Of a stretch of 64,000 nt of DNA, positions 1-64,000 are shown piece after piece (within the stretch, counting starts at the first letter, position 1; each line of letters starts with the position of its first letter). The translations under genes were made by a program, and so were the position numbers. The stretch spans positions 4,464,001-4,528,000 of the forward strand of contig OZ038379.1 in NCBI GenBank assembly GCA_964036045.1, read 5' to 3'. Origin of the DNA: Eutreptiella sp. 'Long Island Sound 2002' (Eukaryota; Protista; Euglenida). The notes beneath the pieces are model-generated. The model was not told the DNA's origin, did not search any database, and saw only the letters and a list, made by a program, of their open reading frames with translations.

Positions 1-98
1 CTTTGGGACTAGCTGGTAGAGTGAGTGAGCTTTCAATTGAACAAAAAAAGGATATGTGTGTGGCTTTCCGCATTTTGCATGATGTCTTGTATAAAGGG

Positions 99-256
99 AA
101 GGTAGCTTGCATTTGTCTTGAGCTAGGGTAGTTTGAGTGACTTAAATTTAGGGGCATTTGGGTAGCTAGGGTGGCCTAATTTTGAGGGTGTTTGGAAGGG
201 GTCGGTATGTGGGTTCTTCATAGGGGAATCTAGTCTAAAAGTAGCGCGCAGTGCAA
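99..256. repeat. Dispersed repeat; diverged copy at 18970-19090
   Basis: Shared blocks aaggtag(c/t)ttgca...agctaggg(t/c)agtttg and tagtctaaaagtagcgcgcagtgc at both places. Confidence 0.7.
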
Positions 257-568
257 GGGTTCCCCCTTTGGCCCAGTTTGGTCCAAAACTAGGCAAGGTG
301 TGTGTGCCTAGATGCTGCCATACATAATTGGCTGTTTAGGCGAATGCCCTCATCAATAACCTTGAAGAGCATTGTTGCATCAAGCACGGCTGCAAACGCC
401 GTGCATCCTAGTTCTTTGGGAGCTGTTCACTTAGCATACTCCAATGTATGACATTGAACGTTTAACCCTTTGTACAATCATGATTTTGGGACAAGAAATA
501 TCCGCCAGTGATTTTTTTTAACCCCCCCCCCCCTGCCCCCAACCTAGTTGGCCCTAGGGGGGGTGGGG

Positions 569-1099
569 CTATCTTGGGTACCCTGATAGAGAAGTGGAAC
601 CCTGCCATTGGTTAGGGGTCCACGTACAAGAAAAATGATGAAAGGGATCTGGGTCGAGGGGGGTGTACTTGCACCACGGTGCGGTCTTGTCCACTCTCTT
701 GATCTTGACGTTGCCAATGGGGTATTCCGCGGGTGATATGTCCCCTGGTTCCCTGATGACACCTTTCTGCATAACCGCGCTCAGGTTCCACCCCTTGGCG
801 CTCAACAAACGCTCCAGGGTACCGGACATGAAGATCTTGCTAATGGATGCAATGATCAACCCCAGTGTTTCATCTACCCAATACCGGGGATCTCTGGGTA
901 TTTCGGTCCCAAGAATTCCATGAAGTCTATTCCACGCGCCCCTGTGAAACGCCTGGCGTCTATCCCGTGCCAACTCTGTGAGACTACGCGGTTCATCGGC
1001 AAAGCGTTTGCCATCCCTACCCATTATTCGTAGTGCTGGCTCGGTTTTGTGACATTCCAGCAGTTGGTTGATTTGCGAGCACATGTTTTTAAATCGCAA
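569..1099 (-). CDS. Hypothetical 176-aa ORF, possibly a mobile-element fragment
   Basis: Open frame with protein-like composition; no motif recognised. Confidence 0.25.
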   Translation of the reverse strand: MRFKNMCSQINQLLECHKTEPALRIMGRDGKRFADEPRSLTELARDRRQAFHRGAWNRLHGILGTEIPRDPRYWVDETLGLIIASISKIFMSGTLERLLSAKGWNLSAVMQKGVIREPGDISPAEYPIGNVKIKRVDKTAPWCKYTPLDPDPFHHFSCTWTPNQWQGSTSLSGYPR

Positions 1100-1610
1100 A
1101 TCTACCCGGTATGGGCCGACAAGTGCGTTATGATGTGCGATACACCACAGCCCACGGTTTTTATTGGTGCGGTTCCACGCGAGTCGCTTGTGGTTGTGGG
1201 ATGGGGCGACTTAATTCCTTGTGCCACCACTGACACAACCACGGATGCGAGTCGCACGGGTGCGTCGAAGTGGTTCCGTGTATAACGTGCGAGGAACAGG
1301 TGCGAGGGTGTCGGTTGCACACGAAGTCATCGCGCACCATGCGCCGCGTTACCCTGGGCATCTTTTCCCTTTTTTTATTTGTTGTGACTGTGCATGATTA
1401 AGCACGCCGGCCGCCGTCGCCCCTGTTCCCTTTTTATGCAATCGAAATACTCGGTGTCCTTTGCTTATTATGCTGCTTTTGTTCCTTTTCCCTTGTTTTT
1501 TTTATTTGGGAACCTTTCCATTTATTTCTTTTCCTTCTTGGACAGGCGGGTAGCAAGGAGGGGGTTCTTCTACTCGTATGCCTTTTTCAGTTGTAACACC
1601 ATTATGTTTC

Positions 1611-2246
1611 TCATTGTTTGCATATTGTCCTCGCATTCAAACTCGAGGTGGACACGCAGTCCGATAACCGCGCTGCTGCCACCGTTTCCGACAGTACCCC
1701 CTGCCACTGCTCCTGCATATCCTCGCTTTCGAACACATCCAGGTCGTCCACCTTGCATGTTGTGGTTACCTTTACCTGGGTTTCCTCGTCCGAGTCGAAC
1801 CGCAGACTGTCCACGAAGGCTGTCACCATTTTTTTGTACACGTCTCTTTGGGACATCCCATTCGCAACCAGGTTATTCCCATTGATCAACCACCCGTTGT
1901 GTGTAAGGACGACCGGCATGATGTTCTGAGGGGTGAGTGTCAGTGTCAGTCTGGGTGTGGTAAGCAAGGGTCTGCCGGCAGCGTGCATCACTAAAAAGGG
2001 TAGATCTACAACCGGCGGCTGGTGGGGTTCAACGCTATACTGGTACCACGTACGCAACGCTTCCGCGTATCGCAACAGCCACTCGTGCAGACACGTAACC
2101 AAGCGCGGCAGGACGACGTTCCTGCACAAACTCTCGCATGTAGGGGGGATCCTCTTGGATGTGCAGATACCCGGGGTGCCTTTGTCCGCCAGCCAACGGG
2201 GATGGTCCCGGGACGCAATACGCATCAACTCAGCGCCCCAGTGCAA
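1611..2246 (-). CDS. Hypothetical 211-aa ORF (copy A)
   Basis: Open in both copies (B: 21803-22438). The copies differ at 4 amino acids and about 1 synonymous site, so there is no sign of purifying selection. No domain recognised. Confidence 0.35.
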   Translation of the reverse strand: MHWGAELMRIASRDHPRWLADKGTPGICTSKRIPPTCESLCRNVVLPRLVTCLHEWLLRYAEALRTWYQYSVEPHQPPVVDLPFLVMHAAGRPLLTTPRLTLTLTPQNIMPVVLTHNGWLINGNNLVANGMSQRDVYKKMVTAFVDSLRFDSDEETQVKVTTTCKVDDLDVFESEDMQEQWQGVLSETVAAARLSDCVSTSSLNARTICKQ

Positions 2247-3105
2247 ACATTGCAGGTGATAATGGTTGAAGGATGAAAGGTATGCATGTGTCTACCCAAA
2301 CATATATGCCCTCTCCCTCACTTCTCGGGTTTTGACATGTACAACAGCAAAGGTCTGTAGGTCTAAACAAGCAGTCAACATTCAGATTAGTCGTATCGAT
2401 TCTTTTGGCCGGATCCGGCCAATGTCTCATTCTCTTGTTCGGTACATGACCACAGAAAGAAAGTTGTGTTTTCTTACGTCGGTTTATTCACGGGTGTGAT
2501 TCACGGCTATTCTAGTCACGTCGCTCCACCATATACCTCCAGTCGCATCTTGAAAAATATATCCGTATGATGTGCTATTCAGATATCTCGCAGTATTGGA
2601 CTTGTAACATCACTCGGAACAAAACACCCCAGTCAAATCACGACACATATGTTTGGCCGGATCCGGCAAAAGCGTTCTATGTTCGTTTTTGAGATTTCCC
2701 CCCCAAGGGTCTCATACATGGTCATTTCTGAAAAACACTGATCCTCCAAATTATTGGGAAAACCTCCAGTATTCAATGAAGAGCTCATTTACGTCAAATA
2801 TTTTCTAAAAAATTTTCCGGCGAAAAATCCGGCGAAACGCAAAACGGACCGTCGAACACTGATATGGCACCTTTTGTGGCTAGCTGTACGCATTGACGTC
2901 CCCAAGACATTGGGGTATGTACCTTTAGAGATGAACCCTGCAGACCCCATATCCAGATGGCCTAATTTTGTGGGAGCCAAAGATATAATTGTGCAAGCAC
3001 GTGCCAGACTGGCCTTGTATGAGGCCCTTGCGCGTCGTGATTCCTGGGCACGGTGGGTGGTAGGGATAAAGCTATGTCTTACCCGTCATGATTTTCTTTT
3101 CCATG

Positions 3106-3946
3106 CAGTGTGTTTACATGAATCATTGTTCTGTGTCTTCGAGGGGCTTACGGGTCGGACGGGGCACAGCCAGACGGCAAGCTAAGCAAAACTAAAGGTT
3201 AGCAAGAAACTTTAGTTTTGCCTCGGTGGGGGAGGGGTGGGGCTGGGGGGTACACACAGTACAGACAAACCACGTCTCCCTGTGTTCTGATAGTTTGATG
3301 ATTTCTATTGCTGCTGCCCAGGGGGACGGCAGATCTACGGGAAGGCACGCCATGAGGGTTACGCATATCTCCCCCCTTTTTTCGGTAGTTGGGTTTTTAC
3401 GCCATTTGAAGCATGATGTTTTTGCCACATGGTTGTACATGGTGACTCCAATTCCTACCAAGCCGAACTTCCTACCAAGATAGCCAGACTGCAACCAAGA
3501 TGACCTAAATTCCTACCAAAATGGCCCCATGATGGAGAGATAAGAATTTGCATGGGCATGACCTTAAAATGAGGAGACACTCCTGTTTGCACCCTTGCGG
3601 TCACCAACAATGACCCACACAACCAAAAACATTTCCACCACAAAGAAGTAAATAACCCCCCCCTTTTTTTGATTTTCAGAATTCTGTGCCAAACCTCATG
3701 GTGTCACACTTCGCGGGTTTGCCCCCCCCCACCCCCGCTGCTGCCGCCTTCGGTGTGACATATGCCCGCACTACTTCGCGCCACTCAAAAGACCATTTGG
3801 TCTGGCGCAGCCATATGTGTATGGCTACATACTGTCCGTCAGGAACTCAAGACCCATACAGTGTGCTTACATGAATCATTGTTCTGTGTCTTCGAGGGGC
3901 TTACGAGTCGGACGGACCGCACCCAGACGGCAAGCTAAGCAAAACT
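3106..3946 (+). repeat. 88-bp imperfect direct repeats (3106-3193, 3859-3946) flanking a 665-bp segment
   Basis: cagtgtg(t/c)ttacatgaatcattgttctgtgtcttcgaggggcttacg...gctaagcaaaact occurs twice; also present in copy B. Confidence 0.85.
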
Positions 3947-4492
3947 GCAATCTTTCAGAGTCGGTACCAGTAACTATCAGCCCGCCTGGAACTTTAATGT
4001 TCACTTTTACGGCCCAGTTATAATGCGCACCATCCGCCGCAAAGGACTGCACAGACACAGCCACCAGCACAGCACTGTGCAGTCCATACTCCAACGGCAA
4101 CGTCTCTGCAATATGCACTACTAATTATCCCGTCATCTAGATACCTGTCAAAGAATCTTCGGGTTGCAAAGTAGATCGCATGCAATTTCTGAAACAGAAT
4201 GTCTTTGTCTTTGTCTTTGTTTTTGTTTGTGACACGATCACAGAACCAACATATGATGCACCCTTAGTTGCTACCCTATTTGCTGAAATTCTTGGCGGCA
4301 ACTAGCGCATAGATGCTGAACACACCTCACTATGTGTACCACCTTGTCTCATGGGACAAGAGAGTGATCTGGAACGGTGAGTAGGCCTCGCCAGCTCACC
4401 TTGCGCTCAATTCAAAAGGTCTTAGATTGAGCATCTGTGTTGGAGGATGCATGCTTTCTGAGTGTGTGCTTTTTTTTGCATCCTCTCAGCCA

Positions 4493-6202
4493 ATGTGCCA
4501 GAGTATTTCCAATGGCTGCGACAAGAAGCATCACTACGAGTGTGCTCAATGTGGCAAACATTTCCTTTGCCTTGGCCACCTTTATACCCATATGCGGCTT
4601 ACAAAGCACATGAGTGTGCACTGTTTGCATTGTGGAAGGCCCATCACAACTTGGAAATCTCGGCTGCGTCATTTCGCACAAACAGGACACTGTCTTGCTA
4701 GTGGCCCATTGTTTGTTGCAGCGTCGCAGATGAAGGAGGGACCATGCAAGCCTGAGTTTTTAGAACGAGTACGCCATCTTGAAGTTTATTCAGATGACGA
4801 GAGCAGCGATGACATCGAAGGGTGGTCAACGCCACCCCAACGGCAGGACCATGAAAATGATGGTTTGATAGGTGTTCTCTTAGCCTTCAGCTATCCCTTC
4901 AGACAAACTGGCCTCAAGCATCAAACGAGCCTCAAAAGTCTTGAGCGGGCACTGAAGTCTTCATACATGTCTGGATTGAAGCGCATTATGGAGACATATG
5001 GCAGTATTGAAGGTTTCATGATGCAAAACAGTGATTTCTTTGAGGCGGCACCCAGCGGGAAATGGTGCCTCAAGCAGCCTGTAGATGATGTTCTTCAGAC
5101 GTTGGTGATGCTGCCCTCGGTGCCACACACGTTGAGCAGTTCTCGGGACGCTCCATACAGCAAAGCGGTCGCTGAACAGCTTGCGATGGAGCACTCCGGA
5201 ACCGACAATCACTCTGAGCATGCAAACAGTGGGGCTTCTGCTGCGGCAGGTACAGTTTCATCCCAACCTTCGCCGGAGCCGTATGATATTTCGGATTTCG
5301 GATACTCAAGTGAATCTGATGAAGGATACTCAGGAACTACTCTTAACGGGTCGCGCAGCAATAATGAAGGCCCTCTGCAGCTGTTCTGCGACCCACTTTC
5401 AGCACTTTGTCGTGGAAAAGCTCCTTCTGCAAGCTGTGCACCAGTCCAGAAGGAGCAGCTGCACATGCAGTTGGAGCAAGGCTGTCCTCCACCACTGAGC
5501 CCACGTGTAAATGGCAGCCAGAACCCCATGATTGGCATGGGCAAATTGGGCACCAAGTGCAGTATGCCTCTGCGTCCCAACGCTGGCCAGCCCCTGCGTT
5601 TGCATGGCGAATATCAGCAACAGGCACTGCGTGTTCCTGAGCCAGGATCTGCGGTTTCAGCTGTGCCAAATACTGGCAAGAACGGTGACAGCCATGTTGT
5701 GCAGGCTGGCAGTGCACCAATAGCGCTTCATCAGATGGTCAACGCAATCCCCACCACAGATCAGAAGCCAGTAGTGGCCCTCAATTTTCAGATGCGGTCA
5801 ACTGACTTCAGCAGGGCCGTGCCGGACGTGGGGGCGGCGCATGAGTGCGAGGTCCAGCAGCTGACGGAGGTGTTGTGGGTGTCAGAAGCAGAAGGGCAGC
5901 AGCAGCAGCAGGGGGTCAACCGCTTGCGGGAGTCCGTGCAGCGGCTCAAGAAGCGGGGCTGGCAACGGCCGATCCAACGCGTTCAAACCTGCAGCGATGG
6001 TCCAACTGGTTTGAAATCTGCTTCTCAGACCCCCGCTGCCCCTGCAACAATACTTGCTGGTGAAAATCCTGAGGAACGACGTAGTACAGCTCCCCAGGGT
6101 GTGGTCTGGGCTGAGATGCCTTGGTACAATCCATACAGTTTGCCCACTCCCTCACCTTTGGAGCGATTGTCATGCACTGGCCACAACTTGTGGCTCAAAT
6201 AG
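4493..6202 (+). CDS. C2H2 zinc-finger protein: 2 N-terminal fingers, possible winged-helix/LOTUS-like region, low-complexity tail (copy A)
   Basis: CAQCGKHFLCLGHLYTHMRLTKH and CLHCGRPITTWKSRLRHFAQTGH at about 4541-4690. ATG 4493 follows a T-tract and CAG (AG 4488-4489). The upstream T-run length differs in copy B, which favours 4493 as the start. Confidence 0.65.
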   Translation: MCQSISNGCDKKHHYECAQCGKHFLCLGHLYTHMRLTKHMSVHCLHCGRPITTWKSRLRHFAQTGHCLASGPLFVAASQMKEGPCKPEFLERVRHLEVYSDDESSDDIEGWSTPPQRQDHENDGLIGVLLAFSYPFRQTGLKHQTSLKSLERALKSSYMSGLKRIMETYGSIEGFMMQNSDFFEAAPSGKWCLKQPVDDVLQTLVMLPSVPHTLSSSRDAPYSKAVAEQLAMEHSGTDNHSEHANSGASAAAGTVSSQPSPEPYDISDFGYSSESDEGYSGTTLNGSRSNNEGPLQLFCDPLSALCRGKAPSASCAPVQKEQLHMQLEQGCPPPLSPRVNGSQNPMIGMGKLGTKCSMPLRPNAGQPLRLHGEYQQQALRVPEPGSAVSAVPNTGKNGDSHVVQAGSAPIALHQMVNAIPTTDQKPVVALNFQMRSTDFSRAVPDVGAAHECEVQQLTEVLWVSEAEGQQQQQGVNRLRESVQRLKKRGWQRPIQRVQTCSDGPTGLKSASQTPAAPATILAGENPEERRSTAPQGVVWAEMPWYNPYSLPTPSPLERLSCTGHNLWLK

Positions 6203-6343
6203 TGCTGGATGACAGTCCGCATGAAGACAGTCAGCAGTCATCAGTGAGACACACACAACGACCTCACCTGTCTCTTTCCTCAATGCATCCTGATGTAGGG
6301 CGATGCGTGGTGTGCATGGCGTCACCACGTGTGCGTACCCCTC

Positions 6344-6940
6344 TAGATAGCATTCGGAATGCAGCTCTGTCTGTCCGGCATTAAGGCCCTCAACGTACCC
6401 CATGAAACCCGAAATGGTATTTTTGTAGGCTCATTTGTGGGCTTGATCAGTTGGTATGACAAGCTGTGACCCTGTTTCTGTGAGGCTACCGGTGCCACAT
6501 TGTCCAAGCTTGCCTGGGGCCCAAAATTAACAAAAAATGTCCACTTTTCCGATAGATAGCATTCGGAATGCAGCTCTGTGTTTCCGGCCTTGGGGCCATC
6601 AACTTACCCCATGAAACCCGAAATGGCATTTTTGTAGGGTCATTTGTGGGCTTGATCAGTTGGTATGGCAAGCTGTGACCCTGTTTCTGTGAGGCTACCG
6701 TGCATGGGGCACAAAATTAACAAAAAATGTCCACTTTTCCGATAGATAGCATTCGGAATGCAGCTCTGTGTTTCCGGCATTGGGGCCCTCAACTTACCCC
6801 ATGAAACCCCAAATGGTAGTTTTGTAGGGTCATTTGTGGGCTCGATCAGTTGGAATGGCAAGCTATGACCCTGTTTCTGTGAGGCTACCGGTGCCACCTT
6901 GTCCAAGCTTGCATGGGGCACAAAATAGACAAAAAATGCT
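6344..6940 (+). repeat. Tandem repeat, 3 units of about 190-210 bp (copy B 26521-27117)
   Basis: tagatagcattcggaatgcagctctg starts at 6344, 6553 and 6743. Confidence 0.9.
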
Positions 6941-7125
6941 CATGTGAGGCACTGCCACTTGTATCCCTTGTACTTTGGTAGGCCTCTTTGAAGGCCATGT
7001 GAAAAGGTGTGTGTAGCACTTTGTGGGTGCCGCTCTTTTGGGCAACCGGTCATTAGTTAATTTCCTTGTGTTAGTCTTTTAGGCAAGCCAAGGCTTTGCG
7101 AATGGCCAAGCCTTTAGGAGTTACT

Positions 7126-7225
7126 CGCCTGCCCCGCGTCGCCCGCCTGCCCCATGTCGCCCACCTGCCCCGTGTCACCCAACTCCCCGGCGTCACCGGC
7201 CTGCCCGTGTCGCCCGGCCTGCCGG
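7126..7225 (+). repeat. Degenerate ~18-bp minisatellite (copy B 27303-27402)
   Basis: Repeated cgcctgccccg(c/t)gtcgcc-like units. Confidence 0.8.
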
Positions 7226-8240
7226 CTGACACCATGTTCTGGGGTTATATGCAAAAGGGACTGATCGGGCTCATTGCAGAGTGCTCTGTCTGACATACAA
7301 GGTTTGTTGAATGAGCCCATATGCGGAGGGATGTATTTTCCCTTTTGGTCAACTGCGATGTCCTGCGATGACACAGTGAGGCACAGCCACATACCAAGCA
7401 AGCAATGCCATAGCGCTGCGTTGCAACTGTATGGATGGGCTGTGAGCTGCTCAAGCACGGCTGTGCGGCATATTCCTCCACTGTGACCCAGGCCTAAGTC
7501 GCTACATGACAGTCATATATGTTTCTGGGGCCGGCTTGCCTCAACAATGCTATCAGCAGCCAGCATATTACAGAGAGCCTGGAAAGGCTCACCAAGCAGT
7601 TGTTCAAGATTTGTAAGCAGTGTGCCTTATGTTTTCGGCACAGTGGTCTCCAGGTGAAGTCACTGCAACACACTGGCCCAGTCCATGGCAGACGGCGACC
7701 CTCTCCACCTCAGTGTGGACCTAATTCTTCAATACTGCTTTCTCTGTGCATAGCACACCTCTGTTTTTACTCAGCCTTCGAGTTTGTCTTGTGCTCCAGT
7801 AGCACACTGGAATGCCTTTGGGAGCAGTAGTTCCCACTGCATTTCCTGGTATCAGATACAGCTGATCATTCCTACGTGTGATGTCCGCTACCGCACCGTG
7901 TTGTGGGACCATCGTAGTACCGGACAGCTCTGATCCTTGATTCTGAGAGATTTTGCGGGTGCCTTCCGATGAGCAACCTCTGGCAGCTTATCATGGCATG
8001 AACCACCAAAAAAATGATATCTGTGTGCGATGATGAATGCCATTGCCACTGAACGCATGTGTGAGAGTATCACAGAATTGAGTGACACTTTCTTACTTTC
8101 ACGAATTGATCTTGAGAGCCACAGCACTTCGGGTGTCCTCAGGTGTATATTGCCGTTGCATCATGCCCCCCCCCCCCCCCCGCACTAACACCCCTGCTGT
8201 GGTTGAGGTGGACTATAGGACAAACGGTAAGTAGCATGCA

Positions 8241-11200
8241 GTTCTTCTGTCACACGGAGAGGCCCCTGTATCAAGAGCCTGGTGAATGGTGCTATGATGG
8301 CGTGTGCCAAGCACCAGGAGCAGGTCATTATGTTTTTCAGTTCTCTGCAGGTCTTCCTCCCAGTTTTTTTTTTTTGCGCGTGTTTTTCATAATAGCTCAG
8401 GCCCTGGAAATCCTCCATGGTTGCGGAAGTGTCTGGCACTGTTCAAGTGTCCTTGACTCCCAAAACCTTGCAGGTCTGCACTGTTGGCAATTCTGGCAGC
8501 AGGGTCTGCTGATGCCACACGAGGAAATTACGCAGTGTATGGTCTCTGGTGGATGGTCTCTGTGGTATTTCCTTTGATGTTTTCCTTTTTTCTGGAAATT
8601 TCATATATTTTCTGTGGTTTTTGCGACGGGCATCCATTTCCCGACCTATTGTAGTATGAGACTCTTGTAGTCTCGGTGTGTGGTTGGTTGCCAGACCCTC
8701 GGTGACGCCAAGTTTTCTTTGCACTCCGCCACTACTCACTCTGTGGGTACCATTTGGCCCGCTGCATCTCCATCTCTTGGGTGTGAGCAGCTCTCAGATT
8801 TGCACTTGCGTACTTGCAGCTTTAAAGTCTGCAAGACGCCCTGGATTGGAATATCCTGCAGGACCTGACGGAGTGGTCCCTCTGTGGCGTTCCCCCTCCC
8901 TCCCCGGATGCACACACGTCGTCTGCTGATGTGTTACGGTGTCTCTTTTTTTTTCTGAGTCTCAGAACCAGGACAGCACCTAAGTGTTCCTGAACCCTCC
9001 ACCCTGAGTCCAAAATCTTGGGGTTACGGTCATCTGTCACCGGTTGTTGAATCTCTGTCCTGTTACGGGTATTATTTAGTGATGTTCCTGTAAAGTCTGC
9101 AATGCATATATGCCTTCGAGAGCTGCTGGCTTGCACCTAATGTACTGACGTAAGTAGATATCTATGATGGACGTCTCTAACTCTCAGCTGAGAGGAGCAT
9201 TTGCCTGTGCTGGTAAACGGTATCGTTCATCCTCCAGTCGCACTGCAACTGCTGGTGGTCAATTCTCTCATGTTTTGGGTATTATTTGTGTTGTGGCTTT
9301 CAAAGTCTGCAATGCACATGTGCCTTCGAGAGCTGCTGGCTTGCACCTAATGTACTGACGTCAGTACACATCTATGATGGATGTCTGTACCTCCCAGCTG
9401 AGAGGACCATCTGCCTGTGCTTGTGAAAGGTATTATTTATGCTGCGGTTGTAGCACAGAGGCTGATTGTCGATTTTCTCATGTTCTGGGTATTATTTGTG
9501 TTGTAGCTTTGAAGTGTGCAATGCACATACACCTTCGAGAGCTGCTGGCTTGCACCTAATGTACTGACGTAAGTAGATATCTATGGTGGACGTCTCTAAC
9601 TCTCAGCTGAGAGGAGCATCTGCCTGTGCTGGTCAATGATTACCTGTTCCGATGATTGTTGTGTTGTGGAGTCTCCGCACCATAGTCCCAAGGCGAATTT
9701 CCTGTAGCACTGTGTTCTTCTGTCACACGGAGAAGCCCCTGTATCAAGAGCCTGGTGAATGGTGCTATGATGGCGTGTGCCAAGCACCAGGAGCAGGTCA
9801 TTATGTTTTTCAGTTCTCTGCAGGTCTTCCTCCCAGTTTTTTTTTTTTTTGCGCGTGTTTTTCATAATAGCTCAGGCCCTGGAAATCCTCCATGGTTGCG
9901 GAAGTGTCTGGCACTGTTCAAGTGTCCTTGACTCCCAAAACCTTGCGGGTCTGTACTGTTGGCAATTCTGGCAGCAGGGTCTGCTGATGCCACACGAGGA
10001 AATTACGCAGTGTATGGTCTCTGGTGGGTGGTCTCTGTGCTATTTGCTTTGATGTTTTCCTTTTTTCTGGAAATTTCATATATTTTCTGTGGTTTTTGCG
10101 ACGGGCATCCATCTCCCGACCTATTGTAGTATGAGACTCTTGTAGTCTCGGTGTGTGGTTGGTTGCCAGACCCTCGGTGACGCCAATTTTTCTTTGCACT
10201 CCGCCACTACTCACTCTGTGGGTACCATTTGGCCCGCTGCATCTCCATCTCTTGGGTGTGAGCAGCTCTCAGATTTGCACTTGCGTACTTGCAGCTTTAA
10301 AGTCTGCAAGACGCCCTGGATTGGAATATCCTGCAGGACCTGACGGAGTGGTCCCTCTGTGGCGTTCCCCCTCCCTCCCCGGATGCACACACGTCGTCTG
10401 CTGATGTGTTACGGTGTCTCTTTTTTTTTCTGAGTCTCAGAACCAGGACAGCACCTAAGTGTTCCTGAACCCTCCACCCTGAGTCCAAAATCTTGGGGTT
10501 ACGGTCATCTGTCACCGGTTGTTGAATCTCTGTCCTGTTACGGGTATTATTTAGTGATGTTCCTGTAAAGTCTGCAATGCATATATGCCTTCGAGAGCTG
10601 CTGGCTTGCACCTAATGTACTGACGTAAGTAGATATCTATGATGGACGTCTCTAACTCTCAGCTGAGAGGAGCATTTGCCTGTGCTGGTAAACGGTATCG
10701 TTCATCCCGCAGTCGCACTGCAACTGCTGGTGGTCAATTCTCTCATGTTTTGGGTATTATTTGTGTTGTGGCTTTCAAAGTCTGCAATGCACATGTGCCT
10801 TCGAGAGCTGCTGGCTTGCACCTAATGTACTGACGTCAGTACACATCTATGATGGATGTCTGTACCTCCCAGCTGAGAGGACCATCTGCCTGTGCTTGTG
10901 AAAGGTATTATTTATGCTGCGGTTGTAGCACAGAGGCTGATTGTCGATTTTCTCATGTTCTGGGTATTATTTGTGTTGTAGCTTTGAAGTGTGCAATGCA
11001 CATACACCTTCGAGAGCTGCTGGCTTGCACCTAATGTACTGACGTAAGTAGATATCTATGGTGGACGTCTCTAGCTCTCAGATGAGAGGAGCATCTGCCT
11101 GTGCTGGTAAATGATTACCTGTTCCGATGATTGTTGTGTTGTGGAGTCTCCGCACCATAGCCCCAAGGCGAATTTCCTGTAGCACTGTGTTCTTCTGTCA

Positions 11201-14200
11201 CACGGAGAAGCCCCTGTATCAAGAGCCTGGTGAATGGTGCTATGATGGCGTGTGCCAAGCACCAGGAGCAGGTCATTATGTTTTTCAGTTCTCTGCAGGT
11301 CTTCCTCCCAGTTTTTTTTTTTTGCGCGTGTTTTTCATAATAGCTCAGGCCCTGGAAATCCTCCATGGTTGCGGAAGTGTCAGGCACTGTTCAAGTGTCC
11401 TTGACTCCCAAAACCTTGCGGGTCTGCACTGTTGGCAATTCTGGCAGCAGGGTCTGCTGATGCCACACGAGGAAATTACGCAGTGTATGGTCTCTGGTGG
11501 GTGGTCTCTGTGCTATTTGCTTTGATGTTTTCCTTTTTTCTGGAAATTTCATATATTTTCTGTGGTTTTTGCGACGGGCATCCATTTCCCGACCTATTGT
11601 AGTATGAGACTCTTGTAGTCTCGGTGTGTGGTTGGTTGCCAGACCCTCGGTGACGCCAATTTTTCTTTGCACTCCGCCACTACTCACTCTGTGGGTACCA
11701 TTTGGCCCGCTGCATCTCCATCTCTTGGGTGTGAGCAGCTCTCAGATTTGCACTTGCGTACTTGCAGCTTTAAAGTCTGCAAGACGCCCTGGATTGGAAT
11801 ATCCTGCAGGACCTGACGGAGTGGTCCCTCTGTGGCGTTCCCCCTCCCTCCCCGGATGCACACACGTCGTCTGCTGATGTGTTACGGTGTCTCTTTTTTT
11901 TTCTGAGTCTCAGAACCAGGACAGCACCTAAGTGTTCCTGAACCCTCCACCCTGAGTCCAAAATCTTGGGGTTACGGTCATCTGTCACCGGTTGTTGAAT
12001 CTCTGTCCTGTTACGGGTATTATTTAGTGATGTTCCTGTAAAGTCTGCAATGCATATATGCCTTCGAGAGCTGCTGGCTTGCACCTAATGTACTGACGTA
12101 AGTAGATATCTATGGTGGACGTCTCTAACTCTCAGCTGAGAGGAGCATTTGCCTGTGCTGGTAAACGGTATCGTTCATCCTGCAGTCGCACTGCAACTGC
12201 TGGTGGTCAATTCTCTCATGTTTTGGGTATTATTTGTGTTGTGGCTTTCAAAGTCTGCAATGCACATGTGCCTTCGAGAGCTGCTGGCTTGCACCTAATG
12301 TACTGACGTCAGTACACATCTATGATGGATGTCTGTACCTCCCAGCTGAGAGGACCATCTGCCTGTGCTTGTGAAAGGTATTATTTATGCTGCGGTTGTA
12401 GCACAGAGGCTGATTGTCGATTTTCTCATGTTCTGGGTATTATTTGTGTTGTAGCTTTGAAGTGTGCAATGCACATACACCTTCGAGAGCTGCTGGCTTG
12501 CACCTAATGTACTGACGTAAGTAGATATCTATGGTGGACGTCTCTAGCTCTCAGCTGAGAGGAGCATCTGCCTGTGCTGGTCAATGATTACCTGTTCCGA
12601 TGATTGTTGTGTTGTGGAGTCTCCGCACCATAGCCCCAAGGCGAATTTCCTGTAGCACTGTGTTCTTCTGTCACACGGAGAAGCCCCTGTATCAAGAGCC
12701 TGGTGAATGGTGCTATGATGGCGTGTGCCAAGCACCAGGAGCAGGTCATTATGTTTTTCAGTTCTCTGCAGGTCTTCCTCCCAGTTTTTTTTTTTTGCGC
12801 GTGTTTTTCATAATAGCTCAGGCCCTGGAAATCCTCCATGGTTGCGGAAGTGTCTGGCACTGTTCAAGTGTCCTTGACTCCCAAAACCTTGCGGGTCTGT
12901 ACTGTTGGCAATTCTGGCAGCAGGGTCTGCTGATGCCACACGAGGAAATTACGCAGTGTATGGTCTCTGGTGGGTGGTCTCTGTGCTATTTGCTTTGATG
13001 TTTTCCTTTTTTCTGGAAATTTCATATATTTTCTGTGGTTTTTGCGACGGGCATCCATTTCCCGACCTATTGTAGTATGAGACTCTTGTAGTCTCGGTGT
13101 GTGGTTGGTTGCCAGACCCTCGGTGACGCCAATTTTTCTTTGCACTCCGCCACTACTCACTCTGTGGGTACCATTTGGCCCGCTGCATCTCCATCTCTTG
13201 GGTGTGAGCAGCTCTCAGATTTGCACTTGCGTACTTGCAGCTTTAAAGTCTGCAAGACGCCCTGGATTGGAATATCCTGCAGGACCTGACGGAGTGGTCC
13301 CTCTGTGGCGTTCCCCCTCCCTCCCCGGATGCACACACGTCGTCTGCTGATGTGTTACGGTGTCTCTTTTTTTTTCTGAGTCTCAGAACCAGGACAGCAC
13401 CTAAGTGTTCCTGAACCCTCCACCCTGAGTCCAAAATCTTGGGGTTACGGTCATCTGTCACCGGTTGTTGAATCTCTGTCCTGTTACGGGTATTATTTAG
13501 TGATGTTCCTGTAAAGTCTGCAATGCATATATGCCTTCGAGAGCTGCTGGCTTGCACCTAATGTACTGACGTAAGTAGATATCTATGGTGGACGTCTCTA
13601 ACTCTCAGCTGAGAGGAGCATTTGCCTGTGCTGGTAAACGGTATCGTTCATCCTGCAGTCGCACTGCAACTGCTGGTGGTCAATTCTCTCATGTTTTGGG
13701 TATTATTTGTGTTGTGGCTTTCAAAGTCTGCAATGCACATGTGCCTTCGAGAGCTGCTGGCTTGCACCTAATGTACTGACGTCAGTACACATCTATGATG
13801 GATGTCTGTACCTCCCAGCTGAGAGGACCATCTGCCTGTGCTTGTGAAAGGTATCATTTATGCTGCGGTTGTAGCACAGAGGCTGATTGTCGATTTTCTC
13901 ATGTTCTGGGTATTATTTGTGTTGTAGCTTTGAAGTGTGCAATGCACATACACCTTCGAGAGCTGCTGGCTTGCACCTAATGTACTGACGTAAGTAGATA
14001 TCTATGGTGGACGTCTCTAGCACTCAGCTGAGAGGAGCATCTGCCTGTGCTGGTCAATGATTACCTGTTCCGATGATTGTTGTGTTGTGGAGTCTCCGCA
14101 CCATAGCCCCAAGGCGAATTTCCTGTAGCACTGTGTTCTTCTGTCACACGGAGAAGCCCCTGTATCAAGAGCCTGGTGAATGGTGCTATGATGGCGTGTG

Positions 14201-15700
14201 CCAAGCACCAGGAGCAGGTCATTATGTTTTTCAGTTCTCTGCAGGTCTTCCTCCCAGTTTTTTTTTTGCGCGTGTTTTTCATAATAGCTCAGGCCCTGGA
14301 AATCCTCCATGGTTGCGGAAGTGTCAGGCACTGTTCAAGTGTCCTTGACTCCCAAAACCTTGCGGGTCTGTACTGTTGGCAATTCTGGCAGCAGGGTCTG
14401 CTGATGCCACACGAGGAAATTACGCAGTGTATGGTCTCTGGTGGGTGGTCTCTGTGCTATTTGCTTTGATGTTTTCCTTTTTTCTGGAAATTTCATATAT
14501 TTTCTGTGGTTTTTGCGACGGGCATCCATTTCCCGACCTATTGTAGTATGAGACTCTTGTAGTCTCGGTGTGTGGTTGGTTGCCAGACCCTCGGTGACGC
14601 CAATTTTTCTTTGCACTCCGCCACTACTCACTCTGTGGGTACCATTTGGCCCGCTGCATCTCCATCTCTTGGGTGTGAGCAGCTCTCAGATTTGCACTTG
14701 CGTACTTGCAGCTTTAAAGTCTGCAAGACGCCCTGGATTGGAATATCCTGCAGGACCTGACGGAGTGGTCCCTCTGTGGCGTTCCCCCTCCCTCCCCGGA
14801 TGCACACACGTCGTCTGCTGATGTGTTACGGTGTCTCTTTTTTTTTCTGAGTCTCAGAACCAGGACAGCACCTAAGTGTTCCTGAACCCTCCACCCTGAG
14901 TCCAAAATCTTGGGGTTACGGTCATCTGTCACCGGTTGTTGAATCTCTGTCCTGTTACGGGTATTATTTAGTGATGTTCCTGTAAAGTCTGCAATGCATA
15001 TATGCCTTCGAGAGCTGCTGGCTTGCACCTAATGTACTGACGTAAGTAGATATCTATGATGGACGTCTCTAACTCTCAGCTGAGAGGAGCATTTGCCTGT
15101 GCTGGTAAATGGTATCGTTCATCCTGCAGTCGCACTGCAACTGCTGGTGGTCAATTCTCTCATGTTTTGGGTATTATTTGTGTTGTGGCTTTCAAAGTCT
15201 GCAATGCACATGTGCCTTCGAGAGCTGCTGGCTTGCACCTAATGTACTGACGTCAGTACACATCTATGATGGATGTCTGTACCTCCCAGCTGAGAGGACC
15301 ATCTGCCTGTGCTTGTGAAAGGTATTATTTATGCTGCGGTTGTAGCACAGAGGCTGATTGTCAATTTTCTCATGTTCTGGGTATTATTTGTGTTGTAGCT
15401 TTGAAGTGTGCAATGCACATACACCTTCGAGAGCTGCTGGCTTGCACCTAATGTACTGACGTAAGTAGATATCTATGGTGGACGTCTCTAGCTCTCAGCT
15501 GAGAGGAGCATTTGCCTGTGCTGGTAAATGGTATCGTTCATCCTGCAGTCGCACTGCAACTGCTGGTGGTCAATTCTCTCATGTTTTGGGTATTATTTGT
15601 GTTGTGGCTTTCAAAGTCTGCAATGCACATGTGCCTTCGAGAGCTGCTGGCTTGCACCTAATGTACTGACGTCAGTACACATCTATGATGGATGTCTGTA
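8241..15700 (+). repeat. Tandem array A: about 5 units of 1471-1475 bp, each with three ~210-bp internal sub-repeats
   Basis: Equivalent ORF ends recur at 8443, 9918, 11391, 12864 and 14335. The core gagagctgctggcttgcacctaatgtactgacgt recurs every 210 bp, three times per unit. Confidence 0.97.
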
Positions 15701-17091
15701 CCACCCTCCCCCCATGCCAATGGCCCTCCCCTCTCGAAAGAAGAAACATGGCCCCCCTTGCTAATGGCCCTCCCCTCTTAAAAGAAGAAGCATGCCCCCT
15801 CCCCTGAGTTTTTTTCACCAAATTGCACACAAATTGCCCTTTTTTGCCTAGTTTCTTGAGTGTGCAATGGCATGTGATGGGCACCATCCTTGGTGTCATG
15901 TGTTTGTTTTTTTCAATGTAGATGTAGTTTTCTCAATGTTCCAAGTCCCGTGTGGAGTAGCCTGAGATTGTCTGGTCTTGCCTCGATTGCAACTCGGCCA
16001 TGTTGGCAAGAGCCTATGTGCACAATTGCATGTTTCAGGGGAAGCAGGGTCTCGAGTTTGAGGAAGGGACTACATGATGGCAGCTGGAGCAAATGTCTCA
16101 CTCCTACCCCCCAGCCCCGCTTTCTTTTGTTGCCTTTCACACCCATGCCTGACGGTGTGATGCATCAACTGCACCCCTTTCGAACTAATGGCTGAAAGTG
16201 TCTATGGCAGGGATATTCAGTCTATCAGAGCGGACCATTGATCCCCCGGTAAGTACATGTGTAGACAGGCAAGCAGTGTGTTCTGGTTGCTGAGTGGGGA
16301 CCTCTTTTCAGACGCAGAGTGGTCCAGCCATGTTGTTACTGCTCATTTCTTCTGCAGTGCATTGTACCACCCAGCTGCCCCTGCTTTGCTGCCCTGTTTG
16401 ACAGCCATAGTGATCAACTCCTGGGAGCTTTGCAACGCAGCGTGATCCAGCCAGGCTCACAGTGCTGAAATTTTTTCAAGCAGGCCTGGGGCCACAGATT
16501 TCAGCATGTTTTGCTCAGGTCAAAGTGCCGTGATTCATTCCGTTGGTCAGGTCAGCCTATTGCAGTTGCATGGGATTCATGTCTATTTGAAAACATCAGT
16601 GTTGCGCACATGAAGTATATGGTGCTGAAACTTTTTGAAGCAGGCCTGGGATCATCAGTTTCAACCATCATTTTTTCTGGAGTTGCAGTTGCGCGTTTTC
16701 TTCGTGTTTGCTATTGTGTGCTTGTATGTGTGAAGAAGGAAAGGCATGGGAAACAAATGTTGAGCACCACAACAAAAATGGCACAACAAAAAAAAAGCAT
16801 AAAAATATTGCAAAAGGTGGCCAGCATGAGCTCCACAGCCACCTCAAAGATGCAAGAGGTACCAAGCATTGGTCCCCACCACGTTTACACCGATGGAGCA
16901 AGCTAGAAAATGTGTACACAAATACTTTTTTTGGAGTTTTGATGAGAATTCGCGTCCATGGCCCCCCGTGCGCGTGTCAATGGACCCCCCCCCCCTTTGA
17001 AAGAAGAAACATGGCCCCCTTTGCAAATGCCCCCCCCCTCTCGAAAGAAGAAACACGGCCTGGGCCATTGACATTGGGGGGGGGGGGGTGG
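15701..17091. mobile_element. Non-autonomous TIR DNA transposon (1391 bp) inserted in the last array sub-repeat
   Basis: Splits the core ...gatgtctgTA|cctcccagctgagagg, whose remainder is at 17092-17119. Ends are ccaccc(t)cccccatgccaatggccc and gggccattgacattggggg...gtgg. The duplicated target is TA or GTAC. Subterminal gaaagaagaaaca repeats at both ends. Confidence 0.85.
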
Positions 17092-18319
17092 TACCTCCCA
17101 GCTGAGAGGACCATCTGCCTCCACAGGATGGCTCCAATTCACAGATCAGATGCAGTATGCACTTCGGCAGCACTAGTAGAAAAGAGGAATGCATGATCTG
17201 CGAATGAAAGAACTAGAAATGTCATGTGCATACTGATATACATTGATTGCGATTAGCTGCGAATTTAACTAACTGATCCTTCACAATGTCACATGTCACA
17301 CGAAGAGGTAAGTTTAGCCATCCACATCTCTTTTATTCGAAATGAAAATCAGCTGCTGCCCCAAACAGTTTGAAATGCGCAACGGTGAGGCAGTAATGGC
17401 CAACCAAAATCACCCGGACACTTTCACACATTTGTACTCCCTGCAGACGCGTGCCATTCCACAATGGAGCATGTGGGACATTGGAGGACCCACCCCTTCT
17501 CGGAGGGCTTACCAGGCCCAAAATCTCTATTGCGGAGGGATTTTCCCCCTCACTGCTACAGTACATGGCTCACCATTTGGCTAATATGCACCCCCATCGT
17601 CGCCAAAATGGTGACCCAAGCCTAACCCAAAGTGCGTGGGGGTGGTTAGGGATCGCTAGACAAAACAATTTTTTTTAGTGAACCCATGCCAACCTAAAAA
17701 AACGGCTAACACCTTGCCAGTGGGGGCCATGCTACTTTTGTTTTTTTTTTTTGCGGGGGCGGGGGCGGCCACTATACGTTGACCTCGGGAGAGCATTTGA
17801 CACGGCACACGTGCGGCGCGGCTATTTGGCAACATGTATCAAAAAGGTGTTGTGTTTTTGTTCGGATTTGTCTTCTCGCACAGGGCACCTCTACAAATGT
17901 ACTTTTTTGGGACCACAACGGGCCAAGGGCCATTTCAAAGGTTATGAAAAGGGGGGGCCAATTGCATTGTGCTCTTGCTTGTGCTAAGCTTTTTGGGAAG
18001 GGGCGGTTTTATACGATTGTTGTGGCTCAAGTCTTTGTTCTCTGAGGGCCACTGAGGGAGGGGGATCAGGGATTAGGATGTTCCGGGAGTACACCGGGCA
18101 GACCAACTGGATGTGGGGCCCCAAAAATCCCCACTCTACATAAGCCTAGTGGGCAGGGTGGAGGAGGCGAAGAGGAGGTGATAGGTGCACGAGACATCTT
18201 ACACGGAGAACCGGAAGTGATGGATGAGGATGAAGAACCGCCCACACGCAACACCGCCTCTACAACACACATACACATGCACTCGCACACACCTGTACAC
18301 GTGACACCATATGCAAGGT

Positions 18320-21016
18320 CAAGATTTCCCCCGCGTTCACAACGATGGGGGAGATGTCGTGGGCGGTGCGGCTCAGGAACAGGGGGTGGTGTGTGCACAC
18401 GGGGGGGCCTGGCTCCACCTCGGGGGGGCTGAAGACGTCATCCACCATATCCCGGGTGGCCAGCCCCACCCGAGCCTCCAATCCAACCCCCAGCAGCAAC
18501 AGTTGCCCAAAAGGGGGCACGTCCTCCCCGCCCTCCCCGTCCAGCAGGCCGAGGCAGTCCTTGAGCTCCAGGGGGAGGGGGGGCTCCAGGTGTGTCGTGC
18601 TCGGCTTGACCCCCGCATGCTTCCGGTCGGGGGTCCACGCCAACACTGCAGCCTGCGATTGACCGTTTGCGCCGTGAGAAAAGAGAGAGAGAGGCCAAGA
18701 AACAAGCAAAACATGCGCAGCAGGTCCTAGAATAGCGGCAACGCACACTGGATGCTTTTTGTGTTGCTGCGCCCCCTCGGGCCGATGTAGCTTCGTCCAG
18801 CTCCAATCTCCCTCAACCCTCTCACTCCTCGCAACCCCATGTGGCTACACAATCTCAACCCCAATCTGATTCTAACCGCAAGGGAAAGGAGAGAGCCCCT
18901 TCCTCACAACCGAAACCACGCATGTGGCACTGGGGCATCGTAAGGAACATGTGTGTGTTATGTTAAGCGAAGGTAGTTTGCAACTTTCTTCAGCTAGGGC
19001 AGTTTGGGTCACCTAATTCTAAGGGCGTTTCCAAGGGGTGTGCTTGGGGGCTCTTCGGGGGGAACATAGTCTAAAAGTAGCGCGCAGTGCGCGCGCAGTG
19101 CAAAGATTCCCCCAACGTATCACATGTCGCCCATGTTTCCAAGAACTGTCTTGAGTGCTTTGAAGAACTTGTGGTGTCAGCCTCGCGGGATCGGGCAACC
19201 AGCAGTGCCATTGCTCCTGAGAATGACAAATGGAATAGTGTAACTATTCATTCGAAATTTGCGCGAATTTCGCGCGAAATTCGCGAATCTCCATGACTGA
19301 CCGAATCCGAAGCATTTGCGAATGCGCAGCGCAATGTCGCGAACGCGAAGTTCGCGCGAATACGGGCCAGAAGACAATGCATACCTCACATTCACACAGG
19401 CAAGTCACTGTCCACGTCCCTTTCTTGGACTCCAGGGGGAGGGGGGGCTCCAGGTGTGTCGTGCTCGGCTTGACCCCCGCATGCTTCCGGTCGGGGGTCC
19501 ACTGCGTGAACAGTGCCCCCTGGAGCTCTTGCCCGGGGGGGGAGGGGAGCCCGTGGTGCCGGGCGGTGCTGACGAGGACGAGGACCTCCCCCTGTTGGAG
19601 GAGGACCTCATCCCACCGCTCCTCCTCGGCCTCCCCCAGCGCCGTTCCCGCCTGGACATTGATGCGGTACTGGGGGGAGAGGGCCACAAAAGTCGAGATG
19701 TGGCAGCCCGAGGGGGCGCGGTCACGGGCGGGCAGCATGTCCGGGGCGGTCGAAACATCCGTGTGCGGGAGCTGGTCCCCCGACCCTGACCCCGACATGA
19801 TGACCGAACAAGGCATGTCAAACAAGCCTTCAAAGGGGTCGGGGACACGCTCGTTGATGCTGCCTATGAATTTTTTAATAAGGGTTGCAGCCAAGCCCTA
19901 TGTTTTGCCAGGCTTGGACTGGTAGCGCTGCGGGAGGTGGGGGTCCCTCCTCTGCTCCTCCACCGGTTTCACGTTGAACACCGGGTCAAAATTTTGAGGA
20001 ACTGCGTCCCCCCCCCCCCCCCCCCAAAGCAGCAACCACCTGGTGTGGCACAGAACTGGTCCGCGCTGCAGTGCAGCAAGAAAAACACTGAACAATGTGG
20101 TTATGACCATGCGCCTGTGACACGGGGGCATATGCGACCCCAGTTTCCGTTGCCTCATGGCCCAAATTTTCTCCACCCTCCCCCAGGTGGTCTTGCAGTC
20201 CTCCGCGAGAAGAATATTGCGGTGCACTGTGTAGCCGAGGCTGTCCACGAAGTTACGAGCCATCGGGGGGTTGGGCGGTCAGCCATCACAGAGGGGTTGG
20301 CGGTGGCATACGAGGGGGGGTCCTGCAAGGGTGCCCTGCGCAACGGGGGCTCGGCCGTAATGAAGGGGGGGGGGGTCCGCGATTCCCCGATACCAACTCA
20401 GCCCCTTCATCCTATGGAGAGTGGGCAGAGTGATATCGGGGATGTGGTGGAGAGGGGGCACGGTCGGGTGGCTGGGCAAGATGCCCAGATCGTCCCACCA
20501 CTGGGGCTGCACTGCCGGCCATTGAAAAGGAAGGTTAGAGTGGTCAGCCTGCGGCTCACCGGCTGAAAAGTAGCTATTGATGGCAATCATGTCCATCTGC
20601 TTGGGGCAGTGAACGAGGTCAGTGGTGGGGTAGATGGCACAGAGGCCGGGCTTGGGTTTGCCCACGGTGTGCGTGGCCATGATTCCCAAAAGGCTGTCCA
20701 CGGTTGAAGGGGCCGGAATCAGCTGGACGGTCCGCAACTCCGGGAGGGCCACTTGCAAATCCAAAAAAAAGGTGAGTGGCCCAACCTTTTTTCCCGAACC
20801 ATCCCGCCCTTTCGGCTGTTCGCATGTCAACATGAATCACCGGGGGGGGGGAGTGGCCAACCCCTTCGCCCACCCCACCACCTCCTCCATGCGCTGCCAG
20901 GCCCCCCGTGTACGTGGCCTCCTCCAATGTGCCGGGGCGAAGGGGGATGCCCTAGTAGTGGCCCAGGGTGCCATCGGACGGGTCGGGGATGGACCCGGCA
21001 ATCTGGGAAAGGGGAA
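18320..21016 (-). pseudogene. Disrupted gene with a 2OG-Fe(II) dioxygenase (PhyH-like DSBH) domain
   Basis: Minus strand reads NFVDSLGYTVHRNIL...FDPVFN...QRYQ...GDQLPHTD (HxD 19757-19765)...ISTFVAL...GEVLVLVSTARHHG (His ~19553-19558). It has stops and frameshifts and two insertions (20030-20163 and 18639-19429). Confidence 0.6.
20030..20163 (+). mobile_element. Short interspersed repeat (SINE-like); other copies at 50115-50249 and 55092-55226, 3' fragments near 36830 and 49945
   Basis: cagcaaccacctggtgtgg...gcgcctgtgacacggggc...gttgcctcatggccc found inserted in unrelated host sequences. Confidence 0.75.
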
Positions 21017-21802
21017 GTGACTGTTGAGTGGACATTTTCACAAAGAAAGCGAAGGTGAGGTCTGAAACAAACGGAGGACAACATGGGCAACATACATGCA
21101 CAAATCAAAGGATATTCGTGCGAAGTTCGCGCGAATGTGGATATGCATTTCTCCGCGAATACGATTGCGCACGAGGTTGCGAATTCGAACGCGAATTAAT
21201 TTTTTTTTTGTGAATTTAAGCTACATTATGACCGATTCAAACTACAATTCACGTCGGTTAAATTTTCACGATTTTTAGGTGAAGTAAGCACCGCAAACGG
21301 GCACAAAGACAAGGTACCACGGGCAAAACGGGCAAAAAAGCAACAAAGTGAGCGTACTCATTCAAAACTTCCGTTCACAGTGGGTACATTCCTTGTGCCA
21401 CCACTGACACAACCACGGATGCGAGTCGCGGCGAAGTGTTTCCGTGTATAACGTGCGAGGAACAGGTGCGAGGGTGTCGGTTGCACACGAAGTCATCGCG
21501 CACCATGCGCCGCGTTACCTTGGGCATCTTTTCCCTTTTTTTATTTGTTTTGACTGTGCATGATTAAGCACGCCGGCCGCCGTCGCCCCTGTTCCCTTTT
21601 TATGCAATCGAAATACTCGGTGTCCTTTGCTTATTATGCTGCTTTTGTCCCTTGGTTGGCTCGTTCCCCATTTTTCCTTTTCCCTTGTTTTTTTTATTTG
21701 GGAACCTTTCCATTTATTTCTTTTCCTTCTTGGACAGGCGGGTAGCAAGGAGGGGGTTCTTCTACGCGTATGCCTTTTTCAGTTGTAACACCATTATGTT
21801 TC

Positions 21803-22438
21803 TCATTGTTTGCATATTGTCCTCGCATTCAAACTCGAGGTGGACACGCAGTCCGATAACTGCGCTGCTGCCACCGTTTCCGACAGTACCCCCTGCCACT
21901 GCTCCCGCATATCCTCGCTTTCGAACACATCCAGGTCGTCCACCTTGCATGTTGTGGTTACCTTTACCTGGGTTTCCTCGTCCGAGTTGAACCGCAGACT
22001 GTCCACGAAGGCTGTCACCATTTTTTTGTACACGTCTCTGCGGGACATCCCATTCGCAACCAGGTTATTCCCATTGATCAACCACCCGTTGTGTGTAAGG
22101 ACGACCGGCATGATGTTCTGAGGGGTGAGTGTCAGTGTCAGTCTGGGTGTGGTAAGCAAGGGTCTGCCGGCAGCGTGCATCACTAAAAAGGGTAGATCTA
22201 CAACCGGCGGCTGGTGGGGTTCAACGCTATACTGGTACCACGTACGCAACGCTTCCGCGTATCGCAACAGCCACTCGTGCAGACACGTAACCAAGCGCGG
22301 CAGGACGACGTTCCTGCACAAACTCTCGCATGTAGGGGGGATCCTCTTGGAGGTGCAGATACCCGGGGTGCCTTTGTCCGCCAGCCAACGGGGATGGTCC
22401 CGGGACGCAATACGCATCAACTCAGCGCCCCAGTGCAA
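21803..22438 (-). CDS. Hypothetical 211-aa ORF (copy B)
   Basis: Paralogue of 1611-2246. Confidence 0.35.
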   Translation of the reverse strand: MHWGAELMRIASRDHPRWLADKGTPGICTSKRIPPTCESLCRNVVLPRLVTCLHEWLLRYAEALRTWYQYSVEPHQPPVVDLPFLVMHAAGRPLLTTPRLTLTLTPQNIMPVVLTHNGWLINGNNLVANGMSRRDVYKKMVTAFVDSLRFNSDEETQVKVTTTCKVDDLDVFESEDMREQWQGVLSETVAAAQLSDCVSTSSLNARTICKQ

Positions 22439-24686
22439 ACATTGCAGGTGATAATGGTTGAAGGATGAAAGGTATGCATGTGTCTACCCAAACATATATG
22501 CCCTCTCCCTCACTTCTCGGGTTTTGACATGTACAACAGCAAAGGTCTGTAGGTCTAAACAAGCAGTCAACATTCAGATTAGTCGTATCGATTCTTTTGG
22601 CCGGATCCGGCCAATGTCTCATTCTCTTGTTCGGTACATGACCACAGAAAGAAAGTTGTGTTTTCTGACGTCGGTTTATTCACGGGTGTGATTCAGGGCT
22701 ATTCTAGTCACGTCGCTCCACCATATACCTCCAGTCGCATCTTGAAAAATATATCCGTATGATGTGCTATTCAGATATCTCGCAGTATTGGACTTGTAAC
22801 ATCACTCGGAACAAAACACCCCAGTCAAATCACGACACATATGTTTGGCCGGATCCGGCAAAAGCGTTCTATGTTCGTTTTTGAGATTTCCCCCCCAAGG
22901 GTCTCATACATGGTCATTTCTGAAAAACACTGATCCTCCAAATTATTGGGAAAACCTCCAGTATTCAATGAAGAGCTCATTTACGTCAAATATTTTCTAA
23001 AAAATTTTCCGGCGAAAAATCCGGCGAAACGCAAAACGGACCGTCGAACACTGATATGGCACCTTTTGTGGCTAGCTGTACGCATTGACGTCCCCAAGAC
23101 ATTGGGGTATGTACCTTTAGAGATGAACCCTGCAGACCCCATATCCAGATGGCCTAATTTTGTGGGAGCCAAAGATATAATTGTGCAAGCACGTGCCAGA
23201 CTGGCCTTGTATGAGGCCCTTGCGCGTCGTGATTCCTGGGCACGGTGGGTGGTAGGGATAAAGCTATGTCTTACCCGTCATGATTTTCTTTTCCATGCAG
23301 TGTGTTTACATGAATCATTGTTCTGTGTCTTCGAGGGGCTTACGGGTCGGACGGGGCACAGCCAGACGGCAAGCTAAGCAAAACTAAAGGTTAGCAAGAA
23401 ACTTTAGTTTTGCCTCGGCGGGGGAGGGGTGGGGGTGGGGGGTACACACAGTACAGACAAACCACGTCTCCCTGTGTTCTGATAGTTTGATGATTTCTAT
23501 TGCTGCTGCCCAGGGGGACGGCAGATCTACGGGAAGGCACGCCATGAGGGTTACGCATATCTCCCCCCTTTTTTCGGTAGTTGGGTTTTTACGCCATTTG
23601 AAGCATGATGTTTTTGCCACATGGTTGTACATGGTGACTCCAATTCCTACCAAGCCGAACTTCCTACCAAGATAGCCAGACTGCAACCAAGATGACCTAA
23701 ATTCCTACCAAAATGGCCCCATGATGGAGAGATAAGAATTTGCATGGGCATGACCTTAAAATGAGGAGACACTCCTGTTTGCACCCTTGCGGTCACCAAC
23801 AATGACCCACACAACCAAAAACATTTCCACCACAAAGAAGTAAATAACCCCCCCCTTTTTTTAATTTTCAGAGTTCTGTGCCAAACCTCATGGTGTCACA
23901 CTTCGCGGGTTTGCCCCCCCCCACCCCCGCTGCTGCCGCCTTCGGTGTGACATATGCCCGCACTACTTCGCGCCACTCAAAAGACCATTTGGTCTGGCGC
24001 AGCCATATGTGTATGGCTACATACTGTCCGTCAGGAACTCAAGACCCATACAGTGTGCTTACATGAATCATTGTTCTGTGTCTTCGAGGGGCTTACGAGT
24101 CGGACGGACCGCACCCAGACGGCAAGCTAAGCAAAACTGCAATCTTTCAGAGTCGGTACCAGTAACTATCGGCCCGCCTGGAACTTTAATGTTCACTTTT
24201 ACGGCCCAGTTATAATGCGCACCATCCGCCGCAAAGGACTGCACAGACACAGCCACCAGCACAGCACTGTGCAGTCCATACTCCAACGGCAACGTCTCTG
24301 CAATATGCACTACTAATTATCCCGTCATCTAGATACCTGTCGAAGAATCTTCGGGTTGCAAAGTAGATCGCATGCAATTTCTGAAACAGAATGTCTTTGT
24401 CTTTGTCTTTGTTTTTGTTTGTGACACGATCACAGGACCAACATATGATGCACCCTTAGTTGCTACCCTATTTGCTGAAATTCTTGGCGGCAACTAGCGC
24501 ATAGATGCTGAACACACCTCACTATGTGTACCACCTTGTCTCATGGGACAAGAGAGTGATCTGGAACGGTGAGTAGGCCTCGCCAGCTCACCTTGCGCTC
24601 AATTCAAAAGGTCTTAGATTGAGCATCTGTGTTGGAGGATGCATGCTTTCTGAGTGTGTGCTTTTTTTTTTGCATCCTCTCAGCCA

Positions 24687-26249
24687 ATGTGCCAGAGTAT
24701 TTCCAATGGCTGCGACAAGAAGCATCACTACGAGTGTGCTCAATGTGGCAAACATTTCCTTTGCCTTGGCCACCTTTATACCCATATGCGGCTTACAAAG
24801 CACATGAGTGTGCACTGTTTGCATTGTGGAAGGCCCATCACAACTTGGAAATCTCGGCTGCGTCATTTCGCACAAACAGGACACTGTCTTGCTAGTGGCC
24901 CATTGTTTGTTGCAGCGTCGCAGATGAAGGAGGGACCATGCAAGCCTGAGTTTTTAGAACGAGTACGCCATCTTGAAGTTTATTCAGATGACGAGAGCAG
25001 CGATGACATCGAAGGGTGGTCAACGCCACCCCAACGGCAGGACCATGAAAATGATGGTTTGATAGGTGTTCTCTTAGCCTTCAGACAAACTGGCCTCAAG
25101 CATCAAACGAGCCTCAAAAGTCTTGAGCGGGCACTGAAGTCTTCATACATGTCTGGATTGAAGCGCATTATGGAGACATATGGCAGTATTGAAGGTTTCA
25201 TGATGCAAAACAGTGATTTCTTTGAGGCGGCACCCAGCGGGAAATGGTGCCTCAAGCAGCCTGTAGATGATGTTCTTCAGACGTTGGTGATGCTGCCCTC
25301 GGTGCCACACACGTTGAGCAGTTCTCGGGACGCTCCATACAGCAAAGCGGTCGCTGAACAGCTTGCGATGGAGCACTCCGGAACCGACAATCACTCTGAG
25401 CATGCAAACAGTGGGGCTTCTGCTGCGGCAGGTACAGTTTCATCCCAACCTTCGCCGGAGCCGTATGATATTTCGGATTTCGGATACTCAAGTGAATCTG
25501 ATGAAGGATACTCAGGAACTACTCTTAACGGGTCGCGCAGCAATAATGAAGGCCCTCTGCAGCTGTTCTGCGACCCACTTTCAGCACTTTGTCGTGGAAA
25601 AGCTCCTTCTGCAAGCTGTGCACCAGTCCAGAAGGAGCAGCTGCACATGCAGTTGGAGCAAGGCTGTCCTCCACCACTGAGCCCACGTGTAAATGGCAGC
25701 CAGAACCCCATGATTGGCATGGGCAAATTGGGCACCAAGTGCAGTATGCCTCTGCGTCCCAACGCTGGCCAGCCCCTGCGTTTGCATGGCGAATATCAGC
25801 AACAGGCACTGCGTGTTCCTGAGCCAGGATCTGCGGTTTCAGCTGTGCCAAATACTGGCAAGAACGGTGACAGCCATGTTGTGCAGGCTGGCAGTGCACC
25901 AATAGCGCTTCATCAGATGGTCAACGCAATCCCCACCACAGATCAGAAGCCAGTAGTGGCCCTCAATTTTCAGATGCGGTCAACTGACTTCAGCAGGGCC
26001 GTGCCGGACGTGGGGGCGGCGCATGAGTGCGAGGTCCAGCAGCTGACGGAGGTGTTGTGGGTGTCAGAAGCAGAAGGGCAGCAGCAGCAGCAGGGGGTCA
26101 ACCGCTTGCGGGAGTCCGTGCAGCGGCTCAAGAAGCGGGGCTGGCAACGGCCGATCCGACGCGTTCAAACCTGCAGCGATGGTCCAACTGGTTTGAAATC
26201 TGCTTCTCAGACCCCCGCTGCCCCTGCAACAATACTTGCAGGCAAGTGA
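24687..26249 (+). CDS. C2H2 zinc-finger protein, copy B (12-bp in-frame deletion, earlier stop)
   Basis: Same fingers as copy A. Lacks ctatcccttcag near 25080. gcaggcaagtga replaces gctggtgaaaatcctga, giving a stop at 26247-26249. Confidence 0.55.
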   Translation: MCQSISNGCDKKHHYECAQCGKHFLCLGHLYTHMRLTKHMSVHCLHCGRPITTWKSRLRHFAQTGHCLASGPLFVAASQMKEGPCKPEFLERVRHLEVYSDDESSDDIEGWSTPPQRQDHENDGLIGVLLAFRQTGLKHQTSLKSLERALKSSYMSGLKRIMETYGSIEGFMMQNSDFFEAAPSGKWCLKQPVDDVLQTLVMLPSVPHTLSSSRDAPYSKAVAEQLAMEHSGTDNHSEHANSGASAAAGTVSSQPSPEPYDISDFGYSSESDEGYSGTTLNGSRSNNEGPLQLFCDPLSALCRGKAPSASCAPVQKEQLHMQLEQGCPPPLSPRVNGSQNPMIGMGKLGTKCSMPLRPNAGQPLRLHGEYQQQALRVPEPGSAVSAVPNTGKNGDSHVVQAGSAPIALHQMVNAIPTTDQKPVVALNFQMRSTDFSRAVPDVGAAHECEVQQLTEVLWVSEAEGQQQQQGVNRLRESVQRLKKRGWQRPIRRVQTCSDGPTGLKSASQTPAAPATILAGK

Positions 26250-28377
26250 GGAACGACGTAGTACAGCTCCCCAGGGTGTGGTCTGGGCTGAGATGCCTTG
26301 GTACAATCCATACAGTTTGCCCACTCCCTCACCTTTGGAGCGATTGTCATGCACTGGCCACAACTTGTGGCTCAAATAGTGCTGGATGACAGTCCGCATG
26401 AAGACAGTCAGCAGTCATCAGTGAGACACACACAACGACCTCACCTGTCTCTTTCCTCAATGCATCCTGACGTAGGGCGATGCGTGGTGTGCATGGCGTC
26501 ACCACGTGTGCGTACCCCTCTAGATAGCATTCGGAATGCAGCTCTGTCTGTCCGGCATTAAGGCCCTCAACGTACCCCATGAAACCCGAAATGGTATTTT
26601 TGTAGGCTCATTTGTGGGCTTGATCAGTTGGTATGACAAGCTGTGACCCTGTTTCTGTGAGGCTACCGGTGCCACATTGTCCAAGCTTGCCTGGGGCCCA
26701 AAATAGACAAAAAATGTCCACTTTTCTGATAGATAGCATTCGGAATGCAGCTCTGTGTTTCCGGCCTTGGGGCCATCAACTTACCCCATGAAACCCCAAA
26801 TGGCATTTTTGTAGGCTCATTTGTGGGCTCGATCAGTTGGTATGGCAAGCTGTGACCCTGATTCTGTGAGGCTACCGTGCATGGGGCACAAAATTAACAA
26901 AAAATGTCCACTTTTCCGATAGATAGCATTCGGAATGCAGCTCTGTGTTTCCGGCATTGGGGCCCTCAACTTACCCCATGAAACCCCAAATGGTAGTTTT
27001 GTAGGGTCATTTGTGGGCTCCATCAGTTGGAATGGCAAGCTATGACCCTGTTTCTGTGAGGCTACCGGTGCCACCTTGTCCAAGCTTGCATGGGGCACAA
27101 AATAGACAAAAAATGCTCATGTGAGGCACTGCCACTTGTATCCCTTGTACTTTGGTAGGCCTCTTTGAAGGCCATGTGAAAAGGTGTGTGTAGCACTTTG
27201 TGGGTGCCGCTCTTTTGGGCAACCGGTCATTAGTTAATTTCCTTGTGTTAGTCTTTTAGGCAAGCCAAGGCTTTGCGAATGGCCAAGCCTTTAGGAGTTA
27301 CTCGCCTGCCCCGCGTCGCCCGCCTGCCCCATGTCGCCCACCTGCCCCGTGTCACCCAACTCCTCGGCGTCACCGGCCTGCCCGTGTCGCCCGGCCTGCC
27401 GGCTGACACCATGTTCTGGGGTTATATGCAAAAGGGACTGATCGGGCTCATTGCAGAGTGCTCTGTCTGACATACAAGGTTTGTTGAATGAGCCCATATG
27501 CGGAGGGATGTATTTTCCCTTTTGGTCAACTGCGATGTCCTGTGATGACACAGTGAGGCACAGCCACATACCAAGCAAGCAATGCCATAGCGCTGCGTTG
27601 CAACTGTATGGATGGGCTGTGAGCTGCTCAAGCACGGCTGTGCGGCATATTCCTCCACTGTGACCCAGGCCTAAGTCGCTACATGACAGTCATATATGTT
27701 TCTGGGGCCGGCTTGCCTCAACAATGCTATCAGCAGCCAGCATATTACAGAGAGCCTGGAAAGGCTCACCAAGCAGTTGTTCAAGATTTGTAAGCAGTGT
27801 GCCTTATGTTTTCGGCACAGTGGTCTCCAGGTGAAGTCACTGCAACACACTGGCCCAGTCCATGGCAGACGGCGACCCTCTCCACCTCAGTGTGGACCTA
27901 ATTCTTCAATACTGCTTTCTCTGTGCATAGCACACCTCTGTTTTTACTCAGCCTTCGAGTTTGTCTTGTGCTCCAGTAGCACACTGGAATGCCTTTGGGA
28001 GCAGTAGTTCCCACTGCATTTCCTGGTATCAGATACAGCTGATCATTCCTACGTGTGATGTCCGCTACCGCACCGTGTTGTGGGACCATCGTAGTACCGG
28101 ACAGCTCTGATCCTTGATTCTGAGAGATTTTGCGGGTGCCTTCCGATGAGCAACCTCTGTGTGCGATGATGAATGCCATTGCCACTGAACGCATGTGTGA
28201 GGGTATCACAGAATTGAGTGACACTTTCTTACTTTCACGAATTGATCTTGAGAGCCACAGCACTTCGGGTGTCCTCAGGTGTATATTGCCGTTGCATCAT
28301 GCCCCCCCCCCCCCCCCCGCACTAACACCCCTGCTGTGGTTGAGGTGGACTATAGGACAAACGGTAAGTAGCATGCA

Positions 28378-31300
28378 GTTCTTCTGTCACACGGAGAGGC
28401 CCCTGTATCAAGAGCCTGGTGAATGGTGCTATGATGGCGTGTGCCAAGCACCAGGGGCAGGTCATTATGTTTTTCAGTTCTCTGCAGGTCTTCCTCCCAG
28501 TTTTTTTTTTTTGCGCGTGTTTTTCATAATAGCTCAGGCCCTGGAAATCCTCCATGGTTGCGGAAGTGTCTGGCACTGTTCAAGTGTCCTTGACTCCCAA
28601 AACCTTGCAGGTCTGCACTGTTGGCAATTCTGGCAGCAGGGTCTGCTGATGCCACACGAGGAAATTACGCAGTGTATGGTCTCTGGTGGATGGTCTCTGT
28701 GGTATTTCCTTTGATGTTTTCCTTTTTTCTGGAAATTTCATATATTTTCTGTGGTTTTTGCGACGGGCATCCATTTCCCGACCTATTGTAGTATGAGACT
28801 CTTGTAGTCTCGGTGTGTGGTTGGTTGCCAGACCCTCGGTGACGCCAATTTTTCTTTGCACTCCGCCACTACTCACTCTGTGGGTACCATTTGGCCCGCT
28901 GCATCTCCATCTCTTGGGTGTGAGCAGCTCTCAGATTTGCACTTGCGTACTTGCAGCTTTAAAGTCTGCAAGACGCCCTGCATTGGAATATCCTGCCGGA
29001 CCTGACGGAGTGGTCCCTCTGTGGCGTTCCCCCTCCCTCCCCGGATGCACACACGTCGTCTGCTGATGTGTTACGGTGTCTCTTTTTTTTTTCTGAGTCT
29101 CAGAACCAGGACAGCACCTACGTGTTCCTGAACCCTCCACCCTGAGTCCAAAATCTTGGGGTTACGGTCATCTGTCACCGGTTGTTGAATCTCTGTCCTG
29201 TTACGGGTATTATTTAGTGATGTTCCTGTAAAATCTGCAATGCATATATGCCTTCGAGAGCTGCTGGCTTGCACCTAATGTACTGACGTAAGTAGATATC
29301 TATGATGGACGTCTCTAACTCTCAGCTGAGAGGAGCATTTGCCTGTGCTGGTAAATGGTATCGTTCATCCTGCAGTCGCACTGCAACTGCTGGTGGTCAA
29401 TTCTCTCATGTTTTGGGTATTATTTGTGTTGTGGCTTTCAAAGTCTGCAATGCACATGTGCCTTCGAGAGCTGCTGGCTTGCACCTAATGTACTGACGTC
29501 AGTACACATCTATGATGGATGTCTGTACCTCCCAGCTGAGAGGACCATCTGCCTGTGCTTGTGAAAGGTATTATTTATGCTGCGGTTGTAGCACAGAGGC
29601 TGATTGTCAATTTTCTCATGTTCTGGGTATTATTTGTGTTGTAGCTTTGAAGTGTGCAATGCACATACACCTTCGAGAGCTGCTGGCTTGCACCTAATGT
29701 ACTGACGTAAGTAGATATCTATGGTGGACGTCTCTAGCTCTCAGATGAGAGGAGCATCTGCCTGCGTAATTTCCTCGTGTGGCATCAGCAGACCCTGCTG
29801 CCAGAATTGCCAACAGTGCAGACCTGCAAGGTTTTGGGAGTCAAGGACACTTGAACAGTGCCTGACACTTCCGCAACCATGGAGGATTTCCAGGGCCTGA
29901 GCTATTATGAAAAACACGCGCAAAAAAAAACTGGGAGGAAGACCTGCAGAGAACTGAAAAACATAATGACCTGCTCCTGGTGCTTGGCACACGCCATCAT
30001 AGCACCATTCACCAGGCTCTTGATACAGGGGCTTCTCCGTGTGACAGAAGAACACAGTGCTACAGGAAATTCGCCTTGGGGCTATGGTGCGGAGACTCCA
30101 CAACACAACAATCATCGGAACAGGTAATCATTGACCAGCACAGGCAGATGCTCCTCTCATCTGAGAGCTAGAGACGTCCACCATAGATATCTACTTACGT
30201 CAGTACATTAGGTGCAAGCCAGCAGCTCTCGAAGGTGTATGTGCATTGCACACTTCAAAGCTACAACACAAATAATACCCAGAACATGAGAAAATTGACA
30301 ATCAGCCTCTGTGCTACAACCGCAGCATAAATAATACCTTTCACAAGCACAGGCAGATGGTCCTCTCAGCTGGGAGGTACAGACATCCATCATAGATGTG
30401 TACTGACGTCAGTACATTAGGTGCAAGCCAGCAGCTCTCGAAGGCACATGTGCATTGCAGACTTTGAAAGCCACAACACAAATAATACCCAAAACATGAG
30501 AGAATTGACCACCAGCAGTTGCAGTGCGACTGCAGGATGAACGATACCATTTACCAGCACAGGCAAATGCTCCTCTCAGCTGAGAGTTAGAGACGTCCAT
30601 CATAGATATCTACTTACGTCAGTACATTAGGTGCAAGCCAGCAGCTCTCGAAGGCATATATGCATTGCAGATTTTACAGGAACATCACTAAATAATACCC
30701 GTAACAGGACAGAGATTCAACAACCGGTGACAGATGACCGTAACCCCAAGATTTTGGACTCAGGGTGGAGGGTTCAGGAACACGTAGGTGCTGTCCTGGT
30801 TCTGAGACTCAGAAAAAAAAAGAGACACCGTAACACATCAGCAGACGACGTGTGTGCATCCGGGGAGGGAGGGGGAACGCCACAGAGGGACCACTCCGTC
30901 AGGTCCTGCAGGATATTCCAATGCAGGGCGTCTTGCAGACTTTAAAGCTGCAAGTACGCAAGTGCAAATCTGAGAGCTGCTCACACCCAAGAGATGGAGA
31001 TGCAGCGGGCCAAATGGTACCCACAGAGTGAGTAGTGGCGGAGTGCAAAGAAAAATTGGCGTCACCGAGGGTCTGGCAACCAACCACAGCACACCGAGAC
31101 TACAAGAGTCTCATACTATAATAGGTCGTGGAAATGGATGCCCGTCGCAAAAACCACAGAAAATATATGAAATTTCCAGAAAAAAGGAAAACATCAAAGG
31201 AAATACCACAGAGACCATCCACCAGAGACCATACACTGCGTAATTTCCTCGTGTGGCATCAGCAGACCCTGCTGCCAGAATTGCCAACAGTGCAGACCCG

Positions 31301-33946
31301 CAAGGTTTTGGGAGTCAAGGACACTTGAACAGTGCCAGACACTTCCGCAACCATGGAGGATTTCCAGGGCCTGAGCTATTATGAAAAACACGCGCAAAAA
31401 AAAAAAAACTGGGAGGAAGACCTGCAGAGAACTGAAAAACATAATGACCTGCTCCTGGTGCTTGGCACACGCCATCATAGCACCATTCACCAGGCTCTTG
31501 ATACAGGGGCCTCTCCGTGTGACAGAAGAACACAGTGCTACAGGAAATTCGCCTTGGGGCTATGGTGCGGAGACTCCACAACACAACAATCATCGGAACA
31601 GGTAATCATTTACTAGCTATGGTCTCTGGTGGATGGTCTCTGTGGTATTTCCTTTGATGTTTTCCTTTTTTCTGGAAATTTCATATATTTTCTGTGGTTT
31701 TTGCGACGGGCATCCATTTCCACGACCTATTATAGTATGAGACTCTTGTAGTCTCGGTGTGCTGTGGTTGGTTGCCAGACCCTCGGTGACGCCAATTTTT
31801 CTTTGCACTCCGCCACTACTCACTCTGTGGGTACCATTTGGCCCGCTGCATCTCCATCTCTTGGGTGTGAGCAGCTCTCAGATTTGCACTTGCGTACTTG
31901 CAGCTTTAAAGTCTGCAAGACGCCCTGCATTGGAATATCCTGCAGGACCTGACGGAGTGGTCCCTCTGTGGCGTTCCCCCTCCCTCCCCGGATGCACACA
32001 CGTCGTCTGCTGATGTGTTACGGTGTCTCTTTTTTTTTCTGAGTCTCAGAACCAGGACAGCACCTACGTGTTCCTGAACCCTCCACCCTGAGTCCAAAAT
32101 CTTGGGGTTACGGTCATCTGTCACCGGTTGTTGAATCTCTGTCCTGTTACGGGTATTATTTAGTGATGTTCCTGTAAAGTCTGCAATGCATATATGCCTT
32201 CGAGAGCTGCTGGCTTGCACCTAATGTACTGACGTAAGTAGATATCTATGATGGACGTCTCTAACTCTCAGCTGAGAGGAGCATTTGCCTGTGCTGGTAA
32301 AGGTATCGTTCATCCTGCAGTCGCACTGCAACTGCTGGTGGTCAATTCTCTCATGTTTTGGGTATTATTTGTGTTGTGGCTTTCAAAGTCTGCAATGCAC
32401 ATGTGCCTTCGAGAGCTGCTGGCTTGCACCTAATGTACTGACGTCAGTACACATCTATGATGGATGTCTGTACCTCCCAGCTGAGAGGACCATCTGCCTG
32501 TGCTTGTGAAAGGTATTATTTATGCTGCGGTTGTAGCACAGAGGCTGATTGTCAATTTTCTCATGTTCTGGGTATTATTTGTGTTGTAGCTTTGAAGTGT
32601 GCAATGCACATACACCTTCGAGAGCTGCTGGCTTGCACCTAATGTACTGACGTAAGTAGATATCTATGGTGGACGTCTCTAGCTCTCAGATGAGAGGAGC
32701 ATCTGCCTGTGCTAGTAAATGATTACCTGTTCCGATGATTGTTGTGTTGTGGAGTCTCCGCACCATAGCCCCAAGGCGAATTTCCTGTAGCACTGTGTTC
32801 TTCTGTCACACGGAGAGGCCCCTGTATCAAGAGCCTGGTGAATGGTGCTATGATGGCGTGTGCCAAGCACCAGGAGCAGGTCATTATGTTTTTCAGTTCT
32901 CTGCAGGTCTTCCTCCCAGTTTTTTTTTGCGCGTGTTTTTCATAATAGCTCAGGCCCTGGAAATCCTCCATGGTTGCGGAAGTGTCAGGCACTGTTCAAG
33001 TGTCCTTGACTCCCAAAACCTTGCAGGTCTGCACTGTTGGCAATTCTGGCAGCAGGGTCTGCTGATGCCACACGAGGAAATTACGCAGTGTATGGTCTCT
33101 GGTGGATGGTCTCTGTGGTATTTCCTTTGATGTTTTCCTTTTTTCTGGAAATTTCATACATTTTCTGTGGTTTTTGCGACGGGCATCCATTTCCACGACC
33201 TATTGTAGTATGAGACTCTTGTAGTCTCGGTGTGCTGTGGTTGGTTGCCAGACCCTCGGTGACGCCAATTTTTCTTTGCACTCCGCCACTACTCACTCTG
33301 TGGGTACCATTTGGCCCGCTGCATCTCCATCTCTTGGGTGTGAGCAGCTCTCAGATTTGCACTTGCGTACTTGCAGCTTTAAAGTCTGCAAGACGCCCTG
33401 CATTGGAATATCCTGCAGGACCTGACGGAGTGGTCCCTCTGTGGCGTTCCCCCTCCCTCCCCGGATGCACACACGTCGTCTGCTGATGTGTTACGGTGTC
33501 TCTTTTTTTTTCTGAGTCTCAGAACCAGGACAGCACCTACGTGTTCCTGAACCCTCCACCCTGAGTCCAAAATCTTGGGGTTACGGTCATCTGTCACCGG
33601 TTGTTGAATCTCTGTCCTGTTACGGGTATTATTTAGTGATGTTCCTGTAAAGTCTGCAATGCATATATGCCTTCGAGAGCTGCTGGCTTGCACCTAATGT
33701 ACTGACGTAAGTAGATATCTATGATGGACGTCTCTAACTCTCAGCTGAGAGGAGCATTTGCCTGTGCTGGTAAATGGTATCGTTCATCCTGCAGTCGCAC
33801 TGCAACTGCTGGTGGTCAATTCTCTCATGTTTTGGGTATTATTTGTGTTGTGGCTTTCAAAGTCTGCAATGCACATACACCTTCGAGAGCTGCTGGCTTG
33901 CACCTAATGTACTGACGTCAGTACACATCTATGATGGATGTCTGTA
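28378..33946. repeat. Tandem array B (about 3.8 units) with an internal inversion at 29762-31617
   Basis: Same 1.47-kb unit; 29762-31617 is the reverse complement of the unit sequence. Confidence 0.95.
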
Positions 33947-35473
33947 CCACCCCCCCCCCCCCCCCATGCGGGACAGTCGCCTAGCAAAAACCCGGACCCT
34001 GTGCGAACATGCTGATGAACAATGGCTGGAAATGTCTATGGCGGGGACATCCAGTTCAGCCGACCGACCATTTGATGCCCCCCCATGCCAATGGACCTCC
34101 CATGCCAATGGCCCTCCCCTCTGGAAAGAAGAAACATGGCCCCCCTTGCTAATGCCCCCCCCCCCCCCCCCTTGAAAGAAGAAACATGGCCCCCCCCCTG
34201 AGTTTTTTTCACCAAATTGCACACAAATTGCCCTTTTTTGCCGAGTTTCTTGAGTGTGCAATGGCATGTGATGGGCACCATCCTTGGTGTCATGTGTTTG
34301 TTTTTTTCAATGTAGATGTAGTTTTCTCAATGTTCCAAGTCCCGTGTGGAGCAGCCTGAGATTGTCTGGTCTTGCCTCGATTGCAACTCGGCCATGTTGG
34401 CAAGGGCCTATGTGCACAATTGCATGTTTCAGGGGAAGCAGGGTCTCGAGTTTGAGGAAGGGACTACATGATGGCAGCTGGAGCAAATGTCTCACTCCTA
34501 CCCCCCAGCCCCGCTTTCTTTTGTTGCCTTTCACACCCATGCCTGACGGTGTGATGCATCAACTGCACCCCTTTCGAACTAATGGCTGAAAGTGTCTATG
34601 GCAGGGATATTCAGTCTATCAGAGCGGACCATTGATCCCCCAGTAAGTACATGTGTAGACAGGCAAGCAGTGTGTTCTGGTTGCTGAGTGGGGACCTCTT
34701 TTCAGACGCAGAGTGGTCCAGCCATGTTGTTACTGCTCATTTCTTCTGCAGTGCATTGTACCACCCAGCTGCCCCTGCTTTGCTGCAGTGTTTGACAGCC
34801 ATAGTGATCAACTCCTGGGAGCTTTGCAACGCAGCGTGATCCAGCCAGGCTCACAGTGCTGAAATTTTTGGAAGCAGGCCTGGGGCCACAGATTTCAGCA
34901 TGTTTTGCTCAGGTCAAAGTGCCGTGATTCATTCCGTTGGTCAGCCTATTGCAGTTGCATGGGATTCATGTCTATTTGAAAACATCAATGTTGCGCACAT
35001 GAAGTATATGGTGCTGAAACTTTTTGAAGCAGGCCTAGGGTCATCAGTTTCAACCATCATTTTTTCTGGAGTTGCAGTTGCGCGTTTTCTTCGTGTTTGC
35101 TATTGTGTGGTTGTATGTGTGAAGAAGGAAAGGCATGGGAAACAAATGTTGAGCACCACAACAAAAATGGTGTAAAAGCATAAAAATATTGCAAAAGGTG
35201 GCCAGCATGAGCTCCACAGCCACCTCAAAGATGCAAGAGGTACCAAGCATTGGTCCCCACCACGTTTACACCGATGGCGCAAGCTAGAAAATGTGTACAC
35301 AAATATTTTTTTTGGAGTTTTGATGAGAATTCGCGTCCATGCCCCCCCGTGCGCGTGTCAATGGACCCCCCCCCCCTTTGAAAGAAGAAACATGGCCCCC
35401 TTTGCAAATGCCCCCCCCCTCTCGAAAGCAGAAACACGGCCCGGGCCATTGACATTGGGGGGGGGGGGGGTGG
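33947..35473. mobile_element. TIR element, copy B (1527 bp)
   Basis: Same TA/GTAC insertion site and TIRs as 15701-17091, with about 135 bp extra near the left end (~33967-34100). Confidence 0.85.
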
Positions 35474-38020
35474 TACCTCCCAGCTGAGAGGACCATCTGC
35501 CTCCACAGGATGGCTCCAATTCACAGATCAGATGCAGTATGCACTTCGGCAGCACTAGTAGAAAAGAGGAATGCATGATCTGCGAATGAAAGAACTAGAA
35601 ATGTCATGTGCATACTGATATACATTGATTGCGATTAGCTGCGAATTTAACTAACTGATCCTTCACAATGTCACATGTCACACGAAGAGGTAAGTTTAGC
35701 CATCCAGATCTCTTTTATTCGAAATGAAAATCAGCTGCTGCCCCAAACAGTTTGAAATGCGCAACGGTGAGGCAGTAATGGCCAACCAAAATCACCCGGA
35801 CACTTTCACACATTTGTACTCCCTGCAGACGCGTGCCATTCCACAATGGAGCATGTGGGACATTGGAGGACCCACCCCTTCTCGGAGGGCTTGCCAGGCC
35901 CAAAATCTCTATTGCGGAGGGATTTTCCCCCTCACTGCTACAGTACATGGCTCACCATTTGGCTAATATGCACCCCCATCGTCGCCAAATGGTGACCCAA
36001 GCCTAACCCAAAGTGCGTGGGGGTGGTTAGGGATCGCTAGACAAAACAATTTTTTTTAGTGAACCCATGCCAACCTAAAAAAACGGCTAACACCTTGCCA
36101 GTGGGGGCCATGCTACTTTTGTTTTTTTTTTTTGCGGGGGCGGGGGCGGCCACTATACGTTGACCTCGGGAGAGCATTTGACACGGCACACGTGCGGCGC
36201 GGCTATTTGGCAACATGTATCAAAAAGGTGTTGTGTTTTTGTTCGGATTTGTCTTCTCGCACAGGGCACCTCTACAAATGTACTTTTTTGGGACCACAAC
36301 GGGCCAAGGGCCATTTCAAAGGTTATGAAAAGGGGGGGCCAATTGCATTGTGCTCTTGCTTGTGCTAAGCTTTTTGGGAAGGGGCGGTTTTATACGATTG
36401 TTGTGGCTCAAGTCTTTGTTCTCTGAGGGCCACTGAGGGAGGGGGATCAGGGATTAGGATGTTCCGGGAGTACACCGAGCAGGCCAACTGGATGTGGGAC
36501 CCCAAAAATCCCCCCTATTGATTGGCCACTCTACATAAGCCTGGTGGGCAGGGTGGAGGAGGCGAAGAGGAGGTGATAGGTGCACGAGACATCTTACACG
36601 GAGAACCGGAAGTGATGGATGAGGATGAAGAACCGCCCACACGCAACACCGCCTCTACAACACACATACACATGCACTCGCACACACCTGTACACGTGAC
36701 ACCATATGCAAGGGGGACACTATTGATGGATGTGGAGGCGTGCACCTAACAAGAGAGTCACCCCCCCCCCCCCCGTGTAGTGATTTGGAAGTGCTGCAGT
36801 GCAACAGAACAATCATGAGCTATGACGGGTCGCCTTGTGACACGGGGGCGTTTGGTAGCCGAGTATCCGTTGCTTCATGGCCCCACCCGGGTTTGTACCC
36901 GTGGCTGGCATGCATAGAAATATGCCCAAGTGGCCACCCCCCACCCGGGTGTCCTCTTCAGGGGACCGCCTCCTCAGAAGCGCCAAAGGGACAGTAAGAA
37001 GGCAGGGGGCGGTCCAACCATTGCGCTTTTCCATCTTCATGGGTCTCCTCACCCCCCATGCCTATACCCATCAACTGTGCACAGTCAAATGGAGGGTTTC
37101 CTCCACCAAACTTGAACGGGTGCACTACACCGGATTACTTTCCACCTTTATGGATCCCCCCCCCCCATGTACTTGACTATTCGGTTTCCTGTACGACAAC
37201 AGGTCCCCCCCCCCCTGCTCACCTCAGCTCATCACCGGTACGCTTTTGATGAGCGATGATCGTATACCTGTGTCTACGGAAGCTAAGTATCCGGTGCTTC
37301 ATTCCCCCCCCTGCTCACCACCGCCATGACTACGGCTAGGGAGCAGCACAGGGCTCCGAATGGGAATCGAAATATCGCCTCTGGTGCCTTTGGATAATAT
37401 CACACCCATGTTGTCACCATCTTTGGAGATCACACAGGACATGCAGGAGACAGCACGTGAACTGTTTCCTTCCCTGGGTTGGCCGGATCCAGAGGATCCC
37501 TCTGACGGACAGGACTCGGGATGCTGTTCTATCGAGTCGCCACAACCTGAGCCTGGGTTTGATATTGGGTTTGTGAAATCGTACTGAATCTGTTGTAGGC
37601 AACAATTGTGATGATGGATTTAGCACGAACATCAGCTCAATCAGAAAACGAAGATAATTGGACTTTTGCGTTTCAGCGCTGACAACGCACCTGACACACA
37701 CACCCTGCAAGCCCCAGCACCCCCTTGAGGACCGGAGGGTGGGCACAGCGAGCTGGCCGATGAAGTGCCACCGTCCTGTAAGCCTGCAGTGCCACCGGAC
37801 GGTCTACTCACCCCATGTACTGTACTGTGTAGGCTAAAGGTTTTGGCCGACAAAACACGGCTAAGTGAAGGAAGCAATTTGGTACTGTTTGCCAGATTGT
37901 ACATACACCGGCGCCCGATATGAAGGATCGCCGTGCAACAATCGAACTGCTGAACATTGCCGCATCTGCATGCCAAGAGTTGCATGCGTACAGCGCCTTG
38001 TTGACCTGCATGCGGCCCAA

Positions 38021-38030
38021 TGTTTCTTAG
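38021..38030 (+). promoter_or_regulatory. Putative (trans-)splice acceptor
   Basis: tgtttcttAG, 36 nt upstream of ATG 38067. Confidence 0.45.
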
Positions 38031-38066
38031 GGTCTACTTTGTCTCGTGTATGGCCCCTTCACCGCA

Positions 38067-40241
38067 ATGAAACGGCGCACCAGCAGCAGCGTGCTGCAGA
38101 CGACGGCGCAGCAGCCGCACCCCAAGGGCTCCACGGTCCTGCCAACCGCAGAGGCCGTGGCGTGGGTGCAGTGCGCGGACAGTCGCGCCAGCGCCATCGT
38201 GTGCGCGCAATGCGCGTGCTTCGTGGGCGGCACGCCGGCGCAGGTCGCCCTCGTGTCCGGGGCCGCGGCCGTGGCGGCGGAGGCCCTCGGTGGCGATGGC
38301 GGGGACTGGCGCGCGTGCCCACTGGGCTGCGGCGAAGTGTTCTGCAGCCAGGCCTGCTGCGACCAGGGCCTGCGCGGCGCGCACGGGCCCCTCTGCGTCG
38401 GGCCCCACACGGAGGAGCACCCGCTGTACCTCTTCCGCATCGCCGCCTTCGCGAGCGGGGCCTACGACGAGTGGCTGCTGGCGGCGAGGGTGGCCGTGCT
38501 GGTGGCGCAGGGGCAGTGCTGCGCGGTGTGGGAGGACGTGCCGCCGCTGTGGGACTTGGTGCCCCCGGATCTGGACCCGGAGGCCGCGGCCGCGTACCGC
38601 GCGGAGACCGAGCGGGTGGCGCGGGAGGCGTGGGCGTTGCTGGAGGCTGGACTGGGGCCGGGGTTCTGGGAGGACGCCGAGGAGCCGTGGGGCGCGGAGG
38701 ACTGGGGGCGGGTGCTGACGTACGTGCTGCGCGCGCGGGAGGCGGTGGAGCGCCGGACGCCCGCGGAGGTGCGGTGCGCGGGGGCGTACCTGTTGGGCGG
38801 TGCCGCGGCGCTGGGGGAGGCGGAGGAGGCAGAGGCCCTGCTGCGGTGCGCGCGGGTGCGTGACGAGGGGGAGGGGGAGGGGGAGGAGGAGGAGGAGGAG
38901 GAGGGGGAGGGGGCGGGGGAGGGGGAAGGGGGGGAAGACGACGGAAAAAGGGGGAAGGGTAGCACCGGCGGTGGAGGCAGCAGCAGCAGCAGCAGTTCGC
39001 GCGGCGCGGCCGGCGGTGACAGTGCGTGCGACCCGGCCCCCGACATCGGCCGCTGGACCTCCGAGCTCCCGGACGACGTAGCCCTCGCAAAGCTGTTCGC
39101 GACCCCCACGACGTACTTCCCCCGCTTCCGCGCCCTCGCGCTGTATCCCCCCGCCCTCGCGCAGCTGCCGCACAGCTGCGTGGCCTCGTGCGACATCACC
39201 GTGGCAGAGGAGGGCTGCAACCCGGGCCTCCGCGCCTCCCTCTTTGCCGCCCAGGCCCTGGCCCACGGCGACCCCCTCACCGTCTGCCGTGTGGACGTCT
39301 CCGCACCGTACGACGAGCGCCAGGACGAGCTCGCCATGCGCGGCCTGCCCCGCTGCGCATGCGACCGCTGCCGCTTCGAAGGCGGGGACGCGGCGGCGGT
39401 GGACGCGGCGGCGCTGCGGGCGCTCGCGGGCGCCGCGCAGCGCGGCGAGCGGCACGACGACGCCCTCGCGGCGCTGGAGGAGCTGCTGCGCCGCGACCCG
39501 GCGGACGGCGACGCGCTGTACGACCGCGCGCGCGTTTTGGGGTGGGCCGACCGCTGGTCGGAGGCGCATCGGCAGCTGGTGGCCGCCGGGAGGATCGTCC
39601 CTGACCACGCGGAAGTCGCGGCAAAGCTCCGCGAGGCGCGGGCCTACTTCTCCGGCCCCGGGGCCGGCCCCGGCGGCGCGGCGTGCGTTCCATCGGCGGT
39701 GCCGGGCCTCGGGGGCCGCGCGGTGGCCGCGGAGGGGCTGCTCGACCCGGCGGCGTGCGCCCGCCTCATCGCGGAGGTGGAGGAGGCCATGGCCGCGCAC
39801 GGGGGCTGGACGACCGCGCGGCACTACGCCGTGCCGACGACGGACGTGCCGGTGCACCGCGTGCCGGGGGCGCTGCGCTGGTTCAACGCCGTCCTGGAGC
39901 GCCACGCGTTCCCCCTGATCGCGCGGCAGTTCGCGGTGGCCGCCGCCGCGCTGCGCGTCATCGACGCGTTCGTGGTCAAGTACATGGCGTCCGGCGGCCA
40001 GCGCTCGCTGCCGCTGCACTGCGACCAGTCGCAGTTCTCGCTCACCATCGCACTGAACAGCACCGCGGAGTACGAGGGCGGGGGCACGTACTTTGCGGAC
40101 ATCGGGCGCGCCATCAACTGCGACGCCGGGGGGATCATCAGCTTCGACGGCAGCCTGTTGCATGGCGGCCACCCCTTGAGCTCCGGCACGCGATACATCG
40201 TCGTGGCCTTCATTTACGCCTACGACGGCCTGGACGAGTGA
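38067..40241 (+). CDS. 724-aa fusion: split MYND/degenerate SET (SMYD-like), post-SET, TPR-like region and 2OG-Fe(II) dioxygenase (lysyl-hydroxylase-like)
   Basis: CAQC (38202) and CPLGC-x-x-x-FCSQAC...HGPLC (38316-38396). LYPPALAQLPHSC (PHSC at 39168) and GDPLTVCR. CACDRC (39354). TPR-like helices ~39450-39630. FVVKY...QRSLPLHCD (His 40017, Asp 40023), LNSTAEYEGGGTYF, LLHGG (His 40161), TRY (Arg 40191). Very high GC3, intronless. Confidence 0.9.
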   Translation: MKRRTSSSVLQTTAQQPHPKGSTVLPTAEAVAWVQCADSRASAIVCAQCACFVGGTPAQVALVSGAAAVAAEALGGDGGDWRACPLGCGEVFCSQACCDQGLRGAHGPLCVGPHTEEHPLYLFRIAAFASGAYDEWLLAARVAVLVAQGQCCAVWEDVPPLWDLVPPDLDPEAAAAYRAETERVAREAWALLEAGLGPGFWEDAEEPWGAEDWGRVLTYVLRAREAVERRTPAEVRCAGAYLLGGAAALGEAEEAEALLRCARVRDEGEGEGEEEEEEEGEGAGEGEGGEDDGKRGKGSTGGGGSSSSSSSRGAAGGDSACDPAPDIGRWTSELPDDVALAKLFATPTTYFPRFRALALYPPALAQLPHSCVASCDITVAEEGCNPGLRASLFAAQALAHGDPLTVCRVDVSAPYDERQDELAMRGLPRCACDRCRFEGGDAAAVDAAALRALAGAAQRGERHDDALAALEELLRRDPADGDALYDRARVLGWADRWSEAHRQLVAAGRIVPDHAEVAAKLREARAYFSGPGAGPGGAACVPSAVPGLGGRAVAAEGLLDPAACARLIAEVEEAMAAHGGWTTARHYAVPTTDVPVHRVPGALRWFNAVLERHAFPLIARQFAVAAAALRVIDAFVVKYMASGGQRSLPLHCDQSQFSLTIALNSTAEYEGGGTYFADIGRAINCDAGGIISFDGSLLHGGHPLSSGTRYIVVAFIYAYDGLDE

Positions 40242-40544
40242 TGCCTTCGGGCAGCGCCGCCCCCTCTTGCGACGCGTGGTCGTCGGTTGATTTTGCATTT
40301 GTTGTGGGGGGTGGTCCGTGGATGGGCATAAGAACGGGTCCAATTCTTTGGTGGTTTTTTTTGCATACAACAAAGAGAGACGCCTTGTATGCCCAAAATG
40401 CGCAAATATTTATGGGGAGTTCAAATATGCATAAAAAACATGGAAAAAAAATTCACTCCCCTCCCTACCCTCACCCGGCCGGGTTCCTCATGTGTCACTC
40501 GTCACTCGTCACTCGAGGGGGACGGCCCGGACAGCGCGTGGAGG

Positions 40545-40900
40545 AGCAGGGCACCTGGGCCGCACAGAAACACAGCGAGGCAGGCTATGGACGGCCTGTG
40601 GACAGAGGCGCGTGGACAGCAAAAGCAGTCAAACGACCCCGGCAACAACCAGCACATCCTCAATACGCCAACTACTGGGCGCCGCTGACGCGCCAACGGC
40701 ACATCCCGCCACATTCAGCACAGCCCCAACACACCAACCACTGGGCTCCGCGAACGCGGAAACGACACCAGCAAGAGCACCGGCCGCAGCGGCCGACAGA
40801 AAGCAGCGACCCGACGCAACATGCGAAGGGAAGAACGGGTGACCGTCCAGGGCCCCGTAAAGGAGCAACAACCAGACGGAATGTCACACAGGGGGGGGGG
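40545..40900 (+). mobile_element. Interspersed repeat ending in gtcacacag + poly-G
   Basis: Its 3' part gaccgtccagggccccgtaaaggagcaac...gaatgtcacacaggggg has diverged relatives ending at 60205 and 60909. It resembles, from memory only, a high-copy euglenid repeat. Confidence 0.55.
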
Positions 40901-41607
40901 CTGCCATGTCCTACACTGGTGTGTTCAGAACGGAGGGGAAGCTTTTGGCGACGGCCTCGACGATAATTCGACGGCAGGGGGTTGGAGCCGACGCCGTCCG
41001 CTGGCGTGCGGGGTGCTATCTGCGTCTGAGGGATTTGAGGATTGGCAGGAGCGGGGCCGTCCTGACCATCACACCTGCCATGCCCCCTTCCCTTGAGCCC
41101 CCAAAACACACCCTGACCCGGAGATAGTGACTGCCTCTTCAACTCTCAGCGTCCCACCCGACTGCTCCACCACCATCACCCCCTCCCCCTGTGGACAGCC
41201 CCCCCCCCCCGTTGCACCAGCGTCGGATGGGTCTGGACAGGTGGCCGCCTCCACCATCAGGAATCGCTTCGGTGGATGCCCCTCCCGGGGAAGGTGCGAT
41301 CCGGATGGGGCAGCAGTACCACTGCCATCACATTTGGAGCTGCGGTGAGTGTGATGACCTCTGGCAATTCTCACTAGCCTCGAGTCCTACCAAGCAGATC
41401 CTGTCCAGGCTGTGCTCTGGTGGCTTGGCCCTGACCGCGTAGTGTGGCATCGTGTCTCGGACTGTGCACCACTGCCCACATGACGCCAACAGGACAGCTG
41501 CGGCTGTTGTAGTAGCAAGACTGCACCTGCTTGGGATCGAGCGCGGATGCTCCGCTGACTGCATTGTGTAGGGCCCCCAGTGCCCCCAGTCAGGACCACG
41601 AGTTGAC

Positions 41608-41610
<3 letters not shown>

Positions 41611-41702
<92 letters not shown>
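41611..41702 (+). repeat. (TG)46 microsatellite
   Basis: Perfect dinucleotide run. Confidence 0.98.
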
Positions 41703-41706
<4 letters not shown>

Positions 41707-41869
41707 TGACCGGGAATGGGGTACCCAAGCCCCGGTGTGTGAAGGGGGCTTCACCACGCTTGCCTCTGGCAAGGTCAAGGATGGCCCTGGGCCCCGGGTC
41801 TAATGCGGGGCAGCCTAAGCCCCATTGCATGGTCAGTTCCCAGCCCAGGGCTGTGGTAACGCATTTGTG

Positions 41870-43480
41870 CAGCATACGCCCCACACAGCCCCCCCTACTG
41901 TATATACAGGAGGGGTCTCACATGCGGGTAATGCCCCCTCCAAGCACTGGGGGCCCATGGAACCATATGGTGTCCGGTTGAAAAGTGTGGATGGGATGGC
42001 TCAGCGACTGCTCTGCCAATTGCTGTTGCATACATGCCAAATGCCACTGGTGAGTCATGAACTGCCAGCCACTCACCATTATTTATCATCCACCGTCCAC
42101 TGAATGCTACTCGCCGTAATGGATCGCTTCTGCTGGACATCCCCTTTGCAAATCCGCTTCTGCTGCCCACCACTTGCTGTGACTATGTTGGACTGGGTGG
42201 GAATGTCAGACACAGGAACTTGTGTTGTTGGAGTTCCAGCATGCCAGGCCTGTTGCACAGCAATGCAAGTAGTCGGTGGCAGTGGCCCGAGCCTCACAAC
42301 TGAGCAAATGGACGACAAAAAGAAAATCTGTGAATCCTGACTCCGCCTCAACTGTGTATGCCTCTGTGCAGGTGGTTGCCATGCTGTGTTGCTTGCCATC
42401 TCAGCTTCAACAACAACACAATGTCTCACAAGCCAGACATTTCTGAGATCACACACAGTGATAGTGACCATCTATGGGCCTCCAAGTAACAAAGAGACTG
42501 GGCTTGGCCACACCTTTTGTTTTGGCCACAGAGCCTGAGCTTGGCTTTCTCATTTTAAAAATCTTTGGCCATTGTATCTATTATTTTTGTCTTTGGTTTT
42601 TGTTTTGTGAGAGAGGACTTGATGAGTCGGCGTACCATAAGAGGAGGGGGCCGTTGTTGCCGGTGAGTTTGGCGGTGTAAAGCTGGTGGAAGCTAAAGGA
42701 CCTTCAGCAAGGTCATTCGTACCCAGTGGAGCCCCACATCCTGGCCAACGCCAACATACGAACGAAAGACGTCACTCTCAGCTTCAGCAAGGACAAGGGT
42801 CCGTCCTAACCAGCTGACCTCGCCGCGAGATACTGATGTACATGTGGGAAGCCATTGGAAGCATTATCTCATACTGAGTTGAGGAGAACTGAGCCAGTAT
42901 GGTATGAGGGCAGGATCATGCCAGTTATTTGAAAACCTGATAGCTTGATAGCTTGCCCTCCCACACCTATACCATCAACTGTCCACAGTCAAACGGAGGG
43001 TTCCTCCACAAAGCATAAACAAGTGTGTACACCGGACTACTTTCACATTTATGGATCCCCCCCCCCCCCCCGACGAGTGTAGGGGGGGCTCTCACTGCGG
43101 GGTATGCCCCCTCCAAGGTGCTGGGGACCCATGGAATCAGATGGTGTTGGATTGCAAAGTATGGATGAGGATGGAGATGTTGTGCCACTGCTCTGCCAAT
43201 CGCTGTTGCATACATGCCAAATGCCATTGGTGAGTCATGAAATGCCAGTGGGGGGCCACTAACCACTGTCTACTGTCCACTGGACGCTACTCGCTGTAAT
43301 GGGTCGGTTCTGCTGGACGCCCCCTTTGCAGAGCGCTCCCGTTGCCCACTACTTGCTGTGACTATGTTGGACTGTGTGGGAATAGATGTCATGTCAGACA
43401 TAAGGACTTGTGCTGTTGCAGATCCAGCACCCCAGGGCTTGTTGCGCAGCAATCCAAGTAGTTGGTGGCAGTGGCCAGAG
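41870..43480 (+). repeat. Two diverged copies of one element (~41870-42300 and ~42970-43480); related fragment at ~37060-37180
   Basis: Shared ctgctctgccaat(t/c)gctgttgcatacatgccaaatgcca(c/t)tggtgagtcatgaa, and ccatcaactgt(g/c)cacagtcaaa(t/c)ggaggg at 37067 and 42972. Confidence 0.6.
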
Positions 43481-44474
43481 CATAACGATTATGGAGCAAT
43501 ACAGCATGTTTTTAGGCCTTCTTTGTATTTTTCACCTCATTTGGCCATGGGGTGCGGGTCACCATGTTTGGACCAAGCCATGTTCGGACAAGGGGGGGTA
43601 GCAAATTTTTTTTATGAAAATCAGAATCAAAAATTTGACCAAAAGGTACAAAAAAAAGGTCTAAAACATGCCGACATTTGATCATTATGGGTGCTCGCAA
43701 CATGAAAAAAATTGGTTTGGGAATTCTGGAAATTCGAGCTGTTTGGGGTGAAAACCGCACGACCATGCTGTGCACCAATCCCTTGAGGCACGAAGCACTG
43801 TGGTGGGTGCCAGAGTGATTCTGGAGGGTGACGATGGTCATCGATTTGCTCTTGTGTTCTGGAGTGTATGCTGGTCTGTTGGACACCCTTTTGTGGTCAT
43901 AAACAATTCACTCCTTGCCGGACTGCCTGTCACATACCAACGGTACATGAACAATGAGTTTGTGCCTGCTTCAGTTTTGGGTCCCTCTACACAAGGTGAG
44001 CGGTGCATTCGCATTGTGTATGAGCGCAATGGTCATGTACAAGAGCATGATGCCCGCCCTGCATCGTGTCACCTTCCGCATATGATCGCCTTCATTCTCA
44101 GACGGGGAACCCTCACTGCCTGCTTCTCTTGAGTGCAGCCACAAAAGGCAAGTATAACCAGCTCTTCAAGATGAGGTGCAGGGTTGGCAAGGGGTTCTAT
44201 TCAGTGCCTGTCAATCAGAATGCACTCAACTGAGTGGTACCTAACCCGCGTTGTGCACATGAAGCGAAATGCTTTGTATTGTCATGTTTTGAGGGGCAGG
44301 GTTGGGTTGTGTCTGCAACATGTGTTCCGTGGGGTGTGCTGCGCGGTAACACGGGCTTGTCCAAACACCGCAACCACATGTTTCCGCACTTTTGCCCCCT
44401 GAACCAGTACCTGATCAGTGTTAGGACAAGGGGCGGGGGGTAGATTGTAAAACTGCCTGTGCTGCGCACCGTCT

Positions 44475-44488
44475 GTTGTTTGTCGCAG
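44475..44488 (+). promoter_or_regulatory. Putative (trans-)splice acceptor
   Basis: tgttgtttgtcgcAG, 20 nt upstream of ATG 44509. Confidence 0.5.
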
Positions 44489-44508
44489 TGCTCTGCACCT
44501 GTTCCATC

Positions 44509-44943
44509 ATGGCCCAAGTTGATGACACACGTCTTGCAGCAGACGGTTACAAAGAGGTCCGGAGGAGCTGCCCGACATGTTCTTACTCATGGCTGGACAA
44601 GTACCGCAAGAACGAGTGTCCAAAGTGTTTGCATCCGCTTGCTGCTCCACCCAATGCTGGTCCCAAGAAGCCGGAGTGGGTGTCTGGACCGGACCGGACG
44701 AGCGACAAACGGCAGCCAGGCGAAGTCAGCACGTACAAGTACAAGGCAGGCGATGCGCTGGAGTCCTCCTCAGGCACCTGCTCCAAGGGTGGGGCACATA
44801 CTTGGAAATTCGGCAAATGCAGCAAGTGCGGCCTTGGAGAAGGCTACGGCAAAGTCAAGCGTGTGTCTGCTGAGTGCGCCGGGGGAGGCAAACATATCTT
44901 CAAGTTCAGTAAGTGTACAAAGTGCGGCAAGTCGGAGTTTTAA
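44509..44943 (+). CDS. 144-aa Cys/His-rich zinc-ribbon repeat protein
   Basis: CPTC...CPKC, then two repeats [18 protein letters not shown] and [18 protein letters not shown]. Codon use is clearly coding-like (aag, tgc, ggc). TAA stop. Confidence 0.8.
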
Positions 44944-46907
44944 GCTGCTGTCCCTAGCCCAAGGTAATGCTGCAGCTGCAGGCGTTCCCCAGGCCCCAAA
45001 TACAGCCCCATGCACCTCCAATCCCCCACCCCCTGATTTCCCGACAAAGTGCAATGGGCGCCTCCCGACAATACAAACACGTCTGCAGGGGTGGCACGGC
45101 CAAGACTGCCTGTAATTATTCGGTGCGTGACGCAAAGCATTGTCTTTTTTAGGTTAGCCAAATGGTAACGGCTTCAGCCTCAAGGGGCTGCCCTGCTGGA
45201 CATGAATGATAGTCTGTCACCCCACGGCTCATGGGTCAGGGACGTGCCTTTCGCACACGTGCACACATGAGCGTGACTAATTTCCCAAAATTGTGGAAGG
45301 GTCGCCCTCGAGGTCCTGGTCCGGGACGCCCCTCAGCCGTCCCATTTTTGTCCAGTTTTCTTCACTTTTGGGCAAGTATTCCTTATATCATGGCAGCCCT
45401 CTTGGTGGTACCACCCAGCAGATCCAGGTGCCGAAGGTAGGCCAAAAGCCCTGGTTTGTGTGCGCTTGCTGCCTCATGACCCTCTCTCTGGCCAGAGGCC
45501 GCCTGAGGGTCGGCAGGTGTCACCTTCAGATGGCAGTTTTCCACACAACCCATGCTGGGCGAAGTCTGTCCTGGTGGGGCCCAATGAGGGGGCCGATCAT
45601 GGGAATTAGGAGATACCAGCTTGGGACCTGCCATAAGTCAGGGGAGACGACCCACGCAGCGTGTCTACCATGCTGCAGGCGCAGCGGTCGTGTGCTGGGG
45701 CGGTAGGACTCTCTCTCCCAAGAATCAATGTGCACTCGCCCTTCCTGCTGGAAGGGGGTTGTGTGGTGTGTGGTGTGTGCTCACCGCAAGGATGGGGATT
45801 GTATTATACCGTAGGCAGATTGGTGACCACAGATTCCATTGGAACTGATGCTGTTCACTTCTGTCACCGTCGACCGCAACCCTTCTACGGCCCACAGCCC
45901 ATGGTTCATGCACACTGCGATTTTTCACCTAGGGTATGCTTTGTGCCCAGCCCTGTCCCTGTGGACACAGAACACATGGCGGCAAAGCTATAGTCTGGGA
46001 GCCCCTTCCGCTTGTTTGGATTGCGCTATGGGCACACAGCTGTCTTGCTGGACCTGGGGCTTTGCAGCCCCCCTCCAGCACCTGGCCCACCCGTCGTGCA
46101 ATAATGAATCAAGAAGCAAGAGACCTGCCACCCAATAATGTAGATCAGGAGGTATATATCATCGTGGGTATGTCCATCCATGTACTCAAACAGCAGGGAG
46201 GTGCGGGGTCAGAGGTGGTAAGCAGGCGCCAGCCCCCGGCTGTTCAGCCTTCAACACGTCTGGCCTGCCCTGATGCACCCTGACATCTCTGTACAGCGAC
46301 GTCACTGCTGTGTGTACATACATCCCCAGATTCCTTCCTTACATTCTCGTCATCCACAACTTTCATGTTTTGCTGCTTTGCAATGGCTAGTCGTTCTCCT
46401 CAACAGGCATGTTGGGCTCTGTGGTGTTGCAATGAACTTGAGAAGTTTGTTTGGTGTTACCCTCCCATTATCAACCCATCCTCACTTCAATTTTTCATTG
46501 CGCATTCAACTTTATTTTTGGGGATTAATCAAGATTTGCTGGCAAATAGCCCGCCAAAACCACATGAGCCTTCTGAGATCACATGCAAGGCAGCAAGTAA
46601 GCACGCCATATGCAATCCATCTGCAGCAAGATAAAACCACTGCCATAGCGAGATGAATGGTTGTTCGAACAATGTCCCAAGCGTCATGGCATATACAAAG
46701 GAGTGGCGGTCAATCGGTGGTAGTTCTACTTTGGTTGATTGTGTGTTTTCAAGAACAAGGCTTTTTCCTTCTTATTACTATAACGTCCAGGGCCAAATGA
46801 TCCCTTCTGATTGATGTCCCTGGTAATATACTTTATGCCATTTGCCTATATGAGTCAAGAAATGCAAATCAAAGAGGTCTCTGAATCGTGATGTGGCAGG
46901 GGTCATG

Positions 46908-47003
46908 AGCACGGACGTCAGCGACACAGTTGGGCGGGGTACACTCGAGTGTCAGTGGAAGTTTAGTACGGATGTTAGTGATACCAGGAGGAAGCGGCCA
47001 AGG
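46908..47003 (+). mobile_element. 3' remnant of the LINE family (STDVSDT tail motif twice)
   Basis: Translates STDVSDT...FSTDVSDTRRKRPR, matching the tails at 52472 and 53779. Confidence 0.55.
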
Positions 47004-47149
47004 GCAGGGGTGAAGGGAGCCTGGTTTCGACCCTAAACCCGACTCGTGGGGGCGTCAGAGGTGCCCTTGGGACATCGTGGACAACTTGTGACGGCGCCTA
47101 ACGGCGCCTTGCCGGACACATGAAACAATTGATGCCGCGGCTCCGCCAT

Positions 47150-50100
47150 GTTGATACATGTTGTACTGTTGAGAGTTCTGCAGGATGATGACCATCGTCT
47201 TTCTATGGCAAAGAGCCTCCTGTGGCAATGGCCATCGTCGGAATTATGGGCCTGAGATGGCCTTTTGTGGCGGCCTCACCATGTGGATGATACCGGAGGT
47301 GTTCCAGAGGGTGGCAACCATCGTCAGAGTATGGCACCCTTGTCCAAAGTACAGTACTTGTCCGGATCATTTGATTTGAAACCAAAACTCCAATGCGGTA
47401 CCAAATGTATTGATGCACCACACAGCCAAGGGATTGGGTTCAAACTGGGACGTAATTTCAAGTTGGTACTAAATGTACCAAATGCGGTGATGCACTGACG
47501 ATCGGTTTGGGTTACTTGTGCACTGCAACAGAAGTAGCTGTTGTTGCTGTTGTACCAGATCTTTCAAGCTTTCCAACCTTTGAGATGGGTTGTATGGGAA
47601 GTATTTTGCACGATGACAAAAAGTGGCTCCCCTCATTTCACCCAGCTTCATCCAATTTCCAAAATCTGGCAGGGGCACTGGAGGAGGTAAGGACGTGAAT
47701 CCCAAAGCACGCGTCTTGGGCTGGAAAGGCAAGCAAAAGGCCTTAGCAAGCAAACAAGCACCAAATCCGGAACACTTTGCCTCTAAACACTTTCCATAAT
47801 CTTGTTGACAATTTGGGTGTTGCTGCAAGCCAATGATTTGGTTAGGGCCATGATGATGTGACAATTCAAGCATCATAGTAATGCTTGTGCAAAATGTGTT
47901 ACAGCGGGATCACTCAACAATGTGATGTGTTGGGAGGCCTAGTCCCCCCTCCCCCCAGAGCCTTATCACTGCAGTAGATTCCGTTTTCACAACCTTTGTG
48001 GGTAAATCCAACCATCAAGCCGTTGTGCTCTCCATGGGTCCCAAAACTTCACCAGTCACGGGCACACAACCACGATTCTATTGCCTCTTTCTTGAGCAAT
48101 GTGGAAGTGGTACAATCAATGAACCACAAGCTTGAAGAAATCCAGCATCCGGGTACTCAGTGGATGGACACGGCTCTGGGAATTATCCGCTCCGAAGCTT
48201 TGCGCTTTCACGCAACGGAACCCAAATAGCCGAAAGCAGGAGAGGCCCAAATCTTGTCGCTCTCACTCATGCAATATTGGAATCTCATGGATACACCCCA
48301 ACCTCGCCATCCTCAGCATACTCCATCCTAGTGCACCTGTACGAGCTAGTGGAAACAGACCGATCAGGCACACACATACTAGGTCGCCTCAAGGGGGCCC
48401 TGGCCACATCAGAGCTAAGCTCAAAAGACTCGAGAGGATGAAGGGAGGAAATTTTCAAGCTTATGCGTGAGCTCCAACCCAGAAAACACATGCAGAGACT
48501 CAAGACTAGCATGGGGTGATGCGGATGGAACCAAGAAAAATTGTCCAAGCTCTCGTCAATTCTTGGAATGAGGTCTTAGAGAAATATGGAAAATCCAAGG
48601 GGGAATGCGCACAATTTTTGCAAAAGCTGGGAATTTGTCCAACACTGGCACAATGTGGAGTTGCTTTGTTCAAAACCGCTGTCCCATGACATAGTCACGG
48701 AGGGTCTACGTAGACTGAAAACCGGGGGGTCACCGGGAGTTGATGGTATCCCGGCAGAAATCCTTAAGGCCTTTCCCGACGTTATGGTGCCGCAAATGTT
48801 CTCATGCATCAAGACCTTCCTCACTGCGGGAGCACTTCCTTCTGGCTGGATGGAGGGCATGATCACTATGGTGCCAAAATCATTCGGGGAGCCGTATGTG
48901 GTAAATTTGCGGCCGATTGCGCTCCAAACAACTAGACAAAAGTGGGAAACTAATGTGTTGCTGATCCAGTTGGAAGATGTTTTGGCACAGTGCATCCCGC
49001 CGGAACAGACAGGGTTCATCAAAAATAGGAGCATCCTACAACACATCTACTCTGCACGTTCACTTCGGGAGTCTTTTGAGGAGACGGGTGCGGGGGGGCT
49101 AAGCATAGATTTTCGAAATGCGTTCCCCACCATGTCACATGCCTGATGTGAGGCGACACTGGAAGCATTAAGAATCCCAGCACCGGTCATTGCAGTAATA
49201 ATGCACCTGCTACGGGCCCCCTACCTTCTCTCTATGGGTCAAGGGTATGTCTCTGACATACGACACCACCCTAGGCAGGACACAACAATGAGATCCACTA
49301 TCACCGGCACTATTTTCTTTGGTGTCGTCGATAGTAATATATCCCATAAAACAGGCCTGTCCGAGCGCAGTTGTGCTCATGTATGAGGACGACCTCATAG
49401 TTTTCTTCCCGGGTTCGGGAGAGGCATCCGGATTAGCAAACGGTGATGCGTATGGTACGGGAATTTGCAGAATACTCGGGACCGTGCATCAACTTACAGA
49501 AAACTACTCGTATTGTATCCAACATACAACCAGAGGCCTTGTGGTCAGCTATGCGGGGTGAGGGTATAGAGGTGAGACACTTCATCAAATCCCTAGGGAT
49601 CCGCCTAGGTAACGTGATCACTCAACAACAACGGGAGGAAGGATTCATGGGTCTCACAATAGACCAGGCCTTTTCCTTGGCTATTCAGGAGTCCTTCGGG
49701 AGAGCCCGCATTGCCGCAACACTGTCGCTGACCCTGATGGAAAGGGCGCTTTTTTTAAAAATCTGGATTTTGCCAGTCATGGCATGGACTGCCAAAGCAC
49801 ACTACCCAACCCCCTCGGTAACATGATAGGTGGCGCTTATATATAAGCTTGCACTCGGGGAATCTGACAGGGGTCTAACCTTCCCAATACTGTCCCAACC
49901 ACAGGATAGGGGGGGTATAGCCCCCCCCCCCCATCACCCCATGACGCCTGTGACACGGGGGCGTTCGGTAGCCAAGTATCCGTTGCTTCATGGCCCATCA
50001 CCCCATGACAGGGGCACGACCTGCAGGGCAAGGGTTAGAGACTAACCGGCACTGTGGGAGGGTGGTGGGTGCGAGCTGACCTCAGTGTCCAGAGGACTGA

Positions 50101-52540
50101 AGCCAAAGCACAGTCAGCAACCACCTGGTGTGGTACAGAACTGGTCTGCGCTGCAGTGCAGCAAGAAAAACACTGAACAATGTGGTTATGACCATGCGCC
50201 TGTGACACGGGGGCGTATGCGAGCCCAGTTTCCGTTGCCTCATGGCCCCATCACCCGAGGCATTCCCATGGCACCAGGCTGCTTATCCTTTCGTTCACAT
50301 GATGAAGCACCCGGAATACTTCCCGACCCCCGTGTGAGAGCGGTTCAGGTCTTGGTTTGGCAAAATTGGTCTCTCCTATGAGCCGAGGCACCTCCCCTCT
50401 ATACAACTCGGTATGGTAAGAACTGCCTCCCTCTCATTCATTGCTTGGGCGGCCAAAGCATTCTCATTGTTACGCAGACAGGCACCGCTTGTCAAGCCCC
50501 CAGCGAAAGTAAGTGAACTGCTGATATGGCAAAATGTTTTCTGTTGCAATGGACACAGACACATGTACTACTGTTCCCCCCTCATCAGTCAAGGAGTCAC
50601 AACATGGGGAGCATTCTTCGGAGAGCATCACCCACGAAACCACTGCACGCTTCCTCGAACTTGGAAGCCTGTCTACAGTGCGGCACACCGAATCTTAAAC
50701 ACGGCCACATCGCCGGAAATTTTTGACGTGCTGGACACATGGGCCCTGTGTTGGGGAAAAGGATTTTTCCTAAAATTTGTCAGCCCAGACCCAGACACAC
50801 CAAAACAAAAGCCAAACTGGGTCTGGGAGGAATGGGTCAAAGCAAAACTCCACCCGACAACCAAGGAATTTGTGCAGCGGGCTGTGTGGCATAAACTCAT
50901 GGTCCATGACTGCATTTTTACACTCACAGGCACCACCAATTGCCCCCTCTGTAGAAAAAAGAAAGCTGTAAGGCACGCTCTCTCGGAATGCAAAATTTAC
51001 CCTCTGATTTTTGACTTTTTAAATAAATCACTAGTTGTGCCTCGTCTCAACTTTTGTTTGCGTCTCCAATGTTTAGGCAGTTTTCCTGTCTTGTCTTTTC
51101 CTGTCCTGTCCCAAGTCCTGTGCAGTTTTCTTGTGCTCTGCTTGTGCAAACTTGGGGCCCCACCAAGTCCCTGGGATCAGTGGACGACCCGGATGATCAT
51201 AGCACAAGTCCCTTGAATGTTAAAGGCATGGCCTAGCCTGGCCGTGAGTTCCACTCACTCACAGAACACGTTGGCCAACTCCTCTGGGTGGCACGAGAGG
51301 CCCACTGGGCATTGCGGTGGCACACCAAAGAGGGGGGGGGGGGGTCGCAACATTGCAAAAATTCTTGACAATATGGGTTGGCATGCTAGCAAAGTGGACC
51401 TCCGTACCAAAGGGGGGGGGGGGGGCAAACCAAATGGCGTGACTGGATCGAGCGACTGAGACTCTCCATCCATGACAGCGTGAAGCACCCAAGGGGGCTG
51501 TGGCAAGCCCCGCCCCCCATGGAGGGCTCTAGGAGAAATGGGGTGATGTAGGGGGTAAGACATGACATAGAAGCAACGGTCACGGTGCACTGCCACGAAT
51601 TGCCTTCCAAGCGGGCAAAAAAACAATCAAACGCGGAATTTGCAAGCCAGCAGGTTGCGGCGGCAGCAGAGGTTGGTATATGTGGATGGCTCGTCCAAAT
51701 CATTATGGAAGGGAAGTAAATACAGGGCGGGGGGAATTGGAATCCACTCACAAGAGGACACACAAACAGGAAAAATCAGCATATCGGAACCGCTACCACC
51801 GGACCTCCGGCAAACCAATAACGTAGCGGAACTCTGGGGGGGGGGGGGGGGTACAAGTTCTGAAAAGAGTACCGGGGGATACACAGGCCATTTTGTCGGA
51901 CTCGAACTATCTGATCTTGGGGGCACGGGGACATGTTCACTCATGGCGTGAAACGTCGTGGACCGGCCCAGGGGGGGGAATGATCAACAACATCTCAATC
52001 CCGGAAAAACTGCTTTTGGAAATTTTGGAAATGGAACGACCAAGCAGAATTCTGAAGTGGATCTATGTGCCGGGGCACGCAGGTTTAGAGGGAAATGACA
52101 CAGCGCACAGACAGGTAGTGGAAGGAATGTGCCTAATCACACTGTGGGCGCTGCCATGCACAGCCTTTTCACGAATGACAGATGACACACAAACAGCCTA
52201 TGAACAATCGCCCTGCCTTGCAGCGACCCCACCCCCGGAAAATATATATGCGGTGCAGGAAACCACTGTGATTGGGGTGGAGGACAGCACAGACAGCTCG
52301 CCAAACGATCGCCCAGGGGCCATATGGCTATCGCTGGGCTTGGTTGAAATGGGTGAGCCAGAAGAGGGGGCATCCCAGGAACATGAAGCCACAACGACGG
52401 GCTTACTCCACTGTGGTACTTCGAGCACTGATGACAGTAAGCCGTATGGATGGGCAGAGGGAACCGATTACAGCACTGATGTCGGCGACACTAACAAAAA
52501 GAAGACCATGGCCAGTAAGAACAACAAAAAGAGGCCCCCC
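47150..52540 (+). mobile_element. Decayed non-LTR retrotransposon (LINE) ORF2: RT, Cys/His knuckle, RNase H (boundaries approximate)
   Basis: SPGVDGIPAEIL, LRPIAL, PEQTGFIKNRSI and SIDFRNAFPTMSH (48586-49146). PLSPALF and YEDD (~49290-49395). INLQKT and LGIRLG. CPLC...HALSEC (~50940). VYVDGS, RQTNNVAEL, SDSNY and WIYVPGHAGLEGN (51670-52100). Many stops and frameshifts. Confidence 0.88.
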
Positions 52541-53099
52541 CCCCTTACTGGGGAAAGGGGGGTGGCCCAGTCTGGCCCAAGCTTCCCTCTCCCGCGCTTC
52601 ACTTAGGCGCAATCCATAAGTACTAAGAGTGATGTGATGCAAGCCCCACCCCCCACGGAGGGATCTGAGTCGGACTTCTCCACAAAACTCGGTGGCCAAG
52701 AATATAAAAATCGACAGGAATCACCGACAGAGAGGTAGCACATAAGCATAGTAGCACAACACCCAACGTCAGTCCTCCAGTCGGGGGTTCAAGGATGGTC
52801 GGGAAGCCCCGAACGTCCCGAACTCCCTAACAGGACACTTTGAAGGTAGGAGGACAAATGCACGGATAATGGACACATTGTCGTGGCACTATAGCGGACA
52901 ACCACCCAGCCCTGGGTTCCCTGGAGGTAAGTTCGAACCCTAGGGGGCTCATAGTGGGGGAGTTTGGCGACGCGGTCCATAGATATCTCCCTCCCGTCAG
53001 CCACTTTGTTTTACACTTAAAATTTTGACCCCCCCTCGCAGACAAAGGAAAACACACCGTGAGGAAGGAGCATACGAGAAATACAGTGAGCACACGCGT

Positions 53100-53859
53100 C
53101 ATAGTGCTCTTCAGGTTGGAGGCCAGGTGCGCAGGAGCCTCCTGTGGTTTCTACGGCTACGTACCGACGCGTCACAGGCAAACAAACAACGGTGCCGAGC
53201 TCTGGGCAGCACTGGAAGCCCTACAGGGGTTTTGGGTGCCAAAATTGGCAATCCTCACCGACTCACAGTATCTGCAACTAGGGGCGACCGGCAGGGCACA
53301 ACACTGAAAATCAAAAGGGTGGACGACAGCATCCGGCAAGCTGCAAATCCACGTGCCCGTCTGGGAAATGCTGCTCCAAGAAATGGCAAAGCCAGGAAGA
53401 GAAGTCAGGTGGGAACACGTCCCAGCACATATCAACGTGCAAGGGAATGAGGTGGCAAATGGATTGGCGATGGAAGGCATGTGCTCCAGTCCACTGTGGT
53501 CCCAACAGGTCACACAGCAATTGTCATCCGGATCGGAATCCACGGTGGGGTTGAGAGGAGGGTCTGGGTCCGAATCAGAGGACACCAAAGCGCTGTGGTC
53601 GTCCTTGGGCATGGTACCCATGGACAGTGATGAAGTGACAGGGGAAGCCTCCGGGGAACCAGCACCACACGAAACAGAATCATGCAAATCGTGCAGTTCG
53701 GGCAGTGAGGAAACAGGGGCAGGGTACGTGCAAGTGGGAGGATGGGAAGAAATGTCTGAAACTGAGTCACAGTCCTTCAGCACGGATGTGAGTGACACAA
53801 GGCGACAGCGTAAGAGGCGAAAGTTCAGGAAAAGCAGAAACCTTGGACAAGGTCGCTAG
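53100..53859 (+). mobile_element. 5'-truncated LINE copy: RNase H and C-terminal tail
   Basis: RQTNNGAELWAALEAL, ILTDSQY, WEHVPAHINVQGNEVANGLA, ending FSTDVSDTRRQRKRR; one internal stop. Confidence 0.85.
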
Positions 53860-54095
53860 CAACTGTGCCCGTGAACTCCGCATCTTGACTGCGGTATCTC
53901 CACAGGTTTCATACCTGCAAATGCCTGAACGCCCGAAACCTGCGTCCTGACGCAGGGGAATTTTTGACGTGAGCTCCGCGTTCTGTCGCGAAGCACAGCA
54001 ACAAAGAGGCTTGGCGACGGCAACGGCTGAGTACTAACACAAACTCCGCGTCCTGTCGCGGAAGAGCTCTCTGGCGTGTTGCCACCAGGAAAGCC

Positions 54096-54720
54096 ATGGA
54101 AGCAGTGGGTGCCCCAACACCATCGACATGGCCCATACACATAAATCAATACAACCCCCAAGAAAGCCAAGCCCCAGCAAGAATGCCAGCGTTTCAAGGT
54201 GCAAGCACTGAGCCAGCTAGACGCCATAGCGGAAGAAGGGTTGAGAGCTGTCAATGCCGAGCTAACCACTATGGCCTGGGCCCGTAATCAGCAAATCTGG
54301 CTCCGACTGGACCAACCTCACAGCACCAGGATGCACTGTGAAATTGTGGACAAACATGGAGAGCCACTGCTGATGAACAACCAAGAACTCTACTCAGTGA
54401 TGGTCCAAATCAACTAGACCCTGAAGACTCAGGCTCTGACGAACATGCAGGTTCAATGGCTACCCAAGAGTGCAGGCAAGTGGCATCCGTTCCAGTGGGA
54501 GGCAATCCTCCACTGTCCGACGGCAGAGGGACACAGAGTGGTGCCCTCCTCTATGAGCAGAAATGGAGACTGCTTGCATGTATGGCTGACGGGCCGAGCT
54601 GATCTCATGAGGCTGTTCCAAAAAACGCTCTTCAGGCAAACAGACCCGGTATCCGGAGACGCTGTACGGTTCCTCTACACGCTGCTGAGCACACCGCCAT
54701 GCGAACGGCGATATGCCTGA
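54096..54720 (+). pseudogene. Unknown ORF with one in-frame stop (possible retroelement ORF1 remnant)
   Basis: ORFs 54199-54417 and 54445-54720 share a frame and are separated by one TAG; protein-like composition. Confidence 0.35.
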
Positions 54721-54769
54721 CAGGAGCCAACAAGCAGGGGGGTGTAAGATGAGGCAGAGACACTGGAGA

Positions 54770-55000
54770 GAGAGGGACAGAGAGAATGGGTGGGGACGGT
54801 GACAAGGAAGAAAAACCCCTGGGGAGGGTGAGGAGAGGGAGAAAGAGAAAGGGCGAAGAGGGAGAGAGAGGGCGAGACACAGAGAGAGAGAGAGAGAGGG
54901 AGGGCGAAAAACAGAGAGAGAGGGAGTGGGTGAGACACAGAGAAAGAGAGCGAAGCCCACAGAGCGAAAGGCAGGGGAGAGAGAGAGAGAGAGAGACCCG
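54770..55000 (+). repeat. GA-rich low-complexity tract
   Basis: Runs of (GA)n with a purine-only bias. Confidence 0.85.
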
Positions 55001-56106
55001 CAGAGCAAGGGTTAGAGACTAACCGGCACTGTGGGAGGGTGGTGGGTGCGAGCTGACCCAAATGTACAGATGGCCAAGGCCAAAGCACAATCAGCAGCCA
55101 CCTGGAGTGGTACAGAACTGGTCTGCGCTGCAGTGCAGCAAGGCAAAACACTGAACTGTGTGGTGATGACCATGCGCCTGTGACACGGGGGCGTATGCGA
55201 GCCCAGTATCCGTTGCCTCATGGCCCCTTGCGCAAGCACCGTCTTGTCTAAGCACGGTCTGACCGTCACTTTTACCGAATTTTCTGACCATGGCTTTTAC
55301 GGTCAGAAAGTTGGAAAGAGGGGAAGAGGGGCTGTTTCATGCTTGTGATGAGTCTTCCTGCTCATAACAACATTCTGCTTGGTGCTGCACCCCACTGCTC
55401 TTTGTTTCGGTGTGATTTTCACCCATGACTAATGTCGTTACCCCTGTCTTGGCTGTCACGTACATCCGTTCCACTGGTGAGCATGCGCCTGCCACTATCA
55501 TCGGTCGTTCTACTCGTGGGGAAGATTCCACAACCAAGGAATTACAACTTGGGAGCGCCCAGAGTTGCCCCCATACCCCACGGCCCCGTCAAAACCGCCC
55601 TGTTTTGACTATTGTGCTTAGGGTGAGGTATGGGTAGGTTTTCAGGACATGCTTTCTTTTGGTCCCATGCGTCGCGCGGTTGCACCGCCTTGTCTAAGCA
55701 CCAGGACCCGGTCTGACCGTCACTTTCCTGACCTAGCTGGTGCTTGCACAAGGGGGGGGGGGGTACTTTTGTTGAGGCCTCATTTTGTAGGAGTTGTTGA
55801 TTATCGATCATTGACTAACGGTGAGTGAGGCCTGTCCGGTTTTGTGGAGGCATTTCTTGCCCCAAACCCTTGACCACCCTCCACAACCATCCACAATAGC
55901 CAATTTCATGGCATCAAACCCCAAACACATTTTTGAATTACGGCACTATGTCACCACTACTTTGCGGCCGAAGATCTAAGAATGGTAATGCAACAATTCT
56001 GAAAGATCTGAGGAGGGCACATGAGGTTAATGCGTAGGCGTGGTCCGGACCTGGCCTGGGTCATGTAGCTGCTGCGTTCACCTTGTCACCGACGTTACAT
56101 ACCAGA

Positions 56107-56123
56107 TTTGTTTCTTCTGCCAG
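56107..56123 (+). promoter_or_regulatory. Putative (trans-)splice acceptor inside the old transit-peptide coding region
   Basis: tttgtttcttctgccAG, 28 nt upstream of ATG 56152. Confidence 0.45.
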
Positions 56124-56151
56124 TACTCCCACCACCTGCAAAGCATCGACC

Positions 56152-58014
56152 ATGGCTCCAACAATTGATACTGCATCGCTGCCACGTTGGGACCTCAGCA
56201 AGTTCGGCTTCTCTTCTCCCTTCTCGGAGGATATCGACAGTCACCTGGCTGAGACTCGCAAGCTGGCCGAGGCCTTCAAGGCCAAGTATGAAGGGAAATT
56301 GTCGGAGCTCTCGCTCCTCTCGGCCATCGAGGAGTATGAGCAGATCTCCATCCGACGCACCTTGGTGTCGTCTTATCTGCACCTGTCATACGATACTGCC
56401 CTTGAGGACGATGACTTAAAGAAGCGCAAAGGCGCCCTCAGTCAGACTCAGAGTGAGATTTATGGCGATAACCTCGAATGGTTCAGCCTTGACGTTGCCG
56501 AGCTTGACGACGCCGACCTTACCAAGCAGTATGGGGCGGAGCCCAATCTGTCAAAGTACAAGTCGTTCATTGATGAGCTTCGCAGGCAGAAGCCTCATAA
56601 CCTGTCGAAAGATGTTGAGCGCGCTCTCACGGTACGTGCCCCCTACGCTGGAACCCGTCCTCTAGTCAGCTTTTTCGACAAGGAACTCTCGCTCATGCGT
56701 TTCAAGATCGACGGTGAGGATGGCGATGAAGTGAACATGGAAGTGCTGTTGTCTCGCATGTCATCGTCCTCGGATGCTGCCTTCCGTGCCAAATGCTTGA
56801 AGGCTCTCAACGACAGCTTGGCCGGATCGGTATCGCGCACGGCTGCTCTTAGTCTTTCCGCCGTCTCGGGCTCATGGCTCATCGAGAACAAAGAGCGCAA
56901 GTACGTCAATCTTCGCTCTCGCCGTAACCTCGACAACAATTGTCCTGATGAGGTGGTTGACAGCCTTCTCGATGCCGTCCGAAAGGCCGGCCTCCCGCTC
57001 TGTAAGAGATACTATGGTCTCAAGAAGGCCATACTGCAAAAGACGCAGGGCCTCGAGAAGCTCAAGTGGAGCGACAGAAACGCCCCGATCGACATCGGAG
57101 GCTCTACGTCCGACAAAATTTCGTGGGAAGATGCGGTGGCCATGGTCGAGAAGGGTTATCACAAGTTCTCGCCGAAGATGGCAGATCTGTTCAAGAGTAT
57201 GGTGGATGAGAAGCGAATCGATGTGCCCGCTACCAACGGCAAGAAGGGCGGTGCCTACTGTGCCGGTGCAGTGCCCGGTGTTGGTCCCTTCCAGCTCCTC
57301 AACTTTGATGGAACCAAGCAAGATGTTGCGACACTGGCTCACGAAAGTGGCCATGGGTGCCACGACATTCTTGCCTACAGCCAGGGATATCTGCAGTACC
57401 ATCCTCCCCTAACACTTGCTGAAACCGCCAGCATCTTTGGCGAGATGATTGTCTTTCGTGATCTTCTCAGCCAAAGTTCCAGCAAGGAAGAGGAACTGAC
57501 GCTCTTGATGAGTAAAACGGATGACATTCTGAACTCGGTCGTCAGGCAGTGCTCCTTCGACCGCTTCGAGGAGCTGGTGCATACAGCTAGGGAGAAAGGC
57601 GAGCTCAGTGCCGATGAGATGGTTAAATACTGGATGCAAGCTTTGCGTGAATATTATGGAACGGAGGCTGACGATGGAGGAGACTCTCCTTTTGATTCCT
57701 ACGATGACGCCTCGCATCTGTGGAGTTATGTGCCTCACTTTCATCACGTCCCGTTCTATGTGTACTCGTATGCTTTTGCGGACCTCGTCGTTGGTACATT
57801 GTACAATAACTACGTTCAGAACCGTGAGGGATTCGAGGGCAGGCTCATTGACTTGCTCTCCGCTGGTGGAACCAAGGACTTTGCCGATGCTCTTGCGCCA
57901 TTCGGCCTCGACCCAACTTCTCCTACTTTCTGGATTGATGCCCTCAATGCTCATCTCGGTGAGCTAGTGAACGAAGCCGAGAAGGTTGCCAAAGAGCTTG
58001 GGTACGTTCAGTGA
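56152..58014 (+). CDS. pepF: Oligoendopeptidase F (peptidase M3B), 620 aa from the first ATG
   Basis: N-terminal LPRWDLS, GKKGGAYC, zinc motif TLAHESGH (57340-57354), third ligand in LAETASIFGE (Glu 57421), and WSYVPHF...FYVYSYAF. Intact and intronless. Confidence 0.93.
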   Translation: MAPTIDTASLPRWDLSKFGFSSPFSEDIDSHLAETRKLAEAFKAKYEGKLSELSLLSAIEEYEQISIRRTLVSSYLHLSYDTALEDDDLKKRKGALSQTQSEIYGDNLEWFSLDVAELDDADLTKQYGAEPNLSKYKSFIDELRRQKPHNLSKDVERALTVRAPYAGTRPLVSFFDKELSLMRFKIDGEDGDEVNMEVLLSRMSSSSDAAFRAKCLKALNDSLAGSVSRTAALSLSAVSGSWLIENKERKYVNLRSRRNLDNNCPDEVVDSLLDAVRKAGLPLCKRYYGLKKAILQKTQGLEKLKWSDRNAPIDIGGSTSDKISWEDAVAMVEKGYHKFSPKMADLFKSMVDEKRIDVPATNGKKGGAYCAGAVPGVGPFQLLNFDGTKQDVATLAHESGHGCHDILAYSQGYLQYHPPLTLAETASIFGEMIVFRDLLSQSSSKEEELTLLMSKTDDILNSVVRQCSFDRFEELVHTAREKGELSADEMVKYWMQALREYYGTEADDGGDSPFDSYDDASHLWSYVPHFHHVPFYVYSYAFADLVVGTLYNNYVQNREGFEGRLIDLLSAGGTKDFADALAPFGLDPTSPTFWIDALNAHLGELVNEAEKVAKELGYVQ

Positions 58015-58435
58015 GATATTGAGTACAGGTAGAGTGATAGATTTGAGAAGCGCATGAATCTAAGAGACCTAAGCATTACCACTAGTAGCCGCAGACATCT
58101 TCTGTGCTCTTTTCCTGGCCTTCTTCTTTTCTCTCGCGGCCAAAGACCCGACAAATGTGGTGAGGAATCTATACAGCCCTTCGAATCCTTCATCCCTTAA
58201 GTAATTAAGACATTTGACCTTACCTATTACCCCATATCTCGCAGGAACCTTCGTTCCATCCGTTTTTTTTGATTTTCAGCTCAGCATGATCTTTTATGGA
58301 ATGCCATCATGGCGTCGCAGTTGCATCCCAATGCATCCGCTAGTGACAGATTTCAGGTTCAAATATACATCCCGCCGTCGTTGACGGCCCGTGGAGTCTC
58401 CGCATGGGATAATATATGTTGTACTTCACCTACTA

Positions 58436-59500
58436 CACAGAACCGGCCCATCTGGCTGAGCACTTACGAGGCACACGTAAGTCGGAGCGAAAAACTTGAC
58501 CTTCAGGGAACCTGAGCAGATCCGCAGATAATGATTCAGGACCATCGTTGGCACTGCGCTGGCGTTTCTTCTTCAAATACTTGTCAAGAAAGTGGGAAGC
58601 ATAACCAGCAAAGACAGCTCTGTGAGTGATGGAAAGCGCAGCTGCCACCTTTACAGTCAGATGGCAAATGATGCAGGGCCAACGATGTCTCCCGAGGAAT
58701 GTCTGTGAACAGAATTGAATTCATTCTCGCCATGCCATCAGCTTGTCCCCCATCCAGAAAAGAAAGCGGAGAGCATTTCGATAGGACTGACTGGAAACAA
58801 AGCAATTGAAGATGACGACTCTTTCCAGCCCACTTATTTCCCCGTTTTTATCCGGCTGCATACGCTTGGTGTGCTCTTTGCTTTCATCTGTTTGAATACG
58901 CCCTGGTATCTGGGAAGTGACGCACAAACATGATTGGTACACAAAGCGATGCTGGACGGGAAAATCCGATAAATGAGGAACGAACTTGGCGCTGCTACAA
59001 AGTTGCATTCATCACAAATACCGCAAACGGCATCGTAGAAGTCCAAGGCCGATAGACACACTAACTCGTGACCACTTCCATCAGAGCCTCCTTCCGACAT
59101 CAGCCCACCAAGTAAGAGATTGCCACACCCATTGGATGAGCTCTTGGATAGCCCTCTGCTTGTACTCTGTTGCACTCACACAATTTGCTCCTGATCTATT
59201 CCTATTTGATTTTGGTTTGTCCCACTCAAGTCGCCACCATCGCTGAATTGGCAGCGCCAGTAACCCGGATACAATGGTAAACTTAATCCTTGGCCAGATA
59301 GTCCAGAACACGCCTCTTGAAATCGCCGAAGCCCAAAGCCTTTTGCAATGGAAGAAGATCGTTGCAGATTGTCCTTCCAAGCTTGTCAATGCCATCCCAT
59401 AGCGGTAGTACTTCATCTGGTGGCAGTGTATCCGTATGTCTGGCCAGAGAGGCTGACACTCGAAGGACACGAAACTTTCAACAGGTGATTTTAGACATAT
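58436..59500 (-). pseudogene. Probable decayed protein-coding gene of unknown function, convergent with pepF
   Basis: Protein-like stretches in alternating minus frames (LPPDEVLPLWDGIDKLGRTICNDLLPLQKALGFGDFKRRVLDYLAKD*VYHCIRV; ELVCLSALDFYDAVCG; YRNALRFLFWMGDKLM; YASHFLDKYLKKK), broken by stops and frameshifts. No homopolymer G-runs. Confidence 0.45.
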
Positions 59501-59957
59501 GCGGAAAGAGCCGCCTAAGACCAAGGTCGAGCCCGTAGTTTCCGTGCGTGCACGTGTGTGGGTAATGGGGGGGAGGGAGGGACCCTGTGTGTGGGTGGCC
59601 AGTGTGGCCTAATGCTCCAGCCGCGGTGGGGAGGCCCAAGAGCTGGACACTGAGCGCACCGGGGAGTCTTGGGCCAAGGCATCGCAGTCCTCCAAGTCAC
59701 AGAGACATGCTGCCTGAACATCCTCGATTGCAATTGCACGGGGGCAGCTGTGCGCAGGGCACAAGAAGGTGGATCCACGCTCCGACTGCCAAACAGCACA
59801 AGTGGCATTGCTTTGCTTTGCAAGCCGGGTTCCGACCCAGGTGACACACCTGCAAGGCTGGTTCGTGAACAGAACCATGTTGAAACAGGGGCCAACCCTC
59901 CAACAACTGCGTGTAAGCTGCCGGTGGTCAACAAACAGGCACTTGAAGGAGGGCAGC

Positions 59958-60909
59958 GGGGCCTGCAGCGCGGGCGCCACACCACGGGCTGGGGTCTGAG
60001 CGAAGGTTAATGCCGTATGGATCCTTAATGTCTTGACCACCACAACCCGCCGCCATGGAGAAACAGAAATGGTGGGGTCAAGACAGCGGCTTGGCGGACC
60101 TTCATGAGAAGAAGGAGAAGACCGACACTGCATCATGCGGTGAAGGATAAACGGGTGACTGTCCTGGGCCCCGTAAAGCAACCAGAGATGGACTTTATGT
60201 CACACAGGGGGATCACCCACGCGTGACGTGGGCCTTCGTGCACACGGAGGGACAACACGTGCTGTTGTATCAATAGCAGCCGAGCCACCACCGCCAAGGG
60301 AGCAGCGGGACTAGACATAGCTGCGGCGCTGGGCGTGGTGCCAGCGGCTATGGAGGACAGTCCACGCAGAAGGCGGAACTATGCTCCCCCTGCACAATCC
60401 GTGGGGAAGAGCTCCCGGGCCTGGGCAGTCTCTGGATGTGTTGCGGGGATGCCAGGTCCGGTCGAGCACAGGCGCTCATCCGACGGCCCGCAGCGGTGTT
60501 GGGGATGGTTCCCGATGGTGTCCGGGAGCCGGGCATCGCTGTGATCAGTTGAGTGACCTAGTTGCTGGGGTCCTCCTGACAGGGCTAAGCAGACCCTAGT
60601 GGTGAGTGCCATACTTCGCTTGAGCGAACCGGCGGGGGGTTAATCGCCGAGACCACCACTGGGGGCCTGCAGCGCGGGCGCCACACCACGGGCTGGGGTC
60701 TGAGCGAAGGTTAATGCCGTATGGATCCTTAATGTCTTGACCACCACAACCCGCCGCCATGGAGAAACAGAAATGGTGGGGTCAAGACAGCGGCTTGGCG
60801 GACCTTCATGAGAAGAAGGAGAAGACCGACACTGCATCATGCGGTGAAGGATAAACGGGTGACTGTCCTGGGCCCCGTAAAGCAACCAGAGATGGACTTT
60901 ATGTCACAC
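59958..60909 (+). repeat. 248-bp direct repeat (59958-60205, 60662-60909) around a 456-bp spacer
   Basis: Essentially identical copies at offset 704. Confidence 0.92.
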
Positions 60910-60929
60910 GGGGGGGGGGGGGGGGATAA

Positions 60930-61200
60930 GAAACGGTTGATGCAGGAGTTGGAAGAATCTACAGCCCAGGGCTGGATGGTGGCCTACACCGATGGATCAG
61001 CGGGTCGGTGGATGCACGCAAGCATGGTCGCGGGTGTGGTGTGGAGAGCAATCTCAAAGGAATCACCGCAATCATGTAACAGCACATGAGAGGCAGAGGA
61101 TTAGTAGGGGGGGGCTGCGGGGGGTGTTGCATGCGCTGTTGCAACGGCAGCCATTAGACAGATTGGTGGTAGTCATCGACTCAGAGTATGTCGATAACAG
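60930..61200 (+). mobile_element. Decayed RNase H fragment of a LINE
   Basis: WMVAYTDGS...LHALLQ...LVVVIDSEYV. Confidence 0.7.
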
Positions 61201-62092
61201 GGGAGAGGGGGGGGGGTTCTCAGAAATCTGATAGTGTAAGGCGTTTCGCAAACCTTTTTGTTTTTTGATACAAGCGCACCGGTTGTGAAAATTTTCTGCA
61301 GTGATCGGGGATGCACATAAGAATTTTTGGTGGGGTGGGGGGGAGGGGGGGTTTGGCTATCTGTCACTCAGTGACAGATGGAGAGTGACAGATAGCATTG
61401 GCAGTGGCAGTTGGTTGCACAGTTAGGCTGTTTAGTGTCACCTGAAAAATCACATTGCAGAGGTTGTGAGATCAAAGCCAGGGAGGCCCGCATATAGGGG
61501 AAAACGCCACATACCCCCCCTTTTTGGGCCCATGCACCTGCCCTGCCTCAAGGGGCTGAATTGTTCGTTTGACACCTTGTAAAAATCATTATTTTGTCCA
61601 ATAAACGCATCACCCTGTGAGTTTTTGGTCCCCCCCCCCCTATGCCCCCCACTTGAAACCCACTTTTTTGCCTTCTTGAGGGAGGGGGGGGGGGTCAAAA
61701 ATGTCGAAAAAATGAACCCCCCTTTTTTGCGTTGAAAATCATGAATCTTTTGGTTTCGATTTTGAGGGGAAGAAGTGTTTTCGGGTCCTGACCCCATGGG
61801 GTCTGTATAGAACGGAGTGGGACGAACGCTCATGCAGTTTGAGCGCTCATGCAGTTTATGCAGCTTTCAGCCATTTTTGCTGCATCGGCGGTTTTGGCGA
61901 CGTTGGCAACCCTGGTGCCCACTCTGAGGGGTGCAAACAGGGATATTGTGACAACATATTCCTACTAGGATACGTTTTTTGCAGCCTCTAACCTGCCACG
62001 GGGACGGTCATGGCTCGTCTAAAAAGACGTGCAATGACCATTTCTGCCAACAATGGCTTACATGTTTGCACGTAGTGGTATACAACCTGCTA

Positions 62093-62620
62093 ATGCAGTT
62101 TTTCACCCTGTACAGCTCAAAAACCGAAGTTTGCGAAACTGATTTTTTGGATATCGTGGCCACTCACAATAACCATCGAAGCTATAAAGCATGTTTTAGG
62201 CAGAATCTATGTGGTTTTCACCCTATTTGGGTATTTGGTTTTGGGGTGGGGGCCCTCCCAATGGATTGGCACACAACCTGCTTATGCAATTTTTCACCCT
62301 GGGCAACTCAAAAATTGAATTGAAGTTTCTGAAATTGCTTATTTGATATTGTGGCCACCCACGATGATCGCCCAAGCTATGTAAGGCATGTTTTAGGGAG
62401 TATTTGTGTGCTTTTCACGCTATTTGGGTATTGGGTGTGTTGGGGGGGGGTCTCCCAATGAACTGGCACACAACCTCCTTATGCAGTTTTCCCCCTTGTG
62501 TAACTCAAAAATCAAAGTTTCCGAAACTTATTTTTTTTGATATTGTGGCTACTCACAATGACCATCCGAGCAATTTAAAGCATGTTTTAGGCAGTATTTA
62601 TGTGCTTTTCACCGTATTTC
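62093..62620 (+). repeat. Diverged tandem repeat, 3 units of about 191-197 bp
   Basis: atgca(g/a)ttttt...ctcaaaaa...gcatgttttagg units start at 62093, 62284 and 62481. Confidence 0.85.
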
Positions 62621-62699
62621 GGGGTGCATTGCTTAGGTAGATTCTCTACAAGATGGACTTCCCGAAGGCAATAGAAACTTCAAATTTTGACTTTTGCCA

Positions 62700-63250
62700 G
62701 AACCTTTCTGTCGGCCCTGGGATGGGTTTGGGTGATCATTTGGTGACAATACGGCTTGAGCTCCCATTGGGACCCACGTAGTAGCTGCTAGGGCCATGTG
62801 GTCACGCCCCCCCCGAAAGCCCCAAAATTGCTGTTGTTTAGGTGGTTTAGTGTCATCTGATAATTCTTTCAAATTTCGAGTTTTCCCGAAACCCCGGTCA
62901 ACTATGGGATGGGTTCGGGTGATCATTTGGGGACAATACAGGTACTTGAGCACCCATGGGGACCCACGTAGTAGCCACTAGGCCCATGTAGCCTGCACCA
63001 CGGGCCCCGAAAAGCCCCAAAATTGCTGTTGTTTAGGTTTTTAGTGTCACCTGAGAATTTTTCAAATTTCTACTTTTTTGGAAATCCCTCTGTCGCTCTT
63101 GGGGTGGCTTTGCATGATCATTTGGTAACAATACGGGTACTTCAGCACCCATAGGGACCCACGAAGTAGTTGTTAGGCCCATGTAGCCCGCGGCATGGCC
63201 CCCCTAAAAGCCCCACAATTGCTATTGTTTGGGCTATTTATTGGCGCCTG
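62700..63250 (+). repeat. Diverged tandem repeat, 3 units of about 190-195 bp
   Basis: gggacccacg(t/a)agtag at 62769, 62959 and 63154; aattgctgttgtttagg recurs at the same period. Confidence 0.85.
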
Positions 63251-64000
63251 AATTTTTTTTTGAAACTTCCATTTTTCTCCCTCTTTGAGGTGCCTTTGCC
63301 GAAGGCAATAGAATTTCTTGGTGCAGACATCCGCAAAAGTGATGATGCTCAAGCGGAGTTGGTGGAATGGTAAGTGGCCGACATGCAACAGATATGTATA
63401 GAGCGAATGCGAAGACCATCCACCTTTGCATAGTGCACACCCAGGGCACTGGGAGGAAATGTTTTCAATAACAAGAGTGTTCGTGGCCTTTTTTTTTGCA
63501 ACCCAAATTCTATTGTCTTCGGCAAGGCACATTGAACAGAGACTAGAGTCAGTCAGGTAGGCTGACAGTCAGCCCATCAGTCAATCAGTCAGGCACGCAC
63601 TCAGTCAGGCAGTTAGTCAAGCAGGCAGGTAGACAGGTGGGTGGAAAAACACATTTTGGATTTTTTGGTTGCGGCCAACAGGTGCAAGCAGTGGGCAGTA
63701 CTTCATAGCAGGAACAATTGGAGGTTAAGCGGTAAAACGCCGCTGGACCCTATGTAAGAACATGTAAACGGCGACTCAGGGCGCCTTCGTAGTCGATTCG
63801 CATCCCGTCGGGGGGGAAAAACAGTCCACACTTCAGTGATGGGCTGACATACAGATGCACATATCCTGGGGAACAGAAAGACAAGCAATAAGCGGGGTAA
63901 TAGGCGTGTAAACACACTCTGGACAGAGCGCCAAACCACGCCCTGGTTGGGATAAGGCATGTGCAGGAGGGTGGACAGGAAAACGCCTGAGTTCAGGCCA

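What the first reader, a model, noticed from the sequence alone, without database searches (positions are those of the whole stretch)
38067..40241. Pseudo-SMYD, TPR and intact lysyl-hydroxylase-like dioxygenase in one protein
Seen: a MYND finger interrupting a SET domain plus post-SET CxCxxC, then TPR-like helices, then a 2OG-Fe(II) domain with complete HxD...H...R. Known: active SMYD methyltransferases need NHSC (Asn binds SAM) and the Tyr of ELxISY. Here these read PHSC and LTVCR, while the oxygenase motifs (FVVKY, HCD, LN..EYEGGG, TRY) closely follow the PLOD lysyl hydroxylase domain. Inference: the SET module is catalytically dead and may act as a lysine or peptide reader that presents substrates to an active hydroxylase or demethylase, i.e. 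a writer converted into an adaptor for the opposite chemistry. I do not recognise this architecture as described.
Basis: partly seen in the sequence, partly recalled or inferred. Interest (0 to 1): 0.75.

Follow-up and report, generated by a model that had tools for sequence, protein, structure and literature searches.

The report
Dead SMYD scaffold fused to lysyl hydroxylase
This Euglena gene encodes one protein in which a lysine-methylating enzyme fold that has lost its catalytic residues is joined to an intact collagen-type lysine hydroxylase. It belongs to a large algal protein family on which I found no published study.

Summary
Window 38067-40241 (+) is one intronless 724-codon ORF: GC 75%, GC3 93.5%, in roughly 50% GC DNA.

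The AlphaFold model is confident (pLDDT 87.6, pTM 0.85). It shows three parts:
- residues 18-445: a SMYD-type split SET with a MYND-like zinc finger and a post-SET CxCxxC (SMYD2 Z 15.1);
- residues 446-530: TPR helices;
- residues 536-720: a lysyl-hydroxylase-type 2OG-Fe(II) domain (human LH3 Z 19.4, 30% identity).

Four SMYD3 active-site positions are replaced: N205→P368, Y239→R408, Y257→G426, F259→P428. The glycine-rich SAM-binding loop at the start of the SET domain (N-SET) also appears to be missing.

The protein is not unique. A full HMMER search found 376 representatives at E≤1e-30. Among 77 aligned relatives, the oxygenase H-x-D/H/R residues and the zinc ligands are nearly invariant. 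The canonical Asn+Tyr pair survives in only 4, all in the other major clade. One sister subclade adds a METTL21-type lysine methyltransferase domain.

I found no paper on this architecture. The best reading is an intracellular lysyl hydroxylase aimed at its substrate by a pseudo-SMYD/MYND/TPR module. The adaptor role itself is untested.

A worn spliced leader (19/26 bases) lies just before the start codon, which marks the locus as a processed retrogene. Other agents of this scan reported similar leader-headed retrogenes elsewhere in this genome.

The parts
38021..38046 (+). Worn copy of the 26-nt Euglena spliced leader (19/26 matches). It contains an AG at 38029-38030 that could serve as today's trans-splice acceptor.
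   Evidence: One search found the match. One search gives a chance expectation of 0.025 such matches per 64-kb window on both strands. One search found the exact 26-mer 2588 times in the genome, against 0 for the control. One search shows the flanks do not match SL-RNA genes.
38047..38066 (+). 20-nt 5' UTR. It holds a 6-codon upstream ORF (ATG 38050, stop 38068-38070) that overlaps the main ATG.
   Evidence: Read directly from the sequence.
38067..40241 (+). Complete intronless CDS of 724 aa plus stop.
   Evidence: GC3 93.5%. One search gives AF2 pLDDT 87.6. One search shows it keeps 44 of the 45 columns that are at least 90% conserved in 76 relatives.
38118..38201 (+). Remnant of the N-SET (aa 18-45). 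The glycine-rich SAM-binding loop that precedes it in canonical relatives is absent, and aa 1-16 are disordered.
   Evidence: pLDDT below 50 for residues 1-16. In one search the SMYD2 alignment starts at chain residue 26-27. One search compares it with the canonical member P0095.
38202..38396 (+). MYND-like zinc finger (aa 46-110): C46, C49, C84, C88, C93, C97, H106, C110, with a 34-aa insert.
   Evidence: One search shows the Cys/His columns conserved in nearly all relatives that cover them. One search shows the fold alignment to SMYD2. One search shows Pfam zf-MYND is not matched.
38397..38882 (+). Helical I-SET-like insert (aa 111-272).
   Evidence: helices 119-272, pLDDT above 90. Searches show SMYD2/3 aligned over this span.
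38883..39071 (+). Disordered loop rich in acidic residues, Gly and Ser (aa 273-335).
   Evidence: pLDDT below 50 for 282-323. One search shows an acidic loop at the same place in P0002.
39072..39401 (+). C-SET and post-SET (aa 336-445). PHSC lies at 368-371 (P368 codon 39168-39170), R408 replaces the catalytic Tyr (codon 39288-39290), and the CxCxxC lies at 430-435.
   Evidence: One search gives the residue-level alignment to SMYD3. Searches give the family columns. One search gives the profile match to SMYD3 at E 1e-14.
39402..39656 (+). TPR block (aa 446-530, five helices).
   Evidence: TPR_19 at 26.2 bits against a cutoff of 25. One search shows family-profile matches to consensus TPR proteins at E 5e-64. 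One search shows the helices.
39672..40226 (+). Lysyl-hydroxylase-type 2OG-Fe(II) dioxygenase domain (aa 536-720). Key codons: H651 (40017-40019), D653 (40023-40025), H699 (40161-40163), R709 (40191-40193).
   Evidence: LH3 E 3e-10, motif alignment. (E 1e-21). (Z 19.4, rmsd 2.4, 30% identity). (residues conserved in 76-77 of 77 relatives).
40242..40451 (+). About 190 nt of 3' UTR at roughly 50% GC, ending in an A-rich tract (40433-40451). This is a possible poly(A) remnant.
   Evidence: sequence; GC drop. No target-site duplication was found.

Best explanation
The gene encodes an intracellular protein hydroxylase. It has no signal peptide. Its catalytic part is a PLOD/LH-type 2OG-Fe(II) dioxygenase, so the most likely reaction is hydroxylation of a protein lysine.

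The N-terminal three quarters is a SMYD lysine methyltransferase that has been kept as a folded, zinc-stabilised scaffold: MYND-like finger, SET beta-core, post-SET zinc cluster and TPR. It has lost the residues that bind SAM and catalyse methyl transfer. It therefore most likely serves to recruit and position the substrate protein for the oxygenase.

What is shown:
- the domain folds;
- the intact Fe/2OG residues;
- the replaced SET residues;
- the family-wide pattern of conservation.

What is inferred:
- loss of methyltransferase activity;
- lysine as the target residue;
- the adaptor role.

The locus itself is a processed retrogene. It is a reverse-transcribed copy of a trans-spliced mRNA that still carries a worn spliced leader, and it is now the only copy in the genome.
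For: Folds: one search gives pLDDT 87.6 and pTM 0.85, the latter suggesting a defined inter-domain arrangement. Searches give LH3 Z 19.4 and SMYD2 Z 15.1. One search gives profile E-values of 1e-21 (LH3), 1e-14 (SMYD3) and 5e-64 (TPR).

Oxygenase competence: H651, D653, H699 and R709 are each present in 76 of 77 relatives, together with the PLOD-like VPTTD, ALN and EYEGGG motifs.

SET degeneration:
- maps SMYD3 N205, Y239, Y257 and F259 onto P368, R408, G426 and P428.
- PMC3136521 reports Y239, Y257, H206, G15 and G17 as essential for activity and F259 as stacking on the adenine ring.
- The N-SET Gly loop is missing.
- Only 4 of 77 relatives keep both Asn and Tyr, and none of the 29 in the window's clade does.
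- The zinc ligands H369/S370/C371 and C430/C432/C435 are invariant or nearly so. This fits a fold kept for structure rather than catalysis.

Link to lysine: the subclade P0030/P0032/P0038, in the same major clade, adds an N-terminal METTL21-type lysine methyltransferase domain.

Constraint on the Euglena copy: 44 of 45 highly conserved columns are kept, and GC3 periodicity is strong.

Retrogene.
Against: - No biochemical data exist for any member of the family.
- No transcript evidence could be obtained here.
- The invariant His-Ser-Cys and some non-canonical SET enzymes leave room for residual or altered SAM chemistry.
- I could not inspect model coordinates, so it is not shown that the SET groove faces the iron site.
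- Hydroxylation of lysine rather than another residue rests only on similarity to LH3 (30% identity).
- No target-site duplication supports the retrogene reading.
- At 75% GC, long ORFs arise in several frames by chance, so an intact ORF alone is weak evidence of function.
Confidence: 0.6

Rival explanations
1. The protein is a bifunctional enzyme. The SET half still methylates, using a non-canonical active site, and the oxygenase hydroxylates the same or a neighbouring residue.
For: Four relatives keep canonical NHSC and Tyr next to an intact oxygenase (P0065, P0068, P0095, P0123), so the ancestral protein was probably bifunctional. His-Ser-Cys is invariant. Pro368 and Arg408 recur in the nearest relatives instead of drifting freely.
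Against: Four residues known to matter in SMYD3 are replaced at once, and the N-SET Gly loop is absent. The two sites vary widely across the family. A subclade recruited a separate class-I lysine methyltransferase domain, which would be unnecessary if the SET half were active.
Confidence: 0.15
2. The oxygenase acts as an eraser. It hydroxylates the N-methyl group of methyl-lysine, which amounts to demethylation, and the dead SET recognises the methylated lysine.
For: 2OG oxygenases of other families (JmjC, AlkB) demethylate in this way, and a SET-derived pocket could plausibly hold a lysine side chain. No tool result here speaks directly for this reading.
Against: The domain is closest to the PLOD/LH C5-lysyl hydroxylases (Z 19.4, 30% identity), followed by prolyl hydroxylases. 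No JmjC or AlkB match appeared. The METTL21 fusion in a sister subclade would pair a writer with an eraser in one chain.
Confidence: 0.1
3. The locus is a dead retro-pseudogene, and its long ORF survives only because GC-rich DNA has few stop codons.
For: The locus shows a spliced-leader relic, has no introns and lies in a repeat-rich neighbourhood. ORFs of 300-779 aa occur in other frames of the same stretch. No transcript record was found.
Against: It keeps 44 of 45 family-invariant columns and 82 of 84 columns conserved at 70% or more. There is no frameshift over 724 codons. The codon-position GC pattern is strong at 0.757/0.566/0.935, and the fold is confident throughout. It is the only copy in the genome. 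Meanwhile the leader relic has changed at 7 of 26 positions.
Confidence: 0.07
4. The GC-rich island is a recent DNA-level transfer from a GC-rich alga, comparable to the diatom-type island reported 16 kb downstream in this window.
For: GC3 is 93.5%, against 68-72% for tubulin genes of this genome. The nearest relative comes from a GC-rich marine organism. The nearest Atlas clusters are mostly Chlorophyta and diatoms.
Against: A euglenid spliced-leader relic precedes the ATG, so the sequence passed through a euglenid mRNA. High GC stops exactly at the start and stop codons, and the UTR-like flanks are about 50% GC. Other ORFs of this genome reach GC3 of 83-87%. An older algal origin for the parent gene is not excluded.
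Confidence: 0.05

Closest known systems
SMYD lysine methyltransferases (SMYD2/SMYD3) and the apicomplexan AKMT-type relatives
   Same: It shares the split SET interrupted by a MYND-type zinc finger, the long helical I-SET, the post-SET CxCxxC zinc cluster and a helical TPR-like domain after it. Fold match to SMYD2 is Z 15.1, and to a Toxoplasma preconoidal-ring chain (9ya0_IA, probably AKMT2 of PMC12819142) Z 16.4. The profile match to SMYD3 has E 1e-14.
   Different: Asn of NHSC, the catalytic Tyr, the post-SET Tyr/Phe and the N-SET Gly loop are all lost. The MYND is divergent. The TPR scores as a genuine TPR. A 2OG oxygenase follows, which no described SMYD has.
PLOD/LH3 and mimivirus L230 collagen lysyl hydroxylase domains
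   Same: [quoted passage not shown] It has the HxD...H iron triad with Arg ten residues after the second His, and the VPTxD, FVVxY, ALN and YEGGG motifs. Identity is 26-31%.
   Different: It has no glycosyltransferase domains and no signal peptide, so it is not an ER or collagen enzyme. It is fused instead to a SMYD-like module. This genome separately holds full PLOD-like ORFs with GT_PLOD, GT25 and LH domains.
Collagen prolyl 4-hydroxylase alpha and prolyl 3-hydroxylase (leprecan)
   Same: A TPR-type peptide-binding module sits N-terminal to a 2OG-Fe(II) hydroxylase domain (the architecture is from my own knowledge). The fold of the catalytic domain is related, at Z 16-16.6.
   Different: Identity is only 15-18%. 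The catalytic domain here is of the LH type, and the targeting module is SMYD-derived.
TTLL12 (pseudo-SET fused to a tubulin-tyrosine-ligase-like domain)
   Same: It is a precedent for a SET-like domain without methyltransferase activity joined to a second enzyme-type domain. It turned up (PMC10883266), which I did not read. The domain description is from my own knowledge.
   Different: The partner domain is different, the SET is not of the SMYD type, and no homology beyond the SET fold was tested here.
Relict spliced leaders in dinoflagellate retrogenes
   Same: A DNA copy of an RNA-only leader lies directly upstream of an intronless gene, with an AG inside the relic available for renewed trans-splicing.
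   Different: Here the organism is a euglenid and the leader is the Euglena 26-mer. Earlier scan notes s1-210122 and s1-199772 report the same for other genes of this genome. Those notes are unchecked leads.

Membership tests
SMYD family (SET and MYND domain lysine methyltransferases) | SET fold split by a MYND zinc finger | tested here: met
   VIA-align to SMYD2 gives Z 15.1 with 246 aa aligned over model residues 19-461. Foldseek gives probability 1.0. The C/H columns are conserved. Pfam zf-MYND and SET do not reach threshold for this protein. 9 of 50 relatives match Pfam SET and 1 matches zf-MYND.
SMYD family (SET and MYND domain lysine methyltransferases) | Post-SET CxCxxC zinc cluster together with the Cys of NHSC | tested here: met
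   C371, C430, C432 and C435 are present and are kept in 76-77 of 77 relatives.
SMYD family (SET and MYND domain lysine methyltransferases) | Catalytic and SAM-binding residues: Asn of NHSC, Tyr of ELxxxY, post-SET Tyr/Phe, N-SET GxG | tested here: not met
   These positions read P368, R408, G426 and P428. The Gly loop is absent. The essentiality of these residues comes from PMC3136521.
SMYD family (SET and MYND domain lysine methyltransferases) | Methyltransferase activity | not testable with these tools
   This needs SAM-binding and methyl-transfer assays.
PLOD/LH-type 2OG-Fe(II) lysyl hydroxylase domain | Double-stranded beta-helix with an HxD...H iron triad and Arg for the 2OG C5 carboxylate | tested here: met
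   H651, D653, H699 and R709 align to the LH3 motifs. The fold match is Z 19.4, rmsd 2.4.
PLOD/LH-type 2OG-Fe(II) lysyl hydroxylase domain | Significant sequence similarity to the LH domain rather than to other 2OG families | tested here: met
   LH3 scores E 3e-10 with the single sequence and 1e-21 with the profile. Mimivirus L230 scores 2.5e-5 and 2.8e-17. Prolyl hydroxylases show only 13-18% identity at lower Z.
PLOD/LH-type 2OG-Fe(II) lysyl hydroxylase domain | Full PLOD architecture (two glycosyltransferase-like domains plus LH, secretory pathway) | tested here: not met
   No GT domain was found and the N-terminus is not hydrophobic. It is therefore a relative of the LH domain only, not a PLOD orthologue.
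PLOD/LH-type 2OG-Fe(II) lysyl hydroxylase domain | Lysine C5 hydroxylation activity | not testable with these tools
   This needs an enzyme assay and mass spectrometry.
TPR repeat | Pfam TPR model above its gathering score, with paired helices | tested here: met
   TPR_19 scores 26.2 bits against a cutoff of 25 at residues 462-520. There are five helices at 447-526. Profile hits to consensus TPR proteins are strong.
JmjC / AlkB-type demethylases | Sequence or fold match to JmjC or AlkB | tested here: not met
   None appeared among the Pfam, PDB sequence or fold matches. Tet_JBP scored only E 0.12, far below its cutoff.
Spliced-leader-headed processed retrogene | Leader relic directly upstream, no introns, poly(A) remnant, target-site duplication | tested here: inconclusive
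   The leader relic matches 19/26 bases, against a chance expectation of 0.025 per window. The gene is intronless. An A-rich tract lies 190 nt after the stop. No target-site duplication was found. No intron-bearing parent copy exists in the genome.

The most novel reading that the evidence does not exclude
Across green algae, diatoms, euglenids and other protists, a SMYD methyltransferase fold has been repeatedly stripped of its chemistry and kept as the docking module of an intracellular lysyl hydroxylase. This would define an unrecognised cytosolic or nuclear lysine-hydroxylation system. The TPR block and the METTL21 fusions suggest chaperones or translation factors as targets. It would be a clear case of a 'writer' fold turned into a substrate adaptor for a different lysine chemistry.
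Probability: 0.3. Interest if true: 0.75.

Novelty: new variant of a known kind. Interest (0 to 1): 0.6.

Why it matters
- Lysyl hydroxylation by PLOD-type enzymes is known mainly from secreted collagen. A large family of signal-less LH-type enzymes in algae and protists would point to intracellular substrates that have not been looked for.
- The family is a natural series for studying how an enzyme becomes a pseudoenzyme while its fold is retained. A few members have a canonical SET, many are degenerate, and one subclade recruited a class-I lysine methyltransferase.
- The Euglena copy also adds a clear example of a functional gene rebuilt from a trans-spliced mRNA.

Tried and rejected
- The word-index protein search found only the protein itself and one relative. 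Low-complexity words filled the candidate list, so that near-blank result says little. The full HMMER search then showed a large family.
- Pfam on the window protein gave only TPR. SET and 2OG assignments needed PDB sequence searches, profiles and the fold.
- Rfam found nothing in the window.
- The exact-sequence look-up found no transcript-type record, only a second assembly of the same locus at 99.98% identity. There is therefore no expression or polymorphism evidence.
- The target-site duplication search was negative.
- The leader relic does not come from an SL-RNA gene: its flanks do not match those of SL-RNA genes.
- No leader-like sequence lies within about 1.5 kb of the paralogue or tubulin loci, so the relic is specific to this gene.
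- Record names of relatives (GCA_014466255.1, GCA_977009545.1, ENA and Logan contigs) did not let me name organisms. Taxon range rests only on the Atlas summary.
- Six literature searches for the SET plus LH-type 2OG fusion found nothing on it. Neither did look-ups inside PMC2938197 and PMC5725981.
Full report
**What is there**

Window 38067-40241 (+) is a single open reading frame of 724 codons. Its GC content is 75.3%, and the third codon position reaches 93.5%. The surrounding DNA is about 50% GC, and the GC island begins and ends with the coding sequence.

The genome is 2.28 Gb. The 26-nt Euglena gracilis spliced leader, which I recalled from memory, occurs in it exactly 2588 times, against 0 for the reversed control. 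The host is therefore a Euglena, most likely E. gracilis. The own-genome search found no second full-length copy. Every other hit matches only the oxygenase domain, at 28-52% identity. An independent ENA assembly carries the same locus at 99.98% identity.

**Domains**

With the single sequence:
- Pfam sees only TPR_19, at residues 462-520.
- A search of solved structures gives the lysyl-hydroxylase domain of human LH3 at E 3e-10 for residues 558-716. The alignment carries FVVKY/FVVRY, HCD/HHD, ALN, EYEGGG/DYEGGG and TRY/TRY.
- The same search gives SMYD3 at E 0.003 for residues 357-443.

With a 77-sequence family profile these become 1e-21 for LH3, 1e-14 for SMYD3 and 5e-64 for consensus TPR proteins.

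AlphaFold2 on that alignment gives mean pLDDT 87.6 and pTM 0.85. Only residues 1-16 and 282-323 are disordered. Structural comparison gives the following:
- LH3: Z 19.4, rmsd 2.4 over 173 residues, 30% identity (model 536-718).
- Mimivirus L230: Z 18.4.
- SMYD2: Z 15.1 over 246 residues (model 19-461).
- A Toxoplasma preconoidal-ring chain, 9ya0_IA: Z 16.4. It is probably the SET protein AKMT2 of PMC12819142. That assignment is mine and is uncertain.

**State of the SET active site**

The residue-level alignment to SMYD3 places:
- N205 on P368
- H206 on H369
- C208 on C371
- Y239 on R408
- Y257 on G426
- F259 on P428
- the three post-SET cysteines on C430, C432 and C435

PMC3136521 reports that Y239 is strictly conserved and catalytically essential. 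It also reports that Y257, H206, G15 and G17 are needed for activity, and that F259 stacks on the adenine ring of the cofactor analogue.

The N-SET glycine loop is also gone. Residues 1-16 are disordered and contain no glycine. The SMYD2 structural alignment starts only at chain residue 26-27. Canonical family members such as P0095 have a typical G-x-x-x-G-V-F-A strand ahead of the segment that the Euglena protein retains.

**The family**

A full HMMER scan of 1.84 billion representatives, using a two-sequence profile, found 3904 proteins at E≤1e-3 and 376 at E≤1e-30. Many are 600-900 aa long and match from the C-SET through to the oxygenase.

In 77 aligned members:
- H651, D653, H699 and R709 are each kept in 76 of 77.
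- H369 is kept in 76 and S370 in 72. C371 and C435 are kept in all 77, and C430 and C432 in 76.
- The MYND-like Cys/His columns are kept in nearly every sequence that covers them.
- The Asn site reads P20, R10, S7, K7, Q7, N5.
- The Tyr site reads R22, Y13, W10, K8, L7, F6.
- Asn and Tyr occur together in only four members (P0065, P0068, P0095, P0123). Two of the three I scanned singly, P0095 and P0065, match Pfam SET.

On a maximum-likelihood tree built without the two trait columns, the Euglena protein lies in a 29-member clade (SH-aLRT 95) that contains no canonical member. All four canonical members lie in the other major clade.

Of the 84 columns conserved at 70% or more, 57 lie in the oxygenase domain and only 21 in the first 445 residues.

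The nearest relative, P0002, comes from a Tara Oceans marine metagenome and is 51% identical. It has the same architecture, including the acidic loop, PHSC and TVCR.

The protein-language Atlas places the query next to two clusters:
- 'putative SET domain-containing protein' (SET plus 2OG-FeII_Oxy_3, mostly Chlorophyta);
- '2OG-Fe(II) oxygenase family protein' (mostly diatoms).

**A further clue**

Three members that form a 100%-supported subclade inside the window's major clade (P0030, P0032, P0038) carry an extra N-terminal Methyltransf_16 domain (E 1e-23 to 2e-31). Its closest solved relatives are METTL21C, B, A and D.

This ties the family to protein-lysine modification. It also suggests that the SET-like part of those proteins does not supply methyltransferase activity. 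From my own knowledge, METTL21 enzymes methylate Hsp70, VCP and eEF1A, SMYD2 acts on Hsp90, and TPR domains often bind chaperone C-termini. Chaperones or translation factors are therefore reasonable candidate substrates. This is speculation.

**Mechanism proposed**

The oxygenase is very probably active, and lysine hydroxylation is its most likely reaction. The protein has no signal peptide and no glycosyltransferase domains, so unlike PLOD it should act inside the cell.

The SMYD-derived part is most simply read as a pseudoenzyme scaffold that selects and positions the substrate. Pro368 and Arg408 recur in the nearest relatives rather than drifting, which hints at a new role for the old pocket.

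A demethylase role is not supported. The domain is of the LH type, and nothing resembling JmjC or AlkB was matched.

**The locus**

Directly upstream of the start codon, at 38021-38046, lies a 19/26 match to the spliced leader.
- A first-order Markov simulation expects 0.025 such matches per window.
- The only other matches of 19 or more in the window head two LINE-like ORFs, at 4453 and 24645.
- The relic's flanks do not resemble SL-RNA genes.
- No such relic lies near the paralogues or the tubulin genes.

The gene also has no introns, its UTR-like flanks are about 50% GC, and an A-rich tract sits at 40433-40451. Together these indicate a reverse-transcribed, trans-spliced mRNA, which means both halves were once on one mature message. 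The AG at 38029-38030 inside the relic could be today's acceptor.

No target-site duplication was found, and no intron-bearing parent copy exists. Earlier notes of this scan describe the same kind of leader-headed retrogene elsewhere in this genome. I treat those notes as leads.

The gene's very high GC3 exceeds that of this genome's tubulin genes (68-72%) but is approached by other ORFs (83-87%). Whether the parent gene came from a green alga is open.

**Is the copy functional?**

Long ORFs occur in several frames of this GC-rich stretch, so the intact ORF alone proves little. The following argue for continued constraint:
- The protein keeps 44 of 45 columns that are at least 90% conserved in the other 76 sequences, and 82 of 84 at 70%.
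- It has no frameshift.
- It has strong codon-position periodicity.
- It folds confidently throughout.

Expression could not be checked.

**Novelty**

Six literature searches found no description of a SMYD-like SET joined to an LH-type dioxygenase. Neither did look-ups inside a review of peptide-modifying dioxygenases and a survey of Archaeplastida SET proteins. The searchable library is incomplete, so this is absence of evidence.

Each component is well known, and TPR-plus-hydroxylase and pseudo-SET fusions (TTLL12) have precedents. I therefore class the finding as a new variant of a known kind. It is a member of a large, uncharacterised family, not a one-off.

Noticed in passing
G000 loci L004-L008 and at least 12 further places (e.g. 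C14:33495030, C18:23046947, C19:14939743): Many near-identical intronless ORFs of about 830-890 aa have a full PLOD-like architecture: GT_PLOD at E 2.5e-48, Glyco_transf_25, and an LH-type domain 33-35% identical to the window protein. Their GC is only 46%. The identical scores at many loci suggest a repeated unit, either a segmental duplication or a mobile or virus-derived element. Mimivirus L230 has a similar enzyme.
   Followed up: partly
window 4427-6202 and 24654-26249 (+): Two copies of an ORF of 531-591 aa without Pfam matches each begin with a spliced-leader-like sequence (21/26 at 4453, 20/26 at 24645) and share the same upstream sequence. This fits the leader-headed LINE family described in earlier scan notes.
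   Followed up: partly
window 8932-14850 and 29069-33515: A T-rich motif recurs at a spacing of about 1473 bp (8932, 10407, 11880, 13353, 14824; 32016, 33489). This indicates a tandem repeat with a unit of roughly 1.47 kb. AT skew is strongly negative across 8-16 kb.
   Followed up: no
window 38050-38070 (+): A six-codon upstream ORF (MAPSPQ) lies in the 20-nt leader and ends in the ATGA that contains the main start codon.
   Followed up: no
window 56083-58014 (+): An intronless 643-aa Peptidase_M3 / oligopeptidase F ORF (E 2e-40) has GC3 of 63%. Earlier notes call it part of a diatom-derived island.
   Followed up: no
window 51893-52606 (+): An ORF has an RNase H domain (E 6e-7) and is probably part of a retroelement.
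   Followed up: no
window 40500-41500 and 41590-41700: A C/A-rich stretch (GC about 64%, AT skew up to 0.69) lies just downstream of the gene and is followed by a long (TG)n microsatellite. Its nature is unknown.
   Followed up: no
P0030, P0032, P0038 (relatives, not in the window): A subclade of the family carries an added N-terminal METTL21-type seven-beta-strand lysine methyltransferase domain in front of the degenerate SMYD-TPR-oxygenase body.
   Followed up: partly
L003 (G000:C13:21786968-21790486): An intronless 469-473 aa ORF with GC3 of 87% has a 2OG domain 39% identical to the window protein's and an unassigned 380-aa N-terminal part. It may be a SET-less cousin.
   Followed up: no

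Follow-up and report, generated by a model that had tools for sequence, protein, structure and literature searches.

We estimate a probability of about 85% that at least 3.4 kb of nuclear DNA from a Thalassiosirales-type diatom has been integrated into a euglenid genome, that its pepF gene has been kept through use of the host spliced leader (SL), and that a neighbouring gene that came with it has decayed. The locus lies in the 64-kb stretch of DNA that we analysed as a whole (the window), which is located 4.46 Mb into its contig in a 2.28-Gb euglenid genome assembly. The features of the foreign segment, which we call the island, are listed in Table 1.

Table 1. Features of the island and its pepF transcript (positions in the window)
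Feature	Position	Strand	Description
In-frame TAG	56035..56037	+	closes the frame upstream of the relic; diatom presequence homology ends about here
Presequence relic	56038..56151	+	38 codons, no Met, hydrophobic front missing; aligned with eight diatom presequences
SL trans-splice acceptor AG	56104..56105	+	transcript contigs joined to the 3' end of the SL at 56106
5'UTR	56106..56151	+	46 nt, the last 15 relic codons, no ATG
M3B oligoendopeptidase CDS	56152..58014	+	intact, intronless, 620 aa
Zinc site	57340..57444	+	HESGH 57340-57354; downstream Glu motif ETASIFGE 57421-57444
3'UTR	58015..58848	+	about 834 nt; crosses part of the neighbour remnant in antisense, and the host repeat
Neighbour, C-terminal piece	58078..58221	-	about residues 914-961; 71-77% identical in amino acids to the 964-aa protein encoded beside pepF in L016
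Dispersed host repeat	58229..58494		inserted in the island; absent from diatom loci
Neighbour pseudogene, main body	58514..59487	-	about residues 576-909 of 964; three reading frames; N-terminal 575 residues absent

The peptidase gene and its product

The pepF gene is an unbroken ORF of 1860 nt that codes for an M3B peptidase, and it is present as a single copy in the host genome. The protein matches PF01432 (Peptidase_M3; 2e-40, 140 bits against a gathering cut-off of 27) and PF08439 (M3_N; 3e-09, 37.4 bits against a gathering cut-off of 25). It scores below the curated cut-offs of TIGR02290 (9.5e-131; 437.6 against 561.7) and TIGR00181 (252.4 against 490.55). The product is a relative of these bacterial subfamilies and not an equivalog of either. 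M3B peptidases carry an HEXXH motif and, about 25 residues further on, a Glu that serves as the third ligand, and both are found here: HESGH occupies residues 397-401 and ETASIFGE begins at residue 424. The two motifs are identical in diatom homologues. The protein resembles bacterial oligoendopeptidase F of the M3B family (PDB 2qr4 and 3ce2), matching 2qr4 over residues 33-613 (E = 1.6e-40) and sharing the two Pfam domains and the zinc site of HEXXH plus Glu. It differs in lying on a eukaryotic branch, on which the diatom versions have N-terminal leaders.

Codon statistics, for which the two exons of pepF in the diatom-type locus L016 were joined, gave a dN of about 0.13. Third codon positions are saturated (39-46% identity), and the Nei-Gojobori method returned no dS value at these saturated synonymous sites. 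This saturation indicates that the transfer was not recent. The intact 1860-nt frame with its zinc ligands contrasts with at least four frame changes in the adjacent 1.2 kb. From the sequence, purifying selection appears to have preserved the peptidase, which would act as a zinc oligopeptidase and trim short peptides.

The peptidase is nested among diatoms

We compared the protein with its relatives in other algae. The best matches come from Thalassiosira, Skeletonema and Cyclotella (82-87% identity), followed by pennate diatoms (67-72%) and green algae (about 58%). In the tree, the window protein belongs to a 14-row clade (support 98/91) that sits inside a 15-row clade (100/99), itself inside the diatom clade (100/99). 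Its branch length of 0.089 is similar to those of diatoms. AU tests, for which clades were defined after inspection of the tree, rejected a placement outside all diatom-type rows (lnL difference 39.7, p = 0.008) and kept a placement just outside the 15-row clade (p = 0.09); the Thalassiosirales-type interior is a trichotomy. Most of the relatives, including the syntenic ones described below, are metagenome contigs whose diatom label comes from tree position, presequence and gene density only. Among the best 120 matches, no other euglenid-like sequence branches with the window protein. A diplonemid transcriptome contains a separate diatom-like copy.

The peptidase is thus nested among diatoms in a Thalassiosirales-type clade and is of diatom origin. 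The preliminary description of this DNA had proposed an algal gene transfer from a diatom-like donor, and the tree bears this out: grouping with euglenozoan or bacterial PepF was not seen, and an outside position was rejected.

A relic of the donor presequence

Bipartite plastid-targeting presequences of diatoms carry an ASAFAP motif, known from ASAFind and the work of Kilian and Kroth. The donor homologues of pepF are similar: behind a hydrophobic segment at the N-terminus comes a stretch that lacks acidic residues, is rich in Ser, Thr, Ala and Pro, and contains an AAF-type motif. They differ in its position, as the conserved AAF/AAL lies 15-20 residues past the hydrophobic segment and not at its end. 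A hydrophobic 10-residue segment has KD values of 1.8-2.2 in Thalassiosirales-type sequences, and values as high as 3.1 occur among some other diatom-type sequences, pennate ones included. Plastid targeting, as proposed in the preliminary description, is one possible function of these presequences. Their starts, such as MLRFF and MPRLAR, would also suit a mitochondrial or dual signal, and a literature search found nothing on the localisation of the diatom enzyme.

The 38 codons upstream of pepF are a homologous remnant of this donor presequence. The preliminary description had read the frame correctly (TAG at 56035-37, open from 56038 to the ATG at 56152, AAAF at 56068-56079, ORF end at 58014) and had called it a relic of a diatom-type presequence. 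Diatom homologues indeed have a homologous presequence, and the relic aligns with its tail in the same layout (P..AAF..SP..TxCxAxT-M), with P, A, F, P, T/S, C, A and M as shared conserved columns. Aligned without gaps over 28 residues, the relic and the presequence of diatom transcript L005 scored 62, compared with 25.4 +/- 4.9 for composition-preserving shuffles, none of which reached this score in 2000 trials. Against a profile of eight diatom presequence tails the relic scored 9.5 bits, where shuffles of the same kind gave -1.9 +/- 2.8 (3 of 2000 reached the observed value) and the other five frames -1.6 to -2.9. At the nucleotide level, 47 of 84 positions match L005. The matches number 17, 19 and 11 of 28 at codon positions 1, 2 and 3, a coding-type pattern, and the AAAF codons are identical at all 12 of their 12 positions.

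An open frame alone is unremarkable, as 19% of 38-codon segments drawn at random from the flanking non-coding DNA are open, and pairwise scores of the relic against Skeletonema presequences were not significant under strict gap penalties. Both observations would suit a chance stretch of Ser/Thr/Ala-rich non-coding DNA, in front of a gene that may be foreign but has no presequence left. We find this very improbable given the rarity of such scores among shuffles, the background values of the other frames, the columns shared with diatoms and the coding-type codon pattern.

The front of the presequence has been lost, as had been proposed; both its Met and its hydrophobic part are missing. No signal-peptide-like sequence occurs in any of the three frames upstream of 56038. 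A DNA comparison with L016 gave no match upstream of 56305, and so none in or before the relic.

The pepF mRNA carries the host spliced leader

The pepF mRNA is an SL trans-spliced euglenid transcript. Transcript contigs L002-L004 read T(3-8)CG and then continue with window sequence from 56106, and a contig from RNA run X1 has a loose end, TTTTTTTC, ahead of 56105. The junction is known from such assembled contigs, some of which possibly come from the same samples. At the other end, transcript contigs stay collinear with the window as far as 58833-58848, and RNA contigs end at 58838-58842. The SL motif TTTTTTTCGGT is absent from the 64-kb window. Genome-wide, the SL-RNA motif has 5072 matches, against 149 for a control pattern, and one SL-RNA gene of the host was read directly. 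SL RNA genes and SL-bearing pepF transcripts both belong to the same host genome.

Because the transcript starts at 56106, the relic is now half outron and half 5'UTR, and translation starts from the conserved mature Met: the first AUG of the mRNA encodes the Met with which the mature domain opens in all diatom homologues listed. The enzyme would be made without any leader and is predicted to be cytosolic. These results revise the earlier proposals for the 5' end. Splicing within the old transit peptide had been suggested at the AG at 56122-23; SL trans-splicing does take place inside the relic, but at an AG 18 nt further upstream. Fusion to an upstream host leader exon is not supported, as there is no RNA upstream of 56105. 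The suggested retargeting is likewise not supported, since the protein now starts at the mature Met with no leader at all.

A cis-spliced upstream exon was considered and rejected. The frame from the in-frame ATG at 55948 (MSPLL...) runs into the TAG. An intron from GT 55985 to AG 56036-37 would be 53 nt long and out of frame, in a region without RNA.

Gene order and decay of the co-transferred neighbour

On the minus strand, 58078-59487 is what remains of pepF's convergent neighbour, now frameshifted; it is collinear with L016. The order Mod_r, neighbour, convergent pepF is found in three diatom metagenome lineages (L016/L025, L035 and L036); Skeletonema marinoi, Cyclotella cryptica and the P0122 lineage did not show it. 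Donor-type gene order is retained in the island, and the presence of the convergent neighbour beside pepF, as in diatoms, indicates that the block arrived as one piece. Searching with the 964-aa neighbour protein returned metagenome proteins only, all about equally close to the remnant, and Pfam gave a sub-threshold CENP-I/Mis6 hint (E = 0.016). A weak neighbour match may extend to about 59609.

The window has about 286 nt more than L016 at the site of the dispersed repeat. This repeat has at least 815 candidate copies on many contigs (75-85% identity), and DNA depth rises over it from 45 to as much as 2168. The host repeat was inserted after the island arrived.

Red-lineage and ochrophyte-affiliated genes are known in euglenids (PMC3101172; 10.1101/573709). 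Together with the saturated synonymous sites, which point to an event that is not recent, they allow the island to be read as what is left of an ancient red-lineage endosymbiont, or of old transfers from across the ochrophytes into euglenophytes, with no single within-diatom transfer. Such a history is improbable. The protein lies deep inside diatoms on a short branch beside one order-level group, it came with presequence features specific to that lineage, and the window has a two-gene order that only some of those diatoms possess.

The island is part of a host chromosome

The island is physically integrated in the host chromosome and is not a contaminant. DNA depth over it is about 45x, equal to that of the flanks, and DNA contigs cross both borders. 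A 440-kb contig that was deposited separately carries this sequence too. Retroelement-like genes occur in the host region around the island.

A diatom contaminant or chimeric misassembly in the euglenid assembly could account for the high amino-acid identity of the protein to diatoms and for the compact, diatom-like gene spacing of the island. This explanation is already contradicted and is barely credible. In addition to the even depth, the bridged borders and the identical, separately deposited contig, the transcripts bear a euglenid SL that the locus itself does not encode, and a host repeat family is found inside the island. The neighbour is a pseudogene, which is not expected of a live diatom contaminant, and synonymous sites are saturated relative to every diatom sampled. 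The preliminary description had itself raised a misassembled contaminant as a possible objection; the SL on the mRNA and the bridging contigs argue against it.

Route of transfer

An intron near residue 50 is present in every diatom genomic locus mapped but absent from the host copy. A plain transfer of genomic DNA therefore needs a later precise intron loss or an intronless donor, and how the conserved intron was lost is a step that we infer. Alternatively, the island may be a reverse-transcribed, 5'-truncated copy of a spliced read-through diatom pepF transcript that had a long 3' extension through the neighbour in antisense. Joint absence of an intron and a 5' end is typical of retrocopies, and the retroelement-like genes nearby are consistent with this route. 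On the other hand, about 1.4 kb of antisense neighbour would require an unusually long read-through transcript, and the 3' border has neither a poly(A) tract nor a target-site duplication. At the island borders as a whole, no poly(A) tract, target-site duplication or terminal repeats were found. The neighbour cannot discriminate between DNA and RNA routes because it has no called introns in L016. We consider an RNA-mediated origin unlikely, although it retains some weight.

We favour the integration of genomic DNA. A contiguous piece of diatom nuclear DNA, 3.4 kb or more in length (about 56038-59487), would have entered a euglenid chromosome, bringing a 5'-truncated pepF-like M3B gene together with the 3' 40% of the convergent neighbouring gene. 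The peptidase has lost the Met and hydrophobic front of its N-terminal targeting presequence, leaving the other 38 presequence codons to persist as untranslated DNA. Addition of the host SL at AG 56104-05 within the relic now provides a capped mRNA with a 46-nt 5'UTR, and the leaderless enzyme would probably reside in the cytosol. The neighbour fragment has decayed through frameshifts and insertion of the host repeat.

Discussion

Eukaryote-to-eukaryote gene transfer in euglenids was described by Maruyama et al. 2011 (PMC3101172), and a passage of that paper, citing Tripodi et al., refers to a Euglena/Thalassiosira affinity of the delta-4 desaturase. A bioRxiv study (10.1101/573709) lists, for the plastid proteome of Euglena gracilis, 22 plastid proteins with ochrophyte affiliation. 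The window locus is like these cases in being a nuclear euglenid gene with chlorophyll-c algae as its nearest relatives. The known cases are based on single-gene trees built from EST or proteome data, whereas the donor is here narrowed to a within-diatom group and the locus shows a footprint of relic presequence, decayed co-transferred neighbour and host repeat insertion. Our literature search found no mention of this peptidase in Euglena.

Multi-gene genomic fragments have reportedly moved between eukaryotes in the grass-to-grass transfers of Alloteropsis. The likeness is a donor block with two or more genes, one of them retained and expressed and the others degenerate. The difference is that the donor and recipient of the window locus belong to different eukaryotic supergroups and that expression is achieved through SL trans-splicing.

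In our judgement there is about an even chance that this locus is the first physically documented diatom chromosome block in a euglenid, with two genes in donor order, and that it reveals a domestication route in which an SL acceptor strips a targeting signal and moves an enzyme from an organelle or secretory route to the cytosol. If so, an SL acceptor arising within targeting-peptide codons would give a foreign gene a 5' end without a dedicated promoter and remove its targeting signal in the same step. The change of destination would make use of a mature-domain Met that was already conserved in diatoms. The locus would be a testable example of SL trans-splicing switching on a promoterless foreign gene and changing where its product goes.

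Claims of transfer between eukaryotes usually depend on single-gene trees and are often disputed as contamination or tree artefact. This locus offers several independent footprints: a nested phylogeny, a fossil of a targeting peptide, a decayed neighbour, a later host repeat and host mRNA processing. The donor of one euglenid 'red-lineage' gene is narrowed to a group within diatoms. The decayed neighbour serves as an internal neutral control, and the pair of intact and decayed genes may be used to date the event and to seek similar islands across the genome. Physical evidence that genes have passed between two unrelated algae is rarely as direct as in this island.

Origin of the peptidase gene

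The window gene pepF encodes a complete M3B oligoendopeptidase. Its product matches Pfam domains PF01432 (2e-40) and PF08439 (3e-09) and profile TIGR02290 (9.5e-131, profile positions 1-575), and its zinc site is intact (HESGH at residues 397-401, Glu motif starting at residue 424). Among solved structures, the closest relative is PepF 2qr4 (E=1.6e-40). pepF is single-copy in the genome. The sole other M3 match, a 615-aa open frame with 26% identity on a small contig (L015, C1543:14157-14981), may be a host enzyme of the M3 type, or the contig may be bacterial contamination.

The best matches in our protein search were all diatoms. Identity to the window protein was 85% for Thalassiosira minuscula, 83-84% for Skeletonema species, 82% for Cyclotella cryptica and 67-72% for pennate diatoms; metagenome proteins reached up to 87%, and green algae about 58%. 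An IQ-TREE analysis of 46 sequences placed the window protein, on a short terminal branch (0.089), in a 14-row Thalassiosirales-type clade (UFBoot/SH-aLRT 98/91) nested in a 15-row clade (100/99), itself within the diatom clade (100/99). A quick tree of 85 sequences agreed with this nesting. In AU tests on clades named after the tree was seen, a constraint placing the protein outside every diatom-type row cost 39.7 lnL units and was rejected (p=0.008); a position immediately outside the 15-row clade did not reach rejection (p=0.09), so its placement inside the order-level group is a trichotomy. This nesting bears out the diatom-like algal source proposed from the sequence alone.

A transcriptome of the diplonemid Lacrimia lanifica (EukProt; P0021/P0121) also contains a pepF that falls among diatoms, with 76% identity to the window protein; one of its isoforms starts with a 30-residue N-terminal extension of its own. 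Either diatoms contaminate this dataset or pepF reached a further euglenozoan by a separate transfer.

A relic of the diatom leader peptide

Diatom transcripts (L006, L007) and genomic or metagenome loci (L016, L017, L018, L035, L036) encode a leader of 48-58 residues before the conserved Met. It opens with basic residues, followed by a hydrophobic segment (LSLIVASAS or LSLFVASSS), then an acid-free, Ser/Thr/Ala/Pro-rich part containing R-P, then A-A-F, then S-P, and a T-x-C-x-A-x-T motif directly ahead of the Met. In alignment, the window's Met-less codons cover the latter half of the leader, with P, A, F, P, T/S, C, A and M as common columns.

Features of the transferred region
Feature	Position	Strand	Remark
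In-frame TAG	56035-37	+	closes frame upstream of relic
Met-less open frame (relic)	56038 up to ATG 56152	+	38 codons, read from the sequence
AAAF codons	56068-56079	+	inside relic frame
pepF ORF	56152-58014	+	1860 nt intact, 620-aa product
Neighbour remnant, C-terminal piece	58078-58221	-	match to 964-aa L016 protein
Dispersed host repeat, ~265 nt	58229-58494		extra relative to L016; copies on many contigs
Neighbour remnant, main piece	58514-59487	-	match to 964-aa L016 protein

An open frame of 38 codons is unremarkable alone, as ~19% of random flank windows are open. Three controls support homology to the diatom leader. A gapless 28-residue match to L005, a diatom transcript truncated at its 5' end, had 14 identities and a score of 62; composition-preserving shuffles scored 25.4 +/- 4.9, and 0/2000 reached 62. 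A profile built from eight diatoms, with the window excluded, gave the relic 9.5 bits versus -1.9 +/- 2.8 for shuffles (3/2000), and the remaining five frames scored -1.6 to -2.9. At the DNA level, the AAAF codons are identical to L005 at 12/12 positions, and matches at codon positions 1/2/3 (17/19/11 of 28) follow a coding-type pattern. The coordinates in the preliminary description are exact, and its observation was confirmed.

Nothing similar to the hydrophobic front was found in any frame upstream of 56038, indicating that the leader front and its Met are gone. The proposed loss of the front of a signal peptide therefore holds as loss of the leader front. An ATG in the pepF frame at 55948 opens 29 codons to the TAG at 56035; these resemble no diatom leader, and no RNA was found over 55948-56037.

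The leader had been described as plastid-targeting. The AAF motif is conserved in Thalassiosirales-type sequences, but it lies 15-20 residues past the hydrophobic segment, and leader starts such as MLRFF and MPRLAR would also suit a mitochondrial or dual signal. We found no localisation of the diatom enzyme in the literature. The Met is kept exactly at the mature-domain start in every diatom copy examined (P0009-P0015, L006, L007, L016, L035, L036) and could serve diatoms as an alternative start that yields an additional isoform without the leader.

Trans-splicing within the relic

Three transcript contigs from three samples (L002-L004) encode a protein identical to that of window pepF. They begin with 3-8 T and CG and continue as window sequence from 56106 to 58833-58848 with no mismatch. 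The T run and CG correspond to the 3' end of the spliced leader (SL) and are not encoded in the window. A contig from RNA run X1 has the same loose end ahead of 56105; no RNA contigs were found over 55800-56104 or past 58848. Because the SL is joined from 56106, the acceptor is the AG at 56104-05. The preliminary description had correctly anticipated splicing within the old transit peptide, in that the acceptor lies inside the relic, but had placed it at AG 56122-23. The resulting 46-nt 5'UTR contains no ATG, so translation must begin at 56152, the mature-domain start Met conserved in all diatom sequences examined. The relic is now half outron, discarded at trans-splicing, and half 5'UTR. As the window protein has no leader, it is predicted to be cytosolic.

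The SL-RNA motif occurs 5072 times in the genome versus 149 for a control pattern, and one copy has the layout of an SL-RNA gene (ending in a T run, CG and a GT donor). The genome is that of a euglenid. Metatranscriptomes labelled 'estuary metagenome' (L002-L004; runs X1, X2, X4 and X6) contain 100% identical, SL-bearing transcripts of pepF, which is odd for such samples unless a same-strain euglenid was present or added.

A decayed neighbour gene and its host setting

In metagenome contig L016, a 964-aa protein is encoded convergently, directly after pepF. Two window pieces together match its residues ~576-961, with amino-acid identity of 48-80% by piece and DNA identity of 67-74%. Intergenic spacing is similar, at 64 nt (window) and 96 nt (L016). 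The window match is spread over all three reading frames and lacks the N-terminal 575 residues; this neighbour remnant is a pseudogene. The order Mod_r, neighbour, convergent pepF occurs in three diatom-type lineages (L016/L025, L035, L036). It was not found in Skeletonema marinoi, Cyclotella cryptica or the P0122 lineage; the gene next after pepF is LSM in S. marinoi and TIC20 in the P0122 lineage. The neighbour protein has no named relatives, and Pfam gives only a sub-threshold CENP-I hint.

The assembly has 2317 contigs totalling 2.28 Gb; the window is located 4.46 Mb along contig C2. DNA-run contigs span 55800-58427 and 58459-59600 without any difference from the window, so both borders of the transferred island are bridged. 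Long-read coverage across both flanks had been suggested as a check; in these contigs, depth at the borders equals that of the flanks. Compared with L016, the window is longer by ~286 bases at 58222-58507, a stretch occupied by the host repeat. Candidate copies of this repeat number at least 815, spread over many contigs (75-85% identity), and DNA depth over the stretch rises from ~45 to as much as 2168. It is transcribed as part of the pepF 3'UTR; in other copies an A-rich stretch comes next. Direct repeat pairs beside the island (50018-50249/54995-55227, 91% identical; 59958-60211/60662-60915, 99.6% identical) show that the region is embedded in repeat-rich host DNA. A 2-kb stretch at 38001-40000 has 76% G+C versus a window mean of ~51%.

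Age, selection and the missing intron

At third codon positions, pepF shares only 39-46% identity with any diatom copy; dS is not estimable and dN is ~0.13. The transfer is therefore old, with an age roughly comparable to that of the splits between sampled Thalassiosirales genera. The intact ORF lies beside 1.2 kb of co-transferred sequence with at least 4 frame changes, an internal control that demonstrates purifying selection acting on pepF.

All the diatom genomic loci mapped carry an intron near residue 50, which is missing from the window copy. Precise loss after transfer is possible, as is a donor pepF that lacked this intron. The block could also have entered as cDNA of a read-through transcript. 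The 5' truncation of the island fits this route, while its 1.4 kb of antisense neighbour sequence and the lack of a poly(A) tract or target-site duplication speak against it.

Relation to known transfers

Red-lineage and ochrophyte-affiliated genes are well known in euglenids (PMC3101172; 10.1101/573709), so this kind of event is not new. We found no paper on this peptidase gene in euglenids. Our results support the transfer interpretation, which is unusually well documented, with 'plastid' as a putative label for the leader. The novelty of this case lies in the quality of its footprint: a donor group within diatoms, two genes in donor order, a leader fossil and an SL acceptor inside that fossil.
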